DNA of 64,000 nucleotides, taken from IMG/VR virus record IMGVR_UViG_3300023179_000053, positions 1-64,000 of that record, one strand, 5' to 3'. The notes beneath the pieces are model-generated. The model saw nothing but the letters and a program-made list of their open reading frames with translations. It did no database searches and had not been told where the DNA came from. Shown piece by piece: positions 1 to 64,000 of this stretch; positions within the stretch are counted from its first letter, which is position 1, and the number at the start of each line of letters is the position of its first letter. The DNA is from a virus. The translations under genes and the position numbers were made by a program.

Positions 1-1
1 T

Positions 2-508
2 ATTTGCAATCGTAACATTGGCTGGAAGGCTTAATGTAACAGCGGCACTTTCTGATCCAGAACCAGTTACAGTTATTTCATTTGCAGTGCCTGTAATTGT
101 TGCAATATAATTTCCGGTTGTATCTGTACCAAGGGCAACAGAATTAGCAGCAATTGTTGTTTGACCATTTGCAGCAATGGTTACATCTCCAGAAAGTGTT
201 ACATATGTAGGAACACCGGTTGCATTTGCAACAGGAACTTGACCAGATGTTCCATTAGCAACATTAATAGTTGCAGTAGAGCCTTCACCCGGTGTATGGG
301 AAATAGATATTAAATTTCCCGCAGACACATTGGACATATAATTTCCAGTTGTATCTGTACCGAGAGTAATTGGTCCATTAACCCATAGTGTTCCATTATA
401 TTTTAAAAAATCACTAGCGGCTAGACCGATAATTGTAACATCAGTCAACCCATCAAGTGTATCGGCATTTTCTGATTCAACTAATACAGAACGATTAAGA
501 TCAGGCAT
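2..508 (-). CDS. Tail fibre/virion protein, N-terminal part (runs off the window start; not in ORF track)
   Basis: ATG at 508 overlaps the stop of the upstream gene. Open frame MPDLNRSVLVESENADTLDGLTDV... is T/G/A/N-rich, carries a repeated LGTDTTGNY motif and sits in the structural operon. Confidence 0.7.
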   Translation of the reverse strand, partial: MPDLNRSVLVESENADTLDGLTDVTIIGLAASDFLKYNGTLWVNGPITLGTDTTGNYMSNVSAGNLISISHTPGEGSTATINVANGTSGQVPVANATGVPTYVTLSGDVTIAANGQTTIAANSVALGTDTTGNYIATITGTANEITVTGSGSESAAVTLSLPANVTIAN

Positions 509-839
509 ATTCGACACCGCTAATTGTAAATGTTATAGCATTGGCTGTTGCTTGAGTAACATGAATACTACTATTAGCAGGTACGACTATGGATGTATTA
601 TAAAAAACAACATTATTTGCCAAAACATTTACATTGCTTACAATTTTGTTTGCGCTCCCAACTGAAGCTCCATTGACAAGAAGATGAATACTGCAGACCG
701 CATTTGAAGCGGTTGTATTGCAAAGATTAATGTTTTTAATAATGGAATAATTACCAACCGTATTTGCAACAGTATAAACATTGGAGCCAGCTCCAACATT
801 TGAACCAACATAAAAACTTTTTGGTGTTAAATTAGCCAT
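501..839 (-). CDS. Putative virion structural protein (beta-rich)
   Basis: 112-aa ORF coupled to its neighbours downstream of the capsid gene. Confidence 0.6.
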   Translation of the reverse strand: MANLTPKSFYVGSNVGAGSNVYTVANTVGNYSIIKNINLCNTTASNAVCSIHLLVNGASVGSANKIVSNVNVLANNVVFYNTSIVVPANSSIHVTQATANAITFTISGVEYA

Positions 840-1181
840 TTAGACCCCCATCCAAACTAAAACTTCATTATCATAAGTTGTTTGATTCATATCTTGAATA
901 ACTGTTGCATCTAGAACATGATCAACATAAGAACCAGATGTGTGAGAATTTGCAGTAGAGCCATCATAGCCTCTGTTTGCAACTGTAAAAGTATTACCGG
1001 CTCTTGATGATATTAAAACTTTTTCTTCTGATTGACTCCCCCGATCTATAACAATTACAAACGGATTTGCACCAGATGGGAAGGTAGAAGCATCTGCAAC
1101 AGAAATAGAAGTGACAGAGTTGTTAATGTTTGCAGACAATGTTGTTCTTAACACACCACCGCTAAATTCTTGTCTTAACAT
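840..1181 (-). CDS. Putative virion structural protein
   Basis: 113 aa, SD AAGGAG upstream; TTLSANI...ISVADASTFP...RGYDGS.A.SH pattern is common in phage virion proteins. Confidence 0.6.
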   Translation of the reverse strand: MLRQEFSGGVLRTTLSANINNSVTSISVADASTFPSGANPFVIVIDRGSQSEEKVLISSRAGNTFTVANRGYDGSTANSHTSGSYVDHVLDATVIQDMNQTTYDNEVLVWMGV

Positions 1182-1190
1182 AGGCTCTCC

Positions 1191-1574
1191 TTAGTCAATG
1201 CTGATATCAAGATCGCCTGTGGCAATTCTTAGCGTGTCTCCGGCATCTGTTGTTTTGTTAGAAGTAAGAGTCCCCCACAACAGTAAATTTCCAGAAGTAA
1301 GAGCATCATGGATGCCAATAGCCACAACTGTTGCAGCAGGCATGTTTGTAAAATCTATATTTGCATTGTTTGATGTTGCACCACTAGCGGCGGCGCTAAA
1401 TGCTGCAGTTTGGCGAGCATAGGAGCCACCAGTAACTTCTGTTCCACCACCAGAATCAGTTGGCGCTACCGTGTATAAAGCAACATAAACAGCAGATGGT
1501 TTTGTATATGTGGTTGTACCAAGAAAATGATCAACAAGTTTATTTTCAAGATAATTAGAAAGATTACCAGCCAT
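1191..1574 (-). CDS. Putative tail-associated structural protein
   Basis: MAGNLSNYLENKLVDH...YVALYT...EVTGGSYARQ...GNLL is a widespread phage virion-protein pattern. Confidence 0.7.
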   Translation of the reverse strand: MAGNLSNYLENKLVDHFLGTTTYTKPSAVYVALYTVAPTDSGGGTEVTGGSYARQTAAFSAAASGATSNNANIDFTNMPAATVVAIGIHDALTSGNLLLWGTLTSNKTTDAGDTLRIATGDLDISID

Positions 1575-1577
1575 TAT

Positions 1578-1880
1578 TTATGCCTCCAAATTATTATAAT
1601 AGAATTCCTTTTCTTCGTCACTAGGTAATCTGAAGTTAGGAAGTCTTAGCAAGTTATTTGCTTCTTCAACATCCATTTCTGCCATTCTATTGTGTTCTTT
1701 AGAAAAAGTAAATCCTGAAGGAGTAGTGTAGGAAAAACCACTTTCAAAATAAATTATAACTTTTCCTTCTTTAATAACTGGTTTGACATCTTCTTCTTTT
1801 TTAACACTTTTCTTTGGCGTTTTCTTTTGTGGTGCAACTTGATCAGAAGTTACAATATTTTCTTTTTTTTCATCAGTCAT
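1578..1880 (-). CDS. Hypothetical protein (probable start MTDEKK at 1880)
   Basis: ORF track 1578..1916; a -10-like TGATAGGAT lies 7 nt before the ATG at 1880. Confidence 0.55.
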   Translation of the reverse strand: MTDEKKENIVTSDQVAPQKKTPKKSVKKEEDVKPVIKEGKVIIYFESGFSYTTPSGFTFSKEHNRMAEMDVEEANNLLRLPNFRLPSDEEKEFYYNNLEA

Positions 1881-1943
1881 ACTATCAATCCTATCATGTA
1901 TTGGTAAATAAATCAACTGTTCCTATGGATAATTTTAATCCAT

Positions 1944-1991
1944 ATGCTAGTAAGGCGGGGAGAATGTTTCTCTCCCCGCCACTACCAGCAT
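1944..1991 (-). terminator. Hairpin downstream of the major capsid gene
   Basis: GGCGGGGAGA/TCTCCCCGCC stem, extended by ATGCT/AGCAT. Confidence 0.6.
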
Positions 1992-2002
1992 TTAGGACAC
2001 TA

Positions 2003-3055
2003 TTACAGTGTGCGCAGCTTGACGTTCTTTGCAACGACATAAGAATCAAGATTCTCAACGTTGCAAGCGATACGCATGAATTGTGTGTATTCAATTGTAT
2101 CTGACTTCGGCTGGAACTGACGATAGACAGTGATATCTCTGTGCAGACCGACAACTTTGTTGTTGGGGAATGTCAACTCAATATAACCGTGATTGCCAGA
2201 AGCACCCGAGTAGTCACCAGCGACTGTCTCAGGGAGCAGTGGGATCTCCACCAGCGGAATGCCGTAGGGCGCAATGCCTGTTGCACCAGCACCACCGTTT
2301 GCACGGATAGCACCGTTCATGAACGCCTGCTCACCGAATGTTGAACCGGGAGCTGGAGCGCCAGCAGTTGCAGCAGTTGCCGAGTTAGGATTCTGCAGGC
2401 TGAACGAGACATCCTGAACCACACCAGCACCTGTAAAGAAGCGCAATTCGCCTCTTCTTTGCAGATACTTTGTCGGCATGTTGCGCAGCACTCTATCAAA
2501 TGTTGCACGGGAGACATTATTGCCAGCCTCATCCACAACTCTACCACCAGCAAGCGACAGCTTAGTAAAGCCATCAAGAGCCTTAAGAAGAGCATTGTTT
2601 GAAGATGTATTGCCGCTGATCAACAAGTCATCAACATCATTGGCTGTTTGACGAGCCATGAGTTGAGCAAGGTGATCTTCCAGCGAAGCACCCTCAATAT
2701 TGTCCTCAAGAGCCTCTGTGCTGAGCGCCCAGTCAAGACGCAACTTAACGCTTGAAAGCGAAACTTTGCTAAATGTAACAGCTGCATTTGAGCCATCACT
2801 TGTAGCTTCAGTCGCCTTCTGCATCAGTCGTGTACCAACCGACACCTTGTCGATTTCCATCGACGGTGTGCGCATGCGAACAACTCTTGCGTTCTTCATG
2901 AGGTTTGATTGATCAACTACGTAATCAATAAAACGATTTGATTGCTCAGGCTTGAGCAAACCACCATTAGCATTGTTATATTGAATGCCAGAAGCAGCAG
3001 CGCTGCCGGTTGTAACTTCGTTAGCCTTAGCAAGTATTTCTTCTTGTGTTGCCAT
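2003..3055 (-). CDS. Major capsid protein (HK97 fold)
   Basis: 350 aa; GGLLKPEQSNRFID, LSTEALEDNIEG..LEDHL..LMA...ANDVDDLLISG; follows the protease gene; strong SD AAGGAGG. Confidence 0.9.
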   Translation of the reverse strand: MATQEEILAKANEVTTGSAAASGIQYNNANGGLLKPEQSNRFIDYVVDQSNLMKNARVVRMRTPSMEIDKVSVGTRLMQKATEATSDGSNAAVTFSKVSLSSVKLRLDWALSTEALEDNIEGASLEDHLAQLMARQTANDVDDLLISGNTSSNNALLKALDGFTKLSLAGGRVVDEAGNNVSRATFDRVLRNMPTKYLQRRGELRFFTGAGVVQDVSFSLQNPNSATAATAGAPAPGSTFGEQAFMNGAIRANGGAGATGIAPYGIPLVEIPLLPETVAGDYSGASGNHGYIELTFPNNKVVGLHRDITVYRQFQPKSDTIEYTQFMRIACNVENLDSYVVAKNVKLRTL

Positions 3056-3075
3056 AGTAATTATTCCTCCTTAAC

Positions 3076-4668
3076 TTATGACTTATAGCCCAGGGAGTTA
3101 ATAATCCCTTGTGGCAAGTAAACATTGGTCCAGAATGTCTTTTCAGGCTCAGACTTCTTCAACTCTTCAACCTGTTCATCATCTTCTGGATCAACACTCT
3201 TCTTCACAGCGCCAGCCTGAGCGAATTGCTCAACTTTTGCTGTTTGTTCCTCAAGAGCCTTCTCTGTTGCTTCCAACTTTTGAGAAAGTTCTTCTTTTTG
3301 AGTATCAATACTCTTAGCAACTTCATCAATCTTAGCAGCAACATTTGCTTCAACTTCAGCCTTAAGCGAAGTAGCAAAGTCATTAAGCTTTTGATCGATG
3401 ACGGAGCCCAGAGCTTCTTTCAGAATTTCAATATCCATTTCTTCCTCCATCTGATCATTTTTAACTTCGGCTTCAACTGAAGCTTCAGCTTGCTCGCTTT
3501 CATCAAGCGAATTATCTCCTGGCTGATCTGTAAGCCATGAGACAAACTTTTTAACTAGGGACAATTTTTCATTTTCTTTGTCAATAGTATTATCCATAGG
3601 TTTCATCATATCATACTTTTTATCCTGTTGCAATAAATCCGGTGTAACCATTAATCTTTCCTCCTCATTTAATTCATAATAAATATTATCTAAAAGAAAA
3701 TCTAACAGGTGGGCATCCGCATATTCTGGGTTATCAATTTCAATGCTTTCAATTTCTTCAAATAAAGCATCTAATAATTCATCTTTAATATTTTCTGCTC
3801 CAACTGACTTTTTAGCTCTCTCTTGCGAATTTCTGTATCTTTCCAAAAGCCTTCTACCTTTTGCAGCAAGCCTTGCAGCATCTGAGCGATCCTGAGGGAC
3901 CGGCTCGCCCCAAGCCGCTGCTGAAAGAGCAAGCCTTGTTGGTTTGCCATTTGGCTTTTTCATTGGACCAGATGGATTTGTAAAGAACCTTGTAAGGAAA
4001 GATCCTTTTCTGCGCATTTTCTCTGGAGTGTCTGCAGCCCCCTTGACACCTGGCTTTAAATTTGCCCCTTCTTTTTCTTTAAAATGCCTTCTTCCAGCAG
4101 CTGTTAATCCACCTTTAGGATCTTTAATTGGCTGTTTTTTTTCTAAATCCTCATCACTCTCAAGCGCATAGTTTAGCTCGCCATCATTATTTCTTTTAAT
4201 AAGATCAATAACTGCCACTGCATTTGCTGGGTTATCAACAAGACTTAACTCACCAAGATCATATTCTTTTATAACATGAATAGGTCTTCCATTATGCACT
4301 TTGTCTTGCATCATTTCCTTTTTAAGTATTTTACCGCCAATTGAAAATGCACGAAGCGTACCGTCAAGCACTTTTTGCCAAGTGCTTTCTGCACCTTTTG
4401 AAATATAAGCTTCAACTTGAATTGCATTGTACTCTTCGCCATCCGCGCCTTTAATTTTTATCGGCTTATAGCTAATAGCTTTACCAACAGCAATTGGCGC
4501 ATGCATTTCACGAATATTTCCTTGCCAGCTTTTAAATGCTAATAAAGATGCTTGAAAATCAACAACATCTCCAACTTTATCAATATTATCAGCTGTTGCA
4601 ATACCTGTAACAATTCTCTCTTCTTTTTTCACCATATCAATGGGAAAATTTAAATTAAAGTCAGTCAT
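3076..4668 (-). CDS. Prohead protease (HK97/XkdF-like) fused to a basic accessory domain and a C-terminal coiled-coil scaffold
   Basis: IREMH, FSIGG and ELSLVDNPAN protease motifs; central KDPKGGLTAAGR...SFLTRF domain; acidic coiled-coil C-terminus. Confidence 0.88.
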   Translation of the reverse strand: MTDFNLNFPIDMVKKEERIVTGIATADNIDKVGDVVDFQASLLAFKSWQGNIREMHAPIAVGKAISYKPIKIKGADGEEYNAIQVEAYISKGAESTWQKVLDGTLRAFSIGGKILKKEMMQDKVHNGRPIHVIKEYDLGELSLVDNPANAVAVIDLIKRNNDGELNYALESDEDLEKKQPIKDPKGGLTAAGRRHFKEKEGANLKPGVKGAADTPEKMRRKGSFLTRFFTNPSGPMKKPNGKPTRLALSAAAWGEPVPQDRSDAARLAAKGRRLLERYRNSQERAKKSVGAENIKDELLDALFEEIESIEIDNPEYADAHLLDFLLDNIYYELNEEERLMVTPDLLQQDKKYDMMKPMDNTIDKENEKLSLVKKFVSWLTDQPGDNSLDESEQAEASVEAEVKNDQMEEEMDIEILKEALGSVIDQKLNDFATSLKAEVEANVAAKIDEVAKSIDTQKEELSQKLEATEKALEEQTAKVEQFAQAGAVKKSVDPEDDEQVEELKKSEPEKTFWTNVYLPQGIINSLGYKS

Positions 4669-4709
4669 AGTCTAATCTTAGTTTAATGAATAGTTTATTA
4701 TACAGCAAA

Positions 4710-4967
4710 TTATCCTATGGCATAGACAGCAACGCTAACATTTGCCGTAATGACTTGAAATTTTGTATAATCGCCTTCCACTTCCACCCAGTTTTTTGCT
4801 GCTGGAATAACCACCCTATGTGGACCACCATTTAACTCTATCACTGCATTTGTACTAGCATTCAAATTTAAAAAGTGAATACATGACGTATGCCCATTAA
4901 TAGAGACGGTATTTGCAGCACTTGTGACTGCCGTGTTTGAATAAATAATACCCATTCCTTGACTCAT
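4710..4967 (-). CDS. Hypothetical virion-associated protein
   Basis: 85-aa ORF overlapping the portal stop (ATGA). Confidence 0.6.
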   Translation of the reverse strand: MSQGMGIIYSNTAVTSAANTVSINGHTSCIHFLNLNASTNAVIELNGGPHRVVIPAAKNWVEVEGDYTKFQVITANVSVAVYAIG

Positions 4968-6571
4968 TCTTTACCTCCTGAATTGTCTTGATTTTGACCC
5001 CTTTCAGCCTGATCGCCAGACTGTCTTGGATCACTTGTTTGCCCTTCAGAATCTGCTCTTGCATTTCTCGGAGCAATTATATCATTATTAGAATTTCCAA
5101 ACGGAGCCCCTGGACCATCCTTTTCTTTTTTTGTTGGGAATGGCAATGGGTCATCTCCATCCGCCCTCTCTGGAAGACCGAGAGTGGAGCGAACTTCGTT
5201 TGGAGTTATAACTTCTGTTCTAAGATATCTATCATTAATTCTTGACTGAATATCTTCATCAACAAGATCTATACTCTTAAATTTAAGAACAAATAAATCG
5301 GTAAACTCCATCATTACTCTATTTAATCTTTTTTCAATCACAGACTGATCTGGTGCAACAACTTGCATCTTAAATGTTTTATCAGCATCTCTAGATACAG
5401 CTAAGTTTGCATTATCATAAACGCCAACTTTTGGAGCTGGAACTCTATTTGCAACTAAAATTTCATCTCGGTTAGATTTTCGATATTTATCAAAAGAGGC
5501 ATCCTGAATACCAGCTTCAAGTTTTTCAAATTTAATATCACTATCCGAGCCAATAGATGCCGGAATTGGTATAACCAAAGTTCCGTGGTTTCTACCTTTC
5601 ACTTCTTTTCTAAAATAATTAACAAGCTCTTGCTTAGATTTATTGCTAAGTTTTGCACCTTTAAGAACTATAGCATACCGAGGAATAGCTTTATTCTCAA
5701 AATAATCAATGTTATATTCTTTTGCAAATTTATCACCAACAATTGCAGCGGCAGCAGACACCGCAGAAGGAATACCGTAATATGTATTCTTAGGAGAGTA
5801 AATCTTAAAATGAATAATTTCATTTGGTCTTGGATCAGAGTTAATCGGGTCTGGCGTTTCTTGATCGCCGTAGTTTCTAAAGAAGACCGCCGAGATTTTA
5901 TTGCTTCTTGCGATTTGGACGAAACCATCTCTTTTTCTCCTAACTCTCACTAATGTTCCGGGTATATGACCAATATATCCTATCTCACCAGAATTATTTC
6001 TGCCAATTTCAAGATATCCATTTCCAATTGTCAAAACATCTTGCCAGACTTTAATCATTGTTTCAATAAAAGTTTCTTCAACGTTTAAATTTTCAAAAAG
6101 TTCTTCAAGTCTTTCTTTTTCATCTTGAAGTTCTTTTCTTACTCTATAAAGTTTTTCTTCGCTATCAGTTGATTTCTCAATTTTTCTTCTTGCTTTTAGA
6201 GTTTCTTGAAATTCAAAACCAAGACCAACAGTGTTCATGACTCTTGCACTAACAGCTGCATTGTGAATTGCACTTGAATCAAATAAACCAGAGAGGTTGT
6301 CAAGATCGTATGGCGGATTTACAATATCATAAAGAGTGTATCCATCAAGTGTCTCTGGATCAATGTACTTTGTTCCAGTACCGTCTTCTCCAACATATTT
6401 TTTAGCAAGCTTATTAGCCCTTCTTTTCATTTTTGGAGAAAGGGAGTTAAAAGAAATTTTTAAAAATGGATCATCTTCAGCAACTACTGTTTCAAATCCA
6501 AAGTATGAAAGATCATCAATCTCATCTATATTTTCAATTGAGTCTTCAACATGCACCATTTTCTTTTCCAT
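4964..6571 (-). CDS. Portal protein
   Basis: GNGYLEI.RN, NEIIHF, YYGIPS, YFEN.AIP, RVPAPKVG, ITPNEVR..LGL motifs of HK97/PBSX-type portals. Confidence 0.9.
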   Translation of the reverse strand: MEKKMVHVEDSIENIDEIDDLSYFGFETVVAEDDPFLKISFNSLSPKMKRRANKLAKKYVGEDGTGTKYIDPETLDGYTLYDIVNPPYDLDNLSGLFDSSAIHNAAVSARVMNTVGLGFEFQETLKARRKIEKSTDSEEKLYRVRKELQDEKERLEELFENLNVEETFIETMIKVWQDVLTIGNGYLEIGRNNSGEIGYIGHIPGTLVRVRRKRDGFVQIARSNKISAVFFRNYGDQETPDPINSDPRPNEIIHFKIYSPKNTYYGIPSAVSAAAAIVGDKFAKEYNIDYFENKAIPRYAIVLKGAKLSNKSKQELVNYFRKEVKGRNHGTLVIPIPASIGSDSDIKFEKLEAGIQDASFDKYRKSNRDEILVANRVPAPKVGVYDNANLAVSRDADKTFKMQVVAPDQSVIEKRLNRVMMEFTDLFVLKFKSIDLVDEDIQSRINDRYLRTEVITPNEVRSTLGLPERADGDDPLPFPTKKEKDGPGAPFGNSNNDIIAPRNARADSEGQTSDPRQSGDQAERGQNQDNSGGKE

Positions 6572-6572
6572 A

Positions 6573-6896
6573 CTACCTCTTTAAATTATCAAAAAAATCT
6601 TCATATGGATCAGGTGTTAGACCATTACTAAGTCTTTCAACTTGATCATCTCTTTCACTATCACTTACTTTTCTTGCGCCATGAACCCATGCGATTTCTC
6701 CATCATCTTTACCTGTCCAATACTTGGCTGCTTGAGTTACTCTTTTCTCAATGTCTTTATCTCCAACAAAACCTTCTGCAGATAAAACTCCATCGCCATC
6801 AGATAGTGGCTTGCCATCTGGCATAATCCAGATACAAACACCATAAGTCCTTGGCGGAACCCATAAACGACTGTTTTTAATAGATTCATGACTCAT
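6573..6896 (-). CDS. Conserved phage hypothetical protein
   Basis: 107-aa ORF directly upstream of portal; leaderless-type -10 upstream. Confidence 0.65.
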   Translation of the reverse strand: MSHESIKNSRLWVPPRTYGVCIWIMPDGKPLSDGDGVLSAEGFVGDKDIEKRVTQAAKYWTGKDDGEIAWVHGARKVSDSERDDQVERLSNGLTPDPYEDFFDNLKR

Positions 6897-6994
6897 TGAA
6901 TATATTGTACACCACTTTTGTTAAAAAAAGAATAAAAATGATGAAAACCAGTACAGCTTTTCATAATCCCAATCAAATATCATACAACTTTGGT

Positions 6995-8923
6995 TTATTT
7001 TACTGGACAAGCACCAGTTGCACAATCACCAAGGGCAATTTCATGATTTCCGGCATTTTGTTGCAGCGGCACTGAGAAGTCTATCTTGCTGATAGCTTTA
7101 GAATATTCTTCTTCAGATATCTCTTCATATGGAGGTAGTGGGAAGTTGTGATCGCTGTGTAGTAAGAACGATACTGACTTAACTGAGTTATCATAATTTT
7201 CTTGCAACCATTTTTTAATTTCTGACAATTCTTCTTTGCGATAATAAACAGTTACAGAAACAGCATTGTCTGCCCAAACAGTCTGCATTTTTTTAACCCA
7301 TTCAAGTTGCTGAATAGCTGTCATTTCACTTGCAAGCACAGAACCATCTGGCGACTTGCATGGGAATTCAACAACATATCTTGTGTGATCTTCTCTACCA
7401 TCAAGACCGACATCCCAAACAACTTTATACCCTCGCTTGCGACATGCATCAACAAGCGGATCGGCAGCGCCAAAACGAACACGCCGTGTATAGTATTTAG
7501 CAAATGCTGGGTGAATACCCGGCGTAACACCTGGAAGTAGCGATAGCGTTCCTGATGGTTGAACAGTAGTTAATCTCACAGAAGGATTCCACCCTCGTTC
7601 TTTGCTATATTGTTTATCAAATTTTTTAAGATTTTCATAAACATCAGATAGCCAAGAAATTTTTTCTTCATTGCACTGAAGTAGTCCAGTAATAGACTGA
7701 CCAAGCCTTGCATTTTTGTGAACAATTTTATTTGTTTTTTCGTATGGATAAGATAATCTTGTAACCATTTTTTGAATTTTATATAAAAGTATAGAAATTT
7801 CTTTAAACTGCTCTAATGAATCAATATTTGGTAAAAAGATTGTTGAAAGATTACACGACTCGCCATCTGCAAGTGCAATCTCTGCACATGGATTAAATCC
7901 TTCAATAGAATTATCTTGTGAAATTTCTCCAAGCCTTCCATGCGTTCTTGCAAGCTTTCTGTTTACTAAACCATACGGTTCGCCAGAACCGTCATACCCT
8001 CTCCATAATTCAGCAAGAATTTCATCATAGGAATCTGCATAAATAGAATTATTGCTGTTTGCTCTCCAGGCAGGAACAGAGCCAGATGACCAATTCTTTG
8101 CACGTAAAAATAAAATATCATCGGGATCGCCAATAGCAATTTGCGCTGAACGACGAGATGAGCCAGAAACAACAATTCTGCCAATAATATTGCAGATATC
8201 AAGCACATCAACTGAACGTAATTTCTTTCCAACTCTATTATCTAATACTTTACAAATATCTACAATTCCATCAACCAGTGCGCCGGGACCAGATGCAGTT
8301 CCACCAAATGTCTTAAGCGGAGCGCCAAACTCACGAATTAAAACGGTTGAATATGTAAAACTTTTACCTGTAACAAAATATGATTCAAGAACTTTGTGAA
8401 GAAGCTCTCGCCATCCTTGTCTTGAATCAGGAACAATAAAGTCTGCATCATTGCTTCTTTCTGCAATAATACTTTTAACTTCTTTCACCTTTGGAAGATC
8501 GTGTATCTTAGATCTTTCTACTGAAAAACCAACTCCACCACCAAGCATTAAATAGTCAAAAACCATTTCAAAATCTTCAATTTTTTCAATATTTGTAAAG
8601 AAACAATTATTTAACGAAGTACCAGAAAATTTTGAAACAAGTGGAGTACCAAGTTGCCACAATGCTCTTCCGGCAACTGTACAGCGTAAATTGAACATAT
8701 GATCAAAAAGTTTTTCTGCTTCTTCTTGTGTGAAATCAACACCAATATCAACTGCGCCATCAATAATTCTTTTAATTGTTTCAACCCATGTTTCAGTTCT
8801 ATCAGTGCCCTCTATTTTACGACTGTATGTCCTAAGATATACAACCTCGCCCATGCCGCCAAAACCCCAAGGTGGAGTTTGATTTGCGTAAGGGGACAGA
8901 AAATTAGATGTAAGTAATGACAT
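6995..8923 (-). CDS. nrdJ: Class II (B12-dependent) ribonucleotide reductase
   Basis: YLRTYSR, GGGVG, RRSAQI, catalytic NPCAE, PSGT and C-terminal CATGACP. Confidence 0.93.
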   Translation of the reverse strand: MSLLTSNFLSPYANQTPPWGFGGMGEVVYLRTYSRKIEGTDRTETWVETIKRIIDGAVDIGVDFTQEEAEKLFDHMFNLRCTVAGRALWQLGTPLVSKFSGTSLNNCFFTNIEKIEDFEMVFDYLMLGGGVGFSVERSKIHDLPKVKEVKSIIAERSNDADFIVPDSRQGWRELLHKVLESYFVTGKSFTYSTVLIREFGAPLKTFGGTASGPGALVDGIVDICKVLDNRVGKKLRSVDVLDICNIIGRIVVSGSSRRSAQIAIGDPDDILFLRAKNWSSGSVPAWRANSNNSIYADSYDEILAELWRGYDGSGEPYGLVNRKLARTHGRLGEISQDNSIEGFNPCAEIALADGESCNLSTIFLPNIDSLEQFKEISILLYKIQKMVTRLSYPYEKTNKIVHKNARLGQSITGLLQCNEEKISWLSDVYENLKKFDKQYSKERGWNPSVRLTTVQPSGTLSLLPGVTPGIHPAFAKYYTRRVRFGAADPLVDACRKRGYKVVWDVGLDGREDHTRYVVEFPCKSPDGSVLASEMTAIQQLEWVKKMQTVWADNAVSVTVYYRKEELSEIKKWLQENYDNSVKSVSFLLHSDHNFPLPPYEEISEEEYSKAISKIDFSVPLQQNAGNHEIALGDCATGACPVK

Positions 8924-8996
8924 TTTATACCTCCGAAAAATGGGATTATTAATAGTATCTTAAGGGTTTACAGTTAGCAATCAAAAATACTAAGGT

Positions 8997-10007
8997 CTAA
9001 ATTGACTTTTCATAATATTTGATGCGATCAACTATCTTATCAGCAATCGCAGACCAAGACTGCTCGACATGCAATATTTTTGCAGATTTTATTGTATGTT
9101 TTTTGAATTCATCATATTCACTCACCACAAGTTCCATTAATTCAATCAATTGATCAAAATCTGGAGATGCCCACATACCTGTATCTTCACCATACTGTTG
9201 TGTATTCCAATCTGCTGAAGAAAATTCAGCATCTAACGGAATGGAATAATTTGCAAAATCTTTACATCCTGTTTCATTTGTCACAATAGTAGGCATACCG
9301 GTACAAATTGACTCAAATGGAATCATACCAAAACCTTCGCCATTTGTTGGATATAACATACAATGACAAGAATGATACAATTTCACTAACGATTCAATAT
9401 CATACGATTCTGGTATTGCAATAATTTGTGGATGCATACTTGCAGGAACAAGTCTGCCATTTAAATATACTTCTGCAAAACAGAAATTTGTGTATTTTAA
9501 GTACAGTTTAAAATCCATATTGCCTTCATATAATTCTAAAAATGCATCTACTGCCATCTGAGCATTTTTTCTTTTTGAATCTCCGCCAACATGTAAAAAA
9601 TTAAAAGTATCTGTTATTTCACGATCAATTATTGCAAATTCATCAGAAATACCATGAGGGATTACATGTATATTGTGATGAACTTGATGTTTTTTATAAA
9701 TTTCTTTTACATAGCTTGATGTTGCCCAAATTTCATCACATTGCCTCATATGATTAATCCAACCAGATGGTATCTTTGTTGACTCCCAAGGAGTATATCC
9801 AACTTTGTAAGAATTTTGATATTGATAATAATACGGCTGGCAAAAATTTACATGATATGGTATTTCATTTCTATTATAAAAAACAGCAACATCTTTTTCT
9901 TTAAGAGCATTAATAGTTGCAATTGCAGCTGTAGAATAACCTTGACTGTACCAGTTTGTACCGCTGATGTCAACTGAGCCTGGAGTAAACCAACTAATTT
10001 TTCTCAT
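8997..10007 (-). CDS. Glycosyltransferase (GT-B/GT4-like)
   Basis: IPHG, RKNA, YPTNGEGFGMIPFES..GMPTI. Confidence 0.88.
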   Translation of the reverse strand: MRKISWFTPGSVDISGTNWYSQGYSTAAIATINALKEKDVAVFYNRNEIPYHVNFCQPYYYQYQNSYKVGYTPWESTKIPSGWINHMRQCDEIWATSSYVKEIYKKHQVHHNIHVIPHGISDEFAIIDREITDTFNFLHVGGDSKRKNAQMAVDAFLELYEGNMDFKLYLKYTNFCFAEVYLNGRLVPASMHPQIIAIPESYDIESLVKLYHSCHCMLYPTNGEGFGMIPFESICTGMPTIVTNETGCKDFANYSIPLDAEFSSADWNTQQYGEDTGMWASPDFDQLIELMELVVSEYDEFKKHTIKSAKILHVEQSWSAIADKIVDRIKYYEKSI

Positions 10008-10013
10008 GTGAAA

Positions 10014-10271
10014 TTACTTTCTGGGTTTTTTGTTTTTTGTAGATTTTTTAGGTGGTGTGATTTCATCATCTAGATTAAAACACTTAACTCCACTGTCTAC
10101 AAACTTTTTAGCATCCTCTCCAGAAATTTCACAGGTTACAGGCATTGCTGAAAACATACATCTCGAAGCTGCAATCCAGCAATCATTTGTTTGAACTATT
10201 GAAATGTAACCAGAATCAACTATTGCAGCGCCGCTGTAATCGTCAGATTCGACTATGCCAATAATTTTCAT
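10014..10271 (-). CDS. Hypothetical protein
   Basis: 85-aa ORF; TGGTATACT 6 nt before ATG. Confidence 0.6.
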   Translation of the reverse strand: MKIIGIVESDDYSGAAIVDSGYISIVQTNDCWIAASRCMFSAMPVTCEISGEDAKKFVDSGVKCFNLDDEITPPKKSTKNKKPRK

Positions 10272-10307
10272 AAAGCGAGTATACCACCATTCTTGTTATT
10301 TAGATCT

Positions 10308-10362
10308 CTAGTATATAAGTATATTAAGTATATAAGTATATTAAGTATATATTAGTATACTT
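10308..10362. repeat. AT-rich tandem AAGTATAT(T) repeats at a divergent strand switch; possible origin or regulatory site
   Basis: Sequence AGTATATAAGTATATTAAGTATATAAGTATATTAAGTATATATTAGTATAC between divergent operons. Confidence 0.7.
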
Positions 10363-10477
10363 AGACTGCTTCGCATGCCTGCATGCGTAGCATAGCATAC
10401 TTTTGCAGAAAAAATGCAAGAAATAAAAAAAATTTTTTGGTGAGTGAACATTCTTTTTTTTCGTGTATACTGTTTTT

Positions 10478-10657
10478 ATGGCAAATTTGATAATCTACAT
10501 TGTTTACATGGTTTTAAACGCATTTTTGTTCAAAACTGCGGTGGAGTGGGGTTGGGATCACAATATCGGGTGGGGAGCATCTTTGATTCTATCACTGATC
10601 TCTAGCTCTTTTGTAATTCTGCACAGATATCGCAATGTACCCTCAAAATCAAATTGA
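10478..10657 (+). CDS. Small two-TM membrane protein
   Basis: Two hydrophobic segments; TATACT 6 nt before the ATG at 10478. Confidence 0.55.
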   Translation: MANLIIYIVYMVLNAFLFKTAVEWGWDHNIGWGASLILSLISSSFVILHRYRNVPSKSN

Positions 10658-11042
10658 TTTTTCTTATTTAAAGAATAAAAAAGTTTTATTATTAAGTGAC
10701 ACCGGTAATCCGTATCCTTATATTATTTCTTTCTTAAAAGAATTAAAAGATTCAGATGTGTACATATATATATGCCCAGCTACAACTTCTAGATTTGTAA
10801 AAATTTGGATTAAATTTACTTTAAACAAAAAAGCACAAATTATAAAAGATAAACACTATAAAATATTCTTTACAGATGAAATTAATAGTTATGAGGTTTG
10901 TATGATTTTTGGTAAAACAAAAAATCCAGATAGAAGCTTGCTAAGAAGAGTTCTTCGGAATATGCTATTATCCTACCAGAATATTACGGTAGTAACAGAA
11001 AGCGGAATTGACTGTGATGAGAATTATACCCTACAGCGGTGA
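10635..11042 (+). CDS. Hypothetical protein
   Basis: ORF in a tightly packed operon. Confidence 0.55.
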   Translation: MYPQNQIDFSYLKNKKVLLLSDTGNPYPYIISFLKELKDSDVYIYICPATTSRFVKIWIKFTLNKKAQIIKDKHYKIFFTDEINSYEVCMIFGKTKNPDRSLLRRVLRNMLLSYQNITVVTESGIDCDENYTLQR

Positions 11043-11262
11043 TCAAAATCTTGAAGACATTGAAAGTTTATCAATCATAATAAAAGCTGTACCGTTTGAA
11101 GATTCTTATGTACCAGCATTTTTCATACAAAGCCCGGAAGAAGATTATCCAATGTCGTTAGATGAAATGAATTGTTTAATGGATGGTGTAGAAATAGCCA
11201 AAAGAGCTTGTGATAACATTATTGCGTTTATATTAAAAAACAATTTGGATGAAGATGATTAA
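11017..11262 (+). CDS. Hypothetical protein
   Basis: ORF in operon; ATG at 11017 preferred over TTG at 11008. Confidence 0.55.
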   Translation: MRIIPYSGDQNLEDIESLSIIIKAVPFEDSYVPAFFIQSPEEDYPMSLDEMNCLMDGVEIAKRACDNIIAFILKNNLDEDD

Positions 11263-11578
11263 TAAATACAGCGCTCTAGTAAATCAAGGTCATATTCTTG
11301 GTGGAAAAATTAAAGATTTTCCATATCCAGAAAAAATATGCCCATTTTGTTTTACTAAGCTTATAGTTGCTCAAGCTATTCACTTAACAACAGATAAATA
11401 TCAATACAAAGCACTGTATTTAGATCCCAACCCGGATTGCCCTGTTTATGAAGAAAAAGTTAGAAAAGCTTATGCCAAGATATATTATTCATCTGATGAC
11501 GCTTATGCAGCATTTTACGATGTAAGTATGCCAGTCTATAGATGGGAGCAAGAAGATCTGGTCAGCTACTATAAGTAG
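11249..11578 (+). CDS. Hypothetical protein with CxxC
   Basis: ORF in operon; CPFC. Confidence 0.55.
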   Translation: MKMINKYSALVNQGHILGGKIKDFPYPEKICPFCFTKLIVAQAIHLTTDKYQYKALYLDPNPDCPVYEEKVRKAYAKIYYSSDDAYAAFYDVSMPVYRWEQEDLVSYYK

Positions 11579-11596
11579 TGGTACAATATAATAACT

Positions 11597-12616
11597 ATGC
11601 CAGTAGGTCCATGCTCATCAAACGGTAAACCCGGATTTAAATGGGGAGATGAGGGTAAGTGCTATACCTATACAGAAGGCGATAGGGCATCAATGGATGC
11701 AGCAAAAAAGAAAGCAAATGCTCAAGGTGTTGCTGCAAGAATGGCTGGCTACATGGAAAAAGAAAATACAGTAACTGCTGGCTCGATGGAATCAGGTATT
11801 AAAAATCCACAGCAAGGCTATGGTAAACCTAAAAAAAAGAAAAAGAAGCCTGCAATTATTGAAGAAGTTCAAAAAGGTCTAAAACAATGGTTTGGGGAAA
11901 GATGGGTTGATATTTCTAGACCAAAAGAAGGCGGGGGTTACGAGCCTTGTGGTAGAAGAGATGCCGGTGAAGGTAAGTATCCAAAGTGTGTTCCCGCCTC
12001 AGTAGCAGCAAAAATGACACCGGCACAAAGAAGATCTGCTATTAATAGAAAACGTAGGGCAGAGTCTTCTAAAACAAGACAAGATAAAAAACCAATTAAT
12101 GTTGATACATTTAAAAAAGAAATTATGAATGTTCCAACAAATCCATCTTTATATGCAAGAGTAAAAGCAGAAGCTAAAAGAAAGTTTTCAGTATATCCAT
12201 CTGCATATGCAAATGCATGGTTGGTGAGAGAATATAAAAGACGTGGTGGTGGTTATAAACAAGTAAATAAATATTTAAATAATGATTTAACTTTTGATAT
12301 TAGAAAAATTGCTGAAGATTTAGATCAACAAGAAGCACTGCTTGCAGAAATGTTGATTTTTATAACATCTCAGTATGGTAAATTTAATGAAGACGATACC
12401 GGTGTCTGGGCTGGCTATGACCCAGCAGACGACAACGATGAAGCCGAAATTGGCGTAAAGTGTGCAAACTGTGTATTATATCAAGGGGGCTCTGTCTGTA
12501 AAATTATAGAAAGAGCCGTAGAGCCCGAAGGTAAATGCAGATTTGCTATAATACCCGATGGGGTTGTCAACATGGAAATGGAAGATGACTCCGAGGACAA
12601 AAAGGAGGATGAATAA
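11597..12616 (+). CDS. Multi-domain basic protein, likely internal head protein, with a C-terminal HiPIP-like Cys domain
   Basis: Several small modules: GFKWG..GKCY; WF.E.WVD..CGR..YPKCVP; LYARVKAEAKRKF.VYPSAYAN; CANC..C..V.P.GKC. Confidence 0.7.
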   Translation: MPVGPCSSNGKPGFKWGDEGKCYTYTEGDRASMDAAKKKANAQGVAARMAGYMEKENTVTAGSMESGIKNPQQGYGKPKKKKKKPAIIEEVQKGLKQWFGERWVDISRPKEGGGYEPCGRRDAGEGKYPKCVPASVAAKMTPAQRRSAINRKRRAESSKTRQDKKPINVDTFKKEIMNVPTNPSLYARVKAEAKRKFSVYPSAYANAWLVREYKRRGGGYKQVNKYLNNDLTFDIRKIAEDLDQQEALLAEMLIFITSQYGKFNEDDTGVWAGYDPADDNDEAEIGVKCANCVLYQGGSVCKIIERAVEPEGKCRFAIIPDGVVNMEMEDDSEDKKEDE

Positions 12617-12975
12617 TGAAATTCGTTAATATCCCTGTTGATAATGCAGAGAAAATGGTTGACCAGCACAAGTTTCTTTTAAAGGAAGCTCTTCGTGCAG
12701 CAGCCTACCATCAAGAGCAGATTGATGTTCTTTCTAAAGCGGTAAAAGATGTTACCTTTATGCTTACAGAAAGTTCTCAGTCACTACCAGGCTCAGATAC
12801 TGGGAGCACTGGGCAGCCAGCCTCTTCTGCCCCACAAGCAAAAGAAGTTGATGGCGATGGTCAGCCAGAATCTGTTAAAAAAGATTTAGTTCAATCGCTT
12901 AAACAACATGAAGATAAGCATGGCAAATTTGACATTGATGTTGAAACAATTGCTGATTTCTTAATGGCAAAGTAA
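12616..12975 (+). CDS. Hypothetical protein
   Basis: SD AGGAGG; coupled TAATG. Confidence 0.65.
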   Translation: MKFVNIPVDNAEKMVDQHKFLLKEALRAAAYHQEQIDVLSKAVKDVTFMLTESSQSLPGSDTGSTGQPASSAPQAKEVDGDGQPESVKKDLVQSLKQHEDKHGKFDIDVETIADFLMAK

Positions 12976-13214
12976 TGGAAGCAATTCTTGTTGCTGTAGT
13001 GACAGCTGTTGGTGGAATTTTAGCAGTGCTTGTTCAAAAAAGTAGAACTGAAAATCAAGAAGATCATGGTAAGGTTATGGAAAAGCTTATTGATCTTCAT
13101 ACAGATGTTCGTAATGTAGAGTTTGAAGTAAATAGCATTGATGCAAAACTTGATCAACACCTTTTACTTGATCACACAACAACAAAAGTAAAAGAAAAGT
13201 CAAAAAAGAAATAA
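12975..13214 (+). CDS. Single-TM coiled-coil membrane protein (holin-associated type)
   Basis: N-terminal TM segment, then a coiled coil ending KLDQH. Confidence 0.6.
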   Translation: MEAILVAVVTAVGGILAVLVQKSRTENQEDHGKVMEKLIDLHTDVRNVEFEVNSIDAKLDQHLLLDHTTTKVKEKSKKK

Positions 13215-13346
13215 AGCTTAGGCAATCAATTCTTGGCTGTAAATATTCTTAATAGTTATATACGGTGCAGGGGTTGGTTGCCACTTTATTTTTAAATTGT
13301 TTCGGTATTTCTAAATACTATTTAGAAAATGTGCTAATGTTTTTGC

Positions 13347-13823
13347 ATGAACGAAAACATTGAAACAGAAAACGAGCAAGAAAGCCAATATAAAATTCCT
13401 TTCAGTGAGCTCGAAAAAATGTATGACACTTTTATTGCAAAAATAGATCTGTCTATCCCCGATATGGAAAGAACTGCTGGCGCTGTTTTTTATGGTTATC
13501 ATAAAAGCTGGGCATTGCCAAAAATTGTTACCTATTACAATGTAAATAAAGATCTTGCAGCAAATGCTTGGTCTTTGTTTGGATTTAAAGAGAAAGGAGG
13601 TAGCAAGGTGAATAAGACACGTTCAAAGAAAGAAGTTATTGCAACTTATTTAAAGCAGAATGTTGGTCAAATTGTCACACCGGCAAAAGTTTCGCAGGAT
13701 GTGCAAATTTCTCTTCCAACATTTTATAACTTCTATAATGCCAACAGGCATTTCTTTAGAAAGACAGGTAGAGGGCAGTTTGAAATCCTCAATCCTGAAA
13801 TAGAAAGAGCAAAAGAAGGCTGA
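13347..13823 (+). CDS. Putative winged-HTH DNA-binding protein
   Basis: C-terminal TPAKVSQDVQISLPTFYNF...GRGQF. Confidence 0.55.
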   Translation: MNENIETENEQESQYKIPFSELEKMYDTFIAKIDLSIPDMERTAGAVFYGYHKSWALPKIVTYYNVNKDLAANAWSLFGFKEKGGSKVNKTRSKKEVIATYLKQNVGQIVTPAKVSQDVQISLPTFYNFYNANRHFFRKTGRGQFEILNPEIERAKEG

Positions 13824-13824
13824 C

Positions 13825-14439
13825 ATGTTGCTCCCAGATGATTGTGTAACTAAAGGTACTAATTCCCTTCCTATTTACAATCCTGAAAAACCAATCAGCT
13901 GGGAGCACGCAGCTAGAAGTGCTGCAAATCATATATGGATAATGTATGATTTTAATTCTCAATATATTTTTGCTAATAAACAATTATTCATTCAAAATAA
14001 TAAATCGGAAATGAATAATTTAAGAAATATAATTGATAAATATATCACATCAGATATATATCTTGAAAAGATTAGCATTGATGAAAAAAAAGATTTATAC
14101 CATCATTTTTCATTATGGATGGCTATTTCGCATAATGCAATTAGTGCAATTAAAAATATTTTACATAAAAATATTGATATCAATGAAGTTGTTGATACTG
14201 TAATTAAAAAACAAAAAGATTATGGTCATAAAAATATTGCAATGTTTGCAATTACTGGTTTAGTTATTAGAATACATGACAAGATTGCACGAGCGGAAAA
14301 TATTCTTGCAAAAAAAAATATGGAAAACGCTGTTCCGGGAGAAAGTTTGTATGATACATTTTTAGATATGATTGGATATTCTATTATTGCTTTAATGTGG
14401 TTGGAGGGAACTTTTATGCTTGAATTGGAGAACAAATGA
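13825..14439 (+). CDS. Nucleotide-modification-associated domain protein (DUF1599-like)
   Basis: KKQKDYG...IRIHDKIAR.EN...ESLYDT.LDMIGY. Confidence 0.75.
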   Translation: MLLPDDCVTKGTNSLPIYNPEKPISWEHAARSAANHIWIMYDFNSQYIFANKQLFIQNNKSEMNNLRNIIDKYITSDIYLEKISIDEKKDLYHHFSLWMAISHNAISAIKNILHKNIDINEVVDTVIKKQKDYGHKNIAMFAITGLVIRIHDKIARAENILAKKNMENAVPGESLYDTFLDMIGYSIIALMWLEGTFMLELENK

Positions 14440-14840
14440 AAAAGCCATTACATAAACATATTCTTATAAGAGGCTACTGCAACAACCCGCCAAAAGATGG
14501 TCAGATTGTATATTACTGGTTAAAAGAATTTGTTGAAAAAATTGGAATGAAAATTATCCGTGGTCCATTCTCAGCCTATATTGATGCAGAAGGCAATCGT
14601 GGAATGACAGCAACAGTAATGATTGAAACATCGCATATTGCATTTCATGTCTGGGATGAATCAGATCCATCACTTGTTCAATTTGATTTATACACATGTT
14701 CAGAATTAAATACATCTGTTGTATTACAAGAAATCGAGAAATTTTTTAATATGACACAATATGAATATCTTCTTTACGATAGAGAATCTGGGTTTAAACT
14801 AATTGATGGTGGGAGAAAGATCATTGATGACAAAAGCTAA
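14436..14840 (+). CDS. speD: S-adenosylmethionine decarboxylase proenzyme-like
   Basis: G.TA.VMIETSHIAFH.W...FDLYTC; ETSH in place of the canonical ESH self-cleavage site. Confidence 0.75.
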   Translation: MKKPLHKHILIRGYCNNPPKDGQIVYYWLKEFVEKIGMKIIRGPFSAYIDAEGNRGMTATVMIETSHIAFHVWDESDPSLVQFDLYTCSELNTSVVLQEIEKFFNMTQYEYLLYDRESGFKLIDGGRKIIDDKS

Positions 14841-15300
14841 AACTCCACATATTGATCCTTGGATTAATTCGTATGTTCAAATCATCAGAAGAAAAATGAA
14901 TTTAGCGGAATGGAAAATTGCTTTATATCGTAAACCATGTGCAAATGACACTCTTGGTGAATGCGATATAACTTATGGACAGCATCACGCAGTCATTTCA
15001 TTGCATAAAGATTACAAAAAAGAAAAACCGGAAAATCTAAGAAATACAATTGTACATGAATTGCTACATTGTTATTTTTCCCCAATCACAGAAGCTGCAA
15101 TGCAAGCACTGGAGCCTTTTGAGGAAGATGTTCATGGTCGAAAGATTATTCAATCCACTATTAACTCAATAGAATATCAAACAGAAAGGGTTATAGATCG
15201 GCTTTCTTATATTATTGCACCAACAATGCCATTGCCAAAAATACCCAATAAGAAAAAAGAGAAAAAGAAAAAAGTTGTAAAAAAAAATAAGCCCGATTAG
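14827..15300 (+). CDS. Putative zinc metallopeptidase-like protein (HEXXH)
   Basis: TIVHELLH; ATG start MTKAK at 14827. Confidence 0.6.
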   Translation: MTKAKTPHIDPWINSYVQIIRRKMNLAEWKIALYRKPCANDTLGECDITYGQHHAVISLHKDYKKEKPENLRNTIVHELLHCYFSPITEAAMQALEPFEEDVHGRKIIQSTINSIEYQTERVIDRLSYIIAPTMPLPKIPNKKKEKKKKVVKKNKPD

Positions 15301-15327
15301 CTCAGTGGTAGAGCACCTCACTTTTAA
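15291..15327 (+). pseudogene. 5' half of an interrupted tRNA (Thr-UGU or Lys-UUU)
   Basis: GCCCGAT-TA-GCTCAGTGGTAGAGC-A-CCTCA-CTT: acceptor 5' strand, D arm and anticodon 5' strand; pairs with 15848-15885. Confidence 0.85.
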
Positions 15328-15350
15328 ACAATGGTATGCTATAATGGATA

Positions 15351-15755
15351 ATGCCAAAATATCAAAACATGACTTGTATTGTGTGCTCTACTACTAAGTT
15401 ACAAAGCGTAGGTCATAAAAAAGGGACAAATCAATTTTGTTCTAATAAATGCCAACAAATAAAACAAATGATTGACTCCGTTAAAAACGGAACTGCTAGC
15501 TCTAGAACATTAAAAAGATATTTAATCTATACATTTAAAAATATTTGTTATAGATGTAAAAATAAAGAGTGGAATGGTTTATCAATACCGCTTGAGATTG
15601 AACACATTGATGGTAATTCATCAAATAATAATTTAAAAAATTTAATTCTTCTATGCCCAAATTGTCATGCTCAAACACCAACATATAAGGGGGCGAATCG
15701 TGGGAATGGTAGGCATTCAAGAAGAATTCGCTATGCTGAAGGAAAAAGTTATTAA
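15351..15755 (+). CDS. HNH homing endonuclease
   Basis: CxxC and FCSNKC zinc finger; CYRC..LEIEHIDGNSSNN...NLILLCPNCH. Confidence 0.9.
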   Translation: MPKYQNMTCIVCSTTKLQSVGHKKGTNQFCSNKCQQIKQMIDSVKNGTASSRTLKRYLIYTFKNICYRCKNKEWNGLSIPLEIEHIDGNSSNNNLKNLILLCPNCHAQTPTYKGANRGNGRHSRRIRYAEGKSY

Positions 15756-15760
15756 TAAAT

Positions 15761-15833
15761 GCCGTTGAAGCATATTTGGCTATGCACCCGACTTGTAATC
15801 GGGAGATAGTGAGTTCGAATCTCACCAGCGGCT
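15761..15833 (+). tRNA. trnT: tRNA-Thr(UGU)
   Basis: Acceptor GCCGTTG/CAGCGGC; anticodon arm CCCGA-CTTGTAA-TCGGG; T arm GTGAG-TTCGAAT-CTCAC. Confidence 0.9.
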
Positions 15834-15847
15834 CTAAATAGTTGATA

Positions 15848-15885
15848 TAATGAGGTGGTCGCAGGTTCAAGTCCTGCATCGGGCT
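15848..15885 (+). pseudogene. 3' half of the interrupted tRNA
   Basis: TAA-TGAGG-TGGTC-GCAGG-TTCAAGT-CCTGC-ATCGGGC-T is complementary to 15291-15320. Confidence 0.85.
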
Positions 15886-15898
15886 CAAAGAGGTCTAT

Positions 15899-16498
15899 AT
15901 GTTAATGCCAGAAAAAATGAAATCTCATATTAATAAAATTTTTAATGGAGAATATAATGTTCCATTTTATCCAAATGATCCATTAATTATTGTTGATATT
16001 GGAGCAAATGTTGGTGGTTTTATCAGATGGGCGGCTTCAAGATGGGCTGGAAGTACATTTTATGGATTTGAGCCAGTTAAAAGTAATTTTGATATTTTGG
16101 AAAAAAATATTTTAGACATACCTAATGTAAGTTTATATAATGTAGCTGTGGGTTCTTCAGAGCGAACACAAAAAATATTTTATGGCAAAAATAATGAAGG
16201 AGAAGCAAGTTTATTTTTTGGCAAAGAACAGGTAAATGATGGTGAAAATGTAACTATTATTAGCGCAAAGCAAATTCCAAATTGTCATATTTTAAAAATT
16301 GATACCGAAGGTTCAGAAATTGAAATTATAGAAAATTTAATTGTTGAACCATTAGTGTATTTAATTGAATATCATTCAGAAAGTAATAGATTAAGAATTG
16401 ATGAATTATTAAAAAATCAATATTCCCTTGTTGGGTCAAAATCAGAAACATTTAATTATGGTATTGTAAAGTATGCCAAAACAAGGTTGCTAAAATAA
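15899..16498 (+). CDS. FkbM-family methyltransferase
   Basis: VDIGANVG, GFEP, LKIDTEGSE, IEYH. Confidence 0.88.
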   Translation: MLMPEKMKSHINKIFNGEYNVPFYPNDPLIIVDIGANVGGFIRWAASRWAGSTFYGFEPVKSNFDILEKNILDIPNVSLYNVAVGSSERTQKIFYGKNNEGEASLFFGKEQVNDGENVTIISAKQIPNCHILKIDTEGSEIEIIENLIVEPLVYLIEYHSESNRLRIDELLKNQYSLVGSKSETFNYGIVKYAKTRLLK

Positions 16499-16504
16499 AA
16501 TCTA

Positions 16505-16577
16505 TCCCAGATAGCTCAGTTGGCAGAGCGTCGGACTGTTAATCCGTTGGTCGCAGGTTCAAACCCTGCTCTGGGAG
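16505..16577 (+). tRNA. trnN: tRNA-Asn(GUU)
   Basis: TCCCAGA/TCTGGGA acceptor; CGGA-CTGTTAA-TCCG anticodon arm; GGTTCAAA T loop. Confidence 0.93.
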
Positions 16578-16599
16578 CAAAGGGTGGTATAATAACCAT

Positions 16600-17244
16600 A
16601 TGCCTGAGCTGAATGCTTCAATCCCGCCTATTGAATGCTATGTGCGTGGGAACTTTCTAAGAAATCAACAAGACAGTCACAATCTCAAGTTCCCGTGCGT
16701 AATCTTCGGTGTAGCTTCAATCCCCGACAGAGCGCCCGTATTTCATTTTCTAATGGAAGATGGCGGGGTTTGGTGGAGAGCACCTATAAATGCGTTCTGC
16801 GCCCATCCAGACGCTCCAGAGGTAGATTTAAAAGACTTGGTGATGTGGAACAGCTTTTCGTCATATATCACCGTTACGGTCTTTGAGCACATGCGGGGTA
16901 TGGCAATGACATATATTGATCGTCATAAAAATAAAATTGACGGTAAATATATGTTTACCCTTGATTGGCATAGTCCTGATATTAATACAATCAATACGAA
17001 TTATTCCACAAATCCGGGTCAACACAAATGCGGTCATGTAATACAGAGAAAAGATGGGAATTATGCAATCCAACCAAACAACCGGGTTAGATTATGGGAT
17101 CCCTCATACACCACCAAGAAGGGAGAAAACTTAATAAACCGGTTAATTAATCAAACATTATGGGATGTTGAAGATGGGGATAAATGGATCACCTCAGATG
17201 ATGACAGATATGATTATGAAGTGGTGAATAATGATAATAATTAA
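16600..17244 (+). CDS. Conserved phage hypothetical protein
   Basis: 214-aa ORF; TGGTATAAT 6 nt before ATG. Confidence 0.7.
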   Translation: MPELNASIPPIECYVRGNFLRNQQDSHNLKFPCVIFGVASIPDRAPVFHFLMEDGGVWWRAPINAFCAHPDAPEVDLKDLVMWNSFSSYITVTVFEHMRGMAMTYIDRHKNKIDGKYMFTLDWHSPDINTINTNYSTNPGQHKCGHVIQRKDGNYAIQPNNRVRLWDPSYTTKKGENLINRLINQTLWDVEDGDKWITSDDDRYDYEVVNNDNN

Positions 17245-17806
17245 TAATTTTCTTCCTTTAGAAGAGCAGAAGTCTTTGCTTCAATATGTTTTAAGTAGTC
17301 AAATGCCGTATAGGATCTATGAGACCTATCATTTTGAAGAAAATAGTGTAATGAAAGACAAGGTTCATTCACCAAATCAATTTACACACTTCCTTTACAT
17401 GCATGGCGAGGAAAAAGCATCATCACATATTGGCATTTTACGCCCAATTTTTGATGAATTGCAAAAAAGATGCGGGGTAATAACGATGTTTCGTGCAAAA
17501 ATAAATGTAACCTACCCATACCCTCCATTTATGAGCTATCAATCCCAGGTTCCACACACAGATATGGCATATGATGACGGTCGTAAGGTTCCGCACCAGG
17601 TTTTTCTATATTACATAAATGATGCAGATGGTCCAACTTACTTTTATAATGAAAACAACGAGCTTGTAGACGCTATAGAGCCCAAAATGGGGCGAGCTGT
17701 CATCTTTGACGGATCAATATTGCACGCCGGGTCCAATCCGGTCAAATTTCCTCTCCGTTTTGCCCTAAATATCAACTTTCGGAAGGGCAAAGATCAGATT
17801 CCATAG
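17231..17806 (+). CDS. 2OG-Fe(II) oxygenase
   Basis: PHTD, LYYIND.DG.T.F, GRAVIFDG...HAG, R..LNINF. Confidence 0.85.
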   Translation: MIIINNFLPLEEQKSLLQYVLSSQMPYRIYETYHFEENSVMKDKVHSPNQFTHFLYMHGEEKASSHIGILRPIFDELQKRCGVITMFRAKINVTYPYPPFMSYQSQVPHTDMAYDDGRKVPHQVFLYYINDADGPTYFYNENNELVDAIEPKMGRAVIFDGSILHAGSNPVKFPLRFALNINFRKGKDQIP

Positions 17807-17901
17807 GTCGGTGGCGAAAAAAGACGTATACTAACCAGAAATAAGCCAAAAATTAACGGAAATAACCGGTTGATTGTGGCTTAAAGGCTTTAACTGCGCC
17901 G

Positions 17902-18150
17902 TTAATTGCGCCATTGATTGCGCCATTGGGATGGCGAATGGTTGGCTTCAACCTCTTTTTTATGTTCGGTGGTGTAATAAAGGCGTAGAATATGCACGCA
18001 TGGGTCGCCACCGAGCTCAAACTCCTCTTCTTCCTCCCTATTCATGGGTATTCCATCGTGTGTAGAGCATACTGAGGGACCACAAAAACCCTGGTCAATC
18101 CCGATTTTTAGCCATTCGTCAAAATCAATGCCATTTAAATTTTGTTCCAT
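17902..18150 (-). CDS. Hypothetical protein (MEQNLNG...)
   Basis: ORF with TATACT 6 nt upstream of the ATG at 18150; C/H-rich. Confidence 0.6.
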   Translation of the reverse strand: MEQNLNGIDFDEWLKIGIDQGFCGPSVCSTHDGIPMNREEEEEFELGGDPCVHILRLYYTTEHKKEVEANHSPSQWRNQWRN

Positions 18151-18552
18151 GCCACAAGTATACATAACAAATCAATGTCTGCGACATTCTGAAAAGAAAA
18201 TCTTATACCCCGCCCGAATTTATGATCTATCCTTGTGCAAGAAATAATTATTTATATACCTAATCAATATTATTACTCTGTTAAACCGGCATTGTATACA
18301 CTATAAGTGGCGACTCGTCGCTTTAGGACCGTTATAGGGGAGCAGCGCATCGGACATTCGTTCGGTGCGTTGTTCTTTTCTGGCAACTTTTTTCCCCGCC
18401 CGATCTGTGCAAAAATTTGAGTATATATTTTATAAGGGTTAATTAACATTTTTGATATTGAACAATACCTCTGTCTCCCCCGGTCAAACGGGTGTACAAG
18501 CAGCACATAGCTGCCTTGTACACCCGCAAGTGTAGCCGTAATGCGATTCGCA

Positions 18553-18585
18553 GTTGAGTACACTTACTTGGGGTAATAGTAAGTT
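18553..18585 (+). promoter_or_regulatory. Cassette core box, first of 11 copies; putative promoter or protein-binding site
   Basis: Contains inverted ACTTACT-N9-AGTAAGT; ends in a TANNNT hexamer (TAAGTT/TAAGGT/TAGGTT) in all copies, 25-70 nt before SD-led ATGs. Confidence 0.7.
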
Positions 18586-18637
18586 GTTCTTTACCAACCC
18601 CAACCGAAACAGAAGTAGGTGGGAAAGGGGGAACGCA

Positions 18638-18904
18638 ATGTTCCTGTTCAACTATGTAATCGCAGTACGCACCGATGACGGTGTGGAGTTGCCATACCTG
18701 ATCAAGGAGAACGCACCGCACAGTGCGTACTCACTCATCGTGAAACTCATCAACCCAGACGGTTCAGTTGAGCCGAAGCAACAGGTGTTGAGTCTCGAAG
18801 GTATGGAGCGTGGTAAGGACTACTCTCTCTTTGAGAGCTGGGCTGAATACGACAAGGCTCTGACTCTGGAGAAGGTGTTCCGTCGCATGTTCAGCGGTCG
18901 CTAA
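18638..18904 (+). CDS. Cassette 1 hypothetical protein (MFLFNYVIAV...)
   Basis: SD AAGGGGG before ATG 18638; terminator at 18916-18952. Confidence 0.75.
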   Translation: MFLFNYVIAVRTDDGVELPYLIKENAPHSAYSLIVKLINPDGSVEPKQQVLSLEGMERGKDYSLFESWAEYDKALTLEKVFRRMFSGR

Positions 18905-18915
18905 GACGCTGGATA

Positions 18916-18952
18916 GGGGGCGGGGTCGCAAGACCCCGCCCCTTCTTTTTTT
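18916..18952 (+). terminator. Intrinsic terminator of cassette 1; equivalents near 19268, 19782, 20332, 20940, 21443, 21899, 22443, 22950, 23538 and 24115
   Basis: GC-rich stems, mostly with GCAA/GAAA tetraloops, followed by T-tracts after every cassette ORF. Confidence 0.9.
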
Positions 18953-19079
18953 GTTTCGGTGGGCGGGCATGCTGCGTCTAGCCGACTTGCACGCCCACAA
19001 ACACGGTACAAGGTATCTCTCAGTTGAGTACACTTACTTCACCTGATAGTAAGGTGGTTGGCAGAAGGGAGGACTACCA

Positions 19080-19181
19080 ATGGACATCACCGTGTCTATC
19101 AGCGAGTACCTCGGCTACGGTATCACCGTCGCCGTGTTCGGCGCTGTGGTCATCGTGTCGTACCTGCGCAACAAGCGCTAG
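19080..19181 (+). CDS. Cassette 2: 33-aa single-TM peptide MDITVSISEYLGYGITVAVFGAVVIVSYLRNKR (not in ORF track)
   Basis: SD GGGAGG; hydrophobic helix plus basic tail; occupies the ORF slot of the cassette. Confidence 0.75.
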   Translation: MDITVSISEYLGYGITVAVFGAVVIVSYLRNKR

Positions 19182-19453
19182 TCCGTACACAGCAATAAGC
19201 ACCACTGGTCCACTACCCGAAGCATTGCCTTTGGGAGAAGGGAGAGAGATGAGAGTGCTCAGGGTGCGAGGGGGGCGAGCCGAAAGGCTCGCCCCCCTCT
19301 TTTTTTGTCTTTTGCGTGGTGGGCATGCGTGCGCCTAGCCGGCTTGCACGCCACTCCACACGGTGCATAGGTTCACTAGGTTGAGTACACTTACTCGGCG
19401 TGATAGTAAGTTAGTTCTCGTGGTGGCGAGCCAACACGCCAGGGAGGTACACC

Positions 19454-19759
19454 ATGGCACAAGGCAAGCAAGCACACCCGACCGCACGGCTCAAGGGCAC
19501 GGCGGTCACACCAGCGGTCGCAACGACCGCACAAGTGGTGGTTGCCCCAGCAACGACCACACCGCAAGTGGTGGCTGCCCCAGCAGTCACTCCGCAAGCG
19601 CCGAAGCGCAAGGCTCAGCCTGCGCCGAAGCGCAAGCGCCAGCGCAAGCCAATGAGCGAAGCGACGAAGCGCAAGATTCGTCGTGCTCACCGCAAGCGCA
19701 CTCGTCGCAATCGAATCCGCAAGGCACTCCGCCGAGCGGTTCGGTTCGGCAAGAAATAA
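19454..19759 (+). CDS. Cassette 3: highly basic protein with an Arg/Lys-rich C-terminus
   Basis: SD GGGAGG; ATT.QVV.AP repeats, then KRKRQRK...RRAHRKRTRRNR. Confidence 0.75.
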   Translation: MAQGKQAHPTARLKGTAVTPAVATTAQVVVAPATTTPQVVAAPAVTPQAPKRKAQPAPKRKRQRKPMSEATKRKIRRAHRKRTRRNRIRKALRRAVRFGKK

Positions 19760-19995
19760 ACCCACCGCTTGCCACCACGGGGGCGGGGCGGGGCGAAAGC
19801 CCCGCCCCGCTCCTTTTTTTGTCTTTTGAAGGGCGGGCATGCGTGCGCCTAGCCGGCTTGCACGCCTTTTCACCCGATACACTCACTTACTCGGTTGAGT
19901 ACACTTACTTGGCGTAATAGTAAGTTGTTGAGTACCGCCAAGCACCTAGTCACGCAAGTAGCGTGGGGTAAGCAAGGTGGTGGAGGGAATACGCA

Positions 19996-20301
19996 ATGGC
20001 AATGGAAATCATCACCGCCATCGTTCAGGCATTGGCAAGCCTGAACCCCAACAAGCCCCAAGTGGGCGTGTGGTTGCCCGAAGCGACCTACACGAACGCA
20101 GGCACGGTGCTTGACGACAAGGCGTTCAACCGCCACTACGCCGACTGGTACAGCCGTATCGTTTCGGTGGCAGGGCAAGTGAATGTCGTGTGGGTTGCCG
20201 AAATCCGCATTGACGAAAACGGCATCAACACGGTGGCGGAGTGTTATCTCAGCCCTACCGCAATGGTTGAGCCAACCGTAATACTCGGCGTGCGCAAGTA
20301 G
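19996..20301 (+). CDS. Cassette 4 hypothetical protein
   Basis: SD GGAGGG; followed by terminator. Confidence 0.75.
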   Translation: MAMEIITAIVQALASLNPNKPQVGVWLPEATYTNAGTVLDDKAFNRHYADWYSRIVSVAGQVNVVWVAEIRIDENGINTVAECYLSPTAMVEPTVILGVRK

Positions 20302-20527
20302 GCACGCCAGCGCCGAACCTCCCACGGCGCAGGGGGCGGGGTCGCAAGACTCCGCCCCCGCTTTTTTTTGCCTTTTGAAGGGCGGGCATGCGTGCGCCTA
20401 GCCGGCTTGCACGCCCTTTCACCAGATACACTTACTCTCTGAGTTGAGTACACTTACTTTATCTAATACTAAGGTAATACACATCAAGTCGTGCTGAACA
20501 GAAGTAGGTACGAGATTGGGGAATGTA

Positions 20528-20932
20528 ATGGATACGGATAAACTTCGGATAATCCTGATGAGTGTCTACTTGATACTCAAAGAGCGTTACAACAAGTTGG
20601 GTGAAATCATTGAGAATGCCCCACCCGCACCAGAACACGCTGAGAAAGCGGTGGACTTGGTGCTTCACTGCGTTACCGCCATTCAGGAAGTTCATCATCA
20701 CCGAGATGATTTGGTCATTCACCTCAATGAGGGTATGGTCAACGAAAAAGTACGGTTCCAGCCAGACAGTCAGCAGGCATTGGCTCTGATAATGGGGTTG
20801 CGTGAAGTCAACATCACCATCACCAAACTAGCAGAACTGTTGCCGTTGGCGCACCGAGATGCCAACTGGTTGCGAACGACTGGAAATGTTGTAAACCACG
20901 GCATTCAGGAGTATGTCGATGGACTGAAATAA
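20528..20932 (+). CDS. Cassette 5 hypothetical helical protein (MDTDKLR...)
   Basis: SD GGGGA; followed by terminator. Confidence 0.72.
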   Translation: MDTDKLRIILMSVYLILKERYNKLGEIIENAPPAPEHAEKAVDLVLHCVTAIQEVHHHRDDLVIHLNEGMVNEKVRFQPDSQQALALIMGLREVNITITKLAELLPLAHRDANWLRTTGNVVNHGIQEYVDGLK

Positions 20933-21126
20933 GAAGTCGGGCGGGGGGCGAAAGCCTCCCGCCCTCTTTTTTTGTGATCTGGTGGGCGGGCGAGCTGCGA
21001 CTAGCTGTCTTGCACGCCCACTCACACGCTACACTTACTCACCAAGTTGAGTACACTTACTTGATGTGATAGTAAGGTGTTATTCACAAGGCGGTGCTCG
21101 GATAGCACCGCAGAAAGGGGAGCGTC

Positions 21127-21432
21127 ATGCTACCCAACAGCGAGAATAAAGCAGTTGAGAAATTGGTCAACCTGCTTGCGAATACAGGCTACACCGTCAA
21201 CCAAAAACGTTGGGATGATGGGGCAGAAACAAAAGAAGTTCAGATTCCGCTCGGAACTGACTTCATGTTTCTGAAACTCTATCGCCCGTCAGAAAACGAC
21301 AGTTGGGTGCTGTCGGAACTGACTACTGGCAACGAACTTGCCATGATGTGGCAACCAACGCCGTATGAAAATGCGGTGAAGCAGATCGTTCATGAAATCA
21401 TTGACGGTCGCTTAGTCAAAACAAAACGCTAG
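21127..21432 (+). CDS. Cassette 6 hypothetical protein
   Basis: SD AAGGGGAG; followed by terminator. Confidence 0.75.
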   Translation: MLPNSENKAVEKLVNLLANTGYTVNQKRWDDGAETKEVQIPLGTDFMFLKLYRPSENDSWVLSELTTGNELAMMWQPTPYENAVKQIVHEIIDGRLVKTKR

Positions 21433-21648
21433 GAGGAGCGCAAGGGGAGCGGGGCGAAAGCCCCGCTCCCTTTTTTGCTTTTTGCGTGGTGGGCGTGCTG
21501 CGCCTAGCCGGCTTGCACACCACTTCTCCTGACACACTCACTCACTAGGTTGAGTACACTTACTTGGCGTAATAGTAGGTTGTTGAGTGTCGCCAAGCAC
21601 CTAGTCACGCAAGTAGCGTGGGGTAAGCGAAGCGATAAGGGGAATGTA

Positions 21649-21852
21649 ATGTCGCTATTCCAAAAAGGCGATAAGGTCACATTCATTCGTGGTAAGCGCA
21701 AAGGCGAGACTTGGGTGGTTGAGTTTCATAACTACCACGGCGTTGGCGTTTATCCACTCAAAGGCGAAACCCAACACAAGCGACCAATCGTCGGTATGCT
21801 GGCAGACGCAAACGACCTGATACTCACCGAGCGTGTGTTGACGGTCGTGTAA
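21649..21852 (+). CDS. Cassette 7 small SH3/KOW-like protein (MSLFQKGDKVTFIRGKRKGETWVV)
   Basis: SD AAGGGG; KOW-like GD.V....G..KG pattern. Confidence 0.7.
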   Translation: MSLFQKGDKVTFIRGKRKGETWVVEFHNYHGVGVYPLKGETQHKRPIVGMLADANDLILTERVLTVV

Positions 21853-22094
21853 TCCCCCCAAGACACCCTTGTGGCTAGGGTGTGACGCTATGCGTCAGAG
21901 TGGCGAGCAGGAGTGGTGTCCTGCTCGCCACTTTCTTTTTTTGTTTTTTTGCGGGTGGGCGAGCTGCGCCTAGCCGGCTTGCACACCCGCACACACGGCA
22001 CATAAACTCTCTCAGTTGAGTACACTTACTTGATACAATACTAAGTTGTTGAGTGCCAGCCGAAACCCAAGTAAGTTGGCAGGGAGAAATAGCA

Positions 22095-22436
22095 ATGCCA
22101 AAAGTCAAACTCAGCGACCTTGTGAAGTCTTTTCAGTTCACACGAAAGGCGCAAAAAGTAAAGGAATACAAGGGAGTAACGGTGAACGGCAAGAGCCCGC
22201 ATCGTTGGGCGGAATACGCTAGAAAGCACCACACAGGTGACTTGCTTGCTTGCCAATTCATCTTTCTTGGTGCGATTAGTCAGCGCACCGTAGACACTTT
22301 CGTTCAGAAAGTGCGTGATGAAATTGATACTGACCAGAAAATTGCCCTACCCACCGAGCGTGAGTTGGAGCAAGCCCAGGAGCAAGACCGTATCGGTACA
22401 GGGTTGCCGACCAAGTTCTGGGTGAAGGGAGTGTAA
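22095..22436 (+). CDS. Cassette 8 protein (MPKVKLSDL...)
   Basis: SD AGGGAG; N-terminus shared with cassettes 9-11. Confidence 0.75.
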   Translation: MPKVKLSDLVKSFQFTRKAQKVKEYKGVTVNGKSPHRWAEYARKHHTGDLLACQFIFLGAISQRTVDTFVQKVRDEIDTDQKIALPTERELEQAQEQDRIGTGLPTKFWVKGV

Positions 22437-22630
22437 GAAGTTGGGCGGGGGCGAAAGCCCCCGCCCTTTTTCTTTGTCTTGCGGGTGGGCGAGAGGCGCT
22501 TAGCCAGCTTGCACGCCCGCTCACACGGGGCATAGACACAATGAATTGAGTACACTTACTTGACCTAATAGTAAGTTGTTGAGTGCTGACGGGGACGCAA
22601 TTCCCTACCACCCCGCAGTGGAGAAAAGCA

Positions 22631-22930
22631 ATGGCAAAAGTCAAACTCAGCGAGATTCAGAATCAGCTGGTCAAGCGTGGGCGAGATGCCTATCAGAACC
22701 CCGAACTCGAAGCGGAACTGATGACACTCGACCCGTCAGACCCCGATTCGGCAATCTCGTTTGACGAAGCGCAATTCACGGGAGACCCCGACAGTGACGC
22801 ATACACGAACCACAAGAACTTGTGGCGTGCTCGTGTCGCTTCGTGCGCCGAGCGTGTGTTGCCCGAAGCGGAACTCACGATTCAGTGGACTCGTGAGACC
22901 CACGAGATGATTGTCTCGTTCCGCAAGTAA
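22631..22930 (+). CDS. Cassette 9 protein, paralog family A (MAKVKLSEIQNQLVKRGRDAY)
   Basis: SD GGAG; clear paralog of cassettes 10 and 11. Confidence 0.85.
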   Translation: MAKVKLSEIQNQLVKRGRDAYQNPELEAELMTLDPSDPDSAISFDEAQFTGDPDSDAYTNHKNLWRARVASCAERVLPEAELTIQWTRETHEMIVSFRK

Positions 22931-22980
22931 TACCCCGCAATGGGAATCGCCCCGCCGAGTGACACGGCGGGGCTTTTCTC

Positions 22981-23019
22981 GCTGGCGTTCTTGATGCTAT
23001 TCGCATCTTGACCGCCAGC
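22981..23019 (-). repeat. Inverted-orientation copy of the cassette inverted-repeat element (also 23568-23606 and 24145-24181)
   Basis: Cores GCTATTCGC, GCTAATCGC and GCTAGGCGC are reverse complements of the forward GC-RNNTA-GC core. Confidence 0.75.
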
Positions 23020-23226
23020 CGCCCTGGTAGCGCTCTCTCGATCTCTTTAGTACACATTTCTCAACGTAAGCGGGCGTACAAGGAGCGCTTAGCTCCCTTG
23101 TACGACCGGCTCGCTGGTTCATACCCATAGGCAGTTGAATACACTTACTCGGCGCAATAGTAAGGTATTGAGTGTTGATGGGCGCTGAGTAAATCAGCAC
23201 TAGACCCCCACAACAGGAGAAACAGA

Positions 23227-23520
23227 ATGGCTAAGGTCAGTCTGTCGGCAATACAGTCACAACTCGTCAAGCGTGGGCGTGATGCCTACGAGAACGAGGC
23301 GCTAGCCGAGGAGTTGCGAGGGCTTGACCCGAGCGACCCCGACAGCGCCATCAAGTTCGCTGACGCTCAGGGCGACCCCAACGATGAGAAATACACCAAC
23401 CACAAGAACTTGTGGCGTGGGCGTGTCTCGTCGGTCGCATCGCAACTCGGTATCCCCGATGGGGCGTTGAGCATCATCTGGACATTCTCGGGTGAGATGG
23501 TCGTGACCTACAAGCGCTAG
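23227..23520 (+). CDS. Cassette 10 protein, paralog family A
   Basis: SD AGGAG; LDPSDPDSAI and YTNHKNLWR shared with cassette 9. Confidence 0.85.
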   Translation: MAKVSLSAIQSQLVKRGRDAYENEALAEELRGLDPSDPDSAIKFADAQGDPNDEKYTNHKNLWRGRVSSVASQLGIPDGALSIIWTFSGEMVVTYKR

Positions 23521-23810
23521 ACATAGGGCGCAGAGAGTGGGCGAGGCGCAAGCCTCGCCCATTTCTCGCTGGTGTTCTAGATGCTAATCGCATCTTGACC
23601 ACCAGCCTTTGGGTTTCCCTATCTCTCTCATTTTTAATACTCATTTTCTAATAGTTTTGTTTATGTGGGTGGGCGAAGCAGCGCTTAGCTGATTGCACAC
23701 CCACTCTCTCGGTACACGCATTCGCATAGTTGAGCGCACTTACTTGGCATGATAGTAGGTTGATACATGTGAACGGCGAGCCGCCAACAAACACGAAAGA
23801 GAGAACAACT

Positions 23811-24089
23811 ATGAAAGTCAGACTTTCCGACATTCAGAGTCAACTGGTGAAGCGTGGGCGTGACGCATTCCAAGACCCAATCTTGGAAGCAGGCTTGCTC
23901 TCGCTCAATGCCGACAACGAAGACGAAGCATTCGTCTACGAAGCAGGCAAAGGCAATCCCGAAGATGAGAACTACGGTTCGCACAAAAACAAGGTGCGGG
24001 CTCGTATCGTCTCAGTGGCAGAACAGAACAGTCTGTCGGTGTCCATTATGTGGACATTCGCAGGCGACTGTGTAATCACACTGAAATAA
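23811..24089 (+). CDS. Cassette 11 protein, paralog family A
   Basis: MKVRLSDIQSQLVKRGRDAF...HKNKVRAR...IMWTF. Confidence 0.85.
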   Translation: MKVRLSDIQSQLVKRGRDAFQDPILEAGLLSLNADNEDEAFVYEAGKGNPEDENYGSHKNKVRARIVSVAEQNSLSVSIMWTFAGDCVITLK

Positions 24090-24903
24090 CAACCAGGCTT
24101 GCCGTTCGCAGGATAAGGCGCACCGAAAGGTGCGCCTTTTTCCGTTGGTGGTCAAGATGCTAGGCGCATCTTGACCACCAATTTTTTCAATGTTTTTGTC
24201 TCTATAAATTTAATACAAATTTCTAATGCCTTTGTTTGGCGGGTGCTCCAAATAAAAATGCATTTTTATTTGCACACCCGTGTTTTTTTATTTATTTATT
24301 CCTTTACTTTAATCTATATTCCTAATTACATCTATGCATTTGTTTATGTATTTCAAATTGTAATTAGTTTTGACTATGCGCACACAAGACAAATTTTTTT
24401 TGGGCATACCGTGGTATGCCAAAGGCTGTGGTGAATGCTGTTTAGTTCTCTCCGGCTATTGCCATACAGATCTATACATTACCCCGCACATTATTATCTA
24501 GGTAATAACAACGGTGTAATCATTACGGCAAACACCACGTATTAAAATTTCTAAATCCCTCGATAGACCTCCACTCAAATTCCTGTTTAGTTCTACCGAT
24601 TAAAAGGGTGATGTATCTGGCAATAAAAAAATCGGGATTTATTTGTTTCTTTCAGTATATGTAAATGCCTTTATGTACTTTTAGACACCCTAATGGGATA
24701 TATATACGTTCTCAAATTATGAGCACTTCACAATTGCACACTTTTTATCTGTTTTTACCCCATTTTTCCCTACTTTTCCCCACTTTTTACCACTTTTTAC
24801 TATGTTTTTGCCTATTTTTATAGTTTTTTTTGTGCCGATTTTAGGCAAAATTTTTTTGGAATATGCCTATTTCTAAGCATATTCCTTTATTTTTGGCTAC
24901 AAA

Positions 24904-24919
24904 TGTTCCACGTGGAACG
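24904..24919. other. parS-like palindrome TGTTCCACGTGGAACG
   Basis: Perfect 14-bp palindrome close to the bacterial chromosomal parS consensus TGTTNCACGTGAAACA, in a long non-coding region. Confidence 0.65.
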
Positions 24920-24974
24920 CTGAACTACAATCTATTTTAATATATACAACGAGATTGGAGTGGTCGTCTCTTAC

Positions 24975-25039
24975 TATTTAACCACGTAAGCATAAGTTTG
25001 TGAGTATTTAACCACGTAAGCATAAGTTTGTGAGTATTT
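24975..25039. repeat. Exact 30-bp tandem duplication
   Basis: TATTTAACCACGTAAGCATAAGTTTGTGAG x2. Confidence 0.9.
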
Positions 25040-26555
25040 CTTGTTTTAGGTCTTCTAGGAGAGAGATACAGTTATCATATGATATATCATGATCAAACCT
25101 TACCCCGGCATTTTTAAGTTTCTTTAAAACCTTTTGTGTTGATTCTATTGTTTTAAGCTTTTTTTCTTCAGTACAACGATAGCAATCGCACATTTGTTCT
25201 AAATCTAAATTATTTGTTATTCCCATGTTACAAAACCTTCCGGAGTTCTATAAGTATAGCCATCTTTATCTTTCTCCTCCAAATAATACGATTTATCCAC
25301 TTCTTCAAAGAGTTGTTTTAATTGATCTTGCAATACCTGAAGCTTTACAATAGCCATATCTTGTCCAGATATCACACCAGATATAAATTCTCTATCCGGG
25401 TCGTCTGAGTCTAAATCAGATGTTTCTCTTTGATATTCCATGTTCATTCTACCAAGAGATTCAATTTCATATTGGACTTTTCTTAAAACAATATTTGCTA
25501 ATGATTGCATTCTTAGAGGTGTATTTTCTTTACTCATTATTGTTCTTCACAGCTTTCTAATGAAAAGAAACTTATATCCCAACCGTAATATTCTTTTAGC
25601 AATTCAACTGCATTTGTATATGCTTGATCTTCATTTTCTGCTTCTACAGAAGTAATTACTACAGCATAATCATGTGCAAATGTTAGGTTATAGCTAGCCA
25701 TTTTTGCCCTCCTCGTCATATAAATATCCAATGACAGCAATCATTATTAGTCCAAATACTATTATTACTCCTGTTAAAATATCCCAATCTCTCACTATTC
25801 GACCATCTCTCTATTACTCTTTATTGCATCTAAAGAATTCTCTAATCTCCTCCAGATAGCTATACATAAGGTTATAATCCCCGATAGGCAAAGGAATACC
25901 CAAAACTTCCAACTCTTGAAAAACGCAGTGAACATAATTTGTTTTTTCCTCCATTTGTTGATAATTTGTCATTATGATAATTAAGCTTTAGTGTTAGTAC
26001 TATTTATCCATTTTGTAGCGAAATCATAAAGATCAACTGAAAGAATATCTATCATCTCTACAATTTCTTCTCGTGGATAATTTTCTATTGGCTCCCATAA
26101 AGTAACTGACTCATCAGTTTCATCAAGTATTGCTTCGATTATCTGATCAGCATTGTAATTTTCTGGGAAATCAGATGTATAATGCATACAGGCTTGGTAT
26201 AAAGCTTTTTGTTTTATTTCTCTGATTAATTCTTCAGTTAAAATCATTTAAAAGACTCCTTTGGTAATTTGGATCTAACCCACATTGTTATAGCTCTGTG
26301 TGTTTCTTCATCTTCAGGTTCAGTTATATATTCATACTGAGCTTCTAAAATTGATATCAATTCACACACTAAACTAAATTCATCTGGGAATGGTTCAAAT
26401 TTATTCACAGTCGTGTCCATATGATGCTTCATCGGCAGTTAATAGTTTATTGCATTCTATGCATTTTGATACATAGATTTGTTCACCTTTAACTAGCACT
26501 TTTGCTATGCCAATTTTGCCGGCAATATATTCAGAATTTTCATCATTTACTTTTG

Positions 26556-27197
26556 TCATACATTTTCCTTTTCTCTATCATTTTTGTGATTAACAACCAT
26601 TGTTTCTGAGAATTCAGCTGGAAATAGATTTGCTCTTGTTTTATTAACTTCTCTTGTAACATAAGAAATAACTTGACAAGAACTCATTGGTTGATAATAA
26701 AAAGTCCTTTCTGGAAGATGAACTTGGTCTGTGTCTTCATCATTATCAATTTTTTTACCTAGTAATTTATGACTTTCAAAATTACCTTCTGCGTCAAATA
26801 GTTCAGAGTAAACTGAAAATGCATCATTCCATGTATCTATTGGTAAACTATCGTGAATAATTTGCAGCAAAATAACCATTTGTACTGATTCATTAGTCAT
26901 TTCCCAATTTGGATTAGATTGTAAAATAACACTAAGAACAGATTCACAAGTTGCTGCATTATCTTCTACATAGTATTCATCAGCAATTGCTTTGTTCATT
27001 ATAAATCCTAAAGCACATCTTGCTGGCTCTTCATAAGCTTTATAACCAAAGTATTGGCAATTTTCGCCAACAACTTCGTCACCATCTTCATCAGAATAAA
27101 GATCGTATGACTTTGCATTTTGCTGCATCATTTGATCCCAAACATAATAAAAGATTGCTTTATCTGTTTTAAATAGTGTTTCTGCTTTGTTTTTCAT
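26556..27197 (-). CDS. Hypothetical protein, paralog of 41230-41649
   Basis: Shared TDK..F.Y....L..QN.KS, DEDG.V, C.Y.G..CA.G, PNW.. and LQI.HD. Confidence 0.7.
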   Translation of the reverse strand: MKNKAETLFKTDKAIFYYVWDQMMQQNAKSYDLYSDEDGDEVVGENCQYFGYKAYEEPARCALGFIMNKAIADEYYVEDNAATCESVLSVILQSNPNWEMTNESVQMVILLQIIHDSLPIDTWNDAFSVYSELFDAEGNFESHKLLGKKIDNDEDTDQVHLPERTFYYQPMSSCQVISYVTREVNKTRANLFPAEFSETMVVNHKNDREKENV

Positions 27198-27229
27198 TTT
27201 ATACTCTCCTGTTTGTTTTTACTGTTTAA

Positions 27230-28012
27230 TTAAAGTAAAGATGGGTTAAGACGAATATTTCTGTTAACCCACAAGATTTTACCATCAGCAACATCTTGTA
27301 AAAGATTGATTGCATCTTTGTAATGAATTGTATTTAAATCTATAGAGGTGCAATCCCAATCTTCTTCTTCCATATCTTCACCATATGATGTATCGATATT
27401 GTCGTATGCATTTCCAAGTTTATCTGAATATGCTTTTGCAAAAGCCCAGACGGTATTCTCATCTCCATAAAATATTGCTTTGCCAAACTCAATTGGAATA
27501 TTTAAAAAGTTGCAAGCAATGTGTTCCATTTCTCTGTAATAGTCTTTTGTATCACCGGACAACCATTTTGGTTGTTCCCAATCCAATGCTAATGCAGTTG
27601 CAAAACCAGCAATACAACCAACTGTATCGCAATTAAATGCTTTTGTTGTTGTGTCAAAAATTGGATTGTTAATACTTGATGATGGAAGATCATTTATCAT
27701 ACAACCTCTATTAATTTCATGAATGTATGTATAATCTTGCTTTACATCTTGATCTATCATGCTTATAAATGTAGCCATATTAAAGCTTTTTTGACCATTG
27801 TATTCAATAGATGCTATTAATTTTTTAAAGTTTTCTTGATCATAATCTGAATATGTTACATCTCTTAATGCTTCATAATTTCTTTGCATGATTTCTGATG
27901 CTTTTTGTGCTATCGAATCATTATGTTGAAATTTGTTACAATCTATATCAATAGCCCAAAGCAAGTCTTTGAGGCTTGGTTTTTCTACTTTATCTTTTTT
28001 TGTGTTAGTCAT
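27230..28012 (-). CDS. Hypothetical protein, paralog of 28349-29206
   Basis: Shared FDTTTKAFNCDTVGCIAGF and ACNFLNIP..GK..FYGD. Confidence 0.75.
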   Translation of the reverse strand: MTNTKKDKVEKPSLKDLLWAIDIDCNKFQHNDSIAQKASEIMQRNYEALRDVTYSDYDQENFKKLIASIEYNGQKSFNMATFISMIDQDVKQDYTYIHEINRGCMINDLPSSSINNPIFDTTTKAFNCDTVGCIAGFATALALDWEQPKWLSGDTKDYYREMEHIACNFLNIPIEFGKAIFYGDENTVWAFAKAYSDKLGNAYDNIDTSYGEDMEEEDWDCTSIDLNTIHYKDAINLLQDVADGKILWVNRNIRLNPSLL

Positions 28013-28348
28013 ATTTTCCTCACTTTATTGTTGTTTTGATAATTTATATTTATTCCATGAATTTGTATAATTTGGATTATATTGCTGAACCCACTCAAAG
28101 TCTTTATCTAACTTTGGTGTTAATCCATAGGAAACCAAAGTATCTAATAAGGCAAAATACTCTGGTGAATCCAGTTTTAATTTAACTAGTTTTTTATCAA
28201 CTGGATCTTTGATATGAATTATTGATTCATCTACTACCGGGATAATAAGATTATAAGATGAGTTAATTGCTGACTGAACAATCAACTCCAACTCAGACTT
28301 AGAATCTTTTTTCTGCTCGGCTTTCTTTTGTTTTTTTAATGGCATTTT

Positions 28349-29206
28349 TTATCCTTCGTATTTTTCAGACAATTTCATGTTGTAATTGTTTTTAGGAGAA
28401 AATGAAATATCTCCATTTCTAATCATTTTTAATGCTGCAATTGCTGCGTTTGCATTAATGCTATTTAAATCAATACCACTGCTGTCATCATATTCATCTT
28501 CAAATTCAAGTGTTTTGAAATCTTCTTGATTAGAAAAGCTATGAGCTAGATAAGCCCAAATACTATCACTATCACCATAAAATAGCTTTTTACCAACTTG
28601 CATTGGAATATTTAAGAAATTACAAGCAACAGTTTCATATAGATCATGATGATTTATATTAAAGTTTGAAGCTTTATTCCAAAGCATATCATTCCAATCT
28701 ACTGCATTTGCAGCACAAAAACCAGCAATACAACCAACTGTATCACAATTGAATGCTTTTGTTGTTGTGTCAAACAATCCCTCTCCTTTTGACTGTGAGA
28801 TAAAATCAGTATTTACACTATAAATACCTTCAGATAGATTTTCTTCATCAAGTTCTTGATGTATTGCTTCTTGGTCTAATATGCCTAAAAATCCTGCCAT
28901 ATTAAAGTGTTTTTTGCCATTTAACTCTATAGATGCAATGACTCGATCAAAATTAAACAAATCATAGTCTTCATATTCAGAAACGCTTAAATATTTCCAA
29001 TTGTCATTTGACAATCTACCCCAAGCCATACTGTTTTTAATTTTGTCATTTGAATCAAACCACCAAGCTGAATCGTGTTCTCTTTCTTTCAACACTTGAT
29101 GATATTCAATAAATGCTTCAATTAATTCTTGAATTGATGGCTTTACAAGGATTTTTTGTTGGTTTAAAACTTTTCCAACTGTTTGTGTATTATCGATAAT
29201 AGTCAT
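28349..29206 (-). CDS. Hypothetical protein, paralog of 27230-28012
   Basis: Shared FDTTTKAFNCDTVGCIAGF and ACNFLNIP..GK..FYGD. Confidence 0.75.
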   Translation of the reverse strand: MTIIDNTQTVGKVLNQQKILVKPSIQELIEAFIEYHQVLKEREHDSAWWFDSNDKIKNSMAWGRLSNDNWKYLSVSEYEDYDLFNFDRVIASIELNGKKHFNMAGFLGILDQEAIHQELDEENLSEGIYSVNTDFISQSKGEGLFDTTTKAFNCDTVGCIAGFCAANAVDWNDMLWNKASNFNINHHDLYETVACNFLNIPMQVGKKLFYGDSDSIWAYLAHSFSNQEDFKTLEFEDEYDDSSGIDLNSINANAAIAALKMIRNGDISFSPKNNYNMKLSEKYEG

Positions 29207-29508
29207 TTTATTCTTCCTCCGATACGTTGTATATTGTTTGTAGTGCTTCTGACATTTTTAATTTATCCCATAACTCATTACAAAAAGATTCGTCTAAGTC
29301 TAAATCATCGTTATTGATTTTAGACCATTGACCTATCTTGTTATTAAATACTACTCCATCATTAAATTTTGATTCGCAAGTTTCATGATCAAGTAGATAT
29401 TGGTTATTATTATTTTTATCTTTCCATGCTTTAATTACGTAATAGAACTCTTTTCTATCTATATTATTATGTGGTTCTGGTTTACCCATTGTATCTTCTT
29501 TCTGTTGT

Positions 29509-29895
29509 TTATTGGATCATTTGTTTTATCGATGAAATCACACCTTTCAAATATTCTTCAACTTGTTCACATTCCTCTGGATTAAATCCAACTAATTCTC
29601 CGGCAACATCTTTTGTAAGAATAACATTGCCAACTATATATTGCCCTGTAAGAAACATAGCAATATGATTTATTGACAGACCTTTATTCAAACCGTCTTC
29701 ATCTACAACAACAACTGCTTCATCAAGTATATTTGTATCAACAAGCAAATGATCTAGTTGAACTATTTCAATCCATCCACCATTTAATAATGATCTAGTT
29801 TCATCAAGCAATATAGATGGATTACCAGATGTGTATACATCTATATCTGAGGAAGTTGAAATTATAATGTGTTTTTGCTGTGTATTAAATGGCAT
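29509..29895 (-). CDS. DUF3846-like protein
   Basis: GGWIEIV...VDEDGL.KGL.IN..A...IVGNVIL. Confidence 0.7.
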   Translation of the reverse strand: MPFNTQQKHIIISTSSDIDVYTSGNPSILLDETRSLLNGGWIEIVQLDHLLVDTNILDEAVVVVDEDGLNKGLSINHIAMFLTGQYIVGNVILTKDVAGELVGFNPEECEQVEEYLKGVISSIKQMIQ

Positions 29896-30188
29896 TTTGC
29901 TTCTCCATTCTTTCTTTGATATTTTTAATTACTGTTTTATTGGTTTGCAATTCTGATAAATCCCACCCTAAATCTTCAAGTTTTTGCCATACCAAATCTA
30001 ACATTTCTGTATCTGTTAGTTCGCCAAGTGGAGTTGTTATTATTTCAGCTATTTCAGTAATAGTTTTACTATACTGACCATGTGTTATTTCAGATTGTCT
30101 GTATGGTCTACCATTGTTATTATTGTTGTAATAGAGACCACCATGTGGATTAAATAACATATTGCCTCCTTTTGTTTTTATTACTTAG

Positions 30189-30262
30189 CGTTTCCGATAG
30201 GATTTGAACCTACAACCTACTGATTAGAAGTCAGTTGCTCTATCCAATTGAGCTACGGAAAC
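30189..30262 (-). tRNA. trnR: tRNA-Arg(UCU)
   Basis: GTTTCCG/CGGAAAC acceptor; ACTGA-CTTCTAA-TCAGT anticodon arm; GGTTCAAATCC. Confidence 0.93.
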
Positions 30263-30264
30263 AA

Positions 30265-30319
30265 TAAAAATGCCGGATAGAATAAAGTGTCGCAGCACTT
30301 TATTATTCTACCCGGCATT
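30265..30319 (-). terminator. Long hairpin plus T-tract upstream of tRNA-Arg
   Basis: AAATGCCGG.TAGAAT..AAAGTG/CACTTT..ATTCTA.CCGGCATTT. Confidence 0.55.
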
Positions 30320-31479
30320 TAGGGGGATTATTTATTATTACCCCTAGTTATTATTGTTTTATTCTATCAAATAATTGTTCAACCATTTTATTTGTTTTTT
30401 CAGCTTGTTGTAAATGTTGTTTAATTGTAATTTTATTACCTTTTGTAGCAAAAAATATTTTAGATCTGTGTACAAACATTTCACCATTTTTAAAATGCCA
30501 TTTCCACATTTCACCTTCTTCTCCACGCCACACTATTTCTGTATCATTTTCAATATATGGAGCAAGAGCACAAAAGAATATATCTTCATTACCTGCTTTA
30601 TTTGAATAGGATATGTCTACAAGATTGTTTTTTTCATCAAAAACTGAATCAAAGCCTAATTCATTTAAAATTTCTTTAAGATCTTTTAATTTGTTATGAT
30701 AATCAGAAGCCATCCAACTAAACCATCTAGCAGGGTGGTAATCTAACCCATCTGGTCTTTTGTCGCCTTTATTTACTTTATCCTCTCCCCCATAGATTCC
30801 GCCATCTTTTAGCAAATCATATGCTGGATTAGAATTAAGTTCACATAAAGCCTCATATGCTTTTTGCACATTTTTGGCTTTAATAATTGCACCATTAGTT
30901 TTAATTGATTGAATATCTACGTAGTAGCCCATTATCTTCCTTTGCTATTTGTTGTATAAAACGCTATCTTGTGGGTATCCACTAGGATACTTTTCATTGA
31001 AGTTTTGAATTGCCAATTCGTAGGCATTATCAAAACCGGGAGTTTCTTCCATTGGTTCATCTATTAATGGAATAAATCCTCTTTCTACTAAGTCAAGAAA
31101 TGCTGACTCTATAAATTTATCTTGTACTTGTTCAGGGGCATTTTCCCAATGTGTTTCATCTACCATTATTCTTCTCCTTCTTCATCTGTAAAAGTTCCCC
31201 ATTTAATTACAATGGCATTATCTCCATGACTATCTGCTTCCCAAGGTTTTTCTGTAACTATATAAGCAAGCCTATTGACCCATCTATAGCCACTTTCAAT
31301 CCACAACTCATTGCCTTCGGCAATCATAGTCCATACTTTTCTTGGCTCAATAGATTGAATAAATTTTTTCTCCACCCCAAATGTTTCATATGTTTTTACA
31401 CGATCATCTTCCATTTCGGGTGAATATTTATCAATCCAATCATCTGGTAACATTACTTTAACCATATTTATCTTTTCCT

Positions 31480-32004
31480 TTACATTGACCAGTGGTCAGC
31501 GCCACCATTTTCGTATAGATACTTTGATACTTTTAGATTACAATCAACATCAAACAGACCATCAATTGATGTACCGCAAATGTTTTTTGTAACTGTTTTC
31601 CAAGTAGAATTAACTTGTAGAAGCCCCAAGTCTTGTGAACCATCTTTGTTTAATTTAGTGTTGTGAGCTTCCGGATTACATCTACTTTCTCTCCAAGCTA
31701 TATAAGAAAATAGCTTTGGTGGAAGACCATACTCAACAAATTTAGATTCCCATTGCGGGCATCTTTCTGTTTCGTCTTTAGGTATTCTCCTTTTAGTTTC
31801 TGCCGGCACTTGTGCCATTGGCAATGTAGATGTAGTTGTAGTTGTCTCTACAGTAGTTGTAGTTTCTACTACAGGAGCATCAACGACAATTACTTGAGCA
31901 GATTCTTGCTTTTCATAATTGTCTTCAACTATTGTTTTTGTAATGACAGCGCCTGTAAAAGCGCCATAAATTAAGCCTATAACTGCTATATAAGGCTGCG
32001 ATTG
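31480..32004 (-). CDS. Membrane-anchored lytic transglycosylase (SLT/lysozyme-like)
   Basis: N-terminal TM, Thr-rich linker, IAWRESRCNP, DLGLLQVN, G..HW. Confidence 0.8.
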   Translation of the reverse strand, partial: QSQPYIAVIGLIYGAFTGAVITKTIVEDNYEKQESAQVIVVDAPVVETTTTVETTTTTSTLPMAQVPAETKRRIPKDETERCPQWESKFVEYGLPPKLFSYIAWRESRCNPEAHNTKLNKDGSQDLGLLQVNSTWKTVTKNICGTSIDGLFDVDCNLKVSKYLYENGGADHWSM

Positions 32005-32151
32005 TAACATATTTTCCTCCAAAGTTTAGGGTTTGCGTTATTACGCATTAGCATTTCTAATAGAAGAAACGTTAGTAAATCAACAACTTTACTTACGTTT
32101 TCTTAGTTACTATTTTATAAATAATCCTCCTTGATATACACTTTTATTTTG

Positions 32152-32228
32152 TGCTGGCGATGGGACTTGAACCCATATGTCACCAGTTAACCTTTCTACA
32201 CTTTATAAGAGTGAGGGTATACGCCAGC
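32152..32228 (-). tRNA. Non-canonical tRNA-like gene with UAU (Ile) anticodon loop
   Basis: Acceptor GCTGGCG/CGCCAGC-A; T arm ATGGG-TTCAAGT-CCCAT; CACT-CTTATAA-AGTG arm; no D arm at the normal position. Confidence 0.7.
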
Positions 32229-32624
32229 TTATGATCTAGTCGTTGTCCCCAGATATGTCTTCTTCCATTTCAAGTAGTGCAATAATTTCTTTGTGCATAC
32301 TTGGTCTATTAGACATATTCTCTGCTAACCGTTCACGAACATTTTGATTATAATGTTGCGTATATGTATTTGAAACTTCTTTCATTGTAATATCATTACT
32401 TTCAGCAAGCTCTTTCATAATGATACTCATATGCATCATAAATGCATATATTAATGCCGGCATAAAAAATGGATTGTCTCCGTGTTCATCAGATAGTGAC
32501 TGAAACAAAGTTTCTAGTATTACTTTATTTTCTTTTGCTGAATTATCAGATGAGTTGATAAATGTATTAAACATTTGCAACGCAATATCTGTAAACAGGA
32601 ATTCATCTTTTTGATTTGTCATAA

Positions 32625-32813
32625 TTATTTATACTCACTAAGAACATAATACGTATATATTTCTCGATTAGAGATTAACCATTCTACCATAGTTATCTCA
32701 TTTTGTCGAGTAAGATAGTCTAGTACATATTTAAATGAATATATATCTCCTCCTTGTTGTTTGATTCTTTTTGTAATTAATTTCATTTTTGTTGGTATGA
32801 TATTTTGTTTCAT
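32625..32813 (-). CDS. Hypothetical protein (MKQNIIP...)
   Basis: 3' part of ORF 32625..32888; the upstream part is the tRNA-Leu gene. Confidence 0.5.
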   Translation of the reverse strand: MKQNIIPTKMKLITKRIKQQGGDIYSFKYVLDYLTRQNEITMVEWLISNREIYTYYVLSEYK

Positions 32814-32817
32814 ATCG

Positions 32818-32890
32818 TGGGTGTAGTGGGATTCGAACCCACACTTTATTGATTTTAAGTCAACTGCCTCTGCCATTGGGCTACACACCC
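32818..32890 (-). tRNA. trnL: tRNA-Leu(UAA) with short variable loop
   Basis: GGGTGTG/TACACCC acceptor; TTGA-CTTAAAA-TCAA anticodon arm; GTGGG-TTCGAAT-CCCAC T arm. Confidence 0.9.
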
Positions 32891-33356
32891 AATTATTTAT
32901 TCGATATCTTCTTGTTCTAATAAATTTGTCAACTCAATGATATCAGCCGGTGTTTCACCTTTTTGAACAAGATCATTGTGATGAGATATATTCTTTGTTA
33001 TTTCCCTAACAGATACGGAATGTGGATTATAGAAATACTCTTTTACAATTCCGGGCTGTTTCTCACCGACTGAATATTCAAATATTCTGGCATTCCAATT
33101 GTCAGGTTTAAAACCGTGTAATCTTTCGCAAATTCTATTAGCAATTGATACAGCTTCAATTACAGTAGATGTATCTTCAACTTTGATAGGGAATCTGTAT
33201 TCTACTATGTAATAGTTATCAAATTTAGGCATTATAATCCTTTACCAGAATACAGAATAAAACCAACTATTGCCATAAGAAATATAAGCCCCCAAGATAC
33301 CAGAGATGCTGTTATTCCCAATACAATTAATGCGGTTAATAAAATTTGCTTTTCTG

Positions 33357-35018
33357 TCATGAGATTTCTTCTATTTGAATACTATCACCATTTACCGGAT
33401 TAAGAAATGCGTTTTTGATTACCATCGAGCTACCATCGTTAGATGTAGACATTATACCTTTCAGATTATTTACAAGCATCGGTGATTTAATCAAGAACTT
33501 TTTACTACCAATTTTTAAGATACAACCTTTAAGAACTTCTGACTTTTCTACTTGAAAGTCTAAGCCTTGTACATAAGGAAGGTCTTTAACTTTTACTTTG
33601 ATATCCTTACTACCAAAATCAATATGTATTAAGTCTTGTTTGTAATGTTCAAACATTAGCTTCCCGATTCTGTTATCAGCAAGATTTCTAAACTCAGTAT
33701 TACCATCTGTGTACCCAGAATCATAATGATCATATTCGTGTATAATAGTAGCAATCAGTGATTCAACACTAGAAGATTTTGCGTGATGTTTATTTATCAG
33801 AATCTGTCTTTCTTGTCTTGGTTTATCTACAAGTATAGTTAGACCAAGCAGGTTTTGACTTTCAGCAGAGAATAACCCTATCTTTCTATGCATTGTTTTC
33901 AAACCTTTTTCAAAGTGCTCTGCTATCTCTAACGCTCTGACAAAGTTGGGGTAGTTTTCGTAATCATACTCAACATCATATTTAAGATCTTCATTTGCAA
34001 TATCAGAAAGTGTTCTGACACCGGATTTCTTAAGTATATAGTACAAGTTTGAAGACAGGCAATGAACAGATGAATACCCTAGTTCTTTAACTTTAAGAGC
34101 TACATTAGGAACTGCTGATTCAATAGAATTCAATAACACTGATTTATCACCGTACTTCAAATTAAAACATTCACCCCAGACATCATTAACTCTATTGTAT
34201 TCAAAAGCAGCTTCTGAAAAATGCCAGAATTCCATATTGTCATTATCAAGTGGTTCAATACCAATAATCTTGTCTAAGATGGTATTAATTACAGCTTTAT
34301 TGTCCATATGGCATAATGCTCTTGCGATATCATAAGATACTAAATACGGAGATGCCAATTTTCTTTCTTCATTTAACTTAAATGACTTGCCATTGTAATG
34401 AAATAAATAGTCTTCATCACTTTCATATACCAGCACAGATTTACAATAAATAGCGGCGGCATTTGTATTTACTGGCTTTAAAATGTCAACTTTATTTATT
34501 GAGCAACTGTAATAAACTTCAGCGTTATCACAATAGTAATAATCGTGATTTCTGTACACTTCCATAATTTTATCGGTTGCTTCAATAAATATTGAGAATT
34601 CGCCTTCTTTGAAATAAACGTCATCTACTAGATCAATTCCCCACAATGACTTATCATTTCTAGCACCATCTTTTGCATTACTTACAACTTCTCGATAAAT
34701 TTGAAATTCATCTTCCCAAGATAATGTGCCGGCATCAACTGTAAATGAAGATGGAATTTGCTCATAACCATAATCATAATATACAACATCAATGCCTTGA
34801 AGTTTTCTTGCAATGTATCTAAGTTGATATGGACCATCTTGGTCATTGCCAACAAATACAAATTCAACACCTTTTCTTAATGCAAGAATTGGTGCGTATT
34901 TAATGCCGGAACCGAATTGACCAATAGTTTCTTCATCATCACGCTTTGTAGATAAACCTAGGTATTGTAAGTTTAGTCTACTAACTTCGTCTGCTTTATT
35001 CCATATTCTTAGATACAT
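33357..35018 (-). CDS. GHKL-like ATPase with a C-terminal HEXXH motif
   Basis: LGLSTK...IGQFGSGIK, REVVSNAKD, HEYDH. Confidence 0.7.
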   Translation of the reverse strand: MYLRIWNKADEVSRLNLQYLGLSTKRDDEETIGQFGSGIKYAPILALRKGVEFVFVGNDQDGPYQLRYIARKLQGIDVVYYDYGYEQIPSSFTVDAGTLSWEDEFQIYREVVSNAKDGARNDKSLWGIDLVDDVYFKEGEFSIFIEATDKIMEVYRNHDYYYCDNAEVYYSCSINKVDILKPVNTNAAAIYCKSVLVYESDEDYLFHYNGKSFKLNEERKLASPYLVSYDIARALCHMDNKAVINTILDKIIGIEPLDNDNMEFWHFSEAAFEYNRVNDVWGECFNLKYGDKSVLLNSIESAVPNVALKVKELGYSSVHCLSSNLYYILKKSGVRTLSDIANEDLKYDVEYDYENYPNFVRALEIAEHFEKGLKTMHRKIGLFSAESQNLLGLTILVDKPRQERQILINKHHAKSSSVESLIATIIHEYDHYDSGYTDGNTEFRNLADNRIGKLMFEHYKQDLIHIDFGSKDIKVKVKDLPYVQGLDFQVEKSEVLKGCILKIGSKKFLIKSPMLVNNLKGIMSTSNDGSSMVIKNAFLNPVNGDSIQIEEIS

Positions 35019-35046
35019 TGCAATACTCCCTTTGTTGTTTTATTAA

Positions 35047-35853
35047 CTATAGAGGATTAGTTGAATTATTAGAGCTAAGAGCCTGAACTCTTGCTGTTTG
35101 AAGTTGTTTATCATCAAACAAAAATTCTTTCAATCTTTGCGCTTGCTCGTCTGTATAAGTAGTAATCTTAAAGTGTGTACAAGGGTATGCTGTGCTTGGC
35201 ACTAAATCTTCAATAATTTCAACTTTTGTTGCTTTGTTGAATTCATTGGACAAGCCAGCTTTGTTGACAACATTTTGAGAAACTAATTCAATAAGCCTAA
35301 TCAGTGCAATTACTGAAGTGTTTAAACTACTGATGACACTGCTATTTTGACTTCTCTCATTAATTGCTGTTAAATAATCTCCTGATTTTACAGGCACAAT
35401 TGAATCTAACACAATATTAATGTCAGTAGCAATAGTATTTACAACTGCGTTCCAAACACTTCTACCTAAGCGGCAATGACTGGCTGGATTTGTTCTTATG
35501 TAATCATCAAGATTACTTTGAATCCAATCATCAGTAATTGCTGAATCATTCATAATATCTTCAACATCGGATCTAATTTCATCCATTACATTAGATGATG
35601 TTAGATACCTATCATCAAATGACTCTGTTAAATCGTCTTTAATTTCCTCTTTGAAAGAGTAAACATTGCTTGAGTCATCAAACCATTCATTAATACGATC
35701 ATCAATTTGCTCATCTTCGAGTGGTTCAATTTTCTCTTTAACTTTGTTATAAACGACATTGATAACATTGTCATTTTTTGCTAGAGACTCAACCAATAAA
35801 TTGATTGGAATCGTGACAGATATTTCATTATTTGTTTGTTCATTTGTTTCCAT
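35047..35853 (-). CDS. Acidic hypothetical protein (probable start METNEQ)
   Basis: SD CAGGAG before ATG 35853. Confidence 0.6.
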   Translation of the reverse strand: METNEQTNNEISVTIPINLLVESLAKNDNVINVVYNKVKEKIEPLEDEQIDDRINEWFDDSSNVYSFKEEIKDDLTESFDDRYLTSSNVMDEIRSDVEDIMNDSAITDDWIQSNLDDYIRTNPASHCRLGRSVWNAVVNTIATDINIVLDSIVPVKSGDYLTAINERSQNSSVISSLNTSVIALIRLIELVSQNVVNKAGLSNEFNKATKVEIIEDLVPSTAYPCTHFKITTYTDEQAQRLKEFLFDDKQLQTARVQALSSNNSTNPL

Positions 35854-36478
35854 GATTTGCTCCTGTTTGGTTAGTATTACATTTCCTGCTATTTCTGTTC
35901 TTTCTATTATTTCCACGGCGTTTTCCTGTTCTAATCGCCCCACAGCGTTTTTATTCTTTTTCTGTATGAAGTTGAGTATGCGTTTCACAACGTATCATCA
36001 CAACTACACTAGGTCCATTAATCCATCACAATATATCTCAGCGAATTCCCATAGTGGGTCGTTCTCATTAACTTCCATTTGTGCGTGGTCAAACCAATCA
36101 GCAAAATGATATACAACTCGCACAATAGTTTCCGTATATTCTGGATCAATGAATACTTCTAGATAATCTGCCGGACCACCTGTACTCAATTCAATTTTAA
36201 TTACTTTTGTAATTACAAATCCAAGTGGAAATTCTACAAGACTATCTTCATTGTATTCATTATCGGATGCGTTTTCTCTGAATTTAGCTACTTCATCTTC
36301 AGATGGTTCTCTATCTTCATTTTTTGTGAATTCCTCGACAAACTGCTCTGTCAATTCATCAAGTTCATCTGCCGCAGTTCCATTATGAAACTTTAGCATT
36401 TTAGCTACAGTTTCATTTCTATGATTATACTGTTCTTTTATGCGCTCTGCGCAAGTTGGCTGTGTCATTTATTATCTC

Positions 36479-37486
36479 CTAACCTTTACTAGTCCATACT
36501 TGTTGGGCAAGCAGGCTCATTGGGAAATCAGTCAATCTATTTTCACGCAGTTTCATATTGTAACGGCTCACAATTAAATATGGCAATGATGTGAAAGTTA
36601 CAGTTTGACCACTACTGATCATTGCTTGTGCTTGTGCAATTACTAATGAAGGACTGCCAAGCTTTGTCAATGCTTCAGTCAATCGTTGCTCATTAACTTT
36701 CTTACCGTAACGGTTATAAATACAAGAAACGGCAGAAATCATTTGGTCTCTAAACATTTCTTTATTGTCAGGATAGGAATTTTTAAGAGTACGCAATGCC
36801 TTTTCCAATACTGCTGGACCGGCATTAGTATAAACTTTACGAACTGCCGCAACACAACGAATTCTATTTGGACCAGGTGCAAAATGTACTTCTGCGCCAA
36901 TTTTAGCAACTACATTTGAAATACCAATAGCAGTTTCATCACCGGCAACAATGCCTGCCTTAAAGATTTGAGCAGGAGTTGGCTTGGTATGTTCTTTATT
37001 AGTTAGTGCAAAGATATGCGCTTCGTCTTCAAGTGTAAGACCAAAGTAAACCAATGCGTTTACATTTGCATCTTTCATTCCCATTTCAAGCATTGCGTGA
37101 TAACGATGGCTACCATCAATGATTGCCAATGTATTATCTTCACGCATTGAACAAGTAATAACACCAAGCAAATCCGGATCAAAATTCTTTACGATTCGAT
37201 TGATTTTTGCTTTCAATGGACTGCGTTGATATTGATAATCAACAAACATATCAGAGATTTTGATTAAAGACGACATCTTTGAAATGTGTCCAACATCAAA
37301 GTTAGCGCCAAGAGATTCGTGTTTTGTAACAATTGGAACATTCAAACTCTTTGCCGCCTCCTTAATTTGTTTATTGTTTTTTGGTTTAACAGGAACAGTT
37401 TTGTTTTTCACTGTTTTCTCCTTTTTGTTGTTGTTAATTAATTGCTTTGATATTTTCATGCTATTTTTCTTACTAGGCGTAGCCAT
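36479..37486 (-). CDS. ParB/Srx-like N-terminal domain protein (DUF6551-like)
   Basis: VD..YQR...I...FDP..LG.I..S.R...IIDGSHR...EA..F..N. Confidence 0.75.
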   Translation of the reverse strand: MATPSKKNSMKISKQLINNNKKEKTVKNKTVPVKPKNNKQIKEAAKSLNVPIVTKHESLGANFDVGHISKMSSLIKISDMFVDYQYQRSPLKAKINRIVKNFDPDLLGVITCSMREDNTLAIIDGSHRYHAMLEMGMKDANVNALVYFGLTLEDEAHIFALTNKEHTKPTPAQIFKAGIVAGDETAIGISNVVAKIGAEVHFAPGPNRIRCVAAVRKVYTNAGPAVLEKALRTLKNSYPDNKEMFRDQMISAVSCIYNRYGKKVNEQRLTEALTKLGSPSLVIAQAQAMISSGQTVTFTSLPYLIVSRYNMKLRENRLTDFPMSLLAQQVWTSKG

Positions 37487-37680
37487 TTATCTTGTCTCTT
37501 TCTGCTGTCATTACACCTTTTTTATATTCTTCAAAGATATCAATGTTTAACATTTCATTGAAATAGTCAATCATTTCTCTTGAAGGTGTATTGTCTTCTT
37601 CTATCATTTTGCTATAATAACCTCTAGCAAACCAATATTTAGATGTAAATGCAACGCCTTTTGATTTTATACCTGGCATA

Positions 37681-38022
37681 TTAAAACAATTTCTCTTTTG
37701 CTTTTTTGTATCTAATCATATGCATTGTTTGATTTACAATTTTGCTACTGATTGAAGTATAATCATCAAGATTAAACATTCTTCTTAAAGAGCCTCTTTC
37801 TCTTGATGTAAAACCACCCCATACTCCAAATTTAATATTTTCATTTAAAGCATAAGCTAAACATTGCTCAGCAACGGGGCATTCTTTACAGTAAGATTTG
37901 GCTTTTTCAGTCTGTTTTTTTAGATTTCTATTATCTTCATCAGACTCAAAATAAAATGTATTTATTGATATACCTTTACAAGCAGCTCTATCTCTCCAGA
38001 TTTCTTTGATTGGACTAAACAC
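37681..38022 (-). CDS. whiB: WhiB-family Fe-S transcription factor
   Basis: WRDRAAC...AK.YC..CPV...CL.YAL...GVWGG.T..ER. Confidence 0.92.
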   Translation of the reverse strand: MFSPIKEIWRDRAACKGISINTFYFESDEDNRNLKKQTEKAKSYCKECPVAEQCLAYALNENIKFGVWGGFTSRERGSLRRMFNLDDYTSISSKIVNQTMHMIRYKKAKEKLF

Positions 38023-38917
38023 AATTATTCTCCATAGTAGGGGATAATAGGTTTATCAACAAGTGGATCAAGAAAATTAGTTTGATAATTGTCAAAATAC
38101 TTTCTAATATCAATATTTTCAATACTGCTTAGAGCATTAATTAAATGTGATATATGAGATGACATAGCAATAATAACATTTACTGCTTTGTTAATTTCCA
38201 CCTCCTCTGTTTTATCATTACAGGCTAAATTGATTAGATGTAAGCCAAATCTAGTTCTACCTGTATTAGTTGTGAAATCAGTGCTTTTTAGCAAGTCAGC
38301 AACAGCCTGTAATGTTTTAACAAAGTCTGTTTCATCTGACATACCATCTGGCATTTTGTTTTCAACGCTTGCATTGTCAATATCTTTTTTGTTGTACATT
38401 TTTTCCTTAATACCACACTCTTGAACCATTACCATATTCAGCAACAAATTCTAACCACCAAGATGCGTAAATCCAGTCATTAATTAAATCTTTTTCATTC
38501 ATATCTTGCTCTGGATTTCTTTCTATATAATCTTCAACCATTGCTGCAAAATGCTCTGTTTCATTTTTCATATATTGAGACAACTCTACACAATATTCTG
38601 GCGTTAACCCTTCTTCACCATCATCAAAACCATTTCCATAAAATGAGAATTTAGTTTCTCCGTAAGAAGCGAAATCTCCGTTTTCTGATAGATTTAGAAG
38701 CGAATTACCATATTTACCTCTATACCAACATCCAACTCCAAACATTCCATATGTTGGAATTGTTTCTTTTAACAATGGATTTGCTTCATATTGAGTTTTC
38801 CAAGGGCAACCACCACAACTTTGTGTTTTATCGCAATCTATTTTTTTATCTTCATCATAAACAGCAGTGTTTGCTTTTTCACAAGGATAAACTTTTGGAA
38901 TATTATCTAAACCCATA

Positions 38918-39475
38918 TTAATACGCTCCTATTGCTTGTTGTAGTGTAGTTGGAATTTCTGAATATTCTGCGCAGCTTTTTGCTATTAAATTACCTTTAT
39001 CAATATAAAAGAAACCGTGAAAACCCATTCCCGGTTCACAATAATAAAGGTGGAATTTTAGATTACTATATTTTGCATCTACTAAGTGGTCAGATAAACA
39101 ATCATCACCTGGAGACCACGCTGTGTCATATGTTATAAGCATTGAACACTCTTTTGAGTTTTCTTTTTTAAGAGGTTCAAAATAAGTATTATAACATCCC
39201 CACTTGGTTCCCCAATTTTGAATTGCCCAATCATACCATTTAGAATCTTGGTCTAAACCAAAATTTGGCATTGGTTTTAGCATTTTAAATAAACAAAAAT
39301 CTTCTGTTACATATCTGGATTCATCATCATATGACCCTCTGATAATAGCAGTTTTAATTTGATTTTCATCTAATCGCTCATCACCTTTCTTAGGAATAAT
39401 ACAAGAAGCAATAAATTTAATTACTTCCTCTGTATTCCCTTGAACTGTAAATTGATTATTACAATGATTTGGCAT
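38918..39475 (-). CDS. DUF1281/YubB-like protein
   Basis: MPNHCNN, WYDW...NWGTKW, YDTAWSP, YCEPG. Confidence 0.7.
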   Translation of the reverse strand: MPNHCNNQFTVQGNTEEVIKFIASCIIPKKGDERLDENQIKTAIIRGSYDDESRYVTEDFCLFKMLKPMPNFGLDQDSKWYDWAIQNWGTKWGCYNTYFEPLKKENSKECSMLITYDTAWSPGDDCLSDHLVDAKYSNLKFHLYYCEPGMGFHGFFYIDKGNLIAKSCAEYSEIPTTLQQAIGAY

Positions 39476-41229
39476 TTGCTACCTCTCTAGCTTTTTGCTT
39501 TCTAGATCTTCTTGCTGCATTATTCTTTGCAAGATATTGTTTTTTTCTTGCAACATCCATTGTGTCTTTCCACTTCTTAGTGTAGATTTTCTTTTTAGTT
39601 CTATATTTGCTATCAATATATTTGTTATGAGCAGTAAAGGCATACTGTTCATCATTTTCAAATAATAGCTTTACAGAGTCTAAGTTTACTTTATCATAGT
39701 GATATTTTAAACCACTTTGATATTCAACTATTAATTTACCTACATTATTATTTGGATTGTAAGTATAAACAGCATTATTTAGAATAGTACAATTAAATTT
39801 CTTTGACACTTTATTCAAAGGAATCATCTCCATATTCTAAACGTAACTGTTCATAATTATCTTCATCTGCTATTGGATAGTCTTTTAGTTCATTTTTCCA
39901 ACACATAGCGGAAATAAATGCATCAGTGATATTCCAGCCTACTAAGCCCATTGATTCATTTTTAAGGACTCTACAAACTAGTCTATCAACACTTCCAACT
40001 AACCAATGAGTATAGGTTTCTACTCGGAAATCATCAGGGTAATTAGTAATCAAATCTTTACTGATTACTTCAAAGTTAGAAACATCTATTGCTGTAGAGT
40101 CTCTATGCTTATCAATTCCACAATAACCCCAAGTTTTAAACATATCTTCTGGACCATTATAATAGAAATCTTCCGGTTTTTTTAATGCTTCACCGGCGTA
40201 CTCTATGATATTGTCTGTAAAATGAGTGCTATTCATTTATTCATCACCATCTCTCCAAATTGTTAGCAACTCTTCAAATCCTTCTGCCAATGATCCATTA
40301 GCATTCATATAGTCATACATAATTTCATCTTTGCCAGAGAATGTCAAGGTAGAACTATATTGATTTACAGTATTGCCAAGCAATGTCATTTTAACTCTAA
40401 TTCTATCTGGATGTTGAGATGGCGCAATTTCATCTTCATCTTCTTCTTTTATTGGGGCAGCCCAACCACCAGTCAATAATGCTACCAATTGAAAGTTTTT
40501 TAAAGCATTTTTTGTCTTTGGATATTTACCAGCTCTCTCCATTAGTTGATAAACATCACCATTTGAAGCAAGAAGCTCCATTTCTCTTTCACCATTTTCC
40601 AACACTTTAATACCAACTAAAGTTGCTGTTTTACTATCACGATAATCTTCAATTTTTGTATGAATATCTTTTGAAAGATTTTCGTATTCATTTGGTGTGT
40701 ACATTTTGATTGTCATTATTTTTTCCTTTGTTTTGTTGTTATTATTTATTTGTATAACATTTCATTACTTACATCTAGTGCCCATCTTAAACAAGCATCT
40801 ACTGATTCTTCCCCAAATAAAGATTTGAATTGAAATTCACCAGTTTGTTCGGCAATAACTTCAGCATAAGCATACATACCTTGATATGTTTTATTTTCTA
40901 ATTCATAGTATGCTGAGCAACTCCAAACTTTAATAGTTATTGGCTTTGAATCAAATGAAAATGGAAAATTGGTATTTTCTTGTTGAAAATTGTATTCATC
41001 TACCCAATCGTGCAATGGTATACATTTTACACCTAGAGGTGTTGGGTTTTTGTAATTACGAAATTTCAACTCTTGCTCTTTTTCATATGTTTCAATATCA
41101 TATGTATCTCTGTTTGTCATTGCATTCTCCTTTAGTCTAAATATTTGTCTATGTCAACAAAATCTAATATTAAATTAACTATAAATATTGTGATTGCTAT
41201 TACTACCCAAATTGATATTAATATTGTTT

Positions 41230-41649
41230 TCATTCTGCCTTTTTTATTACATATTTGCCATTTTTAAAACGAGATTTCATTTGTTTAAAACGCATTTGCC
41301 AATGACTAATATCACATTGATCGTGTGTTATTTGTAAGTCAGTAAGCATTTCTAAATTATTTTTTGTAATTTTCCAATTTGGCAATGATTTTTCAAGTAC
41401 TTCTATAACTAAAGGATCGTCTACCATAAGACCTTCAATTATTTTTCTGTAATATTTACTTGAAATAATAGAACCAACAGCACATTTGGTATCATTATCT
41501 CCTCTGTATAAACAAGTGCTTTCAGTTACTTCACCATCTTCATCTTGAGATATAATTTTTTGAGATTTAGAATTTTGAGTTAAAAGATGATTTTGAATAT
41601 AATCAAAAACATCCTTATCTGTTTTAAGCTGAGATAGTGACTTCTTCAT
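41230..41649 (-). CDS. Hypothetical protein, paralog of 26556-27197
   Basis: HLLTQNSKS, CLYRG...CAVG, LQITHD. Confidence 0.7.
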   Translation of the reverse strand: MKKSLSQLKTDKDVFDYIQNHLLTQNSKSQKIISQDEDGEVTESTCLYRGDNDTKCAVGSIISSKYYRKIIEGLMVDDPLVIEVLEKSLPNWKITKNNLEMLTDLQITHDQCDISHWQMRFKQMKSRFKNGKYVIKKAE

Positions 41650-43082
41650 TTTCTTTTTTCCATTTTTCGTATTCGTGTTTATACACCGTCAGCATTGCTC
41701 TTAGAACTTTTTTATCAGGGCAAACTGTTGAGTTGTTTCTAACAAATATATCAAGCCATTGTTTTGTATTAAACGTGCTATGATTTGTTGACAAACCAAT
41801 ATGATCTTTTACATTTTGCATTGTTAATAAAATGTCTTTAGTAACCCATTGGTCATTATTATCTTTTTCCCAGCCGGTCATAAATGAAACATCACAAATT
41901 TTCTCTACAACTTTAGACCTAGCATAGTATTCAGCTGCATTTTTCTTAGTGATTTGACCATATCCAACAGCACCACCCCAGAATATAAATGTTTTTGTTT
42001 CTGGAACTAAATCATATACTTTTCGACCATCTTCTTCTTTTTCAATATAAGCTTTTTCTACATCATCTTTGTACATTTCAATATCACCAATATACCAAGT
42101 TAAAGGCATTTTACTTTCCTCCTGATTGATTCATTATGTGTTCTTTAAATTCTTTAACTGCTTGCAAATTAAAGTGCAATTCTCTAACTATTGTATTCCA
42201 AATCATATCTATACATTCTCCATCAGTTAAATACTCACCTGGAGTTGTTAGTATGTCAATGATTTTATCAATAACTCTTGATTGAGCATTTGAATCATGC
42301 ATATTTGTCATCTTTATTATCTCCTGTAGTTAATACTTTAATAACTGAACCAGTTATTAATCCAACTAATGTAATAATAATTATTACAAGGATAGATTCA
42401 AACATTTGCTTGACACAGCTTAATCATTTTAAATACTACCGGTCCGTGCATATAATTTTCTCCACCCAATACAATATCCCATTCTTCAAATTTTGGATGA
42501 TCTTTATAAACTTCATTAAACCATTGTTTACAAGATTCTAACAAAATGTTTTTATCCTCTTCTGTTAGTTGTTTTGTAATAGCAATAATTTCTTTTTCTT
42601 TTTGGTTTCCAGCACTCCATACTCTATGGTCATCTGAATACTCATATGTATGATCGAAATTAATAATTTCATTTGCAATTTCTTCTAAATTATTGGTTTT
42701 CATCATTTTCTCCTTTGTTTTTATAGTGTAACTTTCCTTCTAACTTACTTTTTGAAATTTCATCCCAATAATACGGAATTGATTCTTCAATTTCATACAC
42801 TACTTCATGCTCTATATTATCAGGATAATAAATAACTCTAATAGTTGGATAAGAGCCAAAGTCGTGTTCATTCCATTTTATTTTAAATCTAATACCAATT
42901 TCTAATGCTTTTGGAAACGTTCTTTTTAATTGATCTAGGAAAGTTTCAGCTTCAAGCAATGCATCTTCATAAAAGTTTTCACTTCCTAATTGAGCGCAAG
43001 TTTCTTCTATTGGAGATGTATCAAATTCTAAATAATCTGTATTTACCACTTTCATATAGCTCCTTTATAGTTTGATTTATAG

Positions 43083-43266
43083 ATAAAATAGAGATAGGCG
43101 GGAAACATTTGTACCCAACTGAATTCATTTGCAAACCAACCCGTATATAAATTTACAAATATAGTTAAGCCATTCTTAACTGATACTTTAATATAACGCA
43201 TCACCGTTATACATATTTCCCTTCACCCAATAAGAAAGGAGATGGGCTAGCCTATCTCTATTTTAT
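43083..43266 (-). ncRNA. Candidate structured ncRNA (~185 nt)
   Basis: Perfect 17-bp terminal inverted repeat enclosing nested stems, in an intergenic gap. Confidence 0.55.
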
Positions 43267-45665
43267 TTATAACTCTTCCCAGATTCTTTTATACTGGAAC
43301 ACATCTTCATCTCTATCAACAAGATAAAGAGATATTACGTGTTTTCCCAATTTACGATCATCTGAGCCAACATATGGATAAATCATCTGAATAGCAAATT
43401 GCCATTTAGACATAAATTTCTTTTGATGATTTGTAAATGGTGGATTGACTTTGTAATGAGTAATATTGAAGTCCGTGTTAAGGTACTCATTTACAGCACC
43501 AAGAAATACATATTCAAAGTATTTTTCTGGCACTGGTCTTGGCGTAAATCCATTATTTTCTCTTTCGTTTTGGAAAAGCCATTCTTTTTCTAAAACAATG
43601 AGATGCTTACCATCTGCTGTGTATTTAAACTTACCGTATGGGTTTTTCATTTGTTCTCCTTTGGTTTGAATTGATTCAAAAATTGTTGATGATTTTTACG
43701 AGCACACTTTCCACAAACTTTATATTTAGTAAAGGCTGTAAGAAGGTCTGCTTTTTTACCACACTGGGAGCAAATAACATTCATTATTTAGCCCCGGCTT
43801 CTTTTAGAGCAAAAGATGCTTGAATAGCAATATTTTGATTTTCAAGATCAACAACTCTTTGGTTTAGACTTTTTAGTGCTTCTCTAATCACATCAAGTAT
43901 TTCCATAACAATTTTATGATTTTTACTTTCTTGACCAACGGCTGTTGCCACAAGGTCAATAAGATTACCAATTTCTTGTTTTTCTAGTTCATTCATACTC
44001 TTCCTCTTTCTTTGTAATAAATGTAAATTGTTGACCCCACGATTCCCAATCTTCATTCATTTCTAAATCAAGTTTCCAATCGTATGGTTCAATTACTTCG
44101 TGAATAGCCAATACTTCTTTTGTAATTGCGTATTGCCAATTTCTATAGTACTTACTCATTAAACTTACCTTCTTTCTTTGCTTGCCATAGTTTAGCAATG
44201 ATCATTGCTTTATCTGAATCTGTCATTCCACGAATTCTATCAGCAATAGCCCAGCATTCATTTGCATCTGCGCTTTTGCCTAATGCGTAATAGTGGTTTC
44301 CAAGTTTCTCCCACTCTTTCCATTCAGCTTCAGTTTCAACAAAGTCAGCCATTGTTTAATAACCCCATTTCTTCATAGATTCTTCTAATGGATCAAATAC
44401 ATATATCCAAGCTTTATCCATTTTTTTAATTTGTGATAACTCAAATTCATTCCCATAAATGGTGTTATTGACAATAAGAGTTGGTAATTCATTTGGCTCT
44501 ACTGTCAATAAGAAATCTATTGCTTTTTGAATAAGATATTTTCCATCAGCAACGATTTGAATAACTCTATCGCCTTCATAAGAAAGAAGATACATATTAA
44601 ACATATAATATGCACTAAACATTTCTTTATTTGCTACTGCACGATCTTTTTCTTTCCAAGAAGTAATTAATACATCTTTGTAAAGAGAAGTGTTTTTATC
44701 AAACACAATTCGGTATTTATCGACTGGCGGGTACATTATATTGTCTCCTCTGTTTTGAATTCCAATGTTTTGTGATATTTGATAATGCCTTCTTCAAGAA
44801 GCAGTTTTATACATTTATCGCAAATACAAGCTTTGTGAATGTCCATATCAAAGGCACTGCCATAGTCGCCAGAAATAAAGATTTCACAACCTGCTTCTAA
44901 ATTTGTGTATTCCTTATCTTCCCAAACATAAGGAATGCTTTGTCTACAAGTTATGCAATACTGCTTTGGTTTGTTTGTCATTGTAAATCTTCTCTTTCTT
45001 GTAGTAAATCGCCTCTTGTATTTAATGTAACTAATTCTGTCTTTTTAATCCAGAAATAATTTGATTTATGCAATAACGCCGGAGTGTAAATCTTTCTAAA
45101 TTCACGCTCTGTTTTGTCAATTCCTTGTTTATAGCAATCATCTGCTAAACAATAGTCATAGCCTGCTTCTTTTCTTTCATCAATGTATTCTTGTTTACAA
45201 TAAACGCAAATAGCCATTTTTGCCCTTTCAGCACTCTTCTCTTAGGTTTTCTTCATCTCTTATTGTAAAGATGTTCTCTAAGAATAAATCAACATCTTTT
45301 GATGTAGATTTTTTAACTTGATCATTATCTACATACCAACCAGTCAATGTGTTGTTTACTTCATAAATATAACAACAATCTGGATTTTCTTGAGCATAAC
45401 TATCAAAGTATGCCAATTCATAATACATATTGTCATTATAATCTGGATACCATCTAACTAAATCACCTTTTTTAAACATCTGTTTCCTCTTTCATAAGCA
45501 GTTGACAAATTTTATTTATCTTGTCAAGATTTTTGTGATTTGGATTATTTATGCCGGCATTTTTTATTAGCCAACGGAAATCTTTTTGTCTTTGAATAGG
45601 GATATTCATAGTTCTAGTTAGATTTTCAAGTTCATTTAGAAGTTGATTTCTTACTAGTTTATCCA

Positions 45666-46175
45666 TTATTCTAGACCTTTAGCTTTCCGCACTTCTTTGA
45701 TTTGTGCTCTAAATTCTTCTAGTTCTTTTTGCTTTTGTTCTGGTGTAGTTGGTCTTTTATTACCATAACGCAACCACATTAGATGTTCTAATTTCTTTGC
45801 TTTATTGTTTTTGTCTTCTGCTTCTTTGGTTTCTAATTCAATAATGTAGTTTTTGATATAAGCAATGTTATCTTGATTGCTTTCTTCAATTTGACCATCA
45901 ATGAGAACATTGATTTCTGATTGTAATAGACCAAGAACAAGTTTGAGTTGATTTATTTGATTGAGTCTGAGAAACAGGCGTTCTTCACCTAAATCAATAC
46001 TTACATCTTTGCGATAGTTAGTAATAACTTTTACTCGCAACAATGAAGTAATAAATGAAATTTCTTCTGGAGTATCGTATGTTACACATTGTACATCAAA
46101 GTGTAACTTTGGCTTTGGCTTTGCTTTTCTACGAGCAAGTGTGTGTTCAATTTCTTTGAGGCTGACTTTTGCCAT
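45666..46175 (-). CDS. Hypothetical protein beginning MAKVSLKEI (N-terminus like the cassette paralogs)
   Basis: SD GAAAGG before ATG 46175. Confidence 0.65.
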   Translation of the reverse strand: MAKVSLKEIEHTLARRKAKPKPKLHFDVQCVTYDTPEEISFITSLLRVKVITNYRKDVSIDLGEERLFLRLNQINQLKLVLGLLQSEINVLIDGQIEESNQDNIAYIKNYIIELETKEAEDKNNKAKKLEHLMWLRYGNKRPTTPEQKQKELEEFRAQIKEVRKAKGLE

Positions 46176-47061
46176 TGTTGTTACCTTTCTATTTGCCTTT
46201 CTTCTTAGATGTGTAATAATCAAATTGTGATGGGTGAATAAATGCTGAACCATCTAATAGTTTAGCCTTACGCTTTTGCTTTGGCTTTACCCAGCTTTGT
46301 GCGTAATCAGAGCCTTGTGGATAAACAACTTCTATACCTTTGGCTTTGAGTTCAATAAGTCGCATAATGTACAATAACTCTTGGCATTCAAATTCATAGC
46401 CTTTATCAGTTATTGCGTAAGTGATTTCATCTCTTTGTATGGTTACAGATTTGAAATGAGTAATAGCACCGTATTCAGTTGTGCCGAACGATAGTTCTGT
46501 GCCAATCAGTTTACGATAGACTTTGAGAAACTCTAAGTCTATAGATACACTACGCAGTGCGTATGCCAATGCGTCAGTGTATGACTTTTTGTAATCGGAT
46601 AGGTTGGTCATTAGTATCACCTTTCTTTGGTTTATTTGATACTTTATTTTATAGTTTATTACGGGGTATGGTCGGGGGTCTGGCAGACATTGTATCGTAT
46701 AGATAAAAAAACAACAACCTACAGCAAAAGAAACATTTGAAATTCTTTTTTTTGCGCATTGAAACGCACAACAGGCGCATAGCAATTGATCGGGAAATTG
46801 ATCGATAGAATGATCTGCCTTATTGATAAAGGCTATATTATAGCGCTACAGATCGAGTATATTAAATAATTTATTGCGGGAACGGGTATGAACTAAATAA
46901 AGCCTAACTTTAATGCACGCTTTCCACGCATTAAAGGCTTTATGAAAGAATATAATAATTGAACTACCCGCATTCTTTTCTTTATTTCTAGAAATTTTAG
47001 TATGTATTTTTCAAGGTCTCGAGGTTTTGAGAAAAAATCCATTTCCCAAACTGATTTCAAA

Positions 47062-47880
47062 TTATTCGACTAGCTTTGCGTGCTTCTCTATAAAAGACAT
47101 CATAGTTCCTTTATATTTCATTCTGCCTAAATGAGTTAGTTCTATTGATGGCTCAACCCATATTTTGCCACCCATATTTTGCCAATATCTACAGAAACCA
47201 TAATCTTCAGATAAGAATCTTTTCATATGAGGATCAATGTAAGAATTAAAGAATGCGTATGTCCATTTCTTTTCCTCTTCATTTAAAGATCCGGTATCGT
47301 CATTATACTTAAGCTCTGGGTATTTTTCAATCATTTTCAGTATGGCTTCTTTTTTAATTAACATAAAGCCAGTGCCGGCATCAAATATTTCTAATGCACC
47401 ATTGCTTACATTAATGGTTCTATTATCAGCATCTCTGACAGGATTTACAACAAATCTAACACTGTTGTCTAATAATTCATCATTCGCCATTCCGGCTTTT
47501 ACATTTTCCTCAACACGTTTCCAATCAATCTGTTTAATAGGGTATGCAGCAGTCATTACTTCTTTTTCATGATATAGAAGTTTAATAATACTCTCCGGCT
47601 CCCAGGCTATGTCTGCATCAATAAACATAAGATGGGTAGCTTTTTCAAATCCCATAAATTTTGCTATAACGCTATTTCTAGCTCTATTAATCAAGCTGTC
47701 AGTTATAGTACACAATCCAAATTTTATTCCGTGATCTCGAAAATACATCATTGTTTTAATCAATGATAAAACTGTTGGTTCAGATATTTGTTGATCATAA
47801 CAAGGTATTGCGAATAATACATTCCAATTGTCTGTTTGTTCTTTACTAATTGTGATTTGCTGTGTCTCAAATAATGGCAT
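47062..47880 (-). CDS. Glycosyltransferase (GT-A-like)
   Basis: AIPCY, SLINRARN, FIDADI, GTGFMLI, LSEDYGFC. Confidence 0.85.
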   Translation of the reverse strand: MPLFETQQITISKEQTDNWNVLFAIPCYDQQISEPTVLSLIKTMMYFRDHGIKFGLCTITDSLINRARNSVIAKFMGFEKATHLMFIDADIAWEPESIIKLLYHEKEVMTAAYPIKQIDWKRVEENVKAGMANDELLDNSVRFVVNPVRDADNRTINVSNGALEIFDAGTGFMLIKKEAILKMIEKYPELKYNDDTGSLNEEEKKWTYAFFNSYIDPHMKRFLSEDYGFCRYWQNMGGKIWVEPSIELTHLGRMKYKGTMMSFIEKHAKLVE

Positions 47881-47894
47881 ATCAATATTATACT

Positions 47895-47921
47895 AAAAAA
47901 AAAGTGGGGCTTTCGCCCCAC
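47895..47921 (-). terminator. Intrinsic terminator
   Basis: GTGGGGC-GAAA-GCCCCAC-T9. Confidence 0.85.
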
Positions 47922-47955
47922 CCGAAAAAATTATTATTTTTTTTCTAGAAATTAA

Positions 47956-48297
47956 TTATGCTTTGACCGGAGCCTTAACATTCTTAACATCTTTTGCCTT
48001 TACTGACGTATTCTTAACGATAGTAACTTCAACATCATTCTTTGAAGGAACTCTGAAATAAAGCGTTTCATTGTTCTTATCAAAGTGAATTTGAACTTGC
48101 AGGTTTAATTTCTTAGCCTGTGCTCTAATTCTCTGTTGCATTGAGTTATATCGTTTTCCAGACTGAACGCCGGTAATACTGTATGCCTTACCGTTTTCAG
48201 ATGACATCACTAATGTATCGATTATTTGCTGTAATTCAGCAGATGTTCGACCACCTCGTGAAATAACTGGGAAATTATTAGCTTCATTGATTTGCAT
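47956..48297 (-). CDS. Basic putative DNA-binding protein
   Basis: P.ISRGGR N-terminal arm; SD AGGAG; own terminator. Confidence 0.6.
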   Translation of the reverse strand: MQINEANNFPVISRGGRTSAELQQIIDTLVMSSENGKAYSITGVQSGKRYNSMQQRIRAQAKKLNLQVQIHFDKNNETLYFRVPSKNDVEVTIVKNTSVKAKDVKNVKAPVKA

Positions 48298-48543
48298 TTT
48301 ATGCTCCTATTTACTGTATGTTTTTATCGTCACCGTGACGACAGGGCAAATGGTAGCAGATTTATCAAAGACTATACCTCGTTCGCTAAACTTCTTTCAA
48401 AGAGTTTTTTTCCTGTTTCTGATTAACGAATTTAACAAGTGTATTTACTTGTGCAGTAAGCACTGCATTTTGAGCTATCAAATCTGCAACTTTATCTGTA
48501 AGAATTGCTATGACTTCTGATGCTTCAACCTGTATATCTTTTG

Positions 48544-50283
48544 CTATATTGATTCTATCCACTTTCCCACCTCCTGACTTGGTATACTAATTTCTTTATA
48601 TCCGGGTGTGAACTGTCTCAAATTATGATTATACACGCTTACAGTACCAAAATCTTCTAAATCTTCTTCAATCTCTGACTGCATTGAAAAGTCTAATACT
48701 TCAATTTCTACTTCTTGCTCTACCGCAATATTTTCTACACAATTGAATACAGATCCGGCTAGAGCATCAGCCATATCTTTTGAACCGCCAGACGGGTGAT
48801 CAATTTTATTATTACTAAACAATCTAAGCTTTAATAGCTCTTCGTTAACTAATATTTCATTCCAGTATCCTCTTAATCTTGTATCATATATAGCAGTCAT
48901 TAATGTGTCATAATCACTCTTCTTTACGCTATGAAAGTCAGATGCGATTCCTTGTGCTCTCAAACTCTGAATCATTTCAATAGATTGCCATCTATCAAAT
49001 GTAACTTTAGCTACATCAAACTTTCTACATAAATCGACTATCATTTGTCTAACAGAAGCAAAGTTAATTTCTTGACCGGGCGCTGCTTGCCAAGAATGTA
49101 AAAGATCTACATTTATTACCGGCAGTTTTTCTATACCCATAGAAGTTTTAACTTCTTTAAATCCTGCACAATGAGTCATACATAATGCAGATCTATCTCT
49201 TTTAAATCCTAGATCTACGTGTATAAATCTTCTATGACCATCTGAATTATTAAACCATTTATGATATCTTCCATCTTCATCTTCCGGATTGTCTGCATAC
49301 ATAAAAGCTTTTCTAACTAAATCTTCATCTCTAAAATATGCGTCTTCCATTGTTGGTGGTTCACATTCAAATCTTGATGCAGCCTCTATAGGATTTCTTA
49401 TGTATTCTGACTCTAAGTCCGATCTTTTAATTGTTGGGTTTACTTCCCAAGTAGCAGCTTTAATAAACCATGTTTTAGGTTCGCTTTTTTCTTTTGCCCC
49501 AAAATATCTTTGTTGAATAAAGTCACCCTTGTATCTTGGGAACGATAGTAAAATTACTTTACCTACTTCTGGGAATCTAGACATCACAGATAATTTACTC
49601 ATGTTATATATTGCAGAAGCTGAGCCTTTAGCTCTCGTATCACCTTTCAATTCCATATCTGTTTTAAAAGCAGAAATTTCGTCTAACACTATTGTTAATA
49701 CTTCATAACCTTCCCAACCTTCACTTTCAGAGTGACCGGAGAATAATCTTACTGGTCTAGAAAAGAAAAATATTTCTGAAACTCTAGGTTCAAATCCAAC
49801 GCTATTAAAATACGGAGAGCCAAGCAATAGATTTTTTAGAGGTTCAAAGAAAACTCTTTGAGCTTGCTGTGCGTTTACGGCAAGATTTAATAGGTCAACG
49901 TATACACCATTCGCTTTACCGTAATAACTGAGAGGATCGCGCAAACAATGTAGCAAATATGCCGTGTATGCAATTGAAATTCTGCTACAATGGTCCTTCC
50001 CAGAACCTTTTCCTAACATACAAATTATTTCATTATCTGTATATTTTTTATAGTATTCGAGACCATCATGCTCACCCATAAGCTTTTGCAAAGTAGGAAG
50101 TTTAAAGATTTGCGTACTATGTTTGACTATTTCAAGTTGTATATCAGACAATGGCGGGAGACCAAGATATTTCTTTTCTTGTACAAATGTTTCAATACTT
50201 ACCGGTTGTTCCATCAATTCATCTTGCCTAAGCAATCTATCAAAATCTGCAAATTCCAAATTTATTCCAAGATACTCAGACAT
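48544..50283 (-). CDS. terL: Terminase large subunit
   Basis: Walker A GKGSGKD, Walker B IVLDE, nuclease HVDLG...D, FDRWQS, KIDHP..SKD.ADA. Confidence 0.92.
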   Translation of the reverse strand: MSEYLGINLEFADFDRLLRQDELMEQPVSIETFVQEKKYLGLPPLSDIQLEIVKHSTQIFKLPTLQKLMGEHDGLEYYKKYTDNEIICMLGKGSGKDHCSRISIAYTAYLLHCLRDPLSYYGKANGVYVDLLNLAVNAQQAQRVFFEPLKNLLLGSPYFNSVGFEPRVSEIFFFSRPVRLFSGHSESEGWEGYEVLTIVLDEISAFKTDMELKGDTRAKGSASAIYNMSKLSVMSRFPEVGKVILLSFPRYKGDFIQQRYFGAKEKSEPKTWFIKAATWEVNPTIKRSDLESEYIRNPIEAASRFECEPPTMEDAYFRDEDLVRKAFMYADNPEDEDGRYHKWFNNSDGHRRFIHVDLGFKRDRSALCMTHCAGFKEVKTSMGIEKLPVINVDLLHSWQAAPGQEINFASVRQMIVDLCRKFDVAKVTFDRWQSIEMIQSLRAQGIASDFHSVKKSDYDTLMTAIYDTRLRGYWNEILVNEELLKLRLFSNNKIDHPSGGSKDMADALAGSVFNCVENIAVEQEVEIEVLDFSMQSEIEEDLEDFGTVSVYNHNLRQFTPGYKEISIPSQEVGKWIESI

Positions 50284-50300
50284 ATTTATTTCCTTGAATA

Positions 50301-50448
50301 TGACATAAAGGCATCAAAACCCGTTCTCAAATTCTGGCAATTAACCATAAAGGGTCCAAAACCGGTTCTCAAATTCTGGGCATAAAGGCTCGAAAATGAG
50401 TTCTCAAATTCTGACATAAAGGCTCCAAAACTAGTTCTCAAATTCTGA
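50301..50448. repeat. Four imperfect ~33-41-bp tandem repeats between terS and terL
   Basis: CATAAAGG-N4-AAAA-N3-GTTCTCAAATTCTG x4. Confidence 0.9.
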
Positions 50449-51039
50449 GCCCTCCACGTCTATAACATCTTTATTATCTGTAGAGAGATCAACTCTTTCT
50501 CCGGACATAATTTCAAAAGCTATTTCTAATTCTTTGCGAACTTCTTCAGCAATTGATGGATGTTTAGAAATTACATCTCTTAAGATTTTAGATAGAATTT
50601 GATTAACATTTTCTGCTTTCTGCATTCTTGCAATATACTCTCCATCAGCTTGGTTTCCGCCAAGCAATTTATGCAACTGAGCTTTTTTTGAAGCAATTTC
50701 TCCGGCAAGTTTAATTGCTTGTATTCTTGCAGCAACCATACCATTATCTGTTGCAATATTAATCGTCTCCCAAGCTTCCTTGCTTAATTGATCAAATTCT
50801 TGTAAAGCTTTTATTGTATTAAACTGCACTCTTTCTAAAAAATAAGGATCTTGCTCAACAGTTTTATTTAATATTGTTTTATATTCATCAATATAATCTT
50901 TTACTTCATTAACTTTTAACGTCATAAGTGCAGCAATCTCTCTATTGCTGTAACCTTTTACATGCAACAATCCAACTTGCTCTACATCTTTAATTTTATC
51001 TATTAAGCTTTTTTCTCTAGATGGTTCGATATTTGACAT
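50431..51039 (-). CDS. Probable terminase small subunit
   Basis: N-terminal HTH (GYSNREIA), helical body, immediately upstream of terL. Confidence 0.65.
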   Translation of the reverse strand: MSNIEPSREKSLIDKIKDVEQVGLLHVKGYSNREIAALMTLKVNEVKDYIDEYKTILNKTVEQDPYFLERVQFNTIKALQEFDQLSKEAWETINIATDNGMVAARIQAIKLAGEIASKKAQLHKLLGGNQADGEYIARMQKAENVNQILSKILRDVISKHPSIAEEVRKELEIAFEIMSGERVDLSTDNKDVIDVEGSEFEN

Positions 51040-52115
51040 AACCTTTCCTTATATTCAAGACTTACTTTTTCCCAAGTTAAATTTTTATTGACGTATTTAG
51101 CGCCTTCAAAAGTATGAAATGCAACTTCATTATAATTTTTTACTACATATAACATTTTATCACATAAATCATCAAAATCTGGTTCAGCCCACTCTCCACA
51201 CCCTTCATATATGCCACTCATATTAGTAGTGCCCCATTTAAAATTTAAAGGAACTGAAAGATGTGCAAATTCTGTACACGCAGTTGCATTGGTGCATATT
51301 GTAGGTACACCTAAGGCTATACCTTGAACCGGCAACAACCCCCAGCCTTCTCCGCTAGTTGGGTAAAGAACACAATCAGATCTTTTGTATATAGATGCCA
51401 ACTCATGCTCGCTAACTTGCCAATCAATAACCTCTATTCTTGGATGTTGAAAAATTGCCGCCAGTATTTCCCCTGATTCATTGTAAATTCTTGCATCTGG
51501 CGGTCCATTTGATTTATATATAAGCTTAAATCTTTCATCGTGCCCAAACAGTTTTAAAAAAGCATTGACTGAGATTTGAGAGTTTTTCCTAGTTGATGGC
51601 GAACCAATACACAGAAAAGTAAATTGACCATTAGGGAAATCTCTTGGCTTATCTGGTAGAGTATAGATTTGATCGTTTATCCCTAATTTAAAATCATACA
51701 CTGGTATTTGCACACCGGAGTTTATAAACACATCCCTAGCCCACCTGGATGTTGTCCATAACTCATCTGCGCTATTGATTGGATCTAGCCAGTGATGGGG
51801 TATCTTAGATGTTTCCCAATAAGTAAAACAAATATTGTAATTATTTTTTTTAATAAAAGTAATTGGAAGAGCATTATGAATATGAACATTAAATTTATTA
51901 TTTATTTCTTTATCAGACATGCATATTTCTTGAATTATATTAACACCAAAACTATTTAAATTTTGATTTAATTCACTTTGTGGATTCCAATTAAAATGTT
52001 GATTATAATCACTAATTAAAAAATATTTTTTTAAATATTTTTTTAAATAATTTGCTGTATCAGAATAGCCTTCTGATTTATTTGGTATTATTGATGTTGT
52101 CCACTGTATCTTCAT
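51003..52115 (-). CDS. Glycosyltransferase (GT4-like), paralog of 8997-10007
   Basis: YWETSKIP, RKNS, YPTSGEGWGL, W.EPDFD. Confidence 0.88.
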   Translation of the reverse strand: MKIQWTTSIIPNKSEGYSDTANYLKKYLKKYFLISDYNQHFNWNPQSELNQNLNSFGVNIIQEICMSDKEINNKFNVHIHNALPITFIKKNNYNICFTYWETSKIPHHWLDPINSADELWTTSRWARDVFINSGVQIPVYDFKLGINDQIYTLPDKPRDFPNGQFTFLCIGSPSTRKNSQISVNAFLKLFGHDERFKLIYKSNGPPDARIYNESGEILAAIFQHPRIEVIDWQVSEHELASIYKRSDCVLYPTSGEGWGLLPVQGIALGVPTICTNATACTEFAHLSVPLNFKWGTTNMSGIYEGCGEWAEPDFDDLCDKMLYVVKNYNEVAFHTFEGAKYVNKNLTWEKVSLEYKERLCQISNHLEKKA

Positions 52116-52863
52116 TTGTGTTAAACCCAATCACTCCACCGGCAGCAGCAGCTTCTTCTTTTAACCTTGGCAATGGCAAGCCATGCACTTTTGTATACTC
52201 AACTCTATAGTTATACCAGCCCTGCACAGCCCTCCACATTTTATCATCTGTTGTTCTTGCTAATTCTTCCAACTCTTCTGTTGATATTAAAAAACTAAGA
52301 ACACCTAACGGCATATAAACAACTACATCATAATTTGAATCTTTATCTTTTGAATATTTCTTCATAAGAAATTGAAATTGCCTAACAAGATCTTCAACTG
52401 GCTGACCGGCGTAAAAATCGATATTCCCATAAACGTTTCTAATTCTTGGGCAATAATCGTCAACACCAGCTATTGTTCCAAAACTTCTACACACCATTGG
52501 TCTATATCCATAAATAGAACAACCATTTTTATAGAATGCACACCATCTTTCAGTTTCTCCACCAAACTCCCAGCTAGTATCATTCATAGCTTCTTTAAGT
52601 GAAGCAACTATACCATCAAACCACTCTTTAGCAAATTGCTCGCCTTTATTCTCTAAGTGAAGATAATATTGCCTATTTAAATTGTATGCAATATTTGCAC
52701 ACTCAGTCATATGAATAGTAATACCAATCTTGCAACATTTCCCTGAGCCTAAACATTTGTATTTAGTTTCATTTTGTTTAGCCTCAAGAACACGAACTTG
52801 ATTATACAACATATCAAGTTCGCCAAAAATTGCAATATCAGTCAAAGCTACTTTTCTTTGCAT
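52078..52863 (-). CDS. YkgJ/CxxCxxCC-like Fe-S or Zn cluster protein
   Basis: C.GSG.CC...CAFY...CSIYGYRPMVCRSF. Confidence 0.75.
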   Translation of the reverse strand: MQRKVALTDIAIFGELDMLYNQVRVLEAKQNETKYKCLGSGKCCKIGITIHMTECANIAYNLNRQYYLHLENKGEQFAKEWFDGIVASLKEAMNDTSWEFGGETERWCAFYKNGCSIYGYRPMVCRSFGTIAGVDDYCPRIRNVYGNIDFYAGQPVEDLVRQFQFLMKKYSKDKDSNYDVVVYMPLGVLSFLISTEELEELARTTDDKMWRAVQGWYNYRVEYTKVHGLPLPRLKEEAAAAGGVIGFNTNEDTVDNINNTK

Positions 52864-53159
52864 TATCTTCCAAAACCTTTCTTTCTTCTTTGAACTTCTT
52901 TCCTTCTCTCCCTCTTTCTTTGCTCAACTTGTTTTTGCATTGGAGATTGAGGTCTTCTCTTCGCTGTGGAGGCAAGATTACGCCCTTTGCCTCTAAACCT
53001 AAGAAGCTCATATTTTTCACACCAGTTATATAAACCTTGCGGGGTGATATCAATATTATAAGTTTGTTTTAGTAACTTAACAATGTCGGTAAGATTCATC
53101 CTCTTTCTAACATAATGCTCATACAGCCAGCTTTTGTCTTTATACGGTTCTAGAGCCAT
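52863..53159 (-). CDS. HTH DNA-binding protein
   Basis: YKDKSWLYEHY...TDI...LYNW. Confidence 0.65.
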   Translation of the reverse strand: MALEPYKDKSWLYEHYVRKRMNLTDIVKLLKQTYNIDITPQGLYNWCEKYELLRFRGKGRNLASTAKRRPQSPMQKQVEQRKRERRKEVQRRKKGFGR

Positions 53160-53715
53160 TTTTCCTCAACATTAAATCATACCATAAACCAATACCGATT
53201 GCGTCAACAATATCATCATCTTCTAGATCCTCATCAGTCATGGGAAAGTATCCGGTAATAATATCTCTAACTCGATCCTTCCTTTCTTTCTTTCTGCTTG
53301 CTTCAGTTAAAAAATGTTCTTTATCATCTTTAGATAAATTTTTATAACCAATACCACGCTTCCATATCATTGGATTTATGTCTATTACCTTTGTACAATA
53401 TTTTTGAGACACACCCCATGAATAACCAATAATGTAAGAAATAATACGACTTGTTTGAAAATTTTGTATATATACAGATTGTTCAATTACACAGTGATTT
53501 GGTTTATACTCTTTGCATATCTTGTCTATGCCATCATTTATTGCCTCAAATTTAATATGCATTTCCGGAGACTTAGGGAATTTAATTTTTCCACACTTTA
53601 TCAAACGAGGTTGCCTCAATCCCATCTCTATCACAGCCCATCCAAGTGAATGTGATGATGGATCTAATGATAATACTTTTGTGAAATTAGTAGTCGCAAT
53701 AGATTTGATACTCAC
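53140..53715 (-). CDS. ruvC: RuvC-like Holliday junction resolvase
   Basis: LSLDPSS..LGWAV, VIEQ, P..WK, DDIVDAIGIG; start uncertain (GTG near 53715 preferred). Confidence 0.75.
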   Translation of the reverse strand: MSIKSIATTNFTKVLSLDPSSHSLGWAVIEMGLRQPRLIKCGKIKFPKSPEMHIKFEAINDGIDKICKEYKPNHCVIEQSVYIQNFQTSRIISYIIGYSWGVSQKYCTKVIDINPMIWKRGIGYKNLSKDDKEHFLTEASRKKERKDRVRDIITGYFPMTDEDLEDDDIVDAIGIGLWYDLMLRKNGSRTV

Positions 53716-54023
53716 ATTCTTTCTTTTCGGAGCTTTTCCTCGTCCCAGCCCCACCCCACTAGCCTTTGTATGAATCTTTCGTCTTTGCACCTTTCGCATA
53801 TATTTTCCTTATTGTATCTAGATAATATTGTCGTGCAATTTTCTGTTACACAAGTTCGTTTTTTTCCTTTATTACGTTTTTTTTCGTAATAATTCGCTAG
53901 TAACTTTTTATTGGTAACTATCCTTCTGCATTCTGCAGAGCAATATATACTGTTGTAAACTTTTGCTTCAAACTTTTTCTTACATTCATTGTTTTTGCAA
54001 ACTCTAGAAACACCACTACCCAC
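53712..54023 (-). CDS. Zinc-finger protein
   Basis: Multiple CxxC/CxxxC motifs. Confidence 0.65.
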   Translation of the reverse strand: MGSGVSRVCKNNECKKKFEAKVYNSIYCSAECRRIVTNKKLLANYYEKKRNKGKKRTCVTENCTTILSRYNKENICERCKDERFIQRLVGWGWDEEKLRKERM

Positions 54024-54741
54024 TATCTCCCCAACATAAAGCAGCCAAATCGCAAGAAGAACAATTCTTAGATGTTCTCTTGTATGGTCTGTCTGGAATA
54101 CTTTGCCTTACAAAGTTTCCATAAAACTCTCTGTATTTTTTAAATAATTTATCTATAAAGTCTTGATCTTTTTCTATATATATTGGAAGTATCTCTTGAT
54201 TATTTTTGTTTTCATAAATAACAAAACCACCATCAAGATTTAGACATTGCATATATATCTGCGCTTGACGATAGTGTTCGTCTTTTGGTTTTTTGTATAT
54301 TTGTCTATAATGAAATCCCTCAGAGCTAATAGATTTTAATTCTATCAGTTTATCTCCGTACCAATTAATGATACCATCTGCTGTGCCCTCAATTGGCGGA
54401 TCAGCGTAAGTAACAGGTATTTCTTCATCTACAAGTATCCCCATATCTCTAAAATAACTATATAAACGACTATGAACAGCATGACCATTATCAAATATTC
54501 TTAGAGTTTGTGGGCTAAAATCTGGCGTTACGTCAACTCCTTCAAATAAATAATACCAATATCTTGAACATTGATTTGTATAGCTAGGGTGAAATCCACT
54601 GACTTTTTTATAAACAGTTTCATTTTTCTTAAGAAGTTGTTCATCTATTGCTTTATTTAGAGTTTGCTCTAAATCTGCAGGTGAATGAGATTCAACAATA
54701 ACTGTTTCTTTTGGCTTTCTTAATTGCTTTAATGCTTTCAT
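54016..54741 (-). CDS. Cas4-like PD-(D/E)XK exonuclease
   Basis: C.R, G...H, GTADG..IELKS, Q.QIY, CxxC..C. Confidence 0.85.
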   Translation of the reverse strand: MKALKQLRKPKETVIVESHSPADLEQTLNKAIDEQLLKKNETVYKKVSGFHPSYTNQCSRYWYYLFEGVDVTPDFSPQTLRIFDNGHAVHSRLYSYFRDMGILVDEEIPVTYADPPIEGTADGIINWYGDKLIELKSISSEGFHYRQIYKKPKDEHYRQAQIYMQCLNLDGGFVIYENKNNQEILPIYIEKDQDFIDKLFKKYREFYGNFVRQSIPDRPYKRTSKNCSSCDLAALCWGDSG

Positions 54742-55061
54742 TGATTATAACCGCCCTTTCCGGCAATTTTTAATGCATTTATATTTTCTGTTAGAGCTTC
54801 GTACATTGTTTTCCAAATGTCGTTTACAAATTTATCTTGATCACTCATAACCGCAGACTTTCTTTTAAAAGCCTGGGATTTAACAATCATCAATGTTCTG
54901 TAGGCAGCAAGTATGTTTGCATACTTTATTGCCTGAGTGCCAAGGTAGTGATCTGGATTCTCAATAATATCCTGAACAACACGTATGCACTCAATAAACT
55001 CCTCTGCCTTATCCCCCATTTGCTCAGCAATAATCTCTTTGCTGATGATGATATCCGGCAT
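54738..55061 (-). CDS. Hypothetical protein
   Basis: ORF in the recombination operon. Confidence 0.6.
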   Translation of the reverse strand: MPDIIISKEIIAEQMGDKAEEFIECIRVVQDIIENPDHYLGTQAIKYANILAAYRTLMIVKSQAFKRKSAVMSDQDKFVNDIWKTMYEALTENINALKIAGKGGYNQ

Positions 55062-55193
55062 CAGATGCCCTTTCTAATTTGAATTCCGATTGACCATTTT
55101 ATCACATAGAAACCGAGATAAACCCCATCATCCCAGTTTAAATGAATTCCAATTGCAGCCCAACCAGTAAGCTTGTCAGAATATAAAGAAATT

Positions 55194-55493
55194 TTACTCA
55201 TACTCACTTCCTTTTATTAAATCTTTAAATACTTCCCAATCTATTATTGCGACTTTACTTTCAGAATCTTCACCCATAACTACCGATATGCATGGATATT
55301 TATAATTATTGTTCCAAGCATCTTTGCTAAATTTTTTCCAAAATTTTTGTGTGAGAGTGAAGCTTTTTGCATTGTGTTTATAGTCAAGTAAAAACTTATT
55401 CATCGTTGCATCTCCTTTTCTAAAACCCCTGCCTGAATTTTTAACACCTTTAGCTTTGTCTTTTTTGATCTCCTCTTTCTCAGTTCTTTTCAT
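55194..55493 (-). CDS. Small PD-(D/E)XK nuclease (Hjc-like)
   Basis: E..., NSG....KGD, LLDYK. Confidence 0.65.
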   Translation of the reverse strand: MKRTEKEEIKKDKAKGVKNSGRGFRKGDATMNKFLLDYKHNAKSFTLTQKFWKKFSKDAWNNNYKYPCISVVMGEDSESKVAIIDWEVFKDLIKGSEYE

Positions 55494-56412
55494 CACTTCT
55501 ACCAAGAATCTCTTTCTGAATCGCGGAACGTTGTTTGTCAGAAAGATTAATTGAAGTTAAACCATTCCATTTTTCGTTCTCGTATGAATACCAAGCCCCC
55601 TTGCGCTGAATTATGTCCATCTCAACTGCAATATCAATTAACTCTCTATCAATATCAATCCTTCCTTCTTGCGGAAGGACATAGTAATATCCAGTAGTGC
55701 CAATACTTGGAAGTTGTTTTGTCTTTTCAATTGTCCAAGTAGCACGCTGACTAGTGATAAGATTTGTATCGTCTCTTTCCATTTCACTCTTTGACATAGA
55801 TAAGAATAATTTAATAATATTGTGCATGTTATGATGCACCGTATTACCCATTTTTGCTTTTGTAACAGCAAACATACCGCTAAGATCAACTGTTTGGTGA
55901 GCAACAAACATCATCATATTTCTTTCTTTATGCAGATAGTTAACCAATTTCTGCAACAAGAAGCCTTGTGAGCGTGATTGCAATCCCATTGCTTTACCGC
56001 CCTCAGGCTTATCATAAAATTCTTCTTTAATAATATTAGACAAGCTGTCAAATAAGAATATATGCTTTTCTTCTTGATGCGTAAGATACTCGTAAATATT
56101 TTTCAATATTTCTTCAACAATTGTTGATTGCACAACAACAATATCATCAACGTCAATACCACACTTAATTGCATATGCATCATTGTATGAAGATTCTGAA
56201 TCAACTATTACCGGTCGATACCCCATACGCTGAGCTTCAGCAAGAATTCTAAAGCACATTGTCGTCTTACCGACAGATGGTGTCCCCCAAAATAAATGTG
56301 TTGCACCAGTATTTAATCCTCCACCAAGAGCTCTGTTTAAACCGATGCTTGGTGTTGGAATAACTTGATGCACTGGCATCAAATCACCTTTTCTTTTATC
56401 TACAATTAACAT
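55480..56412 (-). CDS. recA: RecA/UvsX-like recombinase
   Basis: TPSIGLNRALGGG, Walker A GTPSVGKT, VDSE, FDSL, KGAWYSY. Confidence 0.92.
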   Translation of the reverse strand: MLIVDKRKGDLMPVHQVIPTPSIGLNRALGGGLNTGATHLFWGTPSVGKTTMCFRILAEAQRMGYRPVIVDSESSYNDAYAIKCGIDVDDIVVVQSTIVEEILKNIYEYLTHQEEKHIFLFDSLSNIIKEEFYDKPEGGKAMGLQSRSQGFLLQKLVNYLHKERNMMMFVAHQTVDLSGMFAVTKAKMGNTVHHNMHNIIKLFLSMSKSEMERDDTNLITSQRATWTIEKTKQLPSIGTTGYYYVLPQEGRIDIDRELIDIAVEMDIIQRKGAWYSYENEKWNGLTSINLSDKQRSAIQKEILGRSDEKN

Positions 56413-56413
56413 A

Positions 56414-56905
56414 TCATCCTCCTAATGTGTATAACACTCTTTTATTATAAAGCTCTGGGAATCCTGGCGTGCCAACTAATGGAAAAGTAAAATCAATTTT
56501 GTGTATTATCTTTTTTCCTGATTTAAATAATATTGTATTAAACTGGTTAAGACTTGGTTGATGATCTATTGGAAATTCTATCACTGAAATTTTAGAATTG
56601 TAAATTAAATTTATAACAGTAGATATTTCATCATCATCACCTTCTATGTGACAACCTAAAATAACAACGGCATAATTTGTATCTATTAATTCTTCATTAT
56701 ACGTTTTAAACCATTCAAATACAGTGCCATGAAATGTGTTTGGAAGAGTTTTAAGTGGATCAATTGAATGTAATTTTGAATTTATATTTAATTCTTTTTT
56801 ATATGTTCCAATATCAATTACCAAATCAAAACTATCCACAAAATATTCTGCAATCCTATGTCTAACAGAATATTCCGGAGTTATTAAGTATTCCCATTTA
56901 TCCAT
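56414..56905 (-). CDS. Methyltransferase-like protein
   Basis: VIDIG..., SIDP; start MDKWEY. Confidence 0.5.
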   Translation of the reverse strand: MDKWEYLITPEYSVRHRIAEYFVDSFDLVIDIGTYKKELNINSKLHSIDPLKTLPNTFHGTVFEWFKTYNEELIDTNYAVVILGCHIEGDDDEISTVINLIYNSKISVIEFPIDHQPSLNQFNTILFKSGKKIIHKIDFTFPLVGTPGFPELYNKRVLYTLGG

Positions 56906-57501
56906 TACACACCTTCTTTTGGCATAATTAAAGCAGTACCGCATCCAATTGTAAAATTAATAAAACCATAATTATTTTCTTCTGCCCACTTTTTTGCCGC
57001 AAGGTATGATCCGATTTGTAATCCTTGAAGAACTGCAGGTAAATTATTTGTATCATGAACTGTTATAGCCCAATTATCTTTTCTCATTCTAGAGCCATAA
57101 TTTTTTAAATCATTATACACTTGCTCATATGTATGATCAGCATCAACATGCAAATAACTAATATTTTCAAATTCAGAAAAAGCTTCATCAGTCATTTTTT
57201 TTATAACTTTAATATCTGGATATTCTGGAATTTTAAAATCATACACAGGTCTGCCCCAAATTCCAATATCTGCATCAACAATAGACACATTGGTATTATT
57301 AATAATCTTATGCTGAACAAGTTTTAATTGAGCTTGATACATTAATTTTGGCACAAAGCCAGCGCCTGAACCTAAACAAACGCAAATTTCAGATTTTAAA
57401 GCATATGGCAATGAATAATACAACGCCCCCATGCCGGGGTGCTCGCCAAATGCCCCATGAGATTCTGACCATTTTGAGCTGTTTATAATTTCTGTATACA
57501 T
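56905..57501 (-). CDS. Class I SAM methyltransferase (Methyltransf_24-like)
   Basis: LGSGAG, HVDADHTYE, VHD. Confidence 0.75.
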   Translation of the reverse strand: MYTEIINSSKWSESHGAFGEHPGMGALYYSLPYALKSEICVCLGSGAGFVPKLMYQAQLKLVQHKIINNTNVSIVDADIGIWGRPVYDFKIPEYPDIKVIKKMTDEAFSEFENISYLHVDADHTYEQVYNDLKNYGSRMRKDNWAITVHDTNNLPAVLQGLQIGSYLAAKKWAEENNYGFINFTIGCGTALIMPKEGV

Positions 57502-60500
57502 TATACCTCAACCATATTTTTTATTTGTTTTCTAACGATGTAATCCTCGATAGTAATTAGTTTATCAGCAGAATCGAGCTTGAAAGAGTCAAGTCGATTA
57601 AGAGTTTCCTTATCTTCAATCTTTGATAGTCGTGCAGCATACCATTCACCCTCTTTAAGCAGCGCCTTTACCTTCTTATACACTGCCGCAAATATCACTA
57701 CCTTAAAGAATTGCTTCCCATCCCAGCAATAAACACTCGCCATCTCTTTGCCTGTTGATGTTTTAAAACTTCTAATATTGAATACATACATCATTGTCTT
57801 TGGATCATTGATGAAACCTATATCGTGCTTATAGACCCAAGAATATTTGTGGTCAGTACCGGATTTCTTCATCATCATGATATTATAAAGCTTTGAGTCT
57901 TGCGCCTGATAAACATCACAGTATGCGTGAAGCGTTCTATCACCAATCAACGCATAAACATAATCACGCTGTGCTAGCTCGGTATTTCTTTCACCAAAAA
58001 CGGTACAAGAGCCGGAGTGATCTTCAAACTCAACCCGCAAATAATTCTGCGCCTTCTTTGTAGACCTAACTACGGCTTTAATCAGCGTTAAATTAGAGGC
58101 GGTCTCATGAAAATCTGCAGCATTTTCTACAAATTCATCAATATCTGTCTTAAATTCACTAGCCTTAATAGGGAATCCAAGAATTGGCAAGTAGTATCTA
58201 GGGTGATCGAACTGAGATACGTGCCCAATTGACTCAAATGCACCGACCTTATCCAAATTTTCTCTCAGCGGAGCCTTAACTGCACTCTTGGAGCACTTAT
58301 TATTAAACTCCTCAAACGAATTGAATGGTCTCTTTGCGAATATTTCGTTTATTGCACTTACACCACAGCCGGTAACATTGGTAAGACCAAATCTAATGCC
58401 TTCTTCTTCATCAGGAAGAGACATTGAAAAGAATTCTTGTGACTTATTGATATCCGGTGGATAAATTTTAAGACCTAGCCGCTGCGCTTCCATCAAATAC
58501 GCTGTAATTTTGTCAGTTGCAGACTCATTGTATAATAACGCCCACATAAATTCAAGTGGATAGTTAACCTTCAACCACATTGTTTGATAGGACATTAAAG
58601 AATAAGCAACAGCGTGGGATTTATTAAACATATACAACGCTGAAAGCTCAAATTCAGACCAAATCTTATCCGATTGCGCCTTTGTTAAATATTTATTGTT
58701 AACAAACTTGTCTTTGAACTTATCAAACTCAGCAACATCACGCTTCTTACCAATGATCTTACGCAAAGAGTCTGCTTCAGACCATGTAAAGTCAGCCAGC
58801 AGCACCGCCATTTGCATCAATTGCTCTTGGAAAATAACTGTGCCATAGGTTTCTTCTAAAATCGATTTCACAACCTCGTGGGCATACTTTGGATTTGTTT
58901 CACCCTTCTTGCAGTCAATATATCTCTGCCCTTGGGATAGCAAAGCGCCGGGTCTAACCAGAGCGTTTGACACAACAAGGTCGTTAAAGTTATCAATACC
59001 CATACGCTCAATCAAATTACGATAGGCGGCAGCATCTGTTTGGAAAATACCCACCGTATTGATGTTATTAAAGTTCTCATACACCTTTTGGTCGTCTAGG
59101 GCTAGGGAGAGCGCTTCCACATCCCTTCCATAACGCTTCCTAATCATTTCTAAAGCGTCTTTAATGACAGATACGGTCTTGAGACCCAAAACGTCTATTT
59201 TTATAAGCCCAACGGCTTCTGCGTCTTCCATCGCAAAGGCTGTAACGGCACTTCTTTCCCCACCCTGTGAGTCTTTTCTGGATTCCACCGGACACACTTC
59301 GGTCAATGGAACCGCCGATACCACCATTCCTGCAGCATGGACACCTGCTGTGCGTACACGCTCTTGTAGGCGCTCTGCAAGCGCGGGAACATCGGGATAT
59401 TTGCGAACAAATATCTTGCCTTTCTCCGTGCTCTTTAGTTCATCAATGGTTTCAAAATATGGGGTGATATTATTGATCTCGGCATACGGAACCTGTAGAA
59501 TTCTGGCAACATCTTTCACCGCACTCTTTGGTTTAAATGTGCCATAAATGGAAATCGCCGCTACCTTGTCTTCTCCCCAGCGTGTGGCAAGATAATTTTT
59601 GACTTCATCTCTGCGTTTATCTTCAAAGTCAAGGTCAATGTCTGGATAGTCGTTTCTTTCGGGGTTGATAAATCGTGAAAACAAAAGCTTATATTGAAGC
59701 GGGTCAACCTTTGTAATATCCAACAGATACGCCAGCAAACTTCCGCCAACCGAGCCTCGCCCTGTGCCTCGCCCAATGCCGTTGTTATCCGCCCATTTTA
59801 CCAAGTCCCATACAATCAAGAAATAATCCGCAAAGCCGAGCTGTTTAATAATTGCCAATTCTTCTTCAAGCCGAGCCATATATTCATCCCCAAGATTTAA
59901 TTCCTTGAGCCGGAATTCCGCCATCTCTTTTAGATAATCATCGGAGTTGAGCGACTTCATATACTTGGGCAAAAGATTCTTCCTTTTCTCCAGCTTTGCC
60001 GTACACTTCTGCGCTACTTCAACGGTATTCTCCAGAATATCTGCTCTGTCATAACCGGCATCTTTAAACCACGATGCCACTTCTGCTGCATCTGCCAAGT
60101 ACGGATTGATTTCATCAAAGCGTAAAGACCTGTTAGGATACATATTATTGATTTTCGCCACCATATCAAGACTGGGGTTGTGTAAACAGTCGGCATGGTC
60201 TTTGGCATGTCTTTGGTCTGCTGCCCCAAGGCTTGGGTATTGAGAAATCATAAGAAGTATTTCTTCACACCCCTTATCCTTTCTTGAAGGGAAATGACAG
60301 TCTGCTGTTGCCACCACCTTGCGCCCATAAGTTTGGGCAAGGCTTATTAGACCATCATTTAGCTCTTTTGGATTCCAAGCCTGTATTTCATAATAGAAGT
60401 CATCTTTAAATATTTTTATAAAGCGTTCTGATAGCTCTTGCGCTCTATTTGTATCGCCCGCCATAATTGATTTAGATATGGCGCTAGCCATGCAACCAGA

Positions 60501-60902
60501 CAACGCAATTACATCGTTATCCACCAACTGCTCAAGAAGATCAAAATCGATTCTTGGTTTATAATAAAAGTTTTTTACCCAAGCTTTTTCATTAATCTTG
60601 AAAAGCTTTTTTAAACCATCATTATTTTTGGCAAGAAGTATAAGATGAAATCTTTCGCTTGTATCCTCTGCATCTTGTGGAACTGATGGAACAAAGTATG
60701 CCTCAATACCAAACAATGGTTTAACATCATGCTTACTGCATGCTTCTTGAAACTTCAACACACCGCCCATTGTGCCGTGATCAGTTATTGCCGCTGCAAT
60801 CTGACCATTTATGCTTGTAATTTTTGCTATCTCATCTGGGGTTGACATTCCGTCAAGTAGGGAATATTCAGAATGGCAGTGAAGGTGAACGAAATCTGTC
60901 AC
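57501..60902 (-). CDS. dnaE: DNA polymerase III alpha subunit
   Basis: PHP domain HLHCHSEYSLLDG and TDHG; GRGS; PDIDLD; FNKSHA; no intein evident. Confidence 0.96.
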   Translation of the reverse strand: MTDFVHLHCHSEYSLLDGMSTPDEIAKITSINGQIAAAITDHGTMGGVLKFQEACSKHDVKPLFGIEAYFVPSVPQDAEDTSERFHLILLAKNNDGLKKLFKINEKAWVKNFYYKPRIDFDLLEQLVDNDVIALSGCMASAISKSIMAGDTNRAQELSERFIKIFKDDFYYEIQAWNPKELNDGLISLAQTYGRKVVATADCHFPSRKDKGCEEILLMISQYPSLGAADQRHAKDHADCLHNPSLDMVAKINNMYPNRSLRFDEINPYLADAAEVASWFKDAGYDRADILENTVEVAQKCTAKLEKRKNLLPKYMKSLNSDDYLKEMAEFRLKELNLGDEYMARLEEELAIIKQLGFADYFLIVWDLVKWADNNGIGRGTGRGSVGGSLLAYLLDITKVDPLQYKLLFSRFINPERNDYPDIDLDFEDKRRDEVKNYLATRWGEDKVAAISIYGTFKPKSAVKDVARILQVPYAEINNITPYFETIDELKSTEKGKIFVRKYPDVPALAERLQERVRTAGVHAAGMVVSAVPLTEVCPVESRKDSQGGERSAVTAFAMEDAEAVGLIKIDVLGLKTVSVIKDALEMIRKRYGRDVEALSLALDDQKVYENFNNINTVGIFQTDAAAYRNLIERMGIDNFNDLVVSNALVRPGALLSQGQRYIDCKKGETNPKYAHEVVKSILEETYGTVIFQEQLMQMAVLLADFTWSEADSLRKIIGKKRDVAEFDKFKDKFVNNKYLTKAQSDKIWSEFELSALYMFNKSHAVAYSLMSYQTMWLKVNYPLEFMWALLYNESATDKITAYLMEAQRLGLKIYPPDINKSQEFFSMSLPDEEEGIRFGLTNVTGCGVSAINEIFAKRPFNSFEEFNNKCSKSAVKAPLRENLDKVGAFESIGHVSQFDHPRYYLPILGFPIKASEFKTDIDEFVENAADFHETASNLTLIKAVVRSTKKAQNYLRVEFEDHSGSCTVFGERNTELAQRDYVYALIGDRTLHAYCDVYQAQDSKLYNIMMMKKSGTDHKYSWVYKHDIGFINDPKTMMYVFNIRSFKTSTGKEMASVYCWDGKQFFKVVIFAAVYKKVKALLKEGEWYAARLSKIEDKETLNRLDSFKLDSADKLITIEDYIVRKQIKNMVEV

Positions 60903-60913
60903 TTTTACTCCTG

Positions 60914-61462
60914 TTATGATAGTGGTTTAACTTCAATGTCGAATAAGGTTTCTATTGTATCGTACTTTCCCCAAAATTCCTGGTTATACCACTGCTTTCT
61001 TAAAAAACATTTCACCCCTGCAGACTGCAATATTAGTATTTCTGCCGGATTATCTTCTACAACAAATATTGGTTGAATATCTTTTATTACATTTATTTTT
61101 TCACCAAAATTTGAAAACACTGGAACTTGAGAATTGATGTTCCATTTTTCTAACCAAGGCAGCGTTTGCTTTACAGCGTTCTCTTGCCTTCTTGCTGTAA
61201 CAATATGTATGTTATATCCCATACTAAACCAATAATTTACTTGATACCAAGCATCTTCATATGGCTTCATGTTTGCCCAGAATAATGGTCTATTAAAAAT
61301 TTCCAATGCATCCTTATCTTTGGTACTAGATATAAGCCATTCTCCGTAATTCATTTCTTCTATTGGCACACCACGAGAAGATAAGACTTTAAATAAAGAA
61401 GTATCAATATCTGCAATTACACCGTCTAAATCCAATACAATGGATTCGTTTACTTTTTTCAT
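60914..61462 (-). CDS. HAD-family 5'(3')-deoxyribonucleotidase-like
   Basis: LDLDGV, IVTAR, K..., VEDN. Confidence 0.8.
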   Translation of the reverse strand: MKKVNESIVLDLDGVIADIDTSLFKVLSSRGVPIEEMNYGEWLISSTKDKDALEIFNRPLFWANMKPYEDAWYQVNYWFSMGYNIHIVTARRQENAVKQTLPWLEKWNINSQVPVFSNFGEKINVIKDIQPIFVVEDNPAEILILQSAGVKCFLRKQWYNQEFWGKYDTIETLFDIEVKPLS

Positions 61463-61475
61463 TTTACCTCTTTCG

Positions 61476-61547
61476 CTGGGGAGGATGGGTTTGCACCACC
61501 ATCTTCTAATTATTGGTCAATTAGCGCTTTGCTTAAGCTACTCCCCA
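61476..61547 (-). tRNA. Degenerate tRNA-like element (possible CCA anticodon)
   Basis: Full cloverleaf pairing (TGGGGAG/CTCCCCA, GCTT/AAGC, CTAATT/AATTAG, GGTGG/CCATC), but T loop TGCAAAC, no D-loop GG and no U33. Confidence 0.55.
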
Positions 61548-61554
61548 CTTATTT

Positions 61555-62196
61555 CTACCAGCTATCTTTTAACTCTCCAGTAGTCAAAAACACCTGTTGC
61601 TTTTCATAAGGCAACTTCATATATACATTATCTAATTGATGCATTGGGAGATCCGAAATAGCCTTCGGCTCCGGCGACACATCTAATGGGATAAGTGAAT
61701 AGTTGGTATCGGCAGCAGTTGAGCCTGTGCGTGAATACTTGTAATATCTGTCAGTCACTGTGCTGAATTCTTTTGCATATTCAATCAATGTCAATCCAAC
61801 ATGGCGCTGATTAAATGTTGTATCAAGAACTCTTGGCTCCCATACACCAGGCTCTGTTTCAACTGCAATGTTGATCAAAAGATGCGGCTTAGGTCTCCAA
61901 GCCTTATCAACAACAGCCTGCTCAGTAGCCCAGCACCTGTAATTGTGCTCTTCTAACGAAGCTGTTGAAGCAACTCTCCACTTCCAATTGATTGGGGATG
62001 TTACCACAGGAACCGTAATTCCTGTACCAACGGCTTCTGAATAATTCTTTGAGTCTTCTGTCAATTCTTGTCTGAATCTAATACGGAACGACTGCCCTGC
62101 TTGAACAGTAAAGAATCGTTTTGGACCATTCTTACCACCTACTGGTGTTACTGCCTTTTCAAGGTCTTTTAATGTTTTAACTGATGTAAATGCCAT
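61555..62196 (-). CDS. Single-stranded DNA-binding protein (gp32-like)
   Basis: IRF, C-containing core, YKYSRTG...DTNYSL; lies between primase and polymerase. Confidence 0.65.
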   Translation of the reverse strand: MAFTSVKTLKDLEKAVTPVGGKNGPKRFFTVQAGQSFRIRFRQELTEDSKNYSEAVGTGITVPVVTSPINWKWRVASTASLEEHNYRCWATEQAVVDKAWRPKPHLLINIAVETEPGVWEPRVLDTTFNQRHVGLTLIEYAKEFSTVTDRYYKYSRTGSTAADTNYSLIPLDVSPEPKAISDLPMHQLDNVYMKLPYEKQQVFLTTGELKDSW

Positions 62197-62204
62197 ATTT
62201 TCTC

Positions 62205-63131
62205 CTATATAATTTTTTGTTTGTTGTTTATTGCTTCTTGTATTTCATTACCAGACATTTCGCCGGGGTCTTTCAACCCCATTGGAATGCTTGCGAACGA
62301 GAGATCTTTCCCTCGACACATCTCTATAATACCACGCCGCATCGCCTCTCCAGCGTCATCATTGTCAGAAAATATAATTATGCTATCAAAAAACTTTCTA
62401 ATTATTTTAACTTGCTTTTCTGACACTGCCGCTCCAAGTGTAGCAATAACATTTGGGAAACCAGCTTGATGAACGAACATGCAGTCAATACTACCTTCAA
62501 CAATTATACATGATGGGTATTGCTTTGCATTTTGTATATTAAATAAATTATCAGCTCTTTTGAATCCTTTATTGTATAAATATCTTGGCTCTTGATGCGA
62601 TTCAACAGCTCTACCTATAAAGCCGGTGAGTTTGTAATTATGAGCCCTTACAGGGATTACAACTCTGTTCTTTTCATTTGAAAATCCAACTTCAAAATAT
62701 TGAATAGTTTCAATAGATAACCCACGTTCAATCAAGGTAATTATTTTTCCAATATGATCTTTATTGCTATAATCTATAACAACATCATCAATTACTAATT
62801 CGTTAACATTTTCTTTGACATACTTAAAACTATTCAACTGCTTTTCAATTGATAATTTATCCAAAGCAAAATCTTTGCCATACGGCTTGCCTGTCAAATG
62901 AAAATACAACTGTCTAAAATTACCCTTTTTACCACAAGATGGATTAAAACATTGCCATAAACCTGTTTTAGTATTTATATACATAGCGGCGCTATGCACA
63001 TTCTTATGAAATGGGCAAAAGACATTTAATTCTTGACCATTTACAGCCTGAACAGGAACTGAGTATTTAGCAAATAGATTATATATCTCTTCTTCTAATT
63101 GTTTAGACGTAAATTTTGAATTTGTAGACAT
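62205..63131 (-). CDS. dnaG: DNA primase
   Basis: CPFH...C...C zinc finger; TOPRIM VEG..D, DND.AG, KDPGE. Confidence 0.92.
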   Translation of the reverse strand: MSTNSKFTSKQLEEEIYNLFAKYSVPVQAVNGQELNVFCPFHKNVHSAAMYINTKTGLWQCFNPSCGKKGNFRQLYFHLTGKPYGKDFALDKLSIEKQLNSFKYVKENVNELVIDDVVIDYSNKDHIGKIITLIERGLSIETIQYFEVGFSNEKNRVVIPVRAHNYKLTGFIGRAVESHQEPRYLYNKGFKRADNLFNIQNAKQYPSCIIVEGSIDCMFVHQAGFPNVIATLGAAVSEKQVKIIRKFFDSIIIFSDNDDAGEAMRRGIIEMCRGKDLSFASIPMGLKDPGEMSGNEIQEAINNKQKII

Positions 63132-63285
63132 CCCGGCTCTTATCGTAATCTGTAATTAAGTTTGTCTTACCAAAATTTCCTTTTTTCTTTCTTGCTTCGT
63201 CTTCCATCCAAGGTCTTAATCTAGACAGCGTTTCAATGTCTACAACCTCACCAGAGACTATAACTTTATTTATTTTTTTATTCAT
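63103..63285 (-). CDS. Hypothetical protein (MNKKINK...)
   Basis: TAATG coupling to the helicase stop. Confidence 0.55.
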   Translation of the reverse strand: MNKKINKVIVSGEVVDIETLSRLRPWMEDEARKKKGNFGKTNLITDYDKSRDVYKFKIYV

Positions 63286-64000
63286 TAAATATCCCACTCC
63301 TCTGACCATTTTCCTGTTTCTAAATTCCATCTAAGATAGAAGCCGAAATGTGAAGCTCGCCTTACTTTTCTAGATATCACTTGGAATAAATCTGACGACA
63401 TCTCTCGATGTATAGCCAGTACTAAGTCGGCATCATATGCCAATTGCTTACTCCAAGCGACCTCTTCAAGCTCTGGTGGTCTTTCAGAATGACCATCAGC
63501 CATTGTTACTGCAGCAACATCTATAATTGGCACGCCGTTTTTAACAGCTATTCTCTTAAAAGCTTTAGAAAGGTTCTTAGCTTTTTCTGTTTCTGTTTTA
63601 GAGCCGGATGCATCATCAAATAAACCGTGATAGTCAAGAATAACAATATCAGGATGATATTGATCAATCTTTGCCTGCACCATGTTTTGGTCTGCTGTTT
63701 CAAGACCTTCTGATGTAACTAAATGAATTGCATGTTTACCAGTAAAGGTAACTTCAGCCCATTTCTCATATGTCTCAAGTATCTGTGGATTAGCTTTAAC
63801 CAAGTCAGTATTTGTAAAATGACCTTCTCCATTATTTAATAATGTATCAAGTCTTTGACCTTCTTGTTGCTTATTCATTTCTAACGAAATAATAAGTGGT
63901 CGATAACCAGCTTTCCATGCATTAACTGCAAAGAGTCTAGCAATAAAGGATTTGCCAACACCTGTCCATCCAAGAAGAACAATAAAATCACCAGGCTGCC
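63285..64000 (-). CDS. dnaB: Replicative DnaB-like helicase, C-terminal part (5' end beyond window)
   Basis: Walker A GWTGVGKS, ISLEM, ILDY, S..LAYDAD. Confidence 0.9.
   Translation of the reverse strand, partial: QPGDFIVLLGWTGVGKSFIARLFAVNAWKAGYRPLIISLEMNKQQEGQRLDTLLNNGEGHFTNTDLVKANPQILETYEKWAEVTFTGKHAIHLVTSEGLETADQNMVQAKIDQYHPDIVILDYHGLFDDASGSKTETEKAKNLSKAFKRIAVKNGVPIIDVAAVTMADGHSERPPELEEVAWSKQLAYDADLVLAIHREMSSDLFQVISRKVRRASHFGFYLRWNLETGKWSEEWDI

Follow-up and report, generated by a model that had tools for sequence, protein, structure and literature searches.

A tRNA gene interrupted at its anticodon raises the question of whether the insert is removed from the transcript, as an intron would be, or has destroyed the gene, and, if so, how the phage still obtains that tRNA. 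The gene studied here lies in the window, the 64,000-nt stretch of viral DNA that we analysed, which belongs to the 93.8-kb genome (36% G+C) of a tailed phage. This genome has genes for portal and terminase proteins, for a head protease and for ribonucleotide reductase, as well as a large DNA polymerase gene (PHROG 405). The phage is uncultured and has been encountered solely in lake metagenomes, and the nearest public sequences were from lake and other freshwater metagenomes. No close DNA relatives were identified among GenBank phages, where the tRNA-Asn and short HNH stretches alone gave matches, and no RNA datasets were listed among the public runs that carry the sequence.

The divided tRNA-Thr(UGU) gene and its insert

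The locus comprises the following features:

15291-15323, + strand: 5' half of the resident tRNA-Thr(UGU), positions 1-34, last base U34
15324-15350, + strand: cassette leader, 27 nt, with the extended -10-like TGCTATAAT at 15337-15345
15351-15755, + strand: HNH (His-Me finger) endonuclease gene, 134 aa
15756-15760, + strand: spacer, 5 nt, between the HNH ORF and the spare tRNA
15761-15833, + strand: spare tRNA-Thr(UGU) (ARAGORN; Rfam tRNA, 60.7 bits)
15834-15847, + strand: cassette tail, 14 nt, which gives the TGATA of the junction box
15843-15851, + strand: TGATATAAT, extended -10-like, formed by the cassette TGATA and the tRNA TAAT and spanning the right junction
15848-15885, + strand: 3' half of the resident tRNA-Thr(UGU), positions 36-73, without G35

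When introns were allowed, ARAGORN assembled 15291-15886 into one tRNA with an insert of 523 nt; when they were disallowed, it reported the inner tRNA-Thr(UGU) at 15761-15834 alone and missed the outer gene. The two outer halves form acceptor (GCCCGAT/ATCGGGC), D (GCTC/GAGC), anticodon (CCTCA/TGAGG) and T (GCAGG/CCTGC) stems, a pairing that is far beyond chance because both halves are identical to unbroken tRNA-Thr(UGU) genes of other phage contigs. A search with the 5'-half pattern retrieved 67 phage-contig stretches, among which L014 and L020 carry the unbroken gene, and the 5' half was identical to both of these alleles at 33/33 positions. A scan of metagenomes with the 3'-half pattern returned three loci (L151-153), all of them intact alleles, and the 39 nt at 15848-15886 had 100% identity to L014, L020 and L151-153. 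The cloverleaf and these identities confirmed the coordinates and stems that the original prediction had given for the two-half tRNA. Its description of the insert was also borne out, with TGCTATAAT, an HNH gene and an intact, divergent tRNA-Thr(UGU) all present, and its estimate of ~520 bp can be refined to 524.

The unbroken alleles read CTTGTAA, that is Thr(UGU), in all five contigs (L014, L020 and L151-153). Since the intact alleles in relatives carry the anticodon UGU, the split gene was Thr(UGU), as had been proposed; the uninterrupted allele that was to be sought in related phages thus exists, including in the syntenic L014. Alignment to these alleles placed the 524-nt insert (15324-15847) between U34 and U36, where it replaces G35. 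With G35 missing, rejoining the halves cannot restore tRNA-Thr. Together, these comparisons showed that the phage formerly had an ordinary tRNA-Thr(UGU) gene and that both outer halves are dead remnants, which would give no tRNA-Thr even if rejoined. Upstream, the stop codon of a SprT-like ORF (14803-15300) falls within the tRNA 5' half.

Whole-genome ARAGORN analysis identified the spare tRNA as the sole intact tRNA-Thr of the 93.8-kb genome. Its sequence combines G1-C72, C2-G71 and U73 with two unusual features, A8 and a GCAT/ATGC D stem. The resident and spare tRNAs have one and the same anticodon loop, and two of the five pairs of the anticodon stem distinguish them. A donor of the spare in its native context was not found by a stem-exact pattern search, which matched the contig of L071 alone. 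In the leader, the TGCTATAAT box ends 5 nt ahead of the HNH ATG, the same TATAAT-5 nt-ATG spacing as in the Leu cassette of L001, and boxes like TGATATAAT are present ahead of ORF 16600 in the window and ahead of the L014 homologue of that ORF. A promoter scan left the two TGNTATAAT boxes unlisted, as they have no -35 element. There were 8 occurrences of TGNTATAAT on the + strand of the genome, against ~6 expected in a rough estimate from base composition; with the count near expectation and the boxes unlisted, their reading as promoters is unproven. No inverted repeat was seen between the cassette ends (15324-15350 and 15834-15847).

Empty and filled sites in related phages

L014 has an empty site that is syntenic with the window, in which a SprT-like gene is followed by tRNA-Leu-Thr-Asn-Ile and then the homologue of ORF 16600. 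L071 has the L014-type gene order with the site filled, and its cassette and junctions are the same as those of the window. The immediate neighbours of the two filled sites differ: in L071 a tRNA-Leu lies upstream and tRNA-Asn and tRNA-Ile directly downstream, and in the window there is a SprT-like ORF upstream and an FkbM gene downstream. The split tRNA and cassette were 98.2% identical between the window and L071 over 596 bp, compared with 69-77% for the genes on the left and 88% for ORF 16600.

The filled site was also present in Logan contigs of four other studies, from lake and subsurface metagenomes, and in both contexts. Record 9 of X3 (787 nt covered, 3 differences) and record 17 of X4 (621 nt covered, 1 difference) continue, like the window, into the FkbM gene, record 22 of X9 has tRNA-Asn straight after the 3' half, like L071, and record 2 of X2 has additional sequence upstream of the 5' half. 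Among the contigs compared, the cassette is thus present or absent at one locus for which an intact empty site exists, the polymorphism by which a homing gene is recognised. In these alignments, the greater similarity of the cassette than of its flanks showed that it had spread horizontally in recent time.

The differences between the window and L071 were unevenly distributed across the parts of the locus. Seven differences in the HNH ORF comprised six synonymous changes and one non-synonymous change, a ratio which indicates that the gene is under purifying selection. No differences were found in the 73 nt of the spare tRNA, or in the 119 nt of the spare tRNA, leader, spacer and tail combined, at a synonymous divergence of ~6% in the neighbouring ORF. 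The outer halves differed at 4 of 71 nt, about the synonymous rate, and two of the three 5'-half changes in L071 are variants that are also present in intact alleles of other phages. This distribution indicated that the nuclease and the spare tRNA are under selection; the outer halves appear either to be free of it or to derive from different recipient alleles. An inverted repeat with 84% complementarity was also observed between the D arm of the tRNA (15298-15316) and the start of the HNH ORF (15383-15401). We treat it as chance or a relic, because two of the three 5'-half changes in L071 (15306 and 15309) hit its left arm.

The HNH nuclease and its relatives

By motif, profile and predicted structure, ORF 15351-15755 encodes a real HNH / His-Me finger endonuclease. 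The protein matched PHROG 10822 ('HNH endonuclease') at E 2e-23, and its Pfam scores were slightly below the cut-offs (HNH_3, 22.1 against 24.8; HNH, 19.1 against 21.4; HNH_2, 18.1 against 21). In an alignment of 26 relatives, C66, C69, H85, N97, C102 and C105 were invariant and H106 nearly so, a layout with a zinc ribbon (CxxC...CxxxC) at the N-terminus and an H85/N97/H106 core that is zinc-bound. The AlphaFold model had a pLDDT of 86. Foldseek gave no matches at E 0.001 or better; its top rows were weak (E 0.04-0.14) and were HNH domains of Cap5, McrA and PacI. A search of the PDB by sequence gave nothing beyond a weak match to McrA (E 0.09). By tblastn, residues 10-126 (87% of the protein) had 37% identity (E 2e-6) to an ORF of the T5-like Salmonella phage EH7 which lies 108 nt after a tRNA-Ser and which its depositor annotated as F-TflIV/hegA.

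There were 394 relatives of the HNH protein in IMG/VR, and we examined 82 loci, namely the best 80, the window and L001. A same-strand tRNA starts at most 40 nt after the HNH stop codon in 38 of these 82 loci, and most of the tRNAs in that position are Thr(UGU), Ile(GAU) or Leu(UAA). On the other side, a same-strand tRNA lies at most 120 nt upstream of the HNH gene in 37 of the 82. The maximum-likelihood tree of the HNH proteins separated a Leu clade from a Thr/Ile clade (support 100/96), with an Ile(GAU) subclade, and the two clades carry different N-terminal domains. Isotype labels on the tree required 27 changes, compared with 40.2 when they were shuffled, and none of 200 shuffles reached so low a number, a statistic that shows clustering and is no proof of target specificity, as related rows share labels. 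The link between clade and isotype could alternatively reflect a nuclease that is co-inherited with its neighbouring tRNA. After L071, the nearest relative is that of L072 (63% identity), whose tRNA-Thr is on the opposite strand.

Several other loci have a comparable layout. In L001, a resident tRNA-Leu(UAA) breaks after U33; next come a TATAAT box, an HNH gene of the Leu clade (156 aa) and a new, divergent tRNA-Leu(UAA), and the 3' half of the resident gene has been deleted. At its Leu locus, L071 keeps the new Leu gene of L001 and, from the old gene, a short piece of the 3' end, but has no nuclease. L091 contains a 5' half broken after U34, an HNH protein 44% identical to that of the window, a whole tRNA-Thr(UGU) and a decayed 3' half, and its decayed remnants resemble a Thr gene. 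In L115 and L098, a unit of an inverted tRNA-Thr plus HNH gene lies within a minus-strand tRNA. L091, L115/L098 and L001 are independent cases of the arrangement of split tRNA, nuclease and spare. In addition, an HMM scan identified orphan tRNA halves adjoining a nuclease gene in further loci.

Origin of the insert and its probable mode of spread

As TAA is present at both junctions, the outer halves can be assembled with a seven-base CTTTTAA loop, which ARAGORN reads as Lys(UUU) and which the original prediction had offered as an alternative. If the outer gene had been tRNA-Lys(UUU), the cassette would have altered the tRNA repertoire instead of replacing like with like. The CTTTTAA at the 5' junction is indeed a complete Lys(UUU) loop, and in one X9 contig the sequence passes after 15327 into a TGAGG... 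3' half whose T arm is different, so that tRNA-Lys genes with such an anticodon arm may exist. However, an exact search of IMG/VR for the rejoined Lys form gave zero matches, and five contigs have a Thr(UGU) gene that is identical to both halves. The outer body also has the G1-C72 and C2-G71 pairs of the ThrRS type, which are determinants for that enzyme under the established E. coli identity rules. With G35 having been lost at insertion, the Lys(UUU) reading is a junction artefact, and a Lys origin of the gene is scarcely credible. The rejoined form would also matter if the insert were an intron, of group I or of a new kind, whose excision from the transcript allowed the outer tRNA to be produced after all. 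Group I introns of bacterial tRNA genes classically occupy the anticodon loop, as this insert does, the same HNH family occurs in group I introns of tRNA-Leu(UAA), and joining at the TAA repeat yields a formally well-shaped tRNA. In the loci concerned (L138, L134 and L137), the HNH relative is inside a cleanly reconstituting tRNA-Leu(UAA), and an Intron_gpI match lies inside the insert on the strand of the interrupted tRNA (L138, 35.5 bits, E 1e-5; L134, E 0.12; L137, E 1). It is the detection of these cores by the same kind of search that makes the result for the window meaningful: the permissive search of 14800-17000 with the Rfam Intron_gpI model gave no match at E up to 10. The check for a group I core that the original prediction had set thus left the intron reading unsupported. 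The minimum-free-energy fold of 15291-15886 contained no helix that paired the two junctions, and merely 46 nt of the insert are outside the ORF and the tRNA. The missing G35 argues against any splicing, including that of an archaeal-type BHB intron, and without it rejoining would yield either a Thr-type body that carries the anticodon UUU or a loop of six bases. Variation points the same way, as the divergence of the halves from those of L071 is close to the synonymous rate and the inner tRNA is unchanged. Judged by its sequence, the 524-bp insert is not an intron, and we regard splicing as highly improbable.

A different account is that the HNH gene and tRNA were passengers landed by illegitimate recombination, that the split was accidental and that the true target of the nuclease is elsewhere, e.g., in a motif common to tRNAs in general (the T-loop, for instance) or at a non-tRNA site. 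This would resemble SegB, which recognises a conserved T-psi-C motif and not one isotype (PMC2330249). Many members of the HNH family adjoin tRNAs and are not inside them, and the whole anticodon loop is common to the resident and spare tRNAs. Nevertheless, the breakpoints of independent cassettes coincide, at U34|G35 in the window and L091 and at U33|U34 in L001, and the intron-borne relatives are at U34|A35 of tRNA-Leu(UAA). In the window and in L001, the anticodon of the spare is that of the broken gene, the remnants in L091 are Thr-like, and the HNH clades track tRNA isotype. An accidental landing consequently seems unlikely to us.

In our view, the locus is probably a homing-endonuclease cassette that is mobile, resides within the very gene it targets and spreads by what may be called 'cut and replace'. 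The original prediction had likewise read it as a selfish element, and that reading gained support from syntenic phages in which the site is empty (L014) or filled (L071 and the window), from the 98% identity of the cassette against 69-88% in the flanks, from the purifying selection on the HNH gene and from the parallel Leu(UAA) case in L001. We infer the steps of cutting, repair and escape of the spare from SegB (PMC2330249) and from intron-borne homing enzymes. By this analogy, the HNH enzyme would cut or nick unbroken tRNA-Thr genes of the resident type in co-infecting relatives, near the anticodon (position 34/35). The break would be repaired from the cassette-bearing genome, with the tRNA halves and flanks serving as homology, and the cassette would be copied in. 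A filled genome would be immune, its site being divided and its spare tRNA having a different sequence. The spare would preserve the decoding capacity of the phage, and so would play the role that a self-splicing intron has for the intron-borne relatives of the nuclease. Transcription into the genes downstream may be restored by the TGATATAAT box, which arose at the right junction.

Some observations count against homing. Immunity at the insertion point is not obvious from an alignment of the two tRNAs; as the two have the anticodon loop and most of its stem in common, any immunity must come from the flanking arms or from the split site itself. The tRNA halves alone, at 33 and 38 nt, would be short homology for recombinational repair, and the two contexts of the filled site could have arisen by rearrangement following a single insertion. 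The opposite orientation of the tRNA-Thr in L072 and the failure to find a donor of the spare in its native context also weigh on that side.

Nuclease genes in phage tRNA clusters are well documented, with SegB, the F-Tfl enzymes of T5 and the arrays of mycobacteriophages as examples (PMC2330249, PMC13096335, PMC6409571, PMC5966550). SegB of T4/T6 is a free-standing GIY-YIG homing endonuclease in a tRNA gene cluster (PMC2330249; PMC13096335). It cuts tRNA genes of relatives that do not have segB and homes with the neighbouring tRNA genes (PMC2330249), so that it is inherited by nearly all progeny and the tRNA region of the recipient is replaced; its homologues are statistically associated with tRNAs (PMC2330249; PMC13096335). 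The locus in the window resembles that of SegB in having a nuclease gene embedded among phage tRNA genes. In contrast, SegB has a GIY-YIG and not an HNH fold, recognises a generic T-psi-C motif and sits between tRNA genes, whereas the cassette here is inside its target at the anticodon, with both halves retained and exactly one isoacceptor as a spare, and belongs to an HNH family whose clades follow isotype. The T5 tRNA gene region has, as HNH endonucleases, F-TflI and F-TflII as well as F-TflIV (Akulenko et al. 2004, as summarised in PMC2330249). The F-TflIV-annotated ORF of EH7 shares with the window its protein family and its location in a tRNA region, but the annotation of that T5-like locus includes neither a split target nor a paired spare tRNA. 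In the literature that we searched on HNH-tRNA association, SegB and F-Tfl, there was no cassette of a nuclease and a spare tRNA that splits a tRNA gene.

With group I introns of the cyanobacterial tRNA-Leu(UAA) type, the locus shares an insertion after position 34 that splits the homing site, and HNH relatives occur inside such introns in phage tRNA-Leu(UAA) genes (L138, L134 and L137). Unlike these, the window has no ribozyme; a second gene copy keeps the function and the interrupted gene is lost. As one HNH family has both a group I intron form and spare-tRNA forms (Thr and Leu), one may derive from the other. The known routes by which homing endonuclease genes persist are in introns, in inteins or adjoining the target. 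This locus would represent another route, in which the nuclease is inside its target and the damage is paid for by a linked spare copy, a price that is affordable because a tRNA gene is tiny. It is conceivable, and we put it forward tentatively, that the spare-copy strategy is a third solution to the problem of inserting into a useful gene, besides the self-splicing intron and the intein.

Synthetic 'cleave and rescue' or 'home and rescue' drives are engineered Cas9 systems in insects. The analogy with them would lie in a nuclease that eliminates the wild-type allele of a useful gene and that travels with a linked rescue copy, recoded so as to escape cutting; the differences are that the system here is natural, protein-guided and in phages, and that the need for rescue is presumed. 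We speculate, with less than even confidence, that this HNH lineage is a natural 'home-and-rescue' drive which carries along a complete recoded copy of its 73-nt target. In addition, the oddly built spares, with their A8 and altered D arm, may renew phage tRNA alleles in the face of tRNA-cutting host defences.

The case is unusually complete, in that an empty site, a filled site, an exact junction, a cassette much younger than its flanks and intron-borne cousins are all available. If the biochemistry holds, engineered rescue drives would have a counterpart in nature, the rapid turnover of phage tRNA sets would be accounted for in part, and a family of small nucleases whose DNA sites are specific to a tRNA isotype would become available. 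The locus also has a consequence for annotation, as the tRNA halves are missed by standard tRNA finders and miscalled as tRNA-Lys by those that tolerate introns.

Leu site beside the Thr cassette

In L071, a second phage carrying the window's cassette, the Leu site adjoining the Thr cassette (L071:2339-2440) was found to contain a replacement-type tRNA-Leu(UAA) as in L001, where a tRNA-Leu(UAA) is broken by a Leu-clade HNH gene, together with a short remnant, GAGAGCA, of the 3' end of the old Leu gene. The HNH gene was absent from this site; apparently, the nuclease has gone and the spare tRNA-Leu is still there. The SprT-like ORF of the window (14803-15300) ends in a TAG stop (15298-15300) within the defunct tRNA-Thr 5' half. 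In relatives, tRNA-Leu sits between the SprT-like ORF and tRNA-Thr; the entire Leu site has thus been lost from the window.

Interrupted tRNA genes of other phages

Four phage contigs had a tRNA-Leu(UAA) gene interrupted between U34 and A35, with a group I core and an HNH ORF in the insert:

L138:2171-3163, plus strand
L137:2094-2860, minus strand
L142:2094-2860, minus strand
L134:2038-2793, minus strand

The inserts were 671-906 nt, the HNH ORF of each belonging to the Leu clade, and the Rfam Intron_gpI scores (35.5, 21.8 and 18.8 bits) were all below the gathering score. In L137, L142 and L134 the intron and the HNH ORF were antisense to each other.

Two tRNA-Thr(UGU) genes had short inserts of 73-78 nt exactly between U34 and G35:

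L017, about 2100-2252, minus strand
L063:1455-1602

These inserts had no ORF and no Rfam family match. Each was predicted to fold as three hairpins, and compensatory changes distinguish the two loci (e.g., GGAAGG/CCTTCC versus GGAGAGG/CCTCTCC). The insert-bearing gene of L063 is followed 8 nt downstream by another tRNA-Thr(UGU) gene, which is intact.

Several HNH-adjacent tRNA-Thr(UGU) genes (L074, L076, L081, L089, L094, L101 and L108) had an additional hairpin of 10-15 nt in their variable region, an uncommon feature in tRNA-Thr. The spare tRNA of the window shares A8 and a GCAT/ATGC D stem with those of L106, L107 and L116.

Repeat, promoter-like and anticodon-arm features

The window contains a 19-nt inverted repeat, 84% complementary:

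15298-15316 / 15383-15401

Codons 11-17 of the HNH ORF pair through it with the D arm of the defunct 5' half. As its left arm contains two of the three changes in the 5' half of L071, we regard this repeat as probably a relic or a chance match.

TATAAT boxes that have a TG upstream were identified before ATG codons, including in L014, a relative with an intact tRNA-Thr:

Window 15340-15353
Window 16588-16602
L001:4531-4545
L014, about 430-410, minus strand

At several genes in the window, L001 and L014 the distance from box end to ATG was 5-6 nt, with no Shine-Dalgarno sequence between box and ATG at these sites. This arrangement is a hint that mRNAs in this phage group are leaderless.

One subsurface-metagenome contig (run X9) was the same as the window to CTTTTAA (15327) and continued directly with TGAGGTGGTC; its T arm differed from the window's. 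This contig probably represents an unrelated, intact tRNA-Lys(UUU) gene with the same anticodon arm as the window.

Follow-up and report, generated by a model that had tools for sequence, protein, structure and literature searches.

The SPO1 host-takeover module and the T5 pre-early region are runs of 20–25 small, closely spaced and mostly co-oriented genes of unknown function. Direct terminal repeats of ~11 kb in Streptomyces BE1 phages have been remarked to resemble these regions (PMC5764925); like the island described here, they carry closely spaced, largely co-oriented small genes of unknown function, which number 20–25 in the repeats, and their GC content and scaffold features are unmentioned in the genome announcement. 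The promoter-early stem-loops (PeSLs) of T4-type myoviruses are repeated terminator-plus-promoter motifs that flank single ORFans in a hyperplastic region, where cassettes are inserted, deleted and replaced with junctions in the motif and without a dedicated recombinase (Arbiol et al. 2010, PMC2839356; Comeau et al. 2014, PMC4122927). Cluster K mycobacteriophages carry SAS and ESAS repeats of unknown function (Pope et al. 2011, PMC3203893), SAS being a box of 13 bp in which the ribosome-binding site beside the start codon is contained and ESAS an inverted repeat immediately upstream.

Eleven units, all on the plus strand, occupy 18.45–24.3 kb of the window (the 64,000-nucleotide stretch analysed) of an uncultured AT-rich phage, whose record (G000; 93.8 kb, 33% GC overall) is ~90% complete. 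The GC content of the island is 0.52–0.59, compared with ~0.30–0.37 across most of the backbone, with an abrupt 20-point jump at both borders and AT-rich backbone continuing on either side. Each unit consists, in order, of a ~40-nt imperfect hairpin, a 25-nt linker, a conserved box, a Shine-Dalgarno (SD) site, a small ORFan and a GC hairpin with a T-tract (Table 1), and a ~130-bp scaffold of terminator, hairpin and candidate promoter is repeated 11 times. The sequence-only reading had described a GC-rich array of 11 consecutive units of ~360–600 bp with conserved scaffolding (inverted repeat, box, SD plus ORF, terminator), mostly unrelated cargo and a fixed offset separating the TTG in the right arm of the hairpin from that of the box. 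This anatomy was recovered: the box-to-box distance is 357–603 bp, the box pattern gives 11 matches, all on the plus strand, vs 0 in 100 shuffles, and the offset was exactly reproduced (38 bp in unit 1, 37 bp in units 2–11). When the whole 93.8-kb record was scanned, the pattern was confined to the island. An SD-preceded ORF of 33–134 aa is present in 11/11 units and a strong GC hairpin with T-tract in 8/11 (units 1–8), the T-tracts of units 9–11 being weaker and followed by a second hairpin family. The cargo is unrelated except for the paralogues of units 9–11 (48–61% identity).

Table 1. Features of the island (positions in the window; homologues are those in related contigs).
Feature	Position	Strand	Description
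Entry region	18417..18487	+	box-like TTGAGTATAT 18417-18426; motif CTGTCTCCCCCGGTCAA 18471-18487 just before hairpin 1
Unit 1 scaffold	18489..18585	+	hairpin 18489-18526, linker, box 18553-18585
Unit 1 candidate -10 hexamer	18580-18585	+	TAAGTT
Cargo 1	18638..18904	+	88 aa ORFan; SD + ATG; homologues 48-50% identical in L060 (third unit there) and L061
Terminator 1	18915..18944	+	GC stem, GCAA loop, T-tract
Unit 2 scaffold	18959..19055	+	hairpin 18959-18998, box 19023-19055
Cargo 2	19080..19181	+	33-aa hydrophobic peptide; 82% identity to L060, 52% to L061 counterpart
Terminator 2	19268..19299	+	
Unit 3 scaffold	19319..19412	+	hairpin 19319-19359, box 19380-19412
Cargo 3	19454..19759	+	101 aa; K/R-rich, very basic C-terminus; family G; 3' part alignable to L060
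Terminator 3	19779..19814	+	
Unit 4 scaffold	19828..19926	+	hairpin 19828-19870, box 19894-19926
Cargo 4	19996..20301	+	101 aa ORFan; two homologues (59%, 48%), both in L073
Terminator 4	20332..20359	+	
Unit 5 scaffold	20377..20475	+	hairpin 20377-20419, box 20443-20475
Cargo 5	20528..20932	+	134 aa ORFan
Terminator 5	20939..20964	+	
Unit 6 scaffold	20981..21078	+	hairpin 20981-21022, box 21046-21078
Cargo 6	21127..21432	+	101 aa ORFan
Terminator 6	21442..21473	+	
Unit 7 scaffold	21486..21581	+	hairpin 21486-21523, box 21549-21581
Cargo 7	21649..21852	+	67 aa ORFan
Terminator 7	21897..21934	+	
Unit 8 scaffold	21950..22047	+	hairpin 21950-21991, box 22015-22047
Cargo 8	22095..22436	+	113 aa; N-terminal ~9 residues alone resemble units 9-11; partial homologue in L073
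Terminator 8	22443..22466	+	
Unit 9 scaffold	22481..22577	+	hairpin 22481-22520, box 22545-22577
Cargo 9	22631..22930	+	99 aa; conserved terminal family A
Terminator 9 + second-type hairpin	22949..23018	+	22949-22973, weak T-tract; hairpin 22982-23018
Unit 10 scaffold	23046..23166	+	AT-rich box-like TTTAGTACACATTTCTCAA 23046-23064, hairpin 23066-23114, box 23134-23166
Cargo 10	23227..23520	+	97 aa; family A
Terminator 10 + second-type hairpin	23539..23605	+	23539-23560, weak T-tract; hairpin 23569-23605
Unit 11 scaffold	23665..23761	+	hairpin 23665-23704, box 23729-23761
Cargo 11	23811..24089	+	92 aa; family A; 73% identity to last gene of L060 array
Terminator 11 + second-type hairpin	24115..24182	+	terminator 24115-24138; hairpin 24144-24182 with T-tract
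Array end	24209..24280	+	AT-rich box-like TTTAATACAAATTTCTAAT; 12th hairpin ~24239-24280

In its design the island recalls the shuffling modules of early genes known from T4, SPO1 and T5 phages, but it adds two unusual features. It shares with PeSLs the repeated terminator-plus-promoter motif flanking single ORFans, the lack of a dedicated recombinase and the insertion, deletion and replacement of cassettes at junctions within the motif. PeSLs, however, combine a single stem-loop with a consensus sigma-70 promoter that has an AT-rich UP region, whereas here the -35-like element lies 20–21 bp from the -10 and an additional ~40-nt covarying hairpin is found at a fixed 25-nt distance; moreover, the units stand together as a single uninterrupted GC-rich block within an AT-rich genome, and the phage is no relative of the T4-likes. 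Like SAS/ESAS, the element pairs an imperfect inverted repeat of variable spacer with an asymmetric box, in one orientation, at the head of small genes (some of them in the case of SAS/ESAS). Unlike SAS, the box is promoter-like and situated 24–69 nt 5' of the start codon, with the hairpin 25 nt further upstream, beside the terminator, and the two elements show no sequence similarity.

With moderate confidence, we interpret the island as 11 independent transcription units of small accessory genes that most likely serve early host takeover or counter-defence. Of the proposals made in the sequence-only reading, a host-takeover module with one promoter per gene fits best, because a TAnnnT hexamer is present in every unit aligned, the place of the island is conserved across the clade and the closest cultured relatives carry an analogous GC-enriched array of small genes in their long terminal repeats; the promoters may or may not depend on a dedicated factor, as this proposal had it, the spacing of the TTGAGT-like element from the -10 being non-canonical and no sigma factor having been found. 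As none of the 11 cargo proteins has an assignable function (cargo 1 has no match in Pfam or PHROG), the takeover role is suggested by analogy.

The box would act as a promoter composed of a TAnnnT -10 hexamer (box positions 27–32) and a TTGAGT-like element 20–21 bp upstream. The hexamer occupies one aligned position in 39/39 units of G000 and the related contigs L060, L064 and L069 (with a one-base shift in L069), and an extended TGn is present in 6/8 L064 units and all L069 units. Transcripts are predicted to start ~7 nt 3' of the -10, to carry a leader of 18–63 nt with a strong SD site (the start codon lying 24–69 nt from the -10) and to end at the GC hairpin with its T-tract. The TTGAGT-like element is too distant from the -10 for a canonical -35, the island boxes were not called in a simple sigma-70 consensus scan, and the backbone carries canonical TATAAT promoters; the island promoters may therefore need some extra factor, and they need not be immediate-early.

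The codon usage of the island differs sharply from that of the backbone (GC3 of 0.64 vs 0.24). The phage encodes four tRNAs (Arg-UCU, Leu-UAA, Thr-UGU and Asn-GUU), and the island avoids the codons read by three of them: AGA makes up 3% of its Arg codons vs 63% in the backbone, UUA 1% vs 34% of Leu codons, and ACA 21% vs 54% of Thr codons. The GC-rich codons of the island are presumably host-like, and its genes could thus be translated with the tRNAs of the host; the AT-rich backbone, by contrast, would rely on codons that the phage-encoded tRNAs read.

At least 13 contigs of related uncultured phages, from different samples, carry the same island, always 12–20 GC points above the backbone and, in the loci that were reached through this flanking gene, 3' of the same 2OG-oxygenase gene. 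It is a conserved organ of an AT-rich siphovirus-like clade distantly related to Streptomyces BE/BK cluster phages. Among relatives the architecture is kept, whereas the scaffold sequence is genome-specific (box identity 0.79–0.84 within genomes vs 0.37–0.62 between) and has diverged in parallel with the backbone; homogenisation within genomes extends beyond the hairpin to the full ~130-bp scaffold. The cargo is mosaic: paralogues of family A always lie at the 3' end of the array (2–4 copies), cargo 1 and 2 are swapped in order in L060, cargo 4 and 8 are common to L073 only, and cargo 5–7 are unique, with no relatives among the compared loci. Gain, loss and reordering of cassettes between relatives are real, and homology breaks off at the terminator or scaffold. 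The scaffold copies probably recombine homologously, as in PeSL-driven exchange; the suggestion that the repeats seed such exchange is supported by the scaffold junctions and the homogenisation within genomes.

A comparable array is present in the cultured Streptomyces phage NootNoot. The capsid proteins of NootNoot and G000 share 50% identity; the DnaE-type polymerase of G000 is 38% identical to that of BK-cluster Streptomyces phages. The 10.8-kb terminal repeat of NootNoot contains 21 small genes with 52–62% GC vs 47–49% next door (GC3 of 0.75 vs 0.51), and most of its intergenic gaps comprise a terminator hairpin, a TGTCCGGnCCGGACA-type palindrome and a TTGNNN-N17/18-TAGACT promoter. Both phages encode their structural proteins on the strand opposite to the array, and in both the capsid gene is ~15–16 kb away from its inner border. 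NootNoot differs in its canonical promoters and variable palindrome-to-promoter spacing, and no cargo homology was found between its repeat and the island. For G000, a metagenomic contig, and for L073, no location in a terminal repeat could be demonstrated.

The ~40-nt hairpin has a mean folding z-score of -4.2, and its outer stem covaries (CG 20, UA 11, GC 4 and AU 3 at one pair; GC 20 and UA 17 at the next). The plus strand folds better than the minus strand in 36/39 copies, with 68 G-U pairs vs 18 (Wilcoxon p = 5e-7), indicating that selection acts on the hairpin as folded from the single-stranded sense strand. It may act in RNA as a second, U-tract-independent terminator or insulator just 5' of the next promoter, and also stabilise the 3' ends of read-through RNA; the chief alternative is that a regulator binds it. 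For an RNA role, transcription would have to pass strong terminators, and such a role offers no obvious reason for the exact 37-bp spacing to the box; this spacing argues for a geometry at the level of DNA.

T4 MotA/AsiA operates at middle promoters and phi29 p4 at sites upstream of its promoters. In a similar manner, a dedicated activator, repressor or sigma-like factor, phage-encoded or delivered with the virion, might bind the box and switch the 11 promoters together, perhaps also binding the hairpin as a DNA palindrome or cruciform; in that case co-evolution with this factor, rather than gene conversion, would account for the genome-specific box sequence. We regard such a regulon as unlikely, but it accounts for several features: the non-canonical spacing of the TTGAGT-like element, the restriction of the box core to the island, and a hairpin-box distance that is fixed at 37–38 bp in G000 and within ~2 bases in relatives (alignment indels) while the linker drifts to 21–48% identity. 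A 6–7-bp dyad (ACTTACT...AGTAAGT) in 8/11 G000 boxes, together with additional box-like copies 5' of hairpins 1, 10, 11 and 12 and 3' of the -10 in units 4 and 7–10, also fits; in L060 and L069, however, the dyad does not exceed what shuffled sequences give. Furthermore, the G-U asymmetry of the hairpin is unexpected for a duplex binding site, the analogous NootNoot array has canonical host-type promoters, and no Sigma70_r2 or r4 domain, T7-type RNAP domain or recognisable DNA-binding regulator was found in the ~90%-complete record, although most phage genes here are unannotatable.

The array also recalls integron cassettes, as a tandem series of single genes, each headed by an imperfect, folded inverted repeat, with content and order varying between relatives. 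The hairpin could then be an attC-like single-strand site, which its covariation and strand asymmetry would suit, at which an unrecognised recombinase inserts and excises cassettes. This origin, also raised in the sequence-only reading, is very improbable, and the island is not an integron: the absence of a recognisable recombinase from the window extends to the whole record, in which no Phage_integrase, Resolvase or Y1_Tnp domain (tyrosine, serine and HUH types) was detected; there is no attI or common Pc promoter; each cassette has its own terminator and apparent promoter; the hairpin arms (GGGCGnGCA...TGCACGCCC) contain no RYYYAAC/GTTRRRY cores; and the entire scaffold is homogenised, as homologous exchange predicts. 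Although the GC jumps at the borders and the entirely ORFan cargo might recall a recent insert of GC-rich phage or host DNA, or an assembly chimera, rather than a functional phage organ, this hardly credible reading is largely refuted by the recurrence of the island in at least 13 related contigs from different samples, after the same gene in those that include that flank, a scaffold diverging in step with the flanking AT-rich backbone, a GC contrast clearly maintained over long divergence without amelioration, and the absence of any mobility gene found.

Two kinds of element were missed by the sequence-only reading. At the array end, a 12th hairpin copy has conserved arms and an AT-rich loop and is followed by no box. 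The box-like sequences upstream of hairpins 1, 10, 11 and 12 are AT-rich, and the combination of TTGAGTATAT and CTGTCTCCCCCGGTCAA 5' of the first hairpin, weaker in L069, is kept in L060, L061 and L064.

The array of 11 units in the GC-rich island at ~18.45-24.3 kb was re-measured, and the description given by the sequence-only reading proved correct in every particular. The box pattern occurred 11 times, always on the + strand, at a box-to-box spacing of 357-603 bp, and was absent both from the rest of the 93.8-kb genome and from 100 shuffled sequences. An imperfect hairpin of ~40 nt was located upstream of every box, with the TTG of its right arm 37 bp from the TTG of the box in units 2-11 and 38 bp in unit 1. 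Each unit continued with a strong Shine-Dalgarno sequence (SD) and an ATG that opened an ORF of 33-134 aa. Eight ORFs were followed by a GC stem of 10-16 bp with a GNRA-type tetraloop (a six-base loop in one case) and a T-tract, whereas the terminators of units 9-11 had weaker T-tracts and a second hairpin family. The cargo was mostly unrelated, with paralogues restricted to units 9-11 (family A), and the GC content of the island was 52-59%, compared with 30-37% across most of the backbone. Two features extended the earlier description: the array closed with a 12th copy of the hairpin, which had an AT-rich loop and lacked a box, and AT-rich box-like sequences preceded hairpins 1, 10, 11 and 12.

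The source record (G000), of which the window makes up the first 64 kb, is assigned to the linear class in IMG/VR, carries no end repeats and has a CheckV completeness of ~90%. Its backbone (~33% GC) encodes a portal, a prohead protease, a capsid protein, a ribonucleotide reductase, glycosyltransferases and a 1133-aa DnaE-type polymerase, along with four tRNAs (Thr-UGU, Asn-GUU, Arg-UCU and Leu-UAA). Related loci were retrieved by searches that started from the 2OG-Fe(II) oxygenase gene beside the island and from the terminal cargo family, one of them run with a 7-sequence alignment, and 18 distinct loci were obtained; the relatives compared are those other than the closest, P0002-P0004 (69-80% identity). 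A GC-rich island was present in at least 13 of the 18 loci, directly past the oxygenase gene in those found through that gene, and exceeded the 30-37% GC of the backbone by 12-20 points in each relative that carried it. The architecture was constant among relatives (terminator, hairpin, ~25 nt, box, leader, SD, small ORF), with sequences specific to each genome. With the island conserved in this way, neither an assembly chimera nor a recent foreign insert is tenable.

In quantitative terms, the most striking result was the contrast in codon usage. GC3 was 0.64 in the island and 0.24 in the backbone, at a GC2 of 0.38 and 0.37, respectively. AGA made up 3% of the arginine codons in the island and 63% in the backbone, UUA 1% and 34% of the leucine codons, and ACA 21% and 54% of the threonine codons; three of the four tRNAs of the phage decode exactly these codons. 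Since the contrast in composition is kept clade-wide, it is selected rather than a transient of horizontal transfer. In the simplest reading, the island would be written for the tRNA pool of the host and would thus be translatable before, or independently of, the phage tRNAs, which would fit a first-wave module. If this reading is right, the phage would be an unusually clean natural case of a single virus dividing its translation resources over time.

Cassette order and content were not identical among diverged relatives, so that the shuffling proposed by the sequence-only reading stands. With cargo families given as letters and units without a family letter as dots, the order was B C G D... 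H A A A in G000 and. C B G E. A A A in the related uncultured phage locus L060. The order B C was retained in L061, and L073 shared D (in two copies) and H, with B, C and G missing from the portion compared. Family E was common to L060, L076 and L078, and family A stood at the end of every array in 2-4 copies. Breakpoints of nucleotide homology between G000 and L060 (blastn) fell at terminators or scaffolds, i.e. the ~130-bp terminator-hairpin-promoter segments. Box identity was 0.79-0.84 within genomes versus 0.37-0.62 between them, and the scaffolds evolve in concert. The earlier remark that no recombinase is recognisable was upheld for the whole 93.8-kb record (~90% complete), in which PF00589 gave no match at E≤1 (14/14 controls matched) and the search for tyrosine, serine or HUH recombinases, including Resolvase and Y1_Tnp, was negative. 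Searches of the record for RecT and AAA_24 (Sak4) were negative as well, so that the enzyme of homologous exchange may be that of the host.

The promoter-like box was analysed in an alignment of 39 units from four genomes (G000, L060, L064 and L069). A TAnnnT hexamer was found in 39/39 units at a single position, offset by one base in L069. It read TAAGTT, TAAGGT or TAGGTT in G000, TAAGGT, TAGTGT or TATAGT in L060, TATTGT, TATAGT or TATTCT in L064 (with a TGn extension in 6/8 units) and TGyTATAGT, a textbook extended -10, in L069. Both extended -10 promoters and promoters recognised by TAnnnT only are known types. Judged by its sequence, the hexamer is a -10 element, and transcripts are accordingly predicted to start ~7 nt downstream, with leaders of 18-63 nt. 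A conserved TT(G/T)AG(T/C) element was located 20-21 bp upstream of the -10, i.e. 3-4 bp beyond the canonical distance of a -35. Either this geometry is tolerated by the host polymerase or an unrecognised factor reads the upstream element. The boxes were not called by a simple sigma-70 consensus scan, and the region upstream of them is GC-rich. A domain search of the record (93.8 kb, ~90% complete) revealed neither Sigma70_r2 nor Sigma70_r4. Pfam gave no match to a T7-type RNA polymerase domain in the record, in a search that also returned 0 matches in control genomes and would not necessarily catch an N4-type enzyme. The box core differed per genome (TTGAGTACACTTACT in G000, TTGAGTACACATTCTCAATGCC in L060, TTGAGCATACTTAC in L064 and TTTAGTACCCATTT in L069), and an exact scan of public viral contigs for the 15-mer core returned single chance matches only, which indicates that the box sequence is specific to G000. 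A 7-bp dyad was present within the box of most G000 units; its role as a clade-wide operator was rejected because L060 and L069 did not exceed shuffled expectation.

The hairpin upstream of the box folded with a mean z-score of -4.2 relative to shuffled sequence. Its outer stem covaried within and between genomes (CG 20, UA 11, GC 4 and AU 3 at one pair; GC 20 and UA 17 at the adjacent one), and its apex retained GC-(3-5 nt)-GC, for example GCCTAGC or GCTTMAGC. The sense strand was more stable than the antisense strand in 36/39 copies, with 68 versus 18 G-U pairs (p = 5e-7), which points to selection for a fold of the sense strand in single-stranded form and not for a palindrome in the duplex. 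The distance between hairpin and box, 37-38 bp in G000, was kept within ~2 bases in relatives, although the linker was only 21-48% identical, which argues for a DNA-level geometry shared with the promoter. Single-strand asymmetry and fixed spacing point in different directions. Our leading, still tentative, interpretation is that the hairpin acts as a second, U-tract-independent terminator or insulator and as a 3'-end stabiliser of read-through RNA, just before the next promoter. A regulator-binding site is somewhat less probable, and a recombination site is unlikely. Rfam detected only tRNAs at threshold in the window, and all its matches within 17800-25200 scored far below gathering scores and were located on terminators. 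Three further candidates were discarded: the right arm TTGCAC as the -35 of a second promoter (TAnnnT at 18 bp in 2/11 units only), a sigma-54 site in the right arm (GG-N10-GC; the bases misfit on inspection) and an N4-type hairpin promoter, since the present stems are far longer than those of N4 (5-7 bp, with a 3-nt loop). We also give little credence to a joint reading in which hairpin, linker and box constitute a new cis element, read as a single-stranded fold of the sense strand at a fixed promoter distance. The element would either link the end of transcription in one cassette to its start in the following one, through polymerase hand-over or insulation, or serve as a target for an unrecognised structure-specific protein; such a protein would regulate and mobilise the ORFan cassettes as a 'phage integron' independent of recombinase families; and the GC-rich recoding would be a programmed decoupling of first-wave translation from the phage tRNAs.

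Among known systems, the array matches the pattern of the PeSLs of T4-type phages, not that of integrons. PeSLs are composite terminator-promoter repeats that flank ORFans and support homologous recombination, even the formation of mini-circles; their promoter has the -35, 17-bp spacer and -10 of the host sigma-70 consensus, and the sequence upstream of it is AT-rich (PMC2839356, PMC4122927). Similarly, 10/10 gaps between island genes contain a GC hairpin with T-tract followed by a box with TAnnnT within ~100 bp, and the cargo consists of ORFans that are mosaic between relatives, with junctions at the motif. PeSLs belong to T4-like myoviruses, whereas the nearest cultured phages of G000 are Streptomyces siphoviruses of clusters BE and BK, its capsid protein being closest to cluster BE phages such as NootNoot (50% identity) and its polymerase to cluster BK phages (38% identity). 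Given this difference in lineage, the island is a PeSL analogue rather than a member by descent. Mobile regulatory cassettes, so far described from T4-like myoviruses, are thereby extended to an unrelated, widespread clade of uncultured AT-rich phages.

The host-takeover module envisaged as the other option resembles the SPO1/T5 type, which lies in a long direct terminal repeat, is expressed first and encodes products that shut off or redirect host functions. Like SPO1/T5/BE modules, the island comprises many small co-oriented genes, nearly each with its own promoter-like box and terminator, as does the terminal repeat of NootNoot. This 10.8-kb direct repeat, with a complement of 20-25 small genes, has been described (PMC5764925). 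In its genome sequence (NC_042009.1), we found 21 small co-oriented genes in the repeat, at a GC content of 52-62% (47-49% next door) and a GC3 of 0.75 versus 0.51, and most gaps contained a GC terminator hairpin, a TGTCCGGnCCGGACA-type palindrome, a TTGNNN-N17/18-TAGACT promoter and then an SD; the genome announcement makes no mention of GC enrichment or repeated gap elements (PMC5764925). In both phages, most genes of the array and of its inner neighbourhood share one strand, opposite to that of the structural genes, and the capsid gene and the array's inner edge are ~15-16 kb apart. There was no cargo homology between the G000 island and the NootNoot repeat, so that the likeness is architectural, and the L073 record, tested for a terminal repeat, contained no second island copy. 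By analogy, a terminal repeat probably includes or adjoins the G000 island, and the physical end would fall in the non-coding gap at 24.2-25.0 kb. The module as a whole would combine the workings of a PeSL-rich hyperplastic region with those of a terminal early module of the SPO1/T5/BE type. On our reading of NootNoot, the idea of mobile cassettes applies likewise to terminal repeats in cultured BE phages, where bench tests are possible. The island departs from known modules in its non-canonical distance between upstream element and -10, in an additional hairpin that covaries, is strand-asymmetric and keeps a fixed distance from every promoter, and in the strong synonymous recoding of the entire module; the hairpin and the 40-point jump in GC3, with a codon usage complementary to the phage tRNA set, go beyond what has been described.

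The SAS/ESAS elements of Cluster K mycobacteriophages consist of a 13-bp asymmetric box that lies beside the start codon and includes the ribosome-binding site, directly preceded by an inverted repeat of 17 bp (PMC3203893). They share with the island a bipartite inverted repeat and box of unknown function at gene starts (PMC3203893). Unlike in SAS/ESAS, 24-69 nt separate the end of the island box from the start codon, a distinct SD follows the box, and the hairpin lies 25 nt upstream of the box; given this geometry, the island is no member of this class. The integron-like array was not supported: integrons combine an adjacent IntI-type tyrosine recombinase with promoterless cassettes that are expressed from a common Pc promoter and end in attC sites with RYYYAAC...GTTRRRY cores, whereas the record lacks such a recombinase (PF00589), box, SD and terminator are present in every single unit, and the hairpin arms (GGGCGnGCA...TGCACGCCC) are devoid of AAC/GTT cores.

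The island ORFs, with GC contents of 0.59, 0.38 and 0.64 at the three codon positions, are by sequence criteria real genes. Amino-acid-level homologues of cargo 1, 2, 3, 4 and 8 and of the terminal family A were found in related contigs. No cargo had a significant match in Pfam or PHROGs, and a blastn comparison of the island with 50,697 phage records gave no match. For family A, AlphaFold2 predicted a small alpha/beta domain (pLDDT 82), with no match in the PDB at E≤0.001 (Foldseek), a best Z of 5.5, equal to chance level, in a wide VIA-align search, and viral hypotheticals only in the ESM Atlas. A profile search with family A returned 75 clusters (E≤0.001) from a library without names or annotation, its matches lying solely among unnamed viral and metagenomic proteins. 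Together, the cassettes amount to a dense collection of small ORFans that plausibly act in host takeover or against host defences, with expression signals included. Cargo 2 is a peptide with 82% conservation in L060. Cargo 3 combines an Ala/Pro/Thr-rich N-terminal part with an extremely basic, K/R-rich tail, a composition resembling that of nucleoid-associated or nucleic-acid-binding proteins.

Several minor elements accompany the array (see table for coordinates). In G000, the second hairpin family occurs only after the weak terminators of the three paralogous units, and the same type of hairpin lies downstream of the last three units of L060. Degenerate box copies are located 26-38 nt upstream of hairpins 10, 11 and 12, and likewise before the last units of L060 and L064; no TAnnnT follows those of hairpins 10-12 at the expected distance, and they are possibly extra factor sites or relics of emptied cassettes. 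The sequences at the array entry recur at the same place in L060, L061 and L064 (flanking proteins just 53-69% identical) and, more loosely conserved, in L069 (flanking proteins 48% identical); they may mark entry into the array or the vicinity of a genome end. A third conserved element, a short stem with covarying arms and the 12-nt loop GAAAC-NN-AAGTA, is found in the 5' leaders of some cassettes and ends 10-25 nt ahead of the start codon. It is present in 8 exact copies across ~55 kb of island, compared with ~0.4 expected from unrelated loci, and may be a 5' stabiliser or translational operator. Further leaders contain hairpins with AAGTA-type loops.

Coordinates of features in the window and in related phages
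Feature	Location	Remarks
Putative modification genes	8997-10007, 13825-14439, 15899-16498, 17231-17806, 51003-52130	G000
Array entry: box-like TTGAGTATAT and 17-mer CTGTCTCCCCCGGTCAA	18417-18487	Ahead of first hairpin
Leader element	18604-18619, 20496-20506 (variant), 22055-22080	G000
Leader element	L060:12172-12194, L064:12062-12085, L069:15726-15748, L074:5368-5392, 7225-7249, 7672-7696	Relatives
Cargo 2	19080-19181	33-aa single-helix hydrophobic peptide
Cargo 3	19454-19759	
Second hairpin family (GGTGGTCAAGATGC-loop-GCATCTTGACCACC)	22982-23018, 23569-23605, 24144-24182	Stems ≤17 bp
Degenerate AT-rich box copies TTTAGTACACATTTCTCAA, TTTTAATACTCATTTTCTAAT, TTTAATACAAATTTCTAAT	23046-23064, ~23640-23660, 24209-24227	
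12th hairpin copy	~24239-24280	
Leaderless-type arrangement	47880-47897 (- strand)	ORF 47062-47880
Leaderless-type arrangements	L065:11600-11690, 12330-12400, 14160-14230	Relative
Terminal repeat of NootNoot (L079)	1-10800	NC_042009.1

The putative modification genes of G000 comprise two glycosyltransferases, a DUF1599 'nucleotide modification associated' protein, an FkbM-type methyltransferase and the 2OG-Fe(II) oxygenase, the last three encoded immediately upstream of the island. The DNA of G000 may be hypermodified, which could bear on the deviant base composition of the first-read module. Elsewhere in the window, a consensus TATAAT ends 6 nt ahead of the ATG of an ORF. In the related locus L065, several island genes begin 6-7 nt past a TAnnnT hexamer. 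Such leaderless-type arrangements may point to a host capable of leaderless translation, such as one of the Actinobacteria. The hexamers of these L065 genes are located 17 bp downstream of TTGTGT.

Follow-up and report, generated by a model that had tools for sequence, protein, structure and literature searches.

A strand-asymmetric, covarying hairpin coupled to a promoter-like box in the gene cassettes of a lake actinophage

Each small gene unit in a GC-rich island of a lake phage was found to be preceded by a hairpin of about 40 nt, the stem of which changes by compensating mutations, which folds better on one DNA strand, and which lies about 46 nt from a conserved promoter-like box. No described element has this layout, and the role that we propose below, as the upstream half of a promoter module, is tentative and inferred from sequence alone. 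The analyzed window is a 64,000-nt stretch of a 94-kb siphovirus genome of 33% GC, and the element is confined to a 5.8-kb island of 52-59% GC. Two WhiB genes point to an actinobacterial host. At least ten related metagenomic phage contigs carry the same element in the same kind of island. Two of the results are new, namely that the distance from the hairpin to the downstream box is fixed, whichever way the hairpin points, and that the distance to the upstream terminator varies.

A first-pass annotation of the window had described an inverted-repeat element with covarying arms around an asymmetric core, present in both orientations, and this observation was confirmed. The arms and cores it listed are all present where it placed them, as are three copies with the reverse-complement core, the last with perfect 16-nt arms, and a degenerate copy with an AT-rich palindromic interior. 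The window thus holds 11 forward copies, one upstream of each of 11 promoter-like boxes, 3 reverse copies and 1 degenerate copy (Table 1). One correction should be made, as copy 3 carries a G.T wobble in its arms, while it is copy 7 that carries the perfect CACCAC. The motif GCRNNTAGC occurs 20 times in the window, as compared to 9.0 +/- 3.0 in shuffled sequences (0 of 100 shuffles reach 20), with 16 of the 20 occurrences lying in the island. A covariance model built from 29 copies gave hits only inside the islands, with E from 1e-17 to 1e-5, and nowhere else in the 94-kb genome. The reverse copies match this model only on the - strand. A search against Rfam at the gathering thresholds of the families returned only five tRNAs in the window.

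Table 1 Coordinates of the hairpin copies and boxes in the window. Scores refer to the covariance model; L013 and L017 are related phages.
Position	Strand	Feature	Details	Model score
18489..18526	+	Hairpin copy 1 (perfect-arm type A')	core GCACATAGC	
18959..18998	+	Hairpin copy 2 (type A)	arms GTGGGCG/CGCCCAC, core GCGTCTAGC	55 bits
19316..19354	+	Hairpin copy 3 (type A)	arms GTGGTG/CGCCAC with a G.T wobble	59.5 bits
19828..19870	+	Hairpin copy 4 (type A)	arms AAGGGCG/CGCCTTT	60.3 bits
20377..20419	+	Hairpin copy 5 (type A)	arms AAGGGCG/CGCCCTT	64.8 bits
20981..21021	+	Hairpin copy 6 (type A)	core GCGACTAGC	60.5 bits
21486..21523	+	Hairpin copy 7 (type A)	arms GTGGTG/CACCAC	57 bits
21950..21990	+	Hairpin copy 8 (type A)	arms GCGGGTG/CACCCGC	63.2 bits
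22481..22520	+	Hairpin copy 9 (type A)	arms GCGGGTG/CGCCCGC with a T.G wobble	61.6 bits
22981..23019	-	Reverse copy B1	directly after the terminator of cassette 9; reads GCGAATAGC on the - strand	- strand only
23071..23108	+	Hairpin copy 10 (type A')		29.2 bits
23568..23606	-	Reverse copy B2	after the terminator of cassette 10	- strand, E 0.02
23665..23703	+	Hairpin copy 11 (type A)		56 bits
24145..24181	-	Reverse copy B3	perfect 16-nt arms, followed by a T-run	- strand, E 1e-3
24240..24280	+	Degenerate terminal copy	CGGGTG/CACCCG outer arms, AT-rich palindromic interior, T-run after it; conserved in L013 and L017	
18554..18585	+	Promoter box 1	TTGAGTACAC...TAAGTT (box plus -10-like TAnnnT), 47 nt from the centre of hairpin 1	
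19024..19055	+	Promoter box 2	46 nt from the hairpin centre	
19381..19412	+	Promoter box 3		
19895..19926	+	Promoter box 4		
20444..20475	+	Promoter box 5		
21047..21078	+	Promoter box 6		
21550..21581	+	Promoter box 7		
22016..22047	+	Promoter box 8		
22546..22577	+	Promoter box 9		
23135..23166	+	Promoter box 10	TTGAATACAC	
23730..23761	+	Promoter box 11	TTGAGCGCAC	
23046..23065	+	AT-rich box	TTTAGTACACATTTCTCAAC, no -10; exactly 46 nt from the centre of B1	
23633..23652	+	AT-rich box	TTTAATACTCATTTTCTAAT, 46 nt from the centre of B2	
24209..24228	+	AT-rich box	TTTAATACAAATTTCTAATG, 46 nt from the centre of B3	
18417..18449	+	Left-edge box (candidate promoter P0)	TTGAGTATATATTTT plus TAACAT (inferred -10), upstream of hairpin 1; no hairpin 46 nt upstream of it	

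Covariation of the stem, which had been set beforehand as a test of the element, was examined over 29 copies from four phages. In this alignment, 94.2% of the cells are paired, as compared to 83.6% in shuffles, and the covariation score is 0.337, as compared to 0.136 in shuffles (0 of 500 reach it) and 0.01-0.06 when the partners are slid. The outermost variable pair is Watson-Crick in 29 of 29 copies, with four pair types (CG 11, AU 8, UA 8 and GC 2). Compensatory double changes were also seen between orthologous cassettes of different phages. Upstream of the MDIT-peptide gene, for example, the outer arm is GTGGGCG/CGCCCAC in the window, GAGGGCG/CGCCCTT in the phage L013 and GAGGGAG/CTCCCTT in the phage L014. 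The core is GCG-NNT-AGC, in which G, T and A are essentially fixed (with one A for G in copy 1), while its two closing pairs covary, reading TCG..AGA in L013:11723 and GTG..AAC in L014:12028.

The two strands of the element are not equivalent. Forward copies fold better on the + strand in 44 of 50 cases with RNA parameters and in 45 of 50 with DNA parameters (Wilcoxon p 6e-9), and the transition-type mismatches are G.T, never A.C, on the element's own strand. As the island has A>T on the + strand, a C-to-T mutation bias does not explain this asymmetry. These results bear on the possibility that the element is an ordinary double-stranded operator, in which a dimeric or tetrameric regulator would bind two GGGYGKGC half-sites about three helical turns apart, with arm symmetry kept by palindrome-templated repair rather than by selection for folding. 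Such an operator would resemble the upstream activator site of phage phi29 p4 or the repressor sites repeated in actinophage intergenic regions. In favor of this reading, the distance from the dyad centre to the box is fixed and does not depend on orientation, GG.G and C.CC are invariant in the arms, and CTTGCAC is conserved on the 3' arm without a paired partner. Repeated intergenic protein sites are, moreover, common in actinophages (stoperators, PMC9283540; ESAS inverted repeats, PMC3203893). However, a protein cannot require any base provided that both half-sites carry the same one, duplex recognition does not predict the G.T-only mismatches, and the asymmetric core is conserved in orientation at given positions. 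We thus consider a duplex operator to be unlikely.

The loop centre lies 45-48.5 nt upstream of a TT(G/T)AGTAC box in about 58 copies from six phages, for forward, perfect-arm and reverse copies alike, while the distance from the terminator T-run varies from 21 to 54 nt. In a histogram of palindrome-to-box distances, the 42-47 nt bin holds 62 cases, as compared to about 13 in the background bins. This rigid coupling, which was missed in the first-pass annotation, ties the hairpin to the promoter module rather than to the terminator. The type A copies are not themselves intrinsic terminators, as they are followed by (T/A)CACACGG rather than by a T-run, with the true terminators lying upstream, although B3 and the terminal degenerate copy do have T-runs after them. 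Downstream of the box, a -10-like hexamer (TAAGTT, TAGTGT or, in the phage L017, TGnTATTGT) fits actinobacterial promoters. TAnnnT is present in all lineages and TGn in L017 and a further lineage, L022, while TAAGTT is also the -10 of rrn promoters read in Corynebacterium and in small Microbacteriaceae genomes. It should nonetheless be noted that the distance from box to -10 is 20-21 nt, longer than canonical, such that the assignment to sigma-A type promoters remains a prediction from sequence. The phage encodes two WhiB genes, while no sigma factor was found in it.

Our favored, although tentative, explanation is that the element forms the upstream half of a bipartite cis-regulatory module (hairpin, then 46-47 nt, then box) preceding each small early-type transcription unit of the island, and that these units would be read by host (actinobacterial sigma-A type) RNA polymerase. 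In this view, the hairpin works as a folded structure of one particular strand, the + strand for the 11 forward copies, centred about 84 nt upstream of the inferred start site, and most likely serves as the docking site for a structure-specific protein of phage or host that would tune, activate, repress or insulate the adjacent promoter. Extrusion from duplex DNA would need help from that putative protein and from the negative supercoiling generated behind the transcribing polymerase. Indeed, a rough energy estimate, which relies on an assumed supercoiling constant, indicates that the imperfect type A copies would not extrude unaided, with a cost of about 40 kcal/mol against about 29 kcal/mol of relief at superhelical density -0.06 (0 of 43 favorable), and that only the reverse copies (9 of 11) and some perfect-arm copies (2 of 7) would extrude. 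In the distant L018 lineage, the box is 60-190 nt upstream of the likely gene promoter, and the hairpin's partner is therefore the box, not necessarily RNA polymerase. While our analysis demonstrates that base pairing is under selection, that the strands are asymmetric, that the core loop is essentially invariant and that the distance to the box is fixed in both orientations, it is only by inference that the fold is assigned to DNA rather than RNA, that a protein is taken to bind it and that any direction of effect on transcription is considered.

An RNA role is less likely but cannot be excluded. Here, the hairpin would be made in sense transcripts that read through the upstream terminator or, for copy 1, that start at P0, and would act as a back-up terminator or insulator, as a processing or stabilizing site, or as a boxB-like protein-binding site of a nut-type antitermination signal with the downstream box as its linear partner. 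G.U wobbles on the sense strand only are what an RNA hairpin shows, and the island's own terminators show them too. A GNNUA pentaloop closed by G.A recalls boxB-type loops, and the same GC-RNNTA-GC mini-hairpin occurs in two 5' UTRs, at 19951-19965 and 21606-21620, which are certainly transcribed. Copy 1 lies downstream of candidate promoter P0 with no terminator in between, and cassette 3 encodes an arginine/lysine-rich protein that could bind RNA. On the other hand, the hairpins lie behind textbook terminators with 10-14 bp GC stems and T7-8 runs, so little RNA should contain them, and the spacing is fixed to the downstream box and not to the terminator. The reverse copies are conserved at the same three places in four phages and keep the 46-nt spacing, although their RNA loop would be the complement. 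Finally, the box lies upstream of the cassette's own inferred start site and would be absent from that cassette's own transcript, and its resemblance to the actinobacterial rrn boxA region is not significant.

The interpretation offered in the first-pass annotation was only partly supported by our results. A directional, covarying hairpin lying between terminator and promoter and behaving as a fold of one strand fits its suggestion of a hairpin recognized on single-stranded nucleic acid, and its suggestion that the element acts as DNA is plausible and strengthened by the fixed distance to the box. Its proposals of a recombination site and of inversion between opposed copies are not supported, while nothing points to its proposed signal for staged injection. 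A single-strand recombination or transposition site, such as integron attC or the subterminal hairpins of IS200/IS605, could mobilize the cassettes. Indeed, cassette content and order differ between sister phages while the modules stay the same, and the hairpins are strand-specific with conserved mismatches, with each cassette having its own arm sequence, features shared with attC (PMC2727003). However, no tyrosine integrase, serine recombinase, resolvase or Y1 transposase was found in the 90%-complete genome. The profile PF00589 had no match in the 93.8-kb genome, while its control was positive in 14 of 14 genomes, and PF01797 also had no match. The opposed copies are collinear in all four sister phages that show them, and no inversion or empty site is seen among the relatives. 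RYYYAAC/GTTRRRY boxes are absent, the cassettes carry their own predicted promoter and their own terminator, roughly 100-170 nt of similar module sequence on each side is enough for homologous exchange, and this model does not explain the 46-nt coupling. We therefore regard it as very unlikely. REP/BIME-type elements are dispersed across a genome, whereas all copies here are confined to the island; single matches in bacterial genomes are chance hits, and L033 has no model hit.

Similarly doubtful is a single-strand replication signal (a priming or ssi-type hairpin) or a DNA-entry pause signal. Mini-hairpin-capped, strand-specific hairpins mark priming sites in G4-type origins and in ssiA (PMC13037366), and the island borders the largest non-coding region, which holds iteron-like repeats. 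Nonetheless, fifteen copies, one per promoter at a fixed distance from a promoter box, do not fit an origin or a single stop signal.

Among known systems, the early promoter hairpins of coliphage N4, recognized by the virion RNA polymerase, are also small DNA hairpins on one strand, capped by a GC-closed loop with a G...A pair and needed at phage early promoters (PMC13037366), although the DNA nature of the fold and the requirement for it are inferred in the present case. In both, the two strands differ in stability. The N4 hairpin, however, has a 5-7 bp stem and a 3-nt loop, lies on the template strand, and is itself the promoter, about 11 nt from the start site, read by a phage T7-like polymerase. 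The present element is 40 nt long, more stable on the non-template strand, and centred about 84 nt upstream of the inferred start of a predicted sigma-A type promoter. No phage polymerase was found, although the PF00940 search that returned nothing had a control that was likewise negative everywhere. The largest ORF (4647 aa) is a tape measure protein with no polymerase domain, and not a virion RNA polymerase, and the other large ORFs are polymerase III-type, RNR, terminase, portal and similar. The core also resembles the DNA mini-hairpin motifs GCGNAGC and GCGNNAGC, which are far more stable as DNA than as RNA and occur in N4 promoter hairpins and in single-strand origins (PMC13037366). The same two G-C pairs and the same G and A positions that form the sheared pair are present, and the distant relative L018 has the listed variant GCGCAAGC at its hairpin centre. 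The loop here, with 3 bases instead of 1-2, is nonetheless one nucleotide longer, with a fixed T, such that comparable stability is only presumed by analogy, and the L017 and L022 lineages use GC-TTYA-GC instead.

Integron attC sites are likewise structure-conserved, sequence-variable imperfect hairpins, one per cassette, and in them the strand choice is set by unpaired features (PMC2727003). A conserved G/A mismatch and an asymmetric loop are present in our element, where a comparable strand choice and any link to recombination would rest on analogy alone. While attC has conserved outer R boxes and a variable centre, lies 3' of promoterless genes and needs IntI, here the centre is conserved and the outer arms vary (nnGGGYG / CRCCCnn in all 29 aligned copies), the hairpin is tied to a promoter box and no integrase was found. 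Cluster A stoperators and Cluster K ESAS inverted repeats also consist of many oriented copies in short intergenic gaps of an actinophage, associated with gene starts (PMC9283540, PMC3203893). Stoperators are, however, 13-mers conserved in sequence and bound by a monomeric repressor as duplex, while ESAS elements lie next to start codons, and neither is reported to show arm covariation or a fixed distance to a promoter box. The upstream activator site of phi29 p4 is, as is inferred here, an inverted repeat centred about 82-84 nt upstream of a promoter that lacks a canonical -35 at canonical spacing, yet it is recognized as duplex by its sequence and is not known to show covariation or strand asymmetry. 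Finally, lambda nut and rrn boxB-boxA antitermination signals also combine a hairpin with a linear box at a set distance, and the pentaloop GNNNA recalls boxB. However, nut sites lie downstream of their promoter and upstream of terminators, whereas the order here is terminator, hairpin, box and inferred start site.

The 93.8-kb viral contig, whose first 64 kb form the window, has about 33% GC. Its large genes encode a Pol III alpha-type DNA polymerase, ribonucleotide reductase, terminase, portal, protease, major head protein and a 4647-aa tape measure protein, so that the phage is a long-tailed siphovirus. Two WhiB-family genes point to an actinobacterial host, while our searches of the genome found no sigma factor, integrase, resolvase or Y1 transposase. 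A search for the T7-like polymerase family should not be weighed either way, as its control failed. Within this genome lies an island of 52-59% GC that holds 11 tandem units on the + strand, each consisting, in order, of a textbook intrinsic terminator, the hairpin element, a conserved box GTTGAGTACACTTACTT-N5-6-RATAGTAAGTT, a short leader with a Shine-Dalgarno site and a small ORF of 33-134 aa, for which no Pfam family was found. The genome also carries at least five tRNA genes, which were the only matches in a search against Rfam. Sister phages keep the same contrast in composition, and this contrast may reflect early genes tuned to host composition or codon use, or escape from AT-binding silencers. 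The coordinates of the features considered here are collected in the table below.

Coordinates of the island, its hairpin copies and neighboring features in the window and in related phage contigs
Feature	Sequence	Coordinates	Strand	Detail
GC-rich island	window	18400-24200
Reverse copy, covariance model hit	window	24144-24181	-	E 1e-3
Reverse copy, covariance model hit	window	23568-23605	-
Reverse copy, covariance model hit	window	22976-23022	-
Degenerate copy	window	24240-24280		T-run after it
Copy with closing pairs TCG..AGA	L013	11723
Copy with closing pairs GTG..AAC	L014	12028
Two-hairpin element left of the island	window	18303-18385		invariant GGACCGTTATAGG at 18326-18338
Two-hairpin element left of the island	L013	11060-11160
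Two-hairpin element left of the island	L017	11758-11850
Cassette 5' UTR hairpins	window	18594-18623, 20489-20513, 22055-22080, 19951-19965, 21606-21620		also in L013, L017 and L026 leaders
Cassette 3 protein gene	window	19454-19759
Cassette 3 protein gene	L013	12663-12998
Three paralogous genes	window	22631-22930, 23227-23520, 23811-24089
T-rich repeats and 30-nt tandem repeat	window	24734-24817 and 24966-25025
parS-like palindrome	window	24904-24919
Repeat arrays and palindromes after hairpin-box units	L018; L016	14800-16200 (L018)
WhiB-family genes	window; genome	37789-37998 (window) and 64842-65021 (genome)	-

The observation made in the first-pass annotation holds, as every arm and core that it listed is present in the sequence. 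There are 11 forward copies and three copies with the reverse-complement core, the latter located directly after the terminators of cassettes 9-11, while the degenerate copy has the same outer arms and an AT-rich palindromic interior. The core pattern GC-RNNTA-GC is over-represented, with 20 occurrences against 9.0 +/- 3.0 expected, 16 of the 20 being in the island. The interpretation offered in that annotation, which included a recombination site, a hairpin recognized on single-stranded DNA and a translocation signal during staged injection, with opposed copies possibly allowing inversion, is supported in part, as discussed below.

To find relatives, we first compared the island with the GenBank phage collection by blastn, which returned no match. 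Searches of IMG/VR with exact 16-17-mers of the box and the core gave single chance hits only. A 20-nt core pattern returned about 120 rows each in bacterial genomes and in metagenomes, nearly all of them single chance matches. Among these, a Rhodoluna MAG contig (L033) looked like a clue to the host but has no hit to the covariance model described below. A flanking 2OG-Fe(II) oxygenase gene, however, led to sister phages in IMG/VR, which have a GC-enriched island at the same place with the same module. The paralogous last three genes of the island (alignment A1) and a DNA pattern brought further contigs, namely L026, L208, L257, L261, L160 and L171, such that at least ten contigs carry the element. 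Gene content and order are mosaic between the islands of the window and the sister phages L013, L014 and L026 (e.g., the MFLFNYVIAV/MQYYFGNVIE gene is first in the window and in L014 but third in L013), while the modules stay constant, which suggests cassette exchange by recombination within the modules. The three paralogous proteins of ~95 aa (MKVNLSDIQS.LVKRGRDAYEN...NHKN) end every island, each being followed by a reverse hairpin and a box lacking a -10. This family has 44 representatives in a library of 1.8 billion proteins, with no Pfam domain and no informative domain otherwise.

Covariation of the arms, which had been proposed beforehand as a test of the element, was examined in an alignment (A2) of 29 type A copies, i.e., those with imperfect arms, from four phages. 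RNAalifold gave an outer stem, a conserved G/A mismatch, a 3-bp inner stem and a GC-closed pentaloop. Of all cells, 94.2% are paired, as compared to 83.6% in shuffled alignments, and the covariation score is 0.337, as compared to 0.136 in shuffles (0 of 500 reach the observed value) and 0.01-0.06 with slid partners. The outermost variable pair is CG in 11 copies, AU in 8, UA in 8 and GC in 2, with none unpaired. Orthologous elements also show compensatory double changes, since the arm upstream of the membrane-peptide gene is GTGGGCG/CGCCCAC in the window, GAGGGCG/CGCCCTT in L013 and GAGGGAG/CTCCCTT in L014. It should be noted that the copies are related by descent and that the shuffle counts are thus not probabilities. 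Nonetheless, four pair types with no exception, together with the changes between orthologs, make pairing the constraint.

A covariance model built from A2 hits only the islands and nothing in the other 88 kb of this genome. The model finds the reverse copies only on the - strand, in the window, three times in L026 (E 1e-5 to 2e-4) and three times in L013. In their own orientation, the reverse copies align with the forward ones, including the G/A mismatch and the loop GCG-NNT-AGC, and they sit after the same three paralogous genes in the window, L013, L026 and L017. Their orientation is therefore conserved, and no inversion between opposed copies is seen among these phages. We consider a recombination site to be very unlikely, and hold much the same view of a replication or entry signal.

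The two strands differ in folding. Of 50 forward copies, 44 (mean -3.8 kcal/mol) fold better on the + strand and 6 on the - strand with RNA parameters, whereas with DNA parameters 45 fold better on the + strand and 3 on the - strand (Wilcoxon p 6e-9). Of 11 reverse copies, 1 folds better on the + strand and 10 on the - strand with DNA parameters (p 0.02), although this result rests on the mismatch type and the loop, since the reverse copies carry no wobble pairs. For the forward copies, all transition-type mismatches are G.T on the + strand and none is A.C, and as the island has A>T on the + strand, a C-to-T bias is not the cause. A symmetric duplex site or a plain cruciform predicts no such asymmetry, and a plain duplex operator is, in our view, unlikely.

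In the core GCG-NNT-AGC, G3, T6 and A7 are essentially invariant, with one A3 in copy 1, while the closing pairs covary in one copy each of L013 and L014. A review of DNA mini-hairpins describes GCGNAGC and GCGNNAGC as two G-C pairs plus a sheared G-A pair, with the DNA form melting at 76.5 C against 39 C for the RNA form, and reports the motif in N4 promoter hairpins and in single-strand priming origins (PMC13037366). As the core here is one base longer, this resemblance should be considered a lead rather than evidence of membership. A distant relative has the listed variant GCGCAAGC at its hairpin centre, while the related contigs L017 and L022 use GC-TTYA-GC. Several cassette 5' UTRs share a hairpin just before the Shine-Dalgarno site whose loop reads (C/T)GAAAC..AAGTA, and in cassettes 4 and 7 this takes the compact form CACGC-AAGTA-GCGTG, with the same GC-RNNTA-GC core as the intergenic hairpins.

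A new finding is the coupling of the hairpin to the box. The distance from the loop centre to the first T of TT(G/T)AGTAC is 45-48.5 nt in about 58 copies from six phages, for forward, perfect-arm and reverse copies alike, and in the window it is 46 nt for nearly all copies, including the three reverse copies B1, B2 and B3. In contrast, the spacer sequence differs between copies and the distance to the upstream T-run ranges from 21 to 54 nt. An unbiased histogram of the distances from palindrome centre to box peaks in the 42-47 nt bin, with 62 cases against about 13 per background bin. The boxes after the reverse copies have no -10 and no gene, and these boxes do not appear to be leftward promoters, as no TAnnnT is found on the - strand. 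In the more distant lineage of L016 and L018, the hairpin-47 nt-box unit lies 60-190 nt upstream of the likely gene promoter, and the units are followed by arrays of GTGTAATA(T/C)AAG repeats and by TGTAATATTACA palindromes before that promoter. The conserved unit is therefore hairpin plus box, and in the window's lineage the box doubles as the -35-side part of the promoter. The -10-like TAnnnT lies 20-21 nt after the box (TAAGTT, TAGTGT; TGnTATTGT in L017), and TAAGTT is also the -10 of rrn promoters that we read in Corynebacterium and in small Microbacteriaceae genomes (L272-L274). This places the hairpin centre near -84, with the start site itself being inferred from sequence. The possibility that the TTGCAC of the hairpin 3' arm serves as the -35 of a second promoter was rejected, as no consistent -10 was found at 16-18 nt.

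Whether the fold acts in DNA or in RNA must be considered in light of evidence that points both ways. The fixed, orientation-independent distance from the dyad centre to a DNA box, the conserved flipped copies, the position behind strong terminators and a core of the DNA mini-hairpin type speak for DNA. A wobble signature identical to that of the terminators, the same GC-RNNTA-GC hairpin in two 5' UTRs and a candidate promoter upstream of copy 1 speak for RNA. A rough estimate gives a cost of about 40 kcal/mol for unaided extrusion of type A copies against about 29 kcal/mol of relief at sigma -0.06, which disfavors unaided cruciform extrusion of these copies. Type A would therefore need a binding protein or transcription-driven supercoiling, whereas most reverse copies would extrude by themselves. 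We also examined whether hairpin plus box imitates the host rrn boxB-boxA signal, but the resemblance of the box to the actinobacterial rrn boxA region (TTGAGAACTCAAYAGTGTG, read in L272-L274) is not significant against shuffles, with p mostly above 0.1, and was dropped as evidence. Further possible resemblances, put forward by analogy only, are those of the L5 stoperator GGTGGMTGTCAAG to GGTGGTCAAG here, and to the actinobacterial DnaA box, the PhoP box, the ssoA CS-6 loop and the T5 nick sites.

Some further features were noted in and around the island. Cassette 3 encodes a conserved protein of 101-111 aa with a proline/alanine-rich N-terminal half and an extremely arginine/lysine-rich C-terminal half (KRKRQRK...RRAHRKRTRRNRIRK), which is a possible nucleic-acid binder and a candidate partner of the hairpins. 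Just left of the island lies a conserved two-hairpin element with an invariant 13-nt single-stranded linker, a long G.U-rich second hairpin and a T-rich tail, in which seven pairs show compensatory changes in three phages. It has no Rfam match and is a candidate small RNA or structured terminator. The 2.3-kb non-coding region right of the island contains five T-rich repeats at 10-11 nt spacing and a 30-nt tandem repeat, both of which lie near the parS-like palindrome and may form an origin or partition region.

Taken together, the analysis shows the hairpin to be a real, family-wide, strand-specific structured element that belongs to the promoter module, whereas the medium in which it folds and any factor that reads it are inferred from sequence alone. 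We tentatively favor a folded-DNA docking site, although with less than even confidence, and regard a role in RNA as less likely. A more far-reaching reading, which we hold with somewhat less confidence than the docking site but which the data do not rule out, is a new promoter architecture in freshwater actinophages, in which a 40-nt hairpin with a mini-hairpin cap would be extruded on one chosen DNA strand, exactly 46-47 nt from an AT-rich box, and read by a structure-specific factor. Early cassettes transcribed by the host polymerase would thus be switched or insulated by DNA shape rather than by sequence, and the flipped copies after the three paralogous genes would give the opposite output. 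If the fold acts in DNA, it is a new way of controlling or insulating tandem transcription units read by the host polymerase, while if it acts in RNA, it is a new structured signal placed between terminator and promoter. Either way, it gives a compact, testable module for uncultured actinobacterial hosts, a marker for finding the early regions of these phages in metagenomes, and a natural data set of more than 60 covarying copies for studying how palindromes evolve.

With respect to known systems, no Rfam family and no paper in the literature searched describes the element, and the defining features of attC, of N4 promoters, of REP elements and of terminators were not found to fit it. Outside coliphage N4, there are very few cases where a folded DNA strand, rather than a duplex sequence, is part of a bacterial promoter. 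Here, a whole phage lineage keeps such a hairpin, with folding in DNA being inferred, at a fixed distance from every early-type promoter across a shuffling array of small genes.
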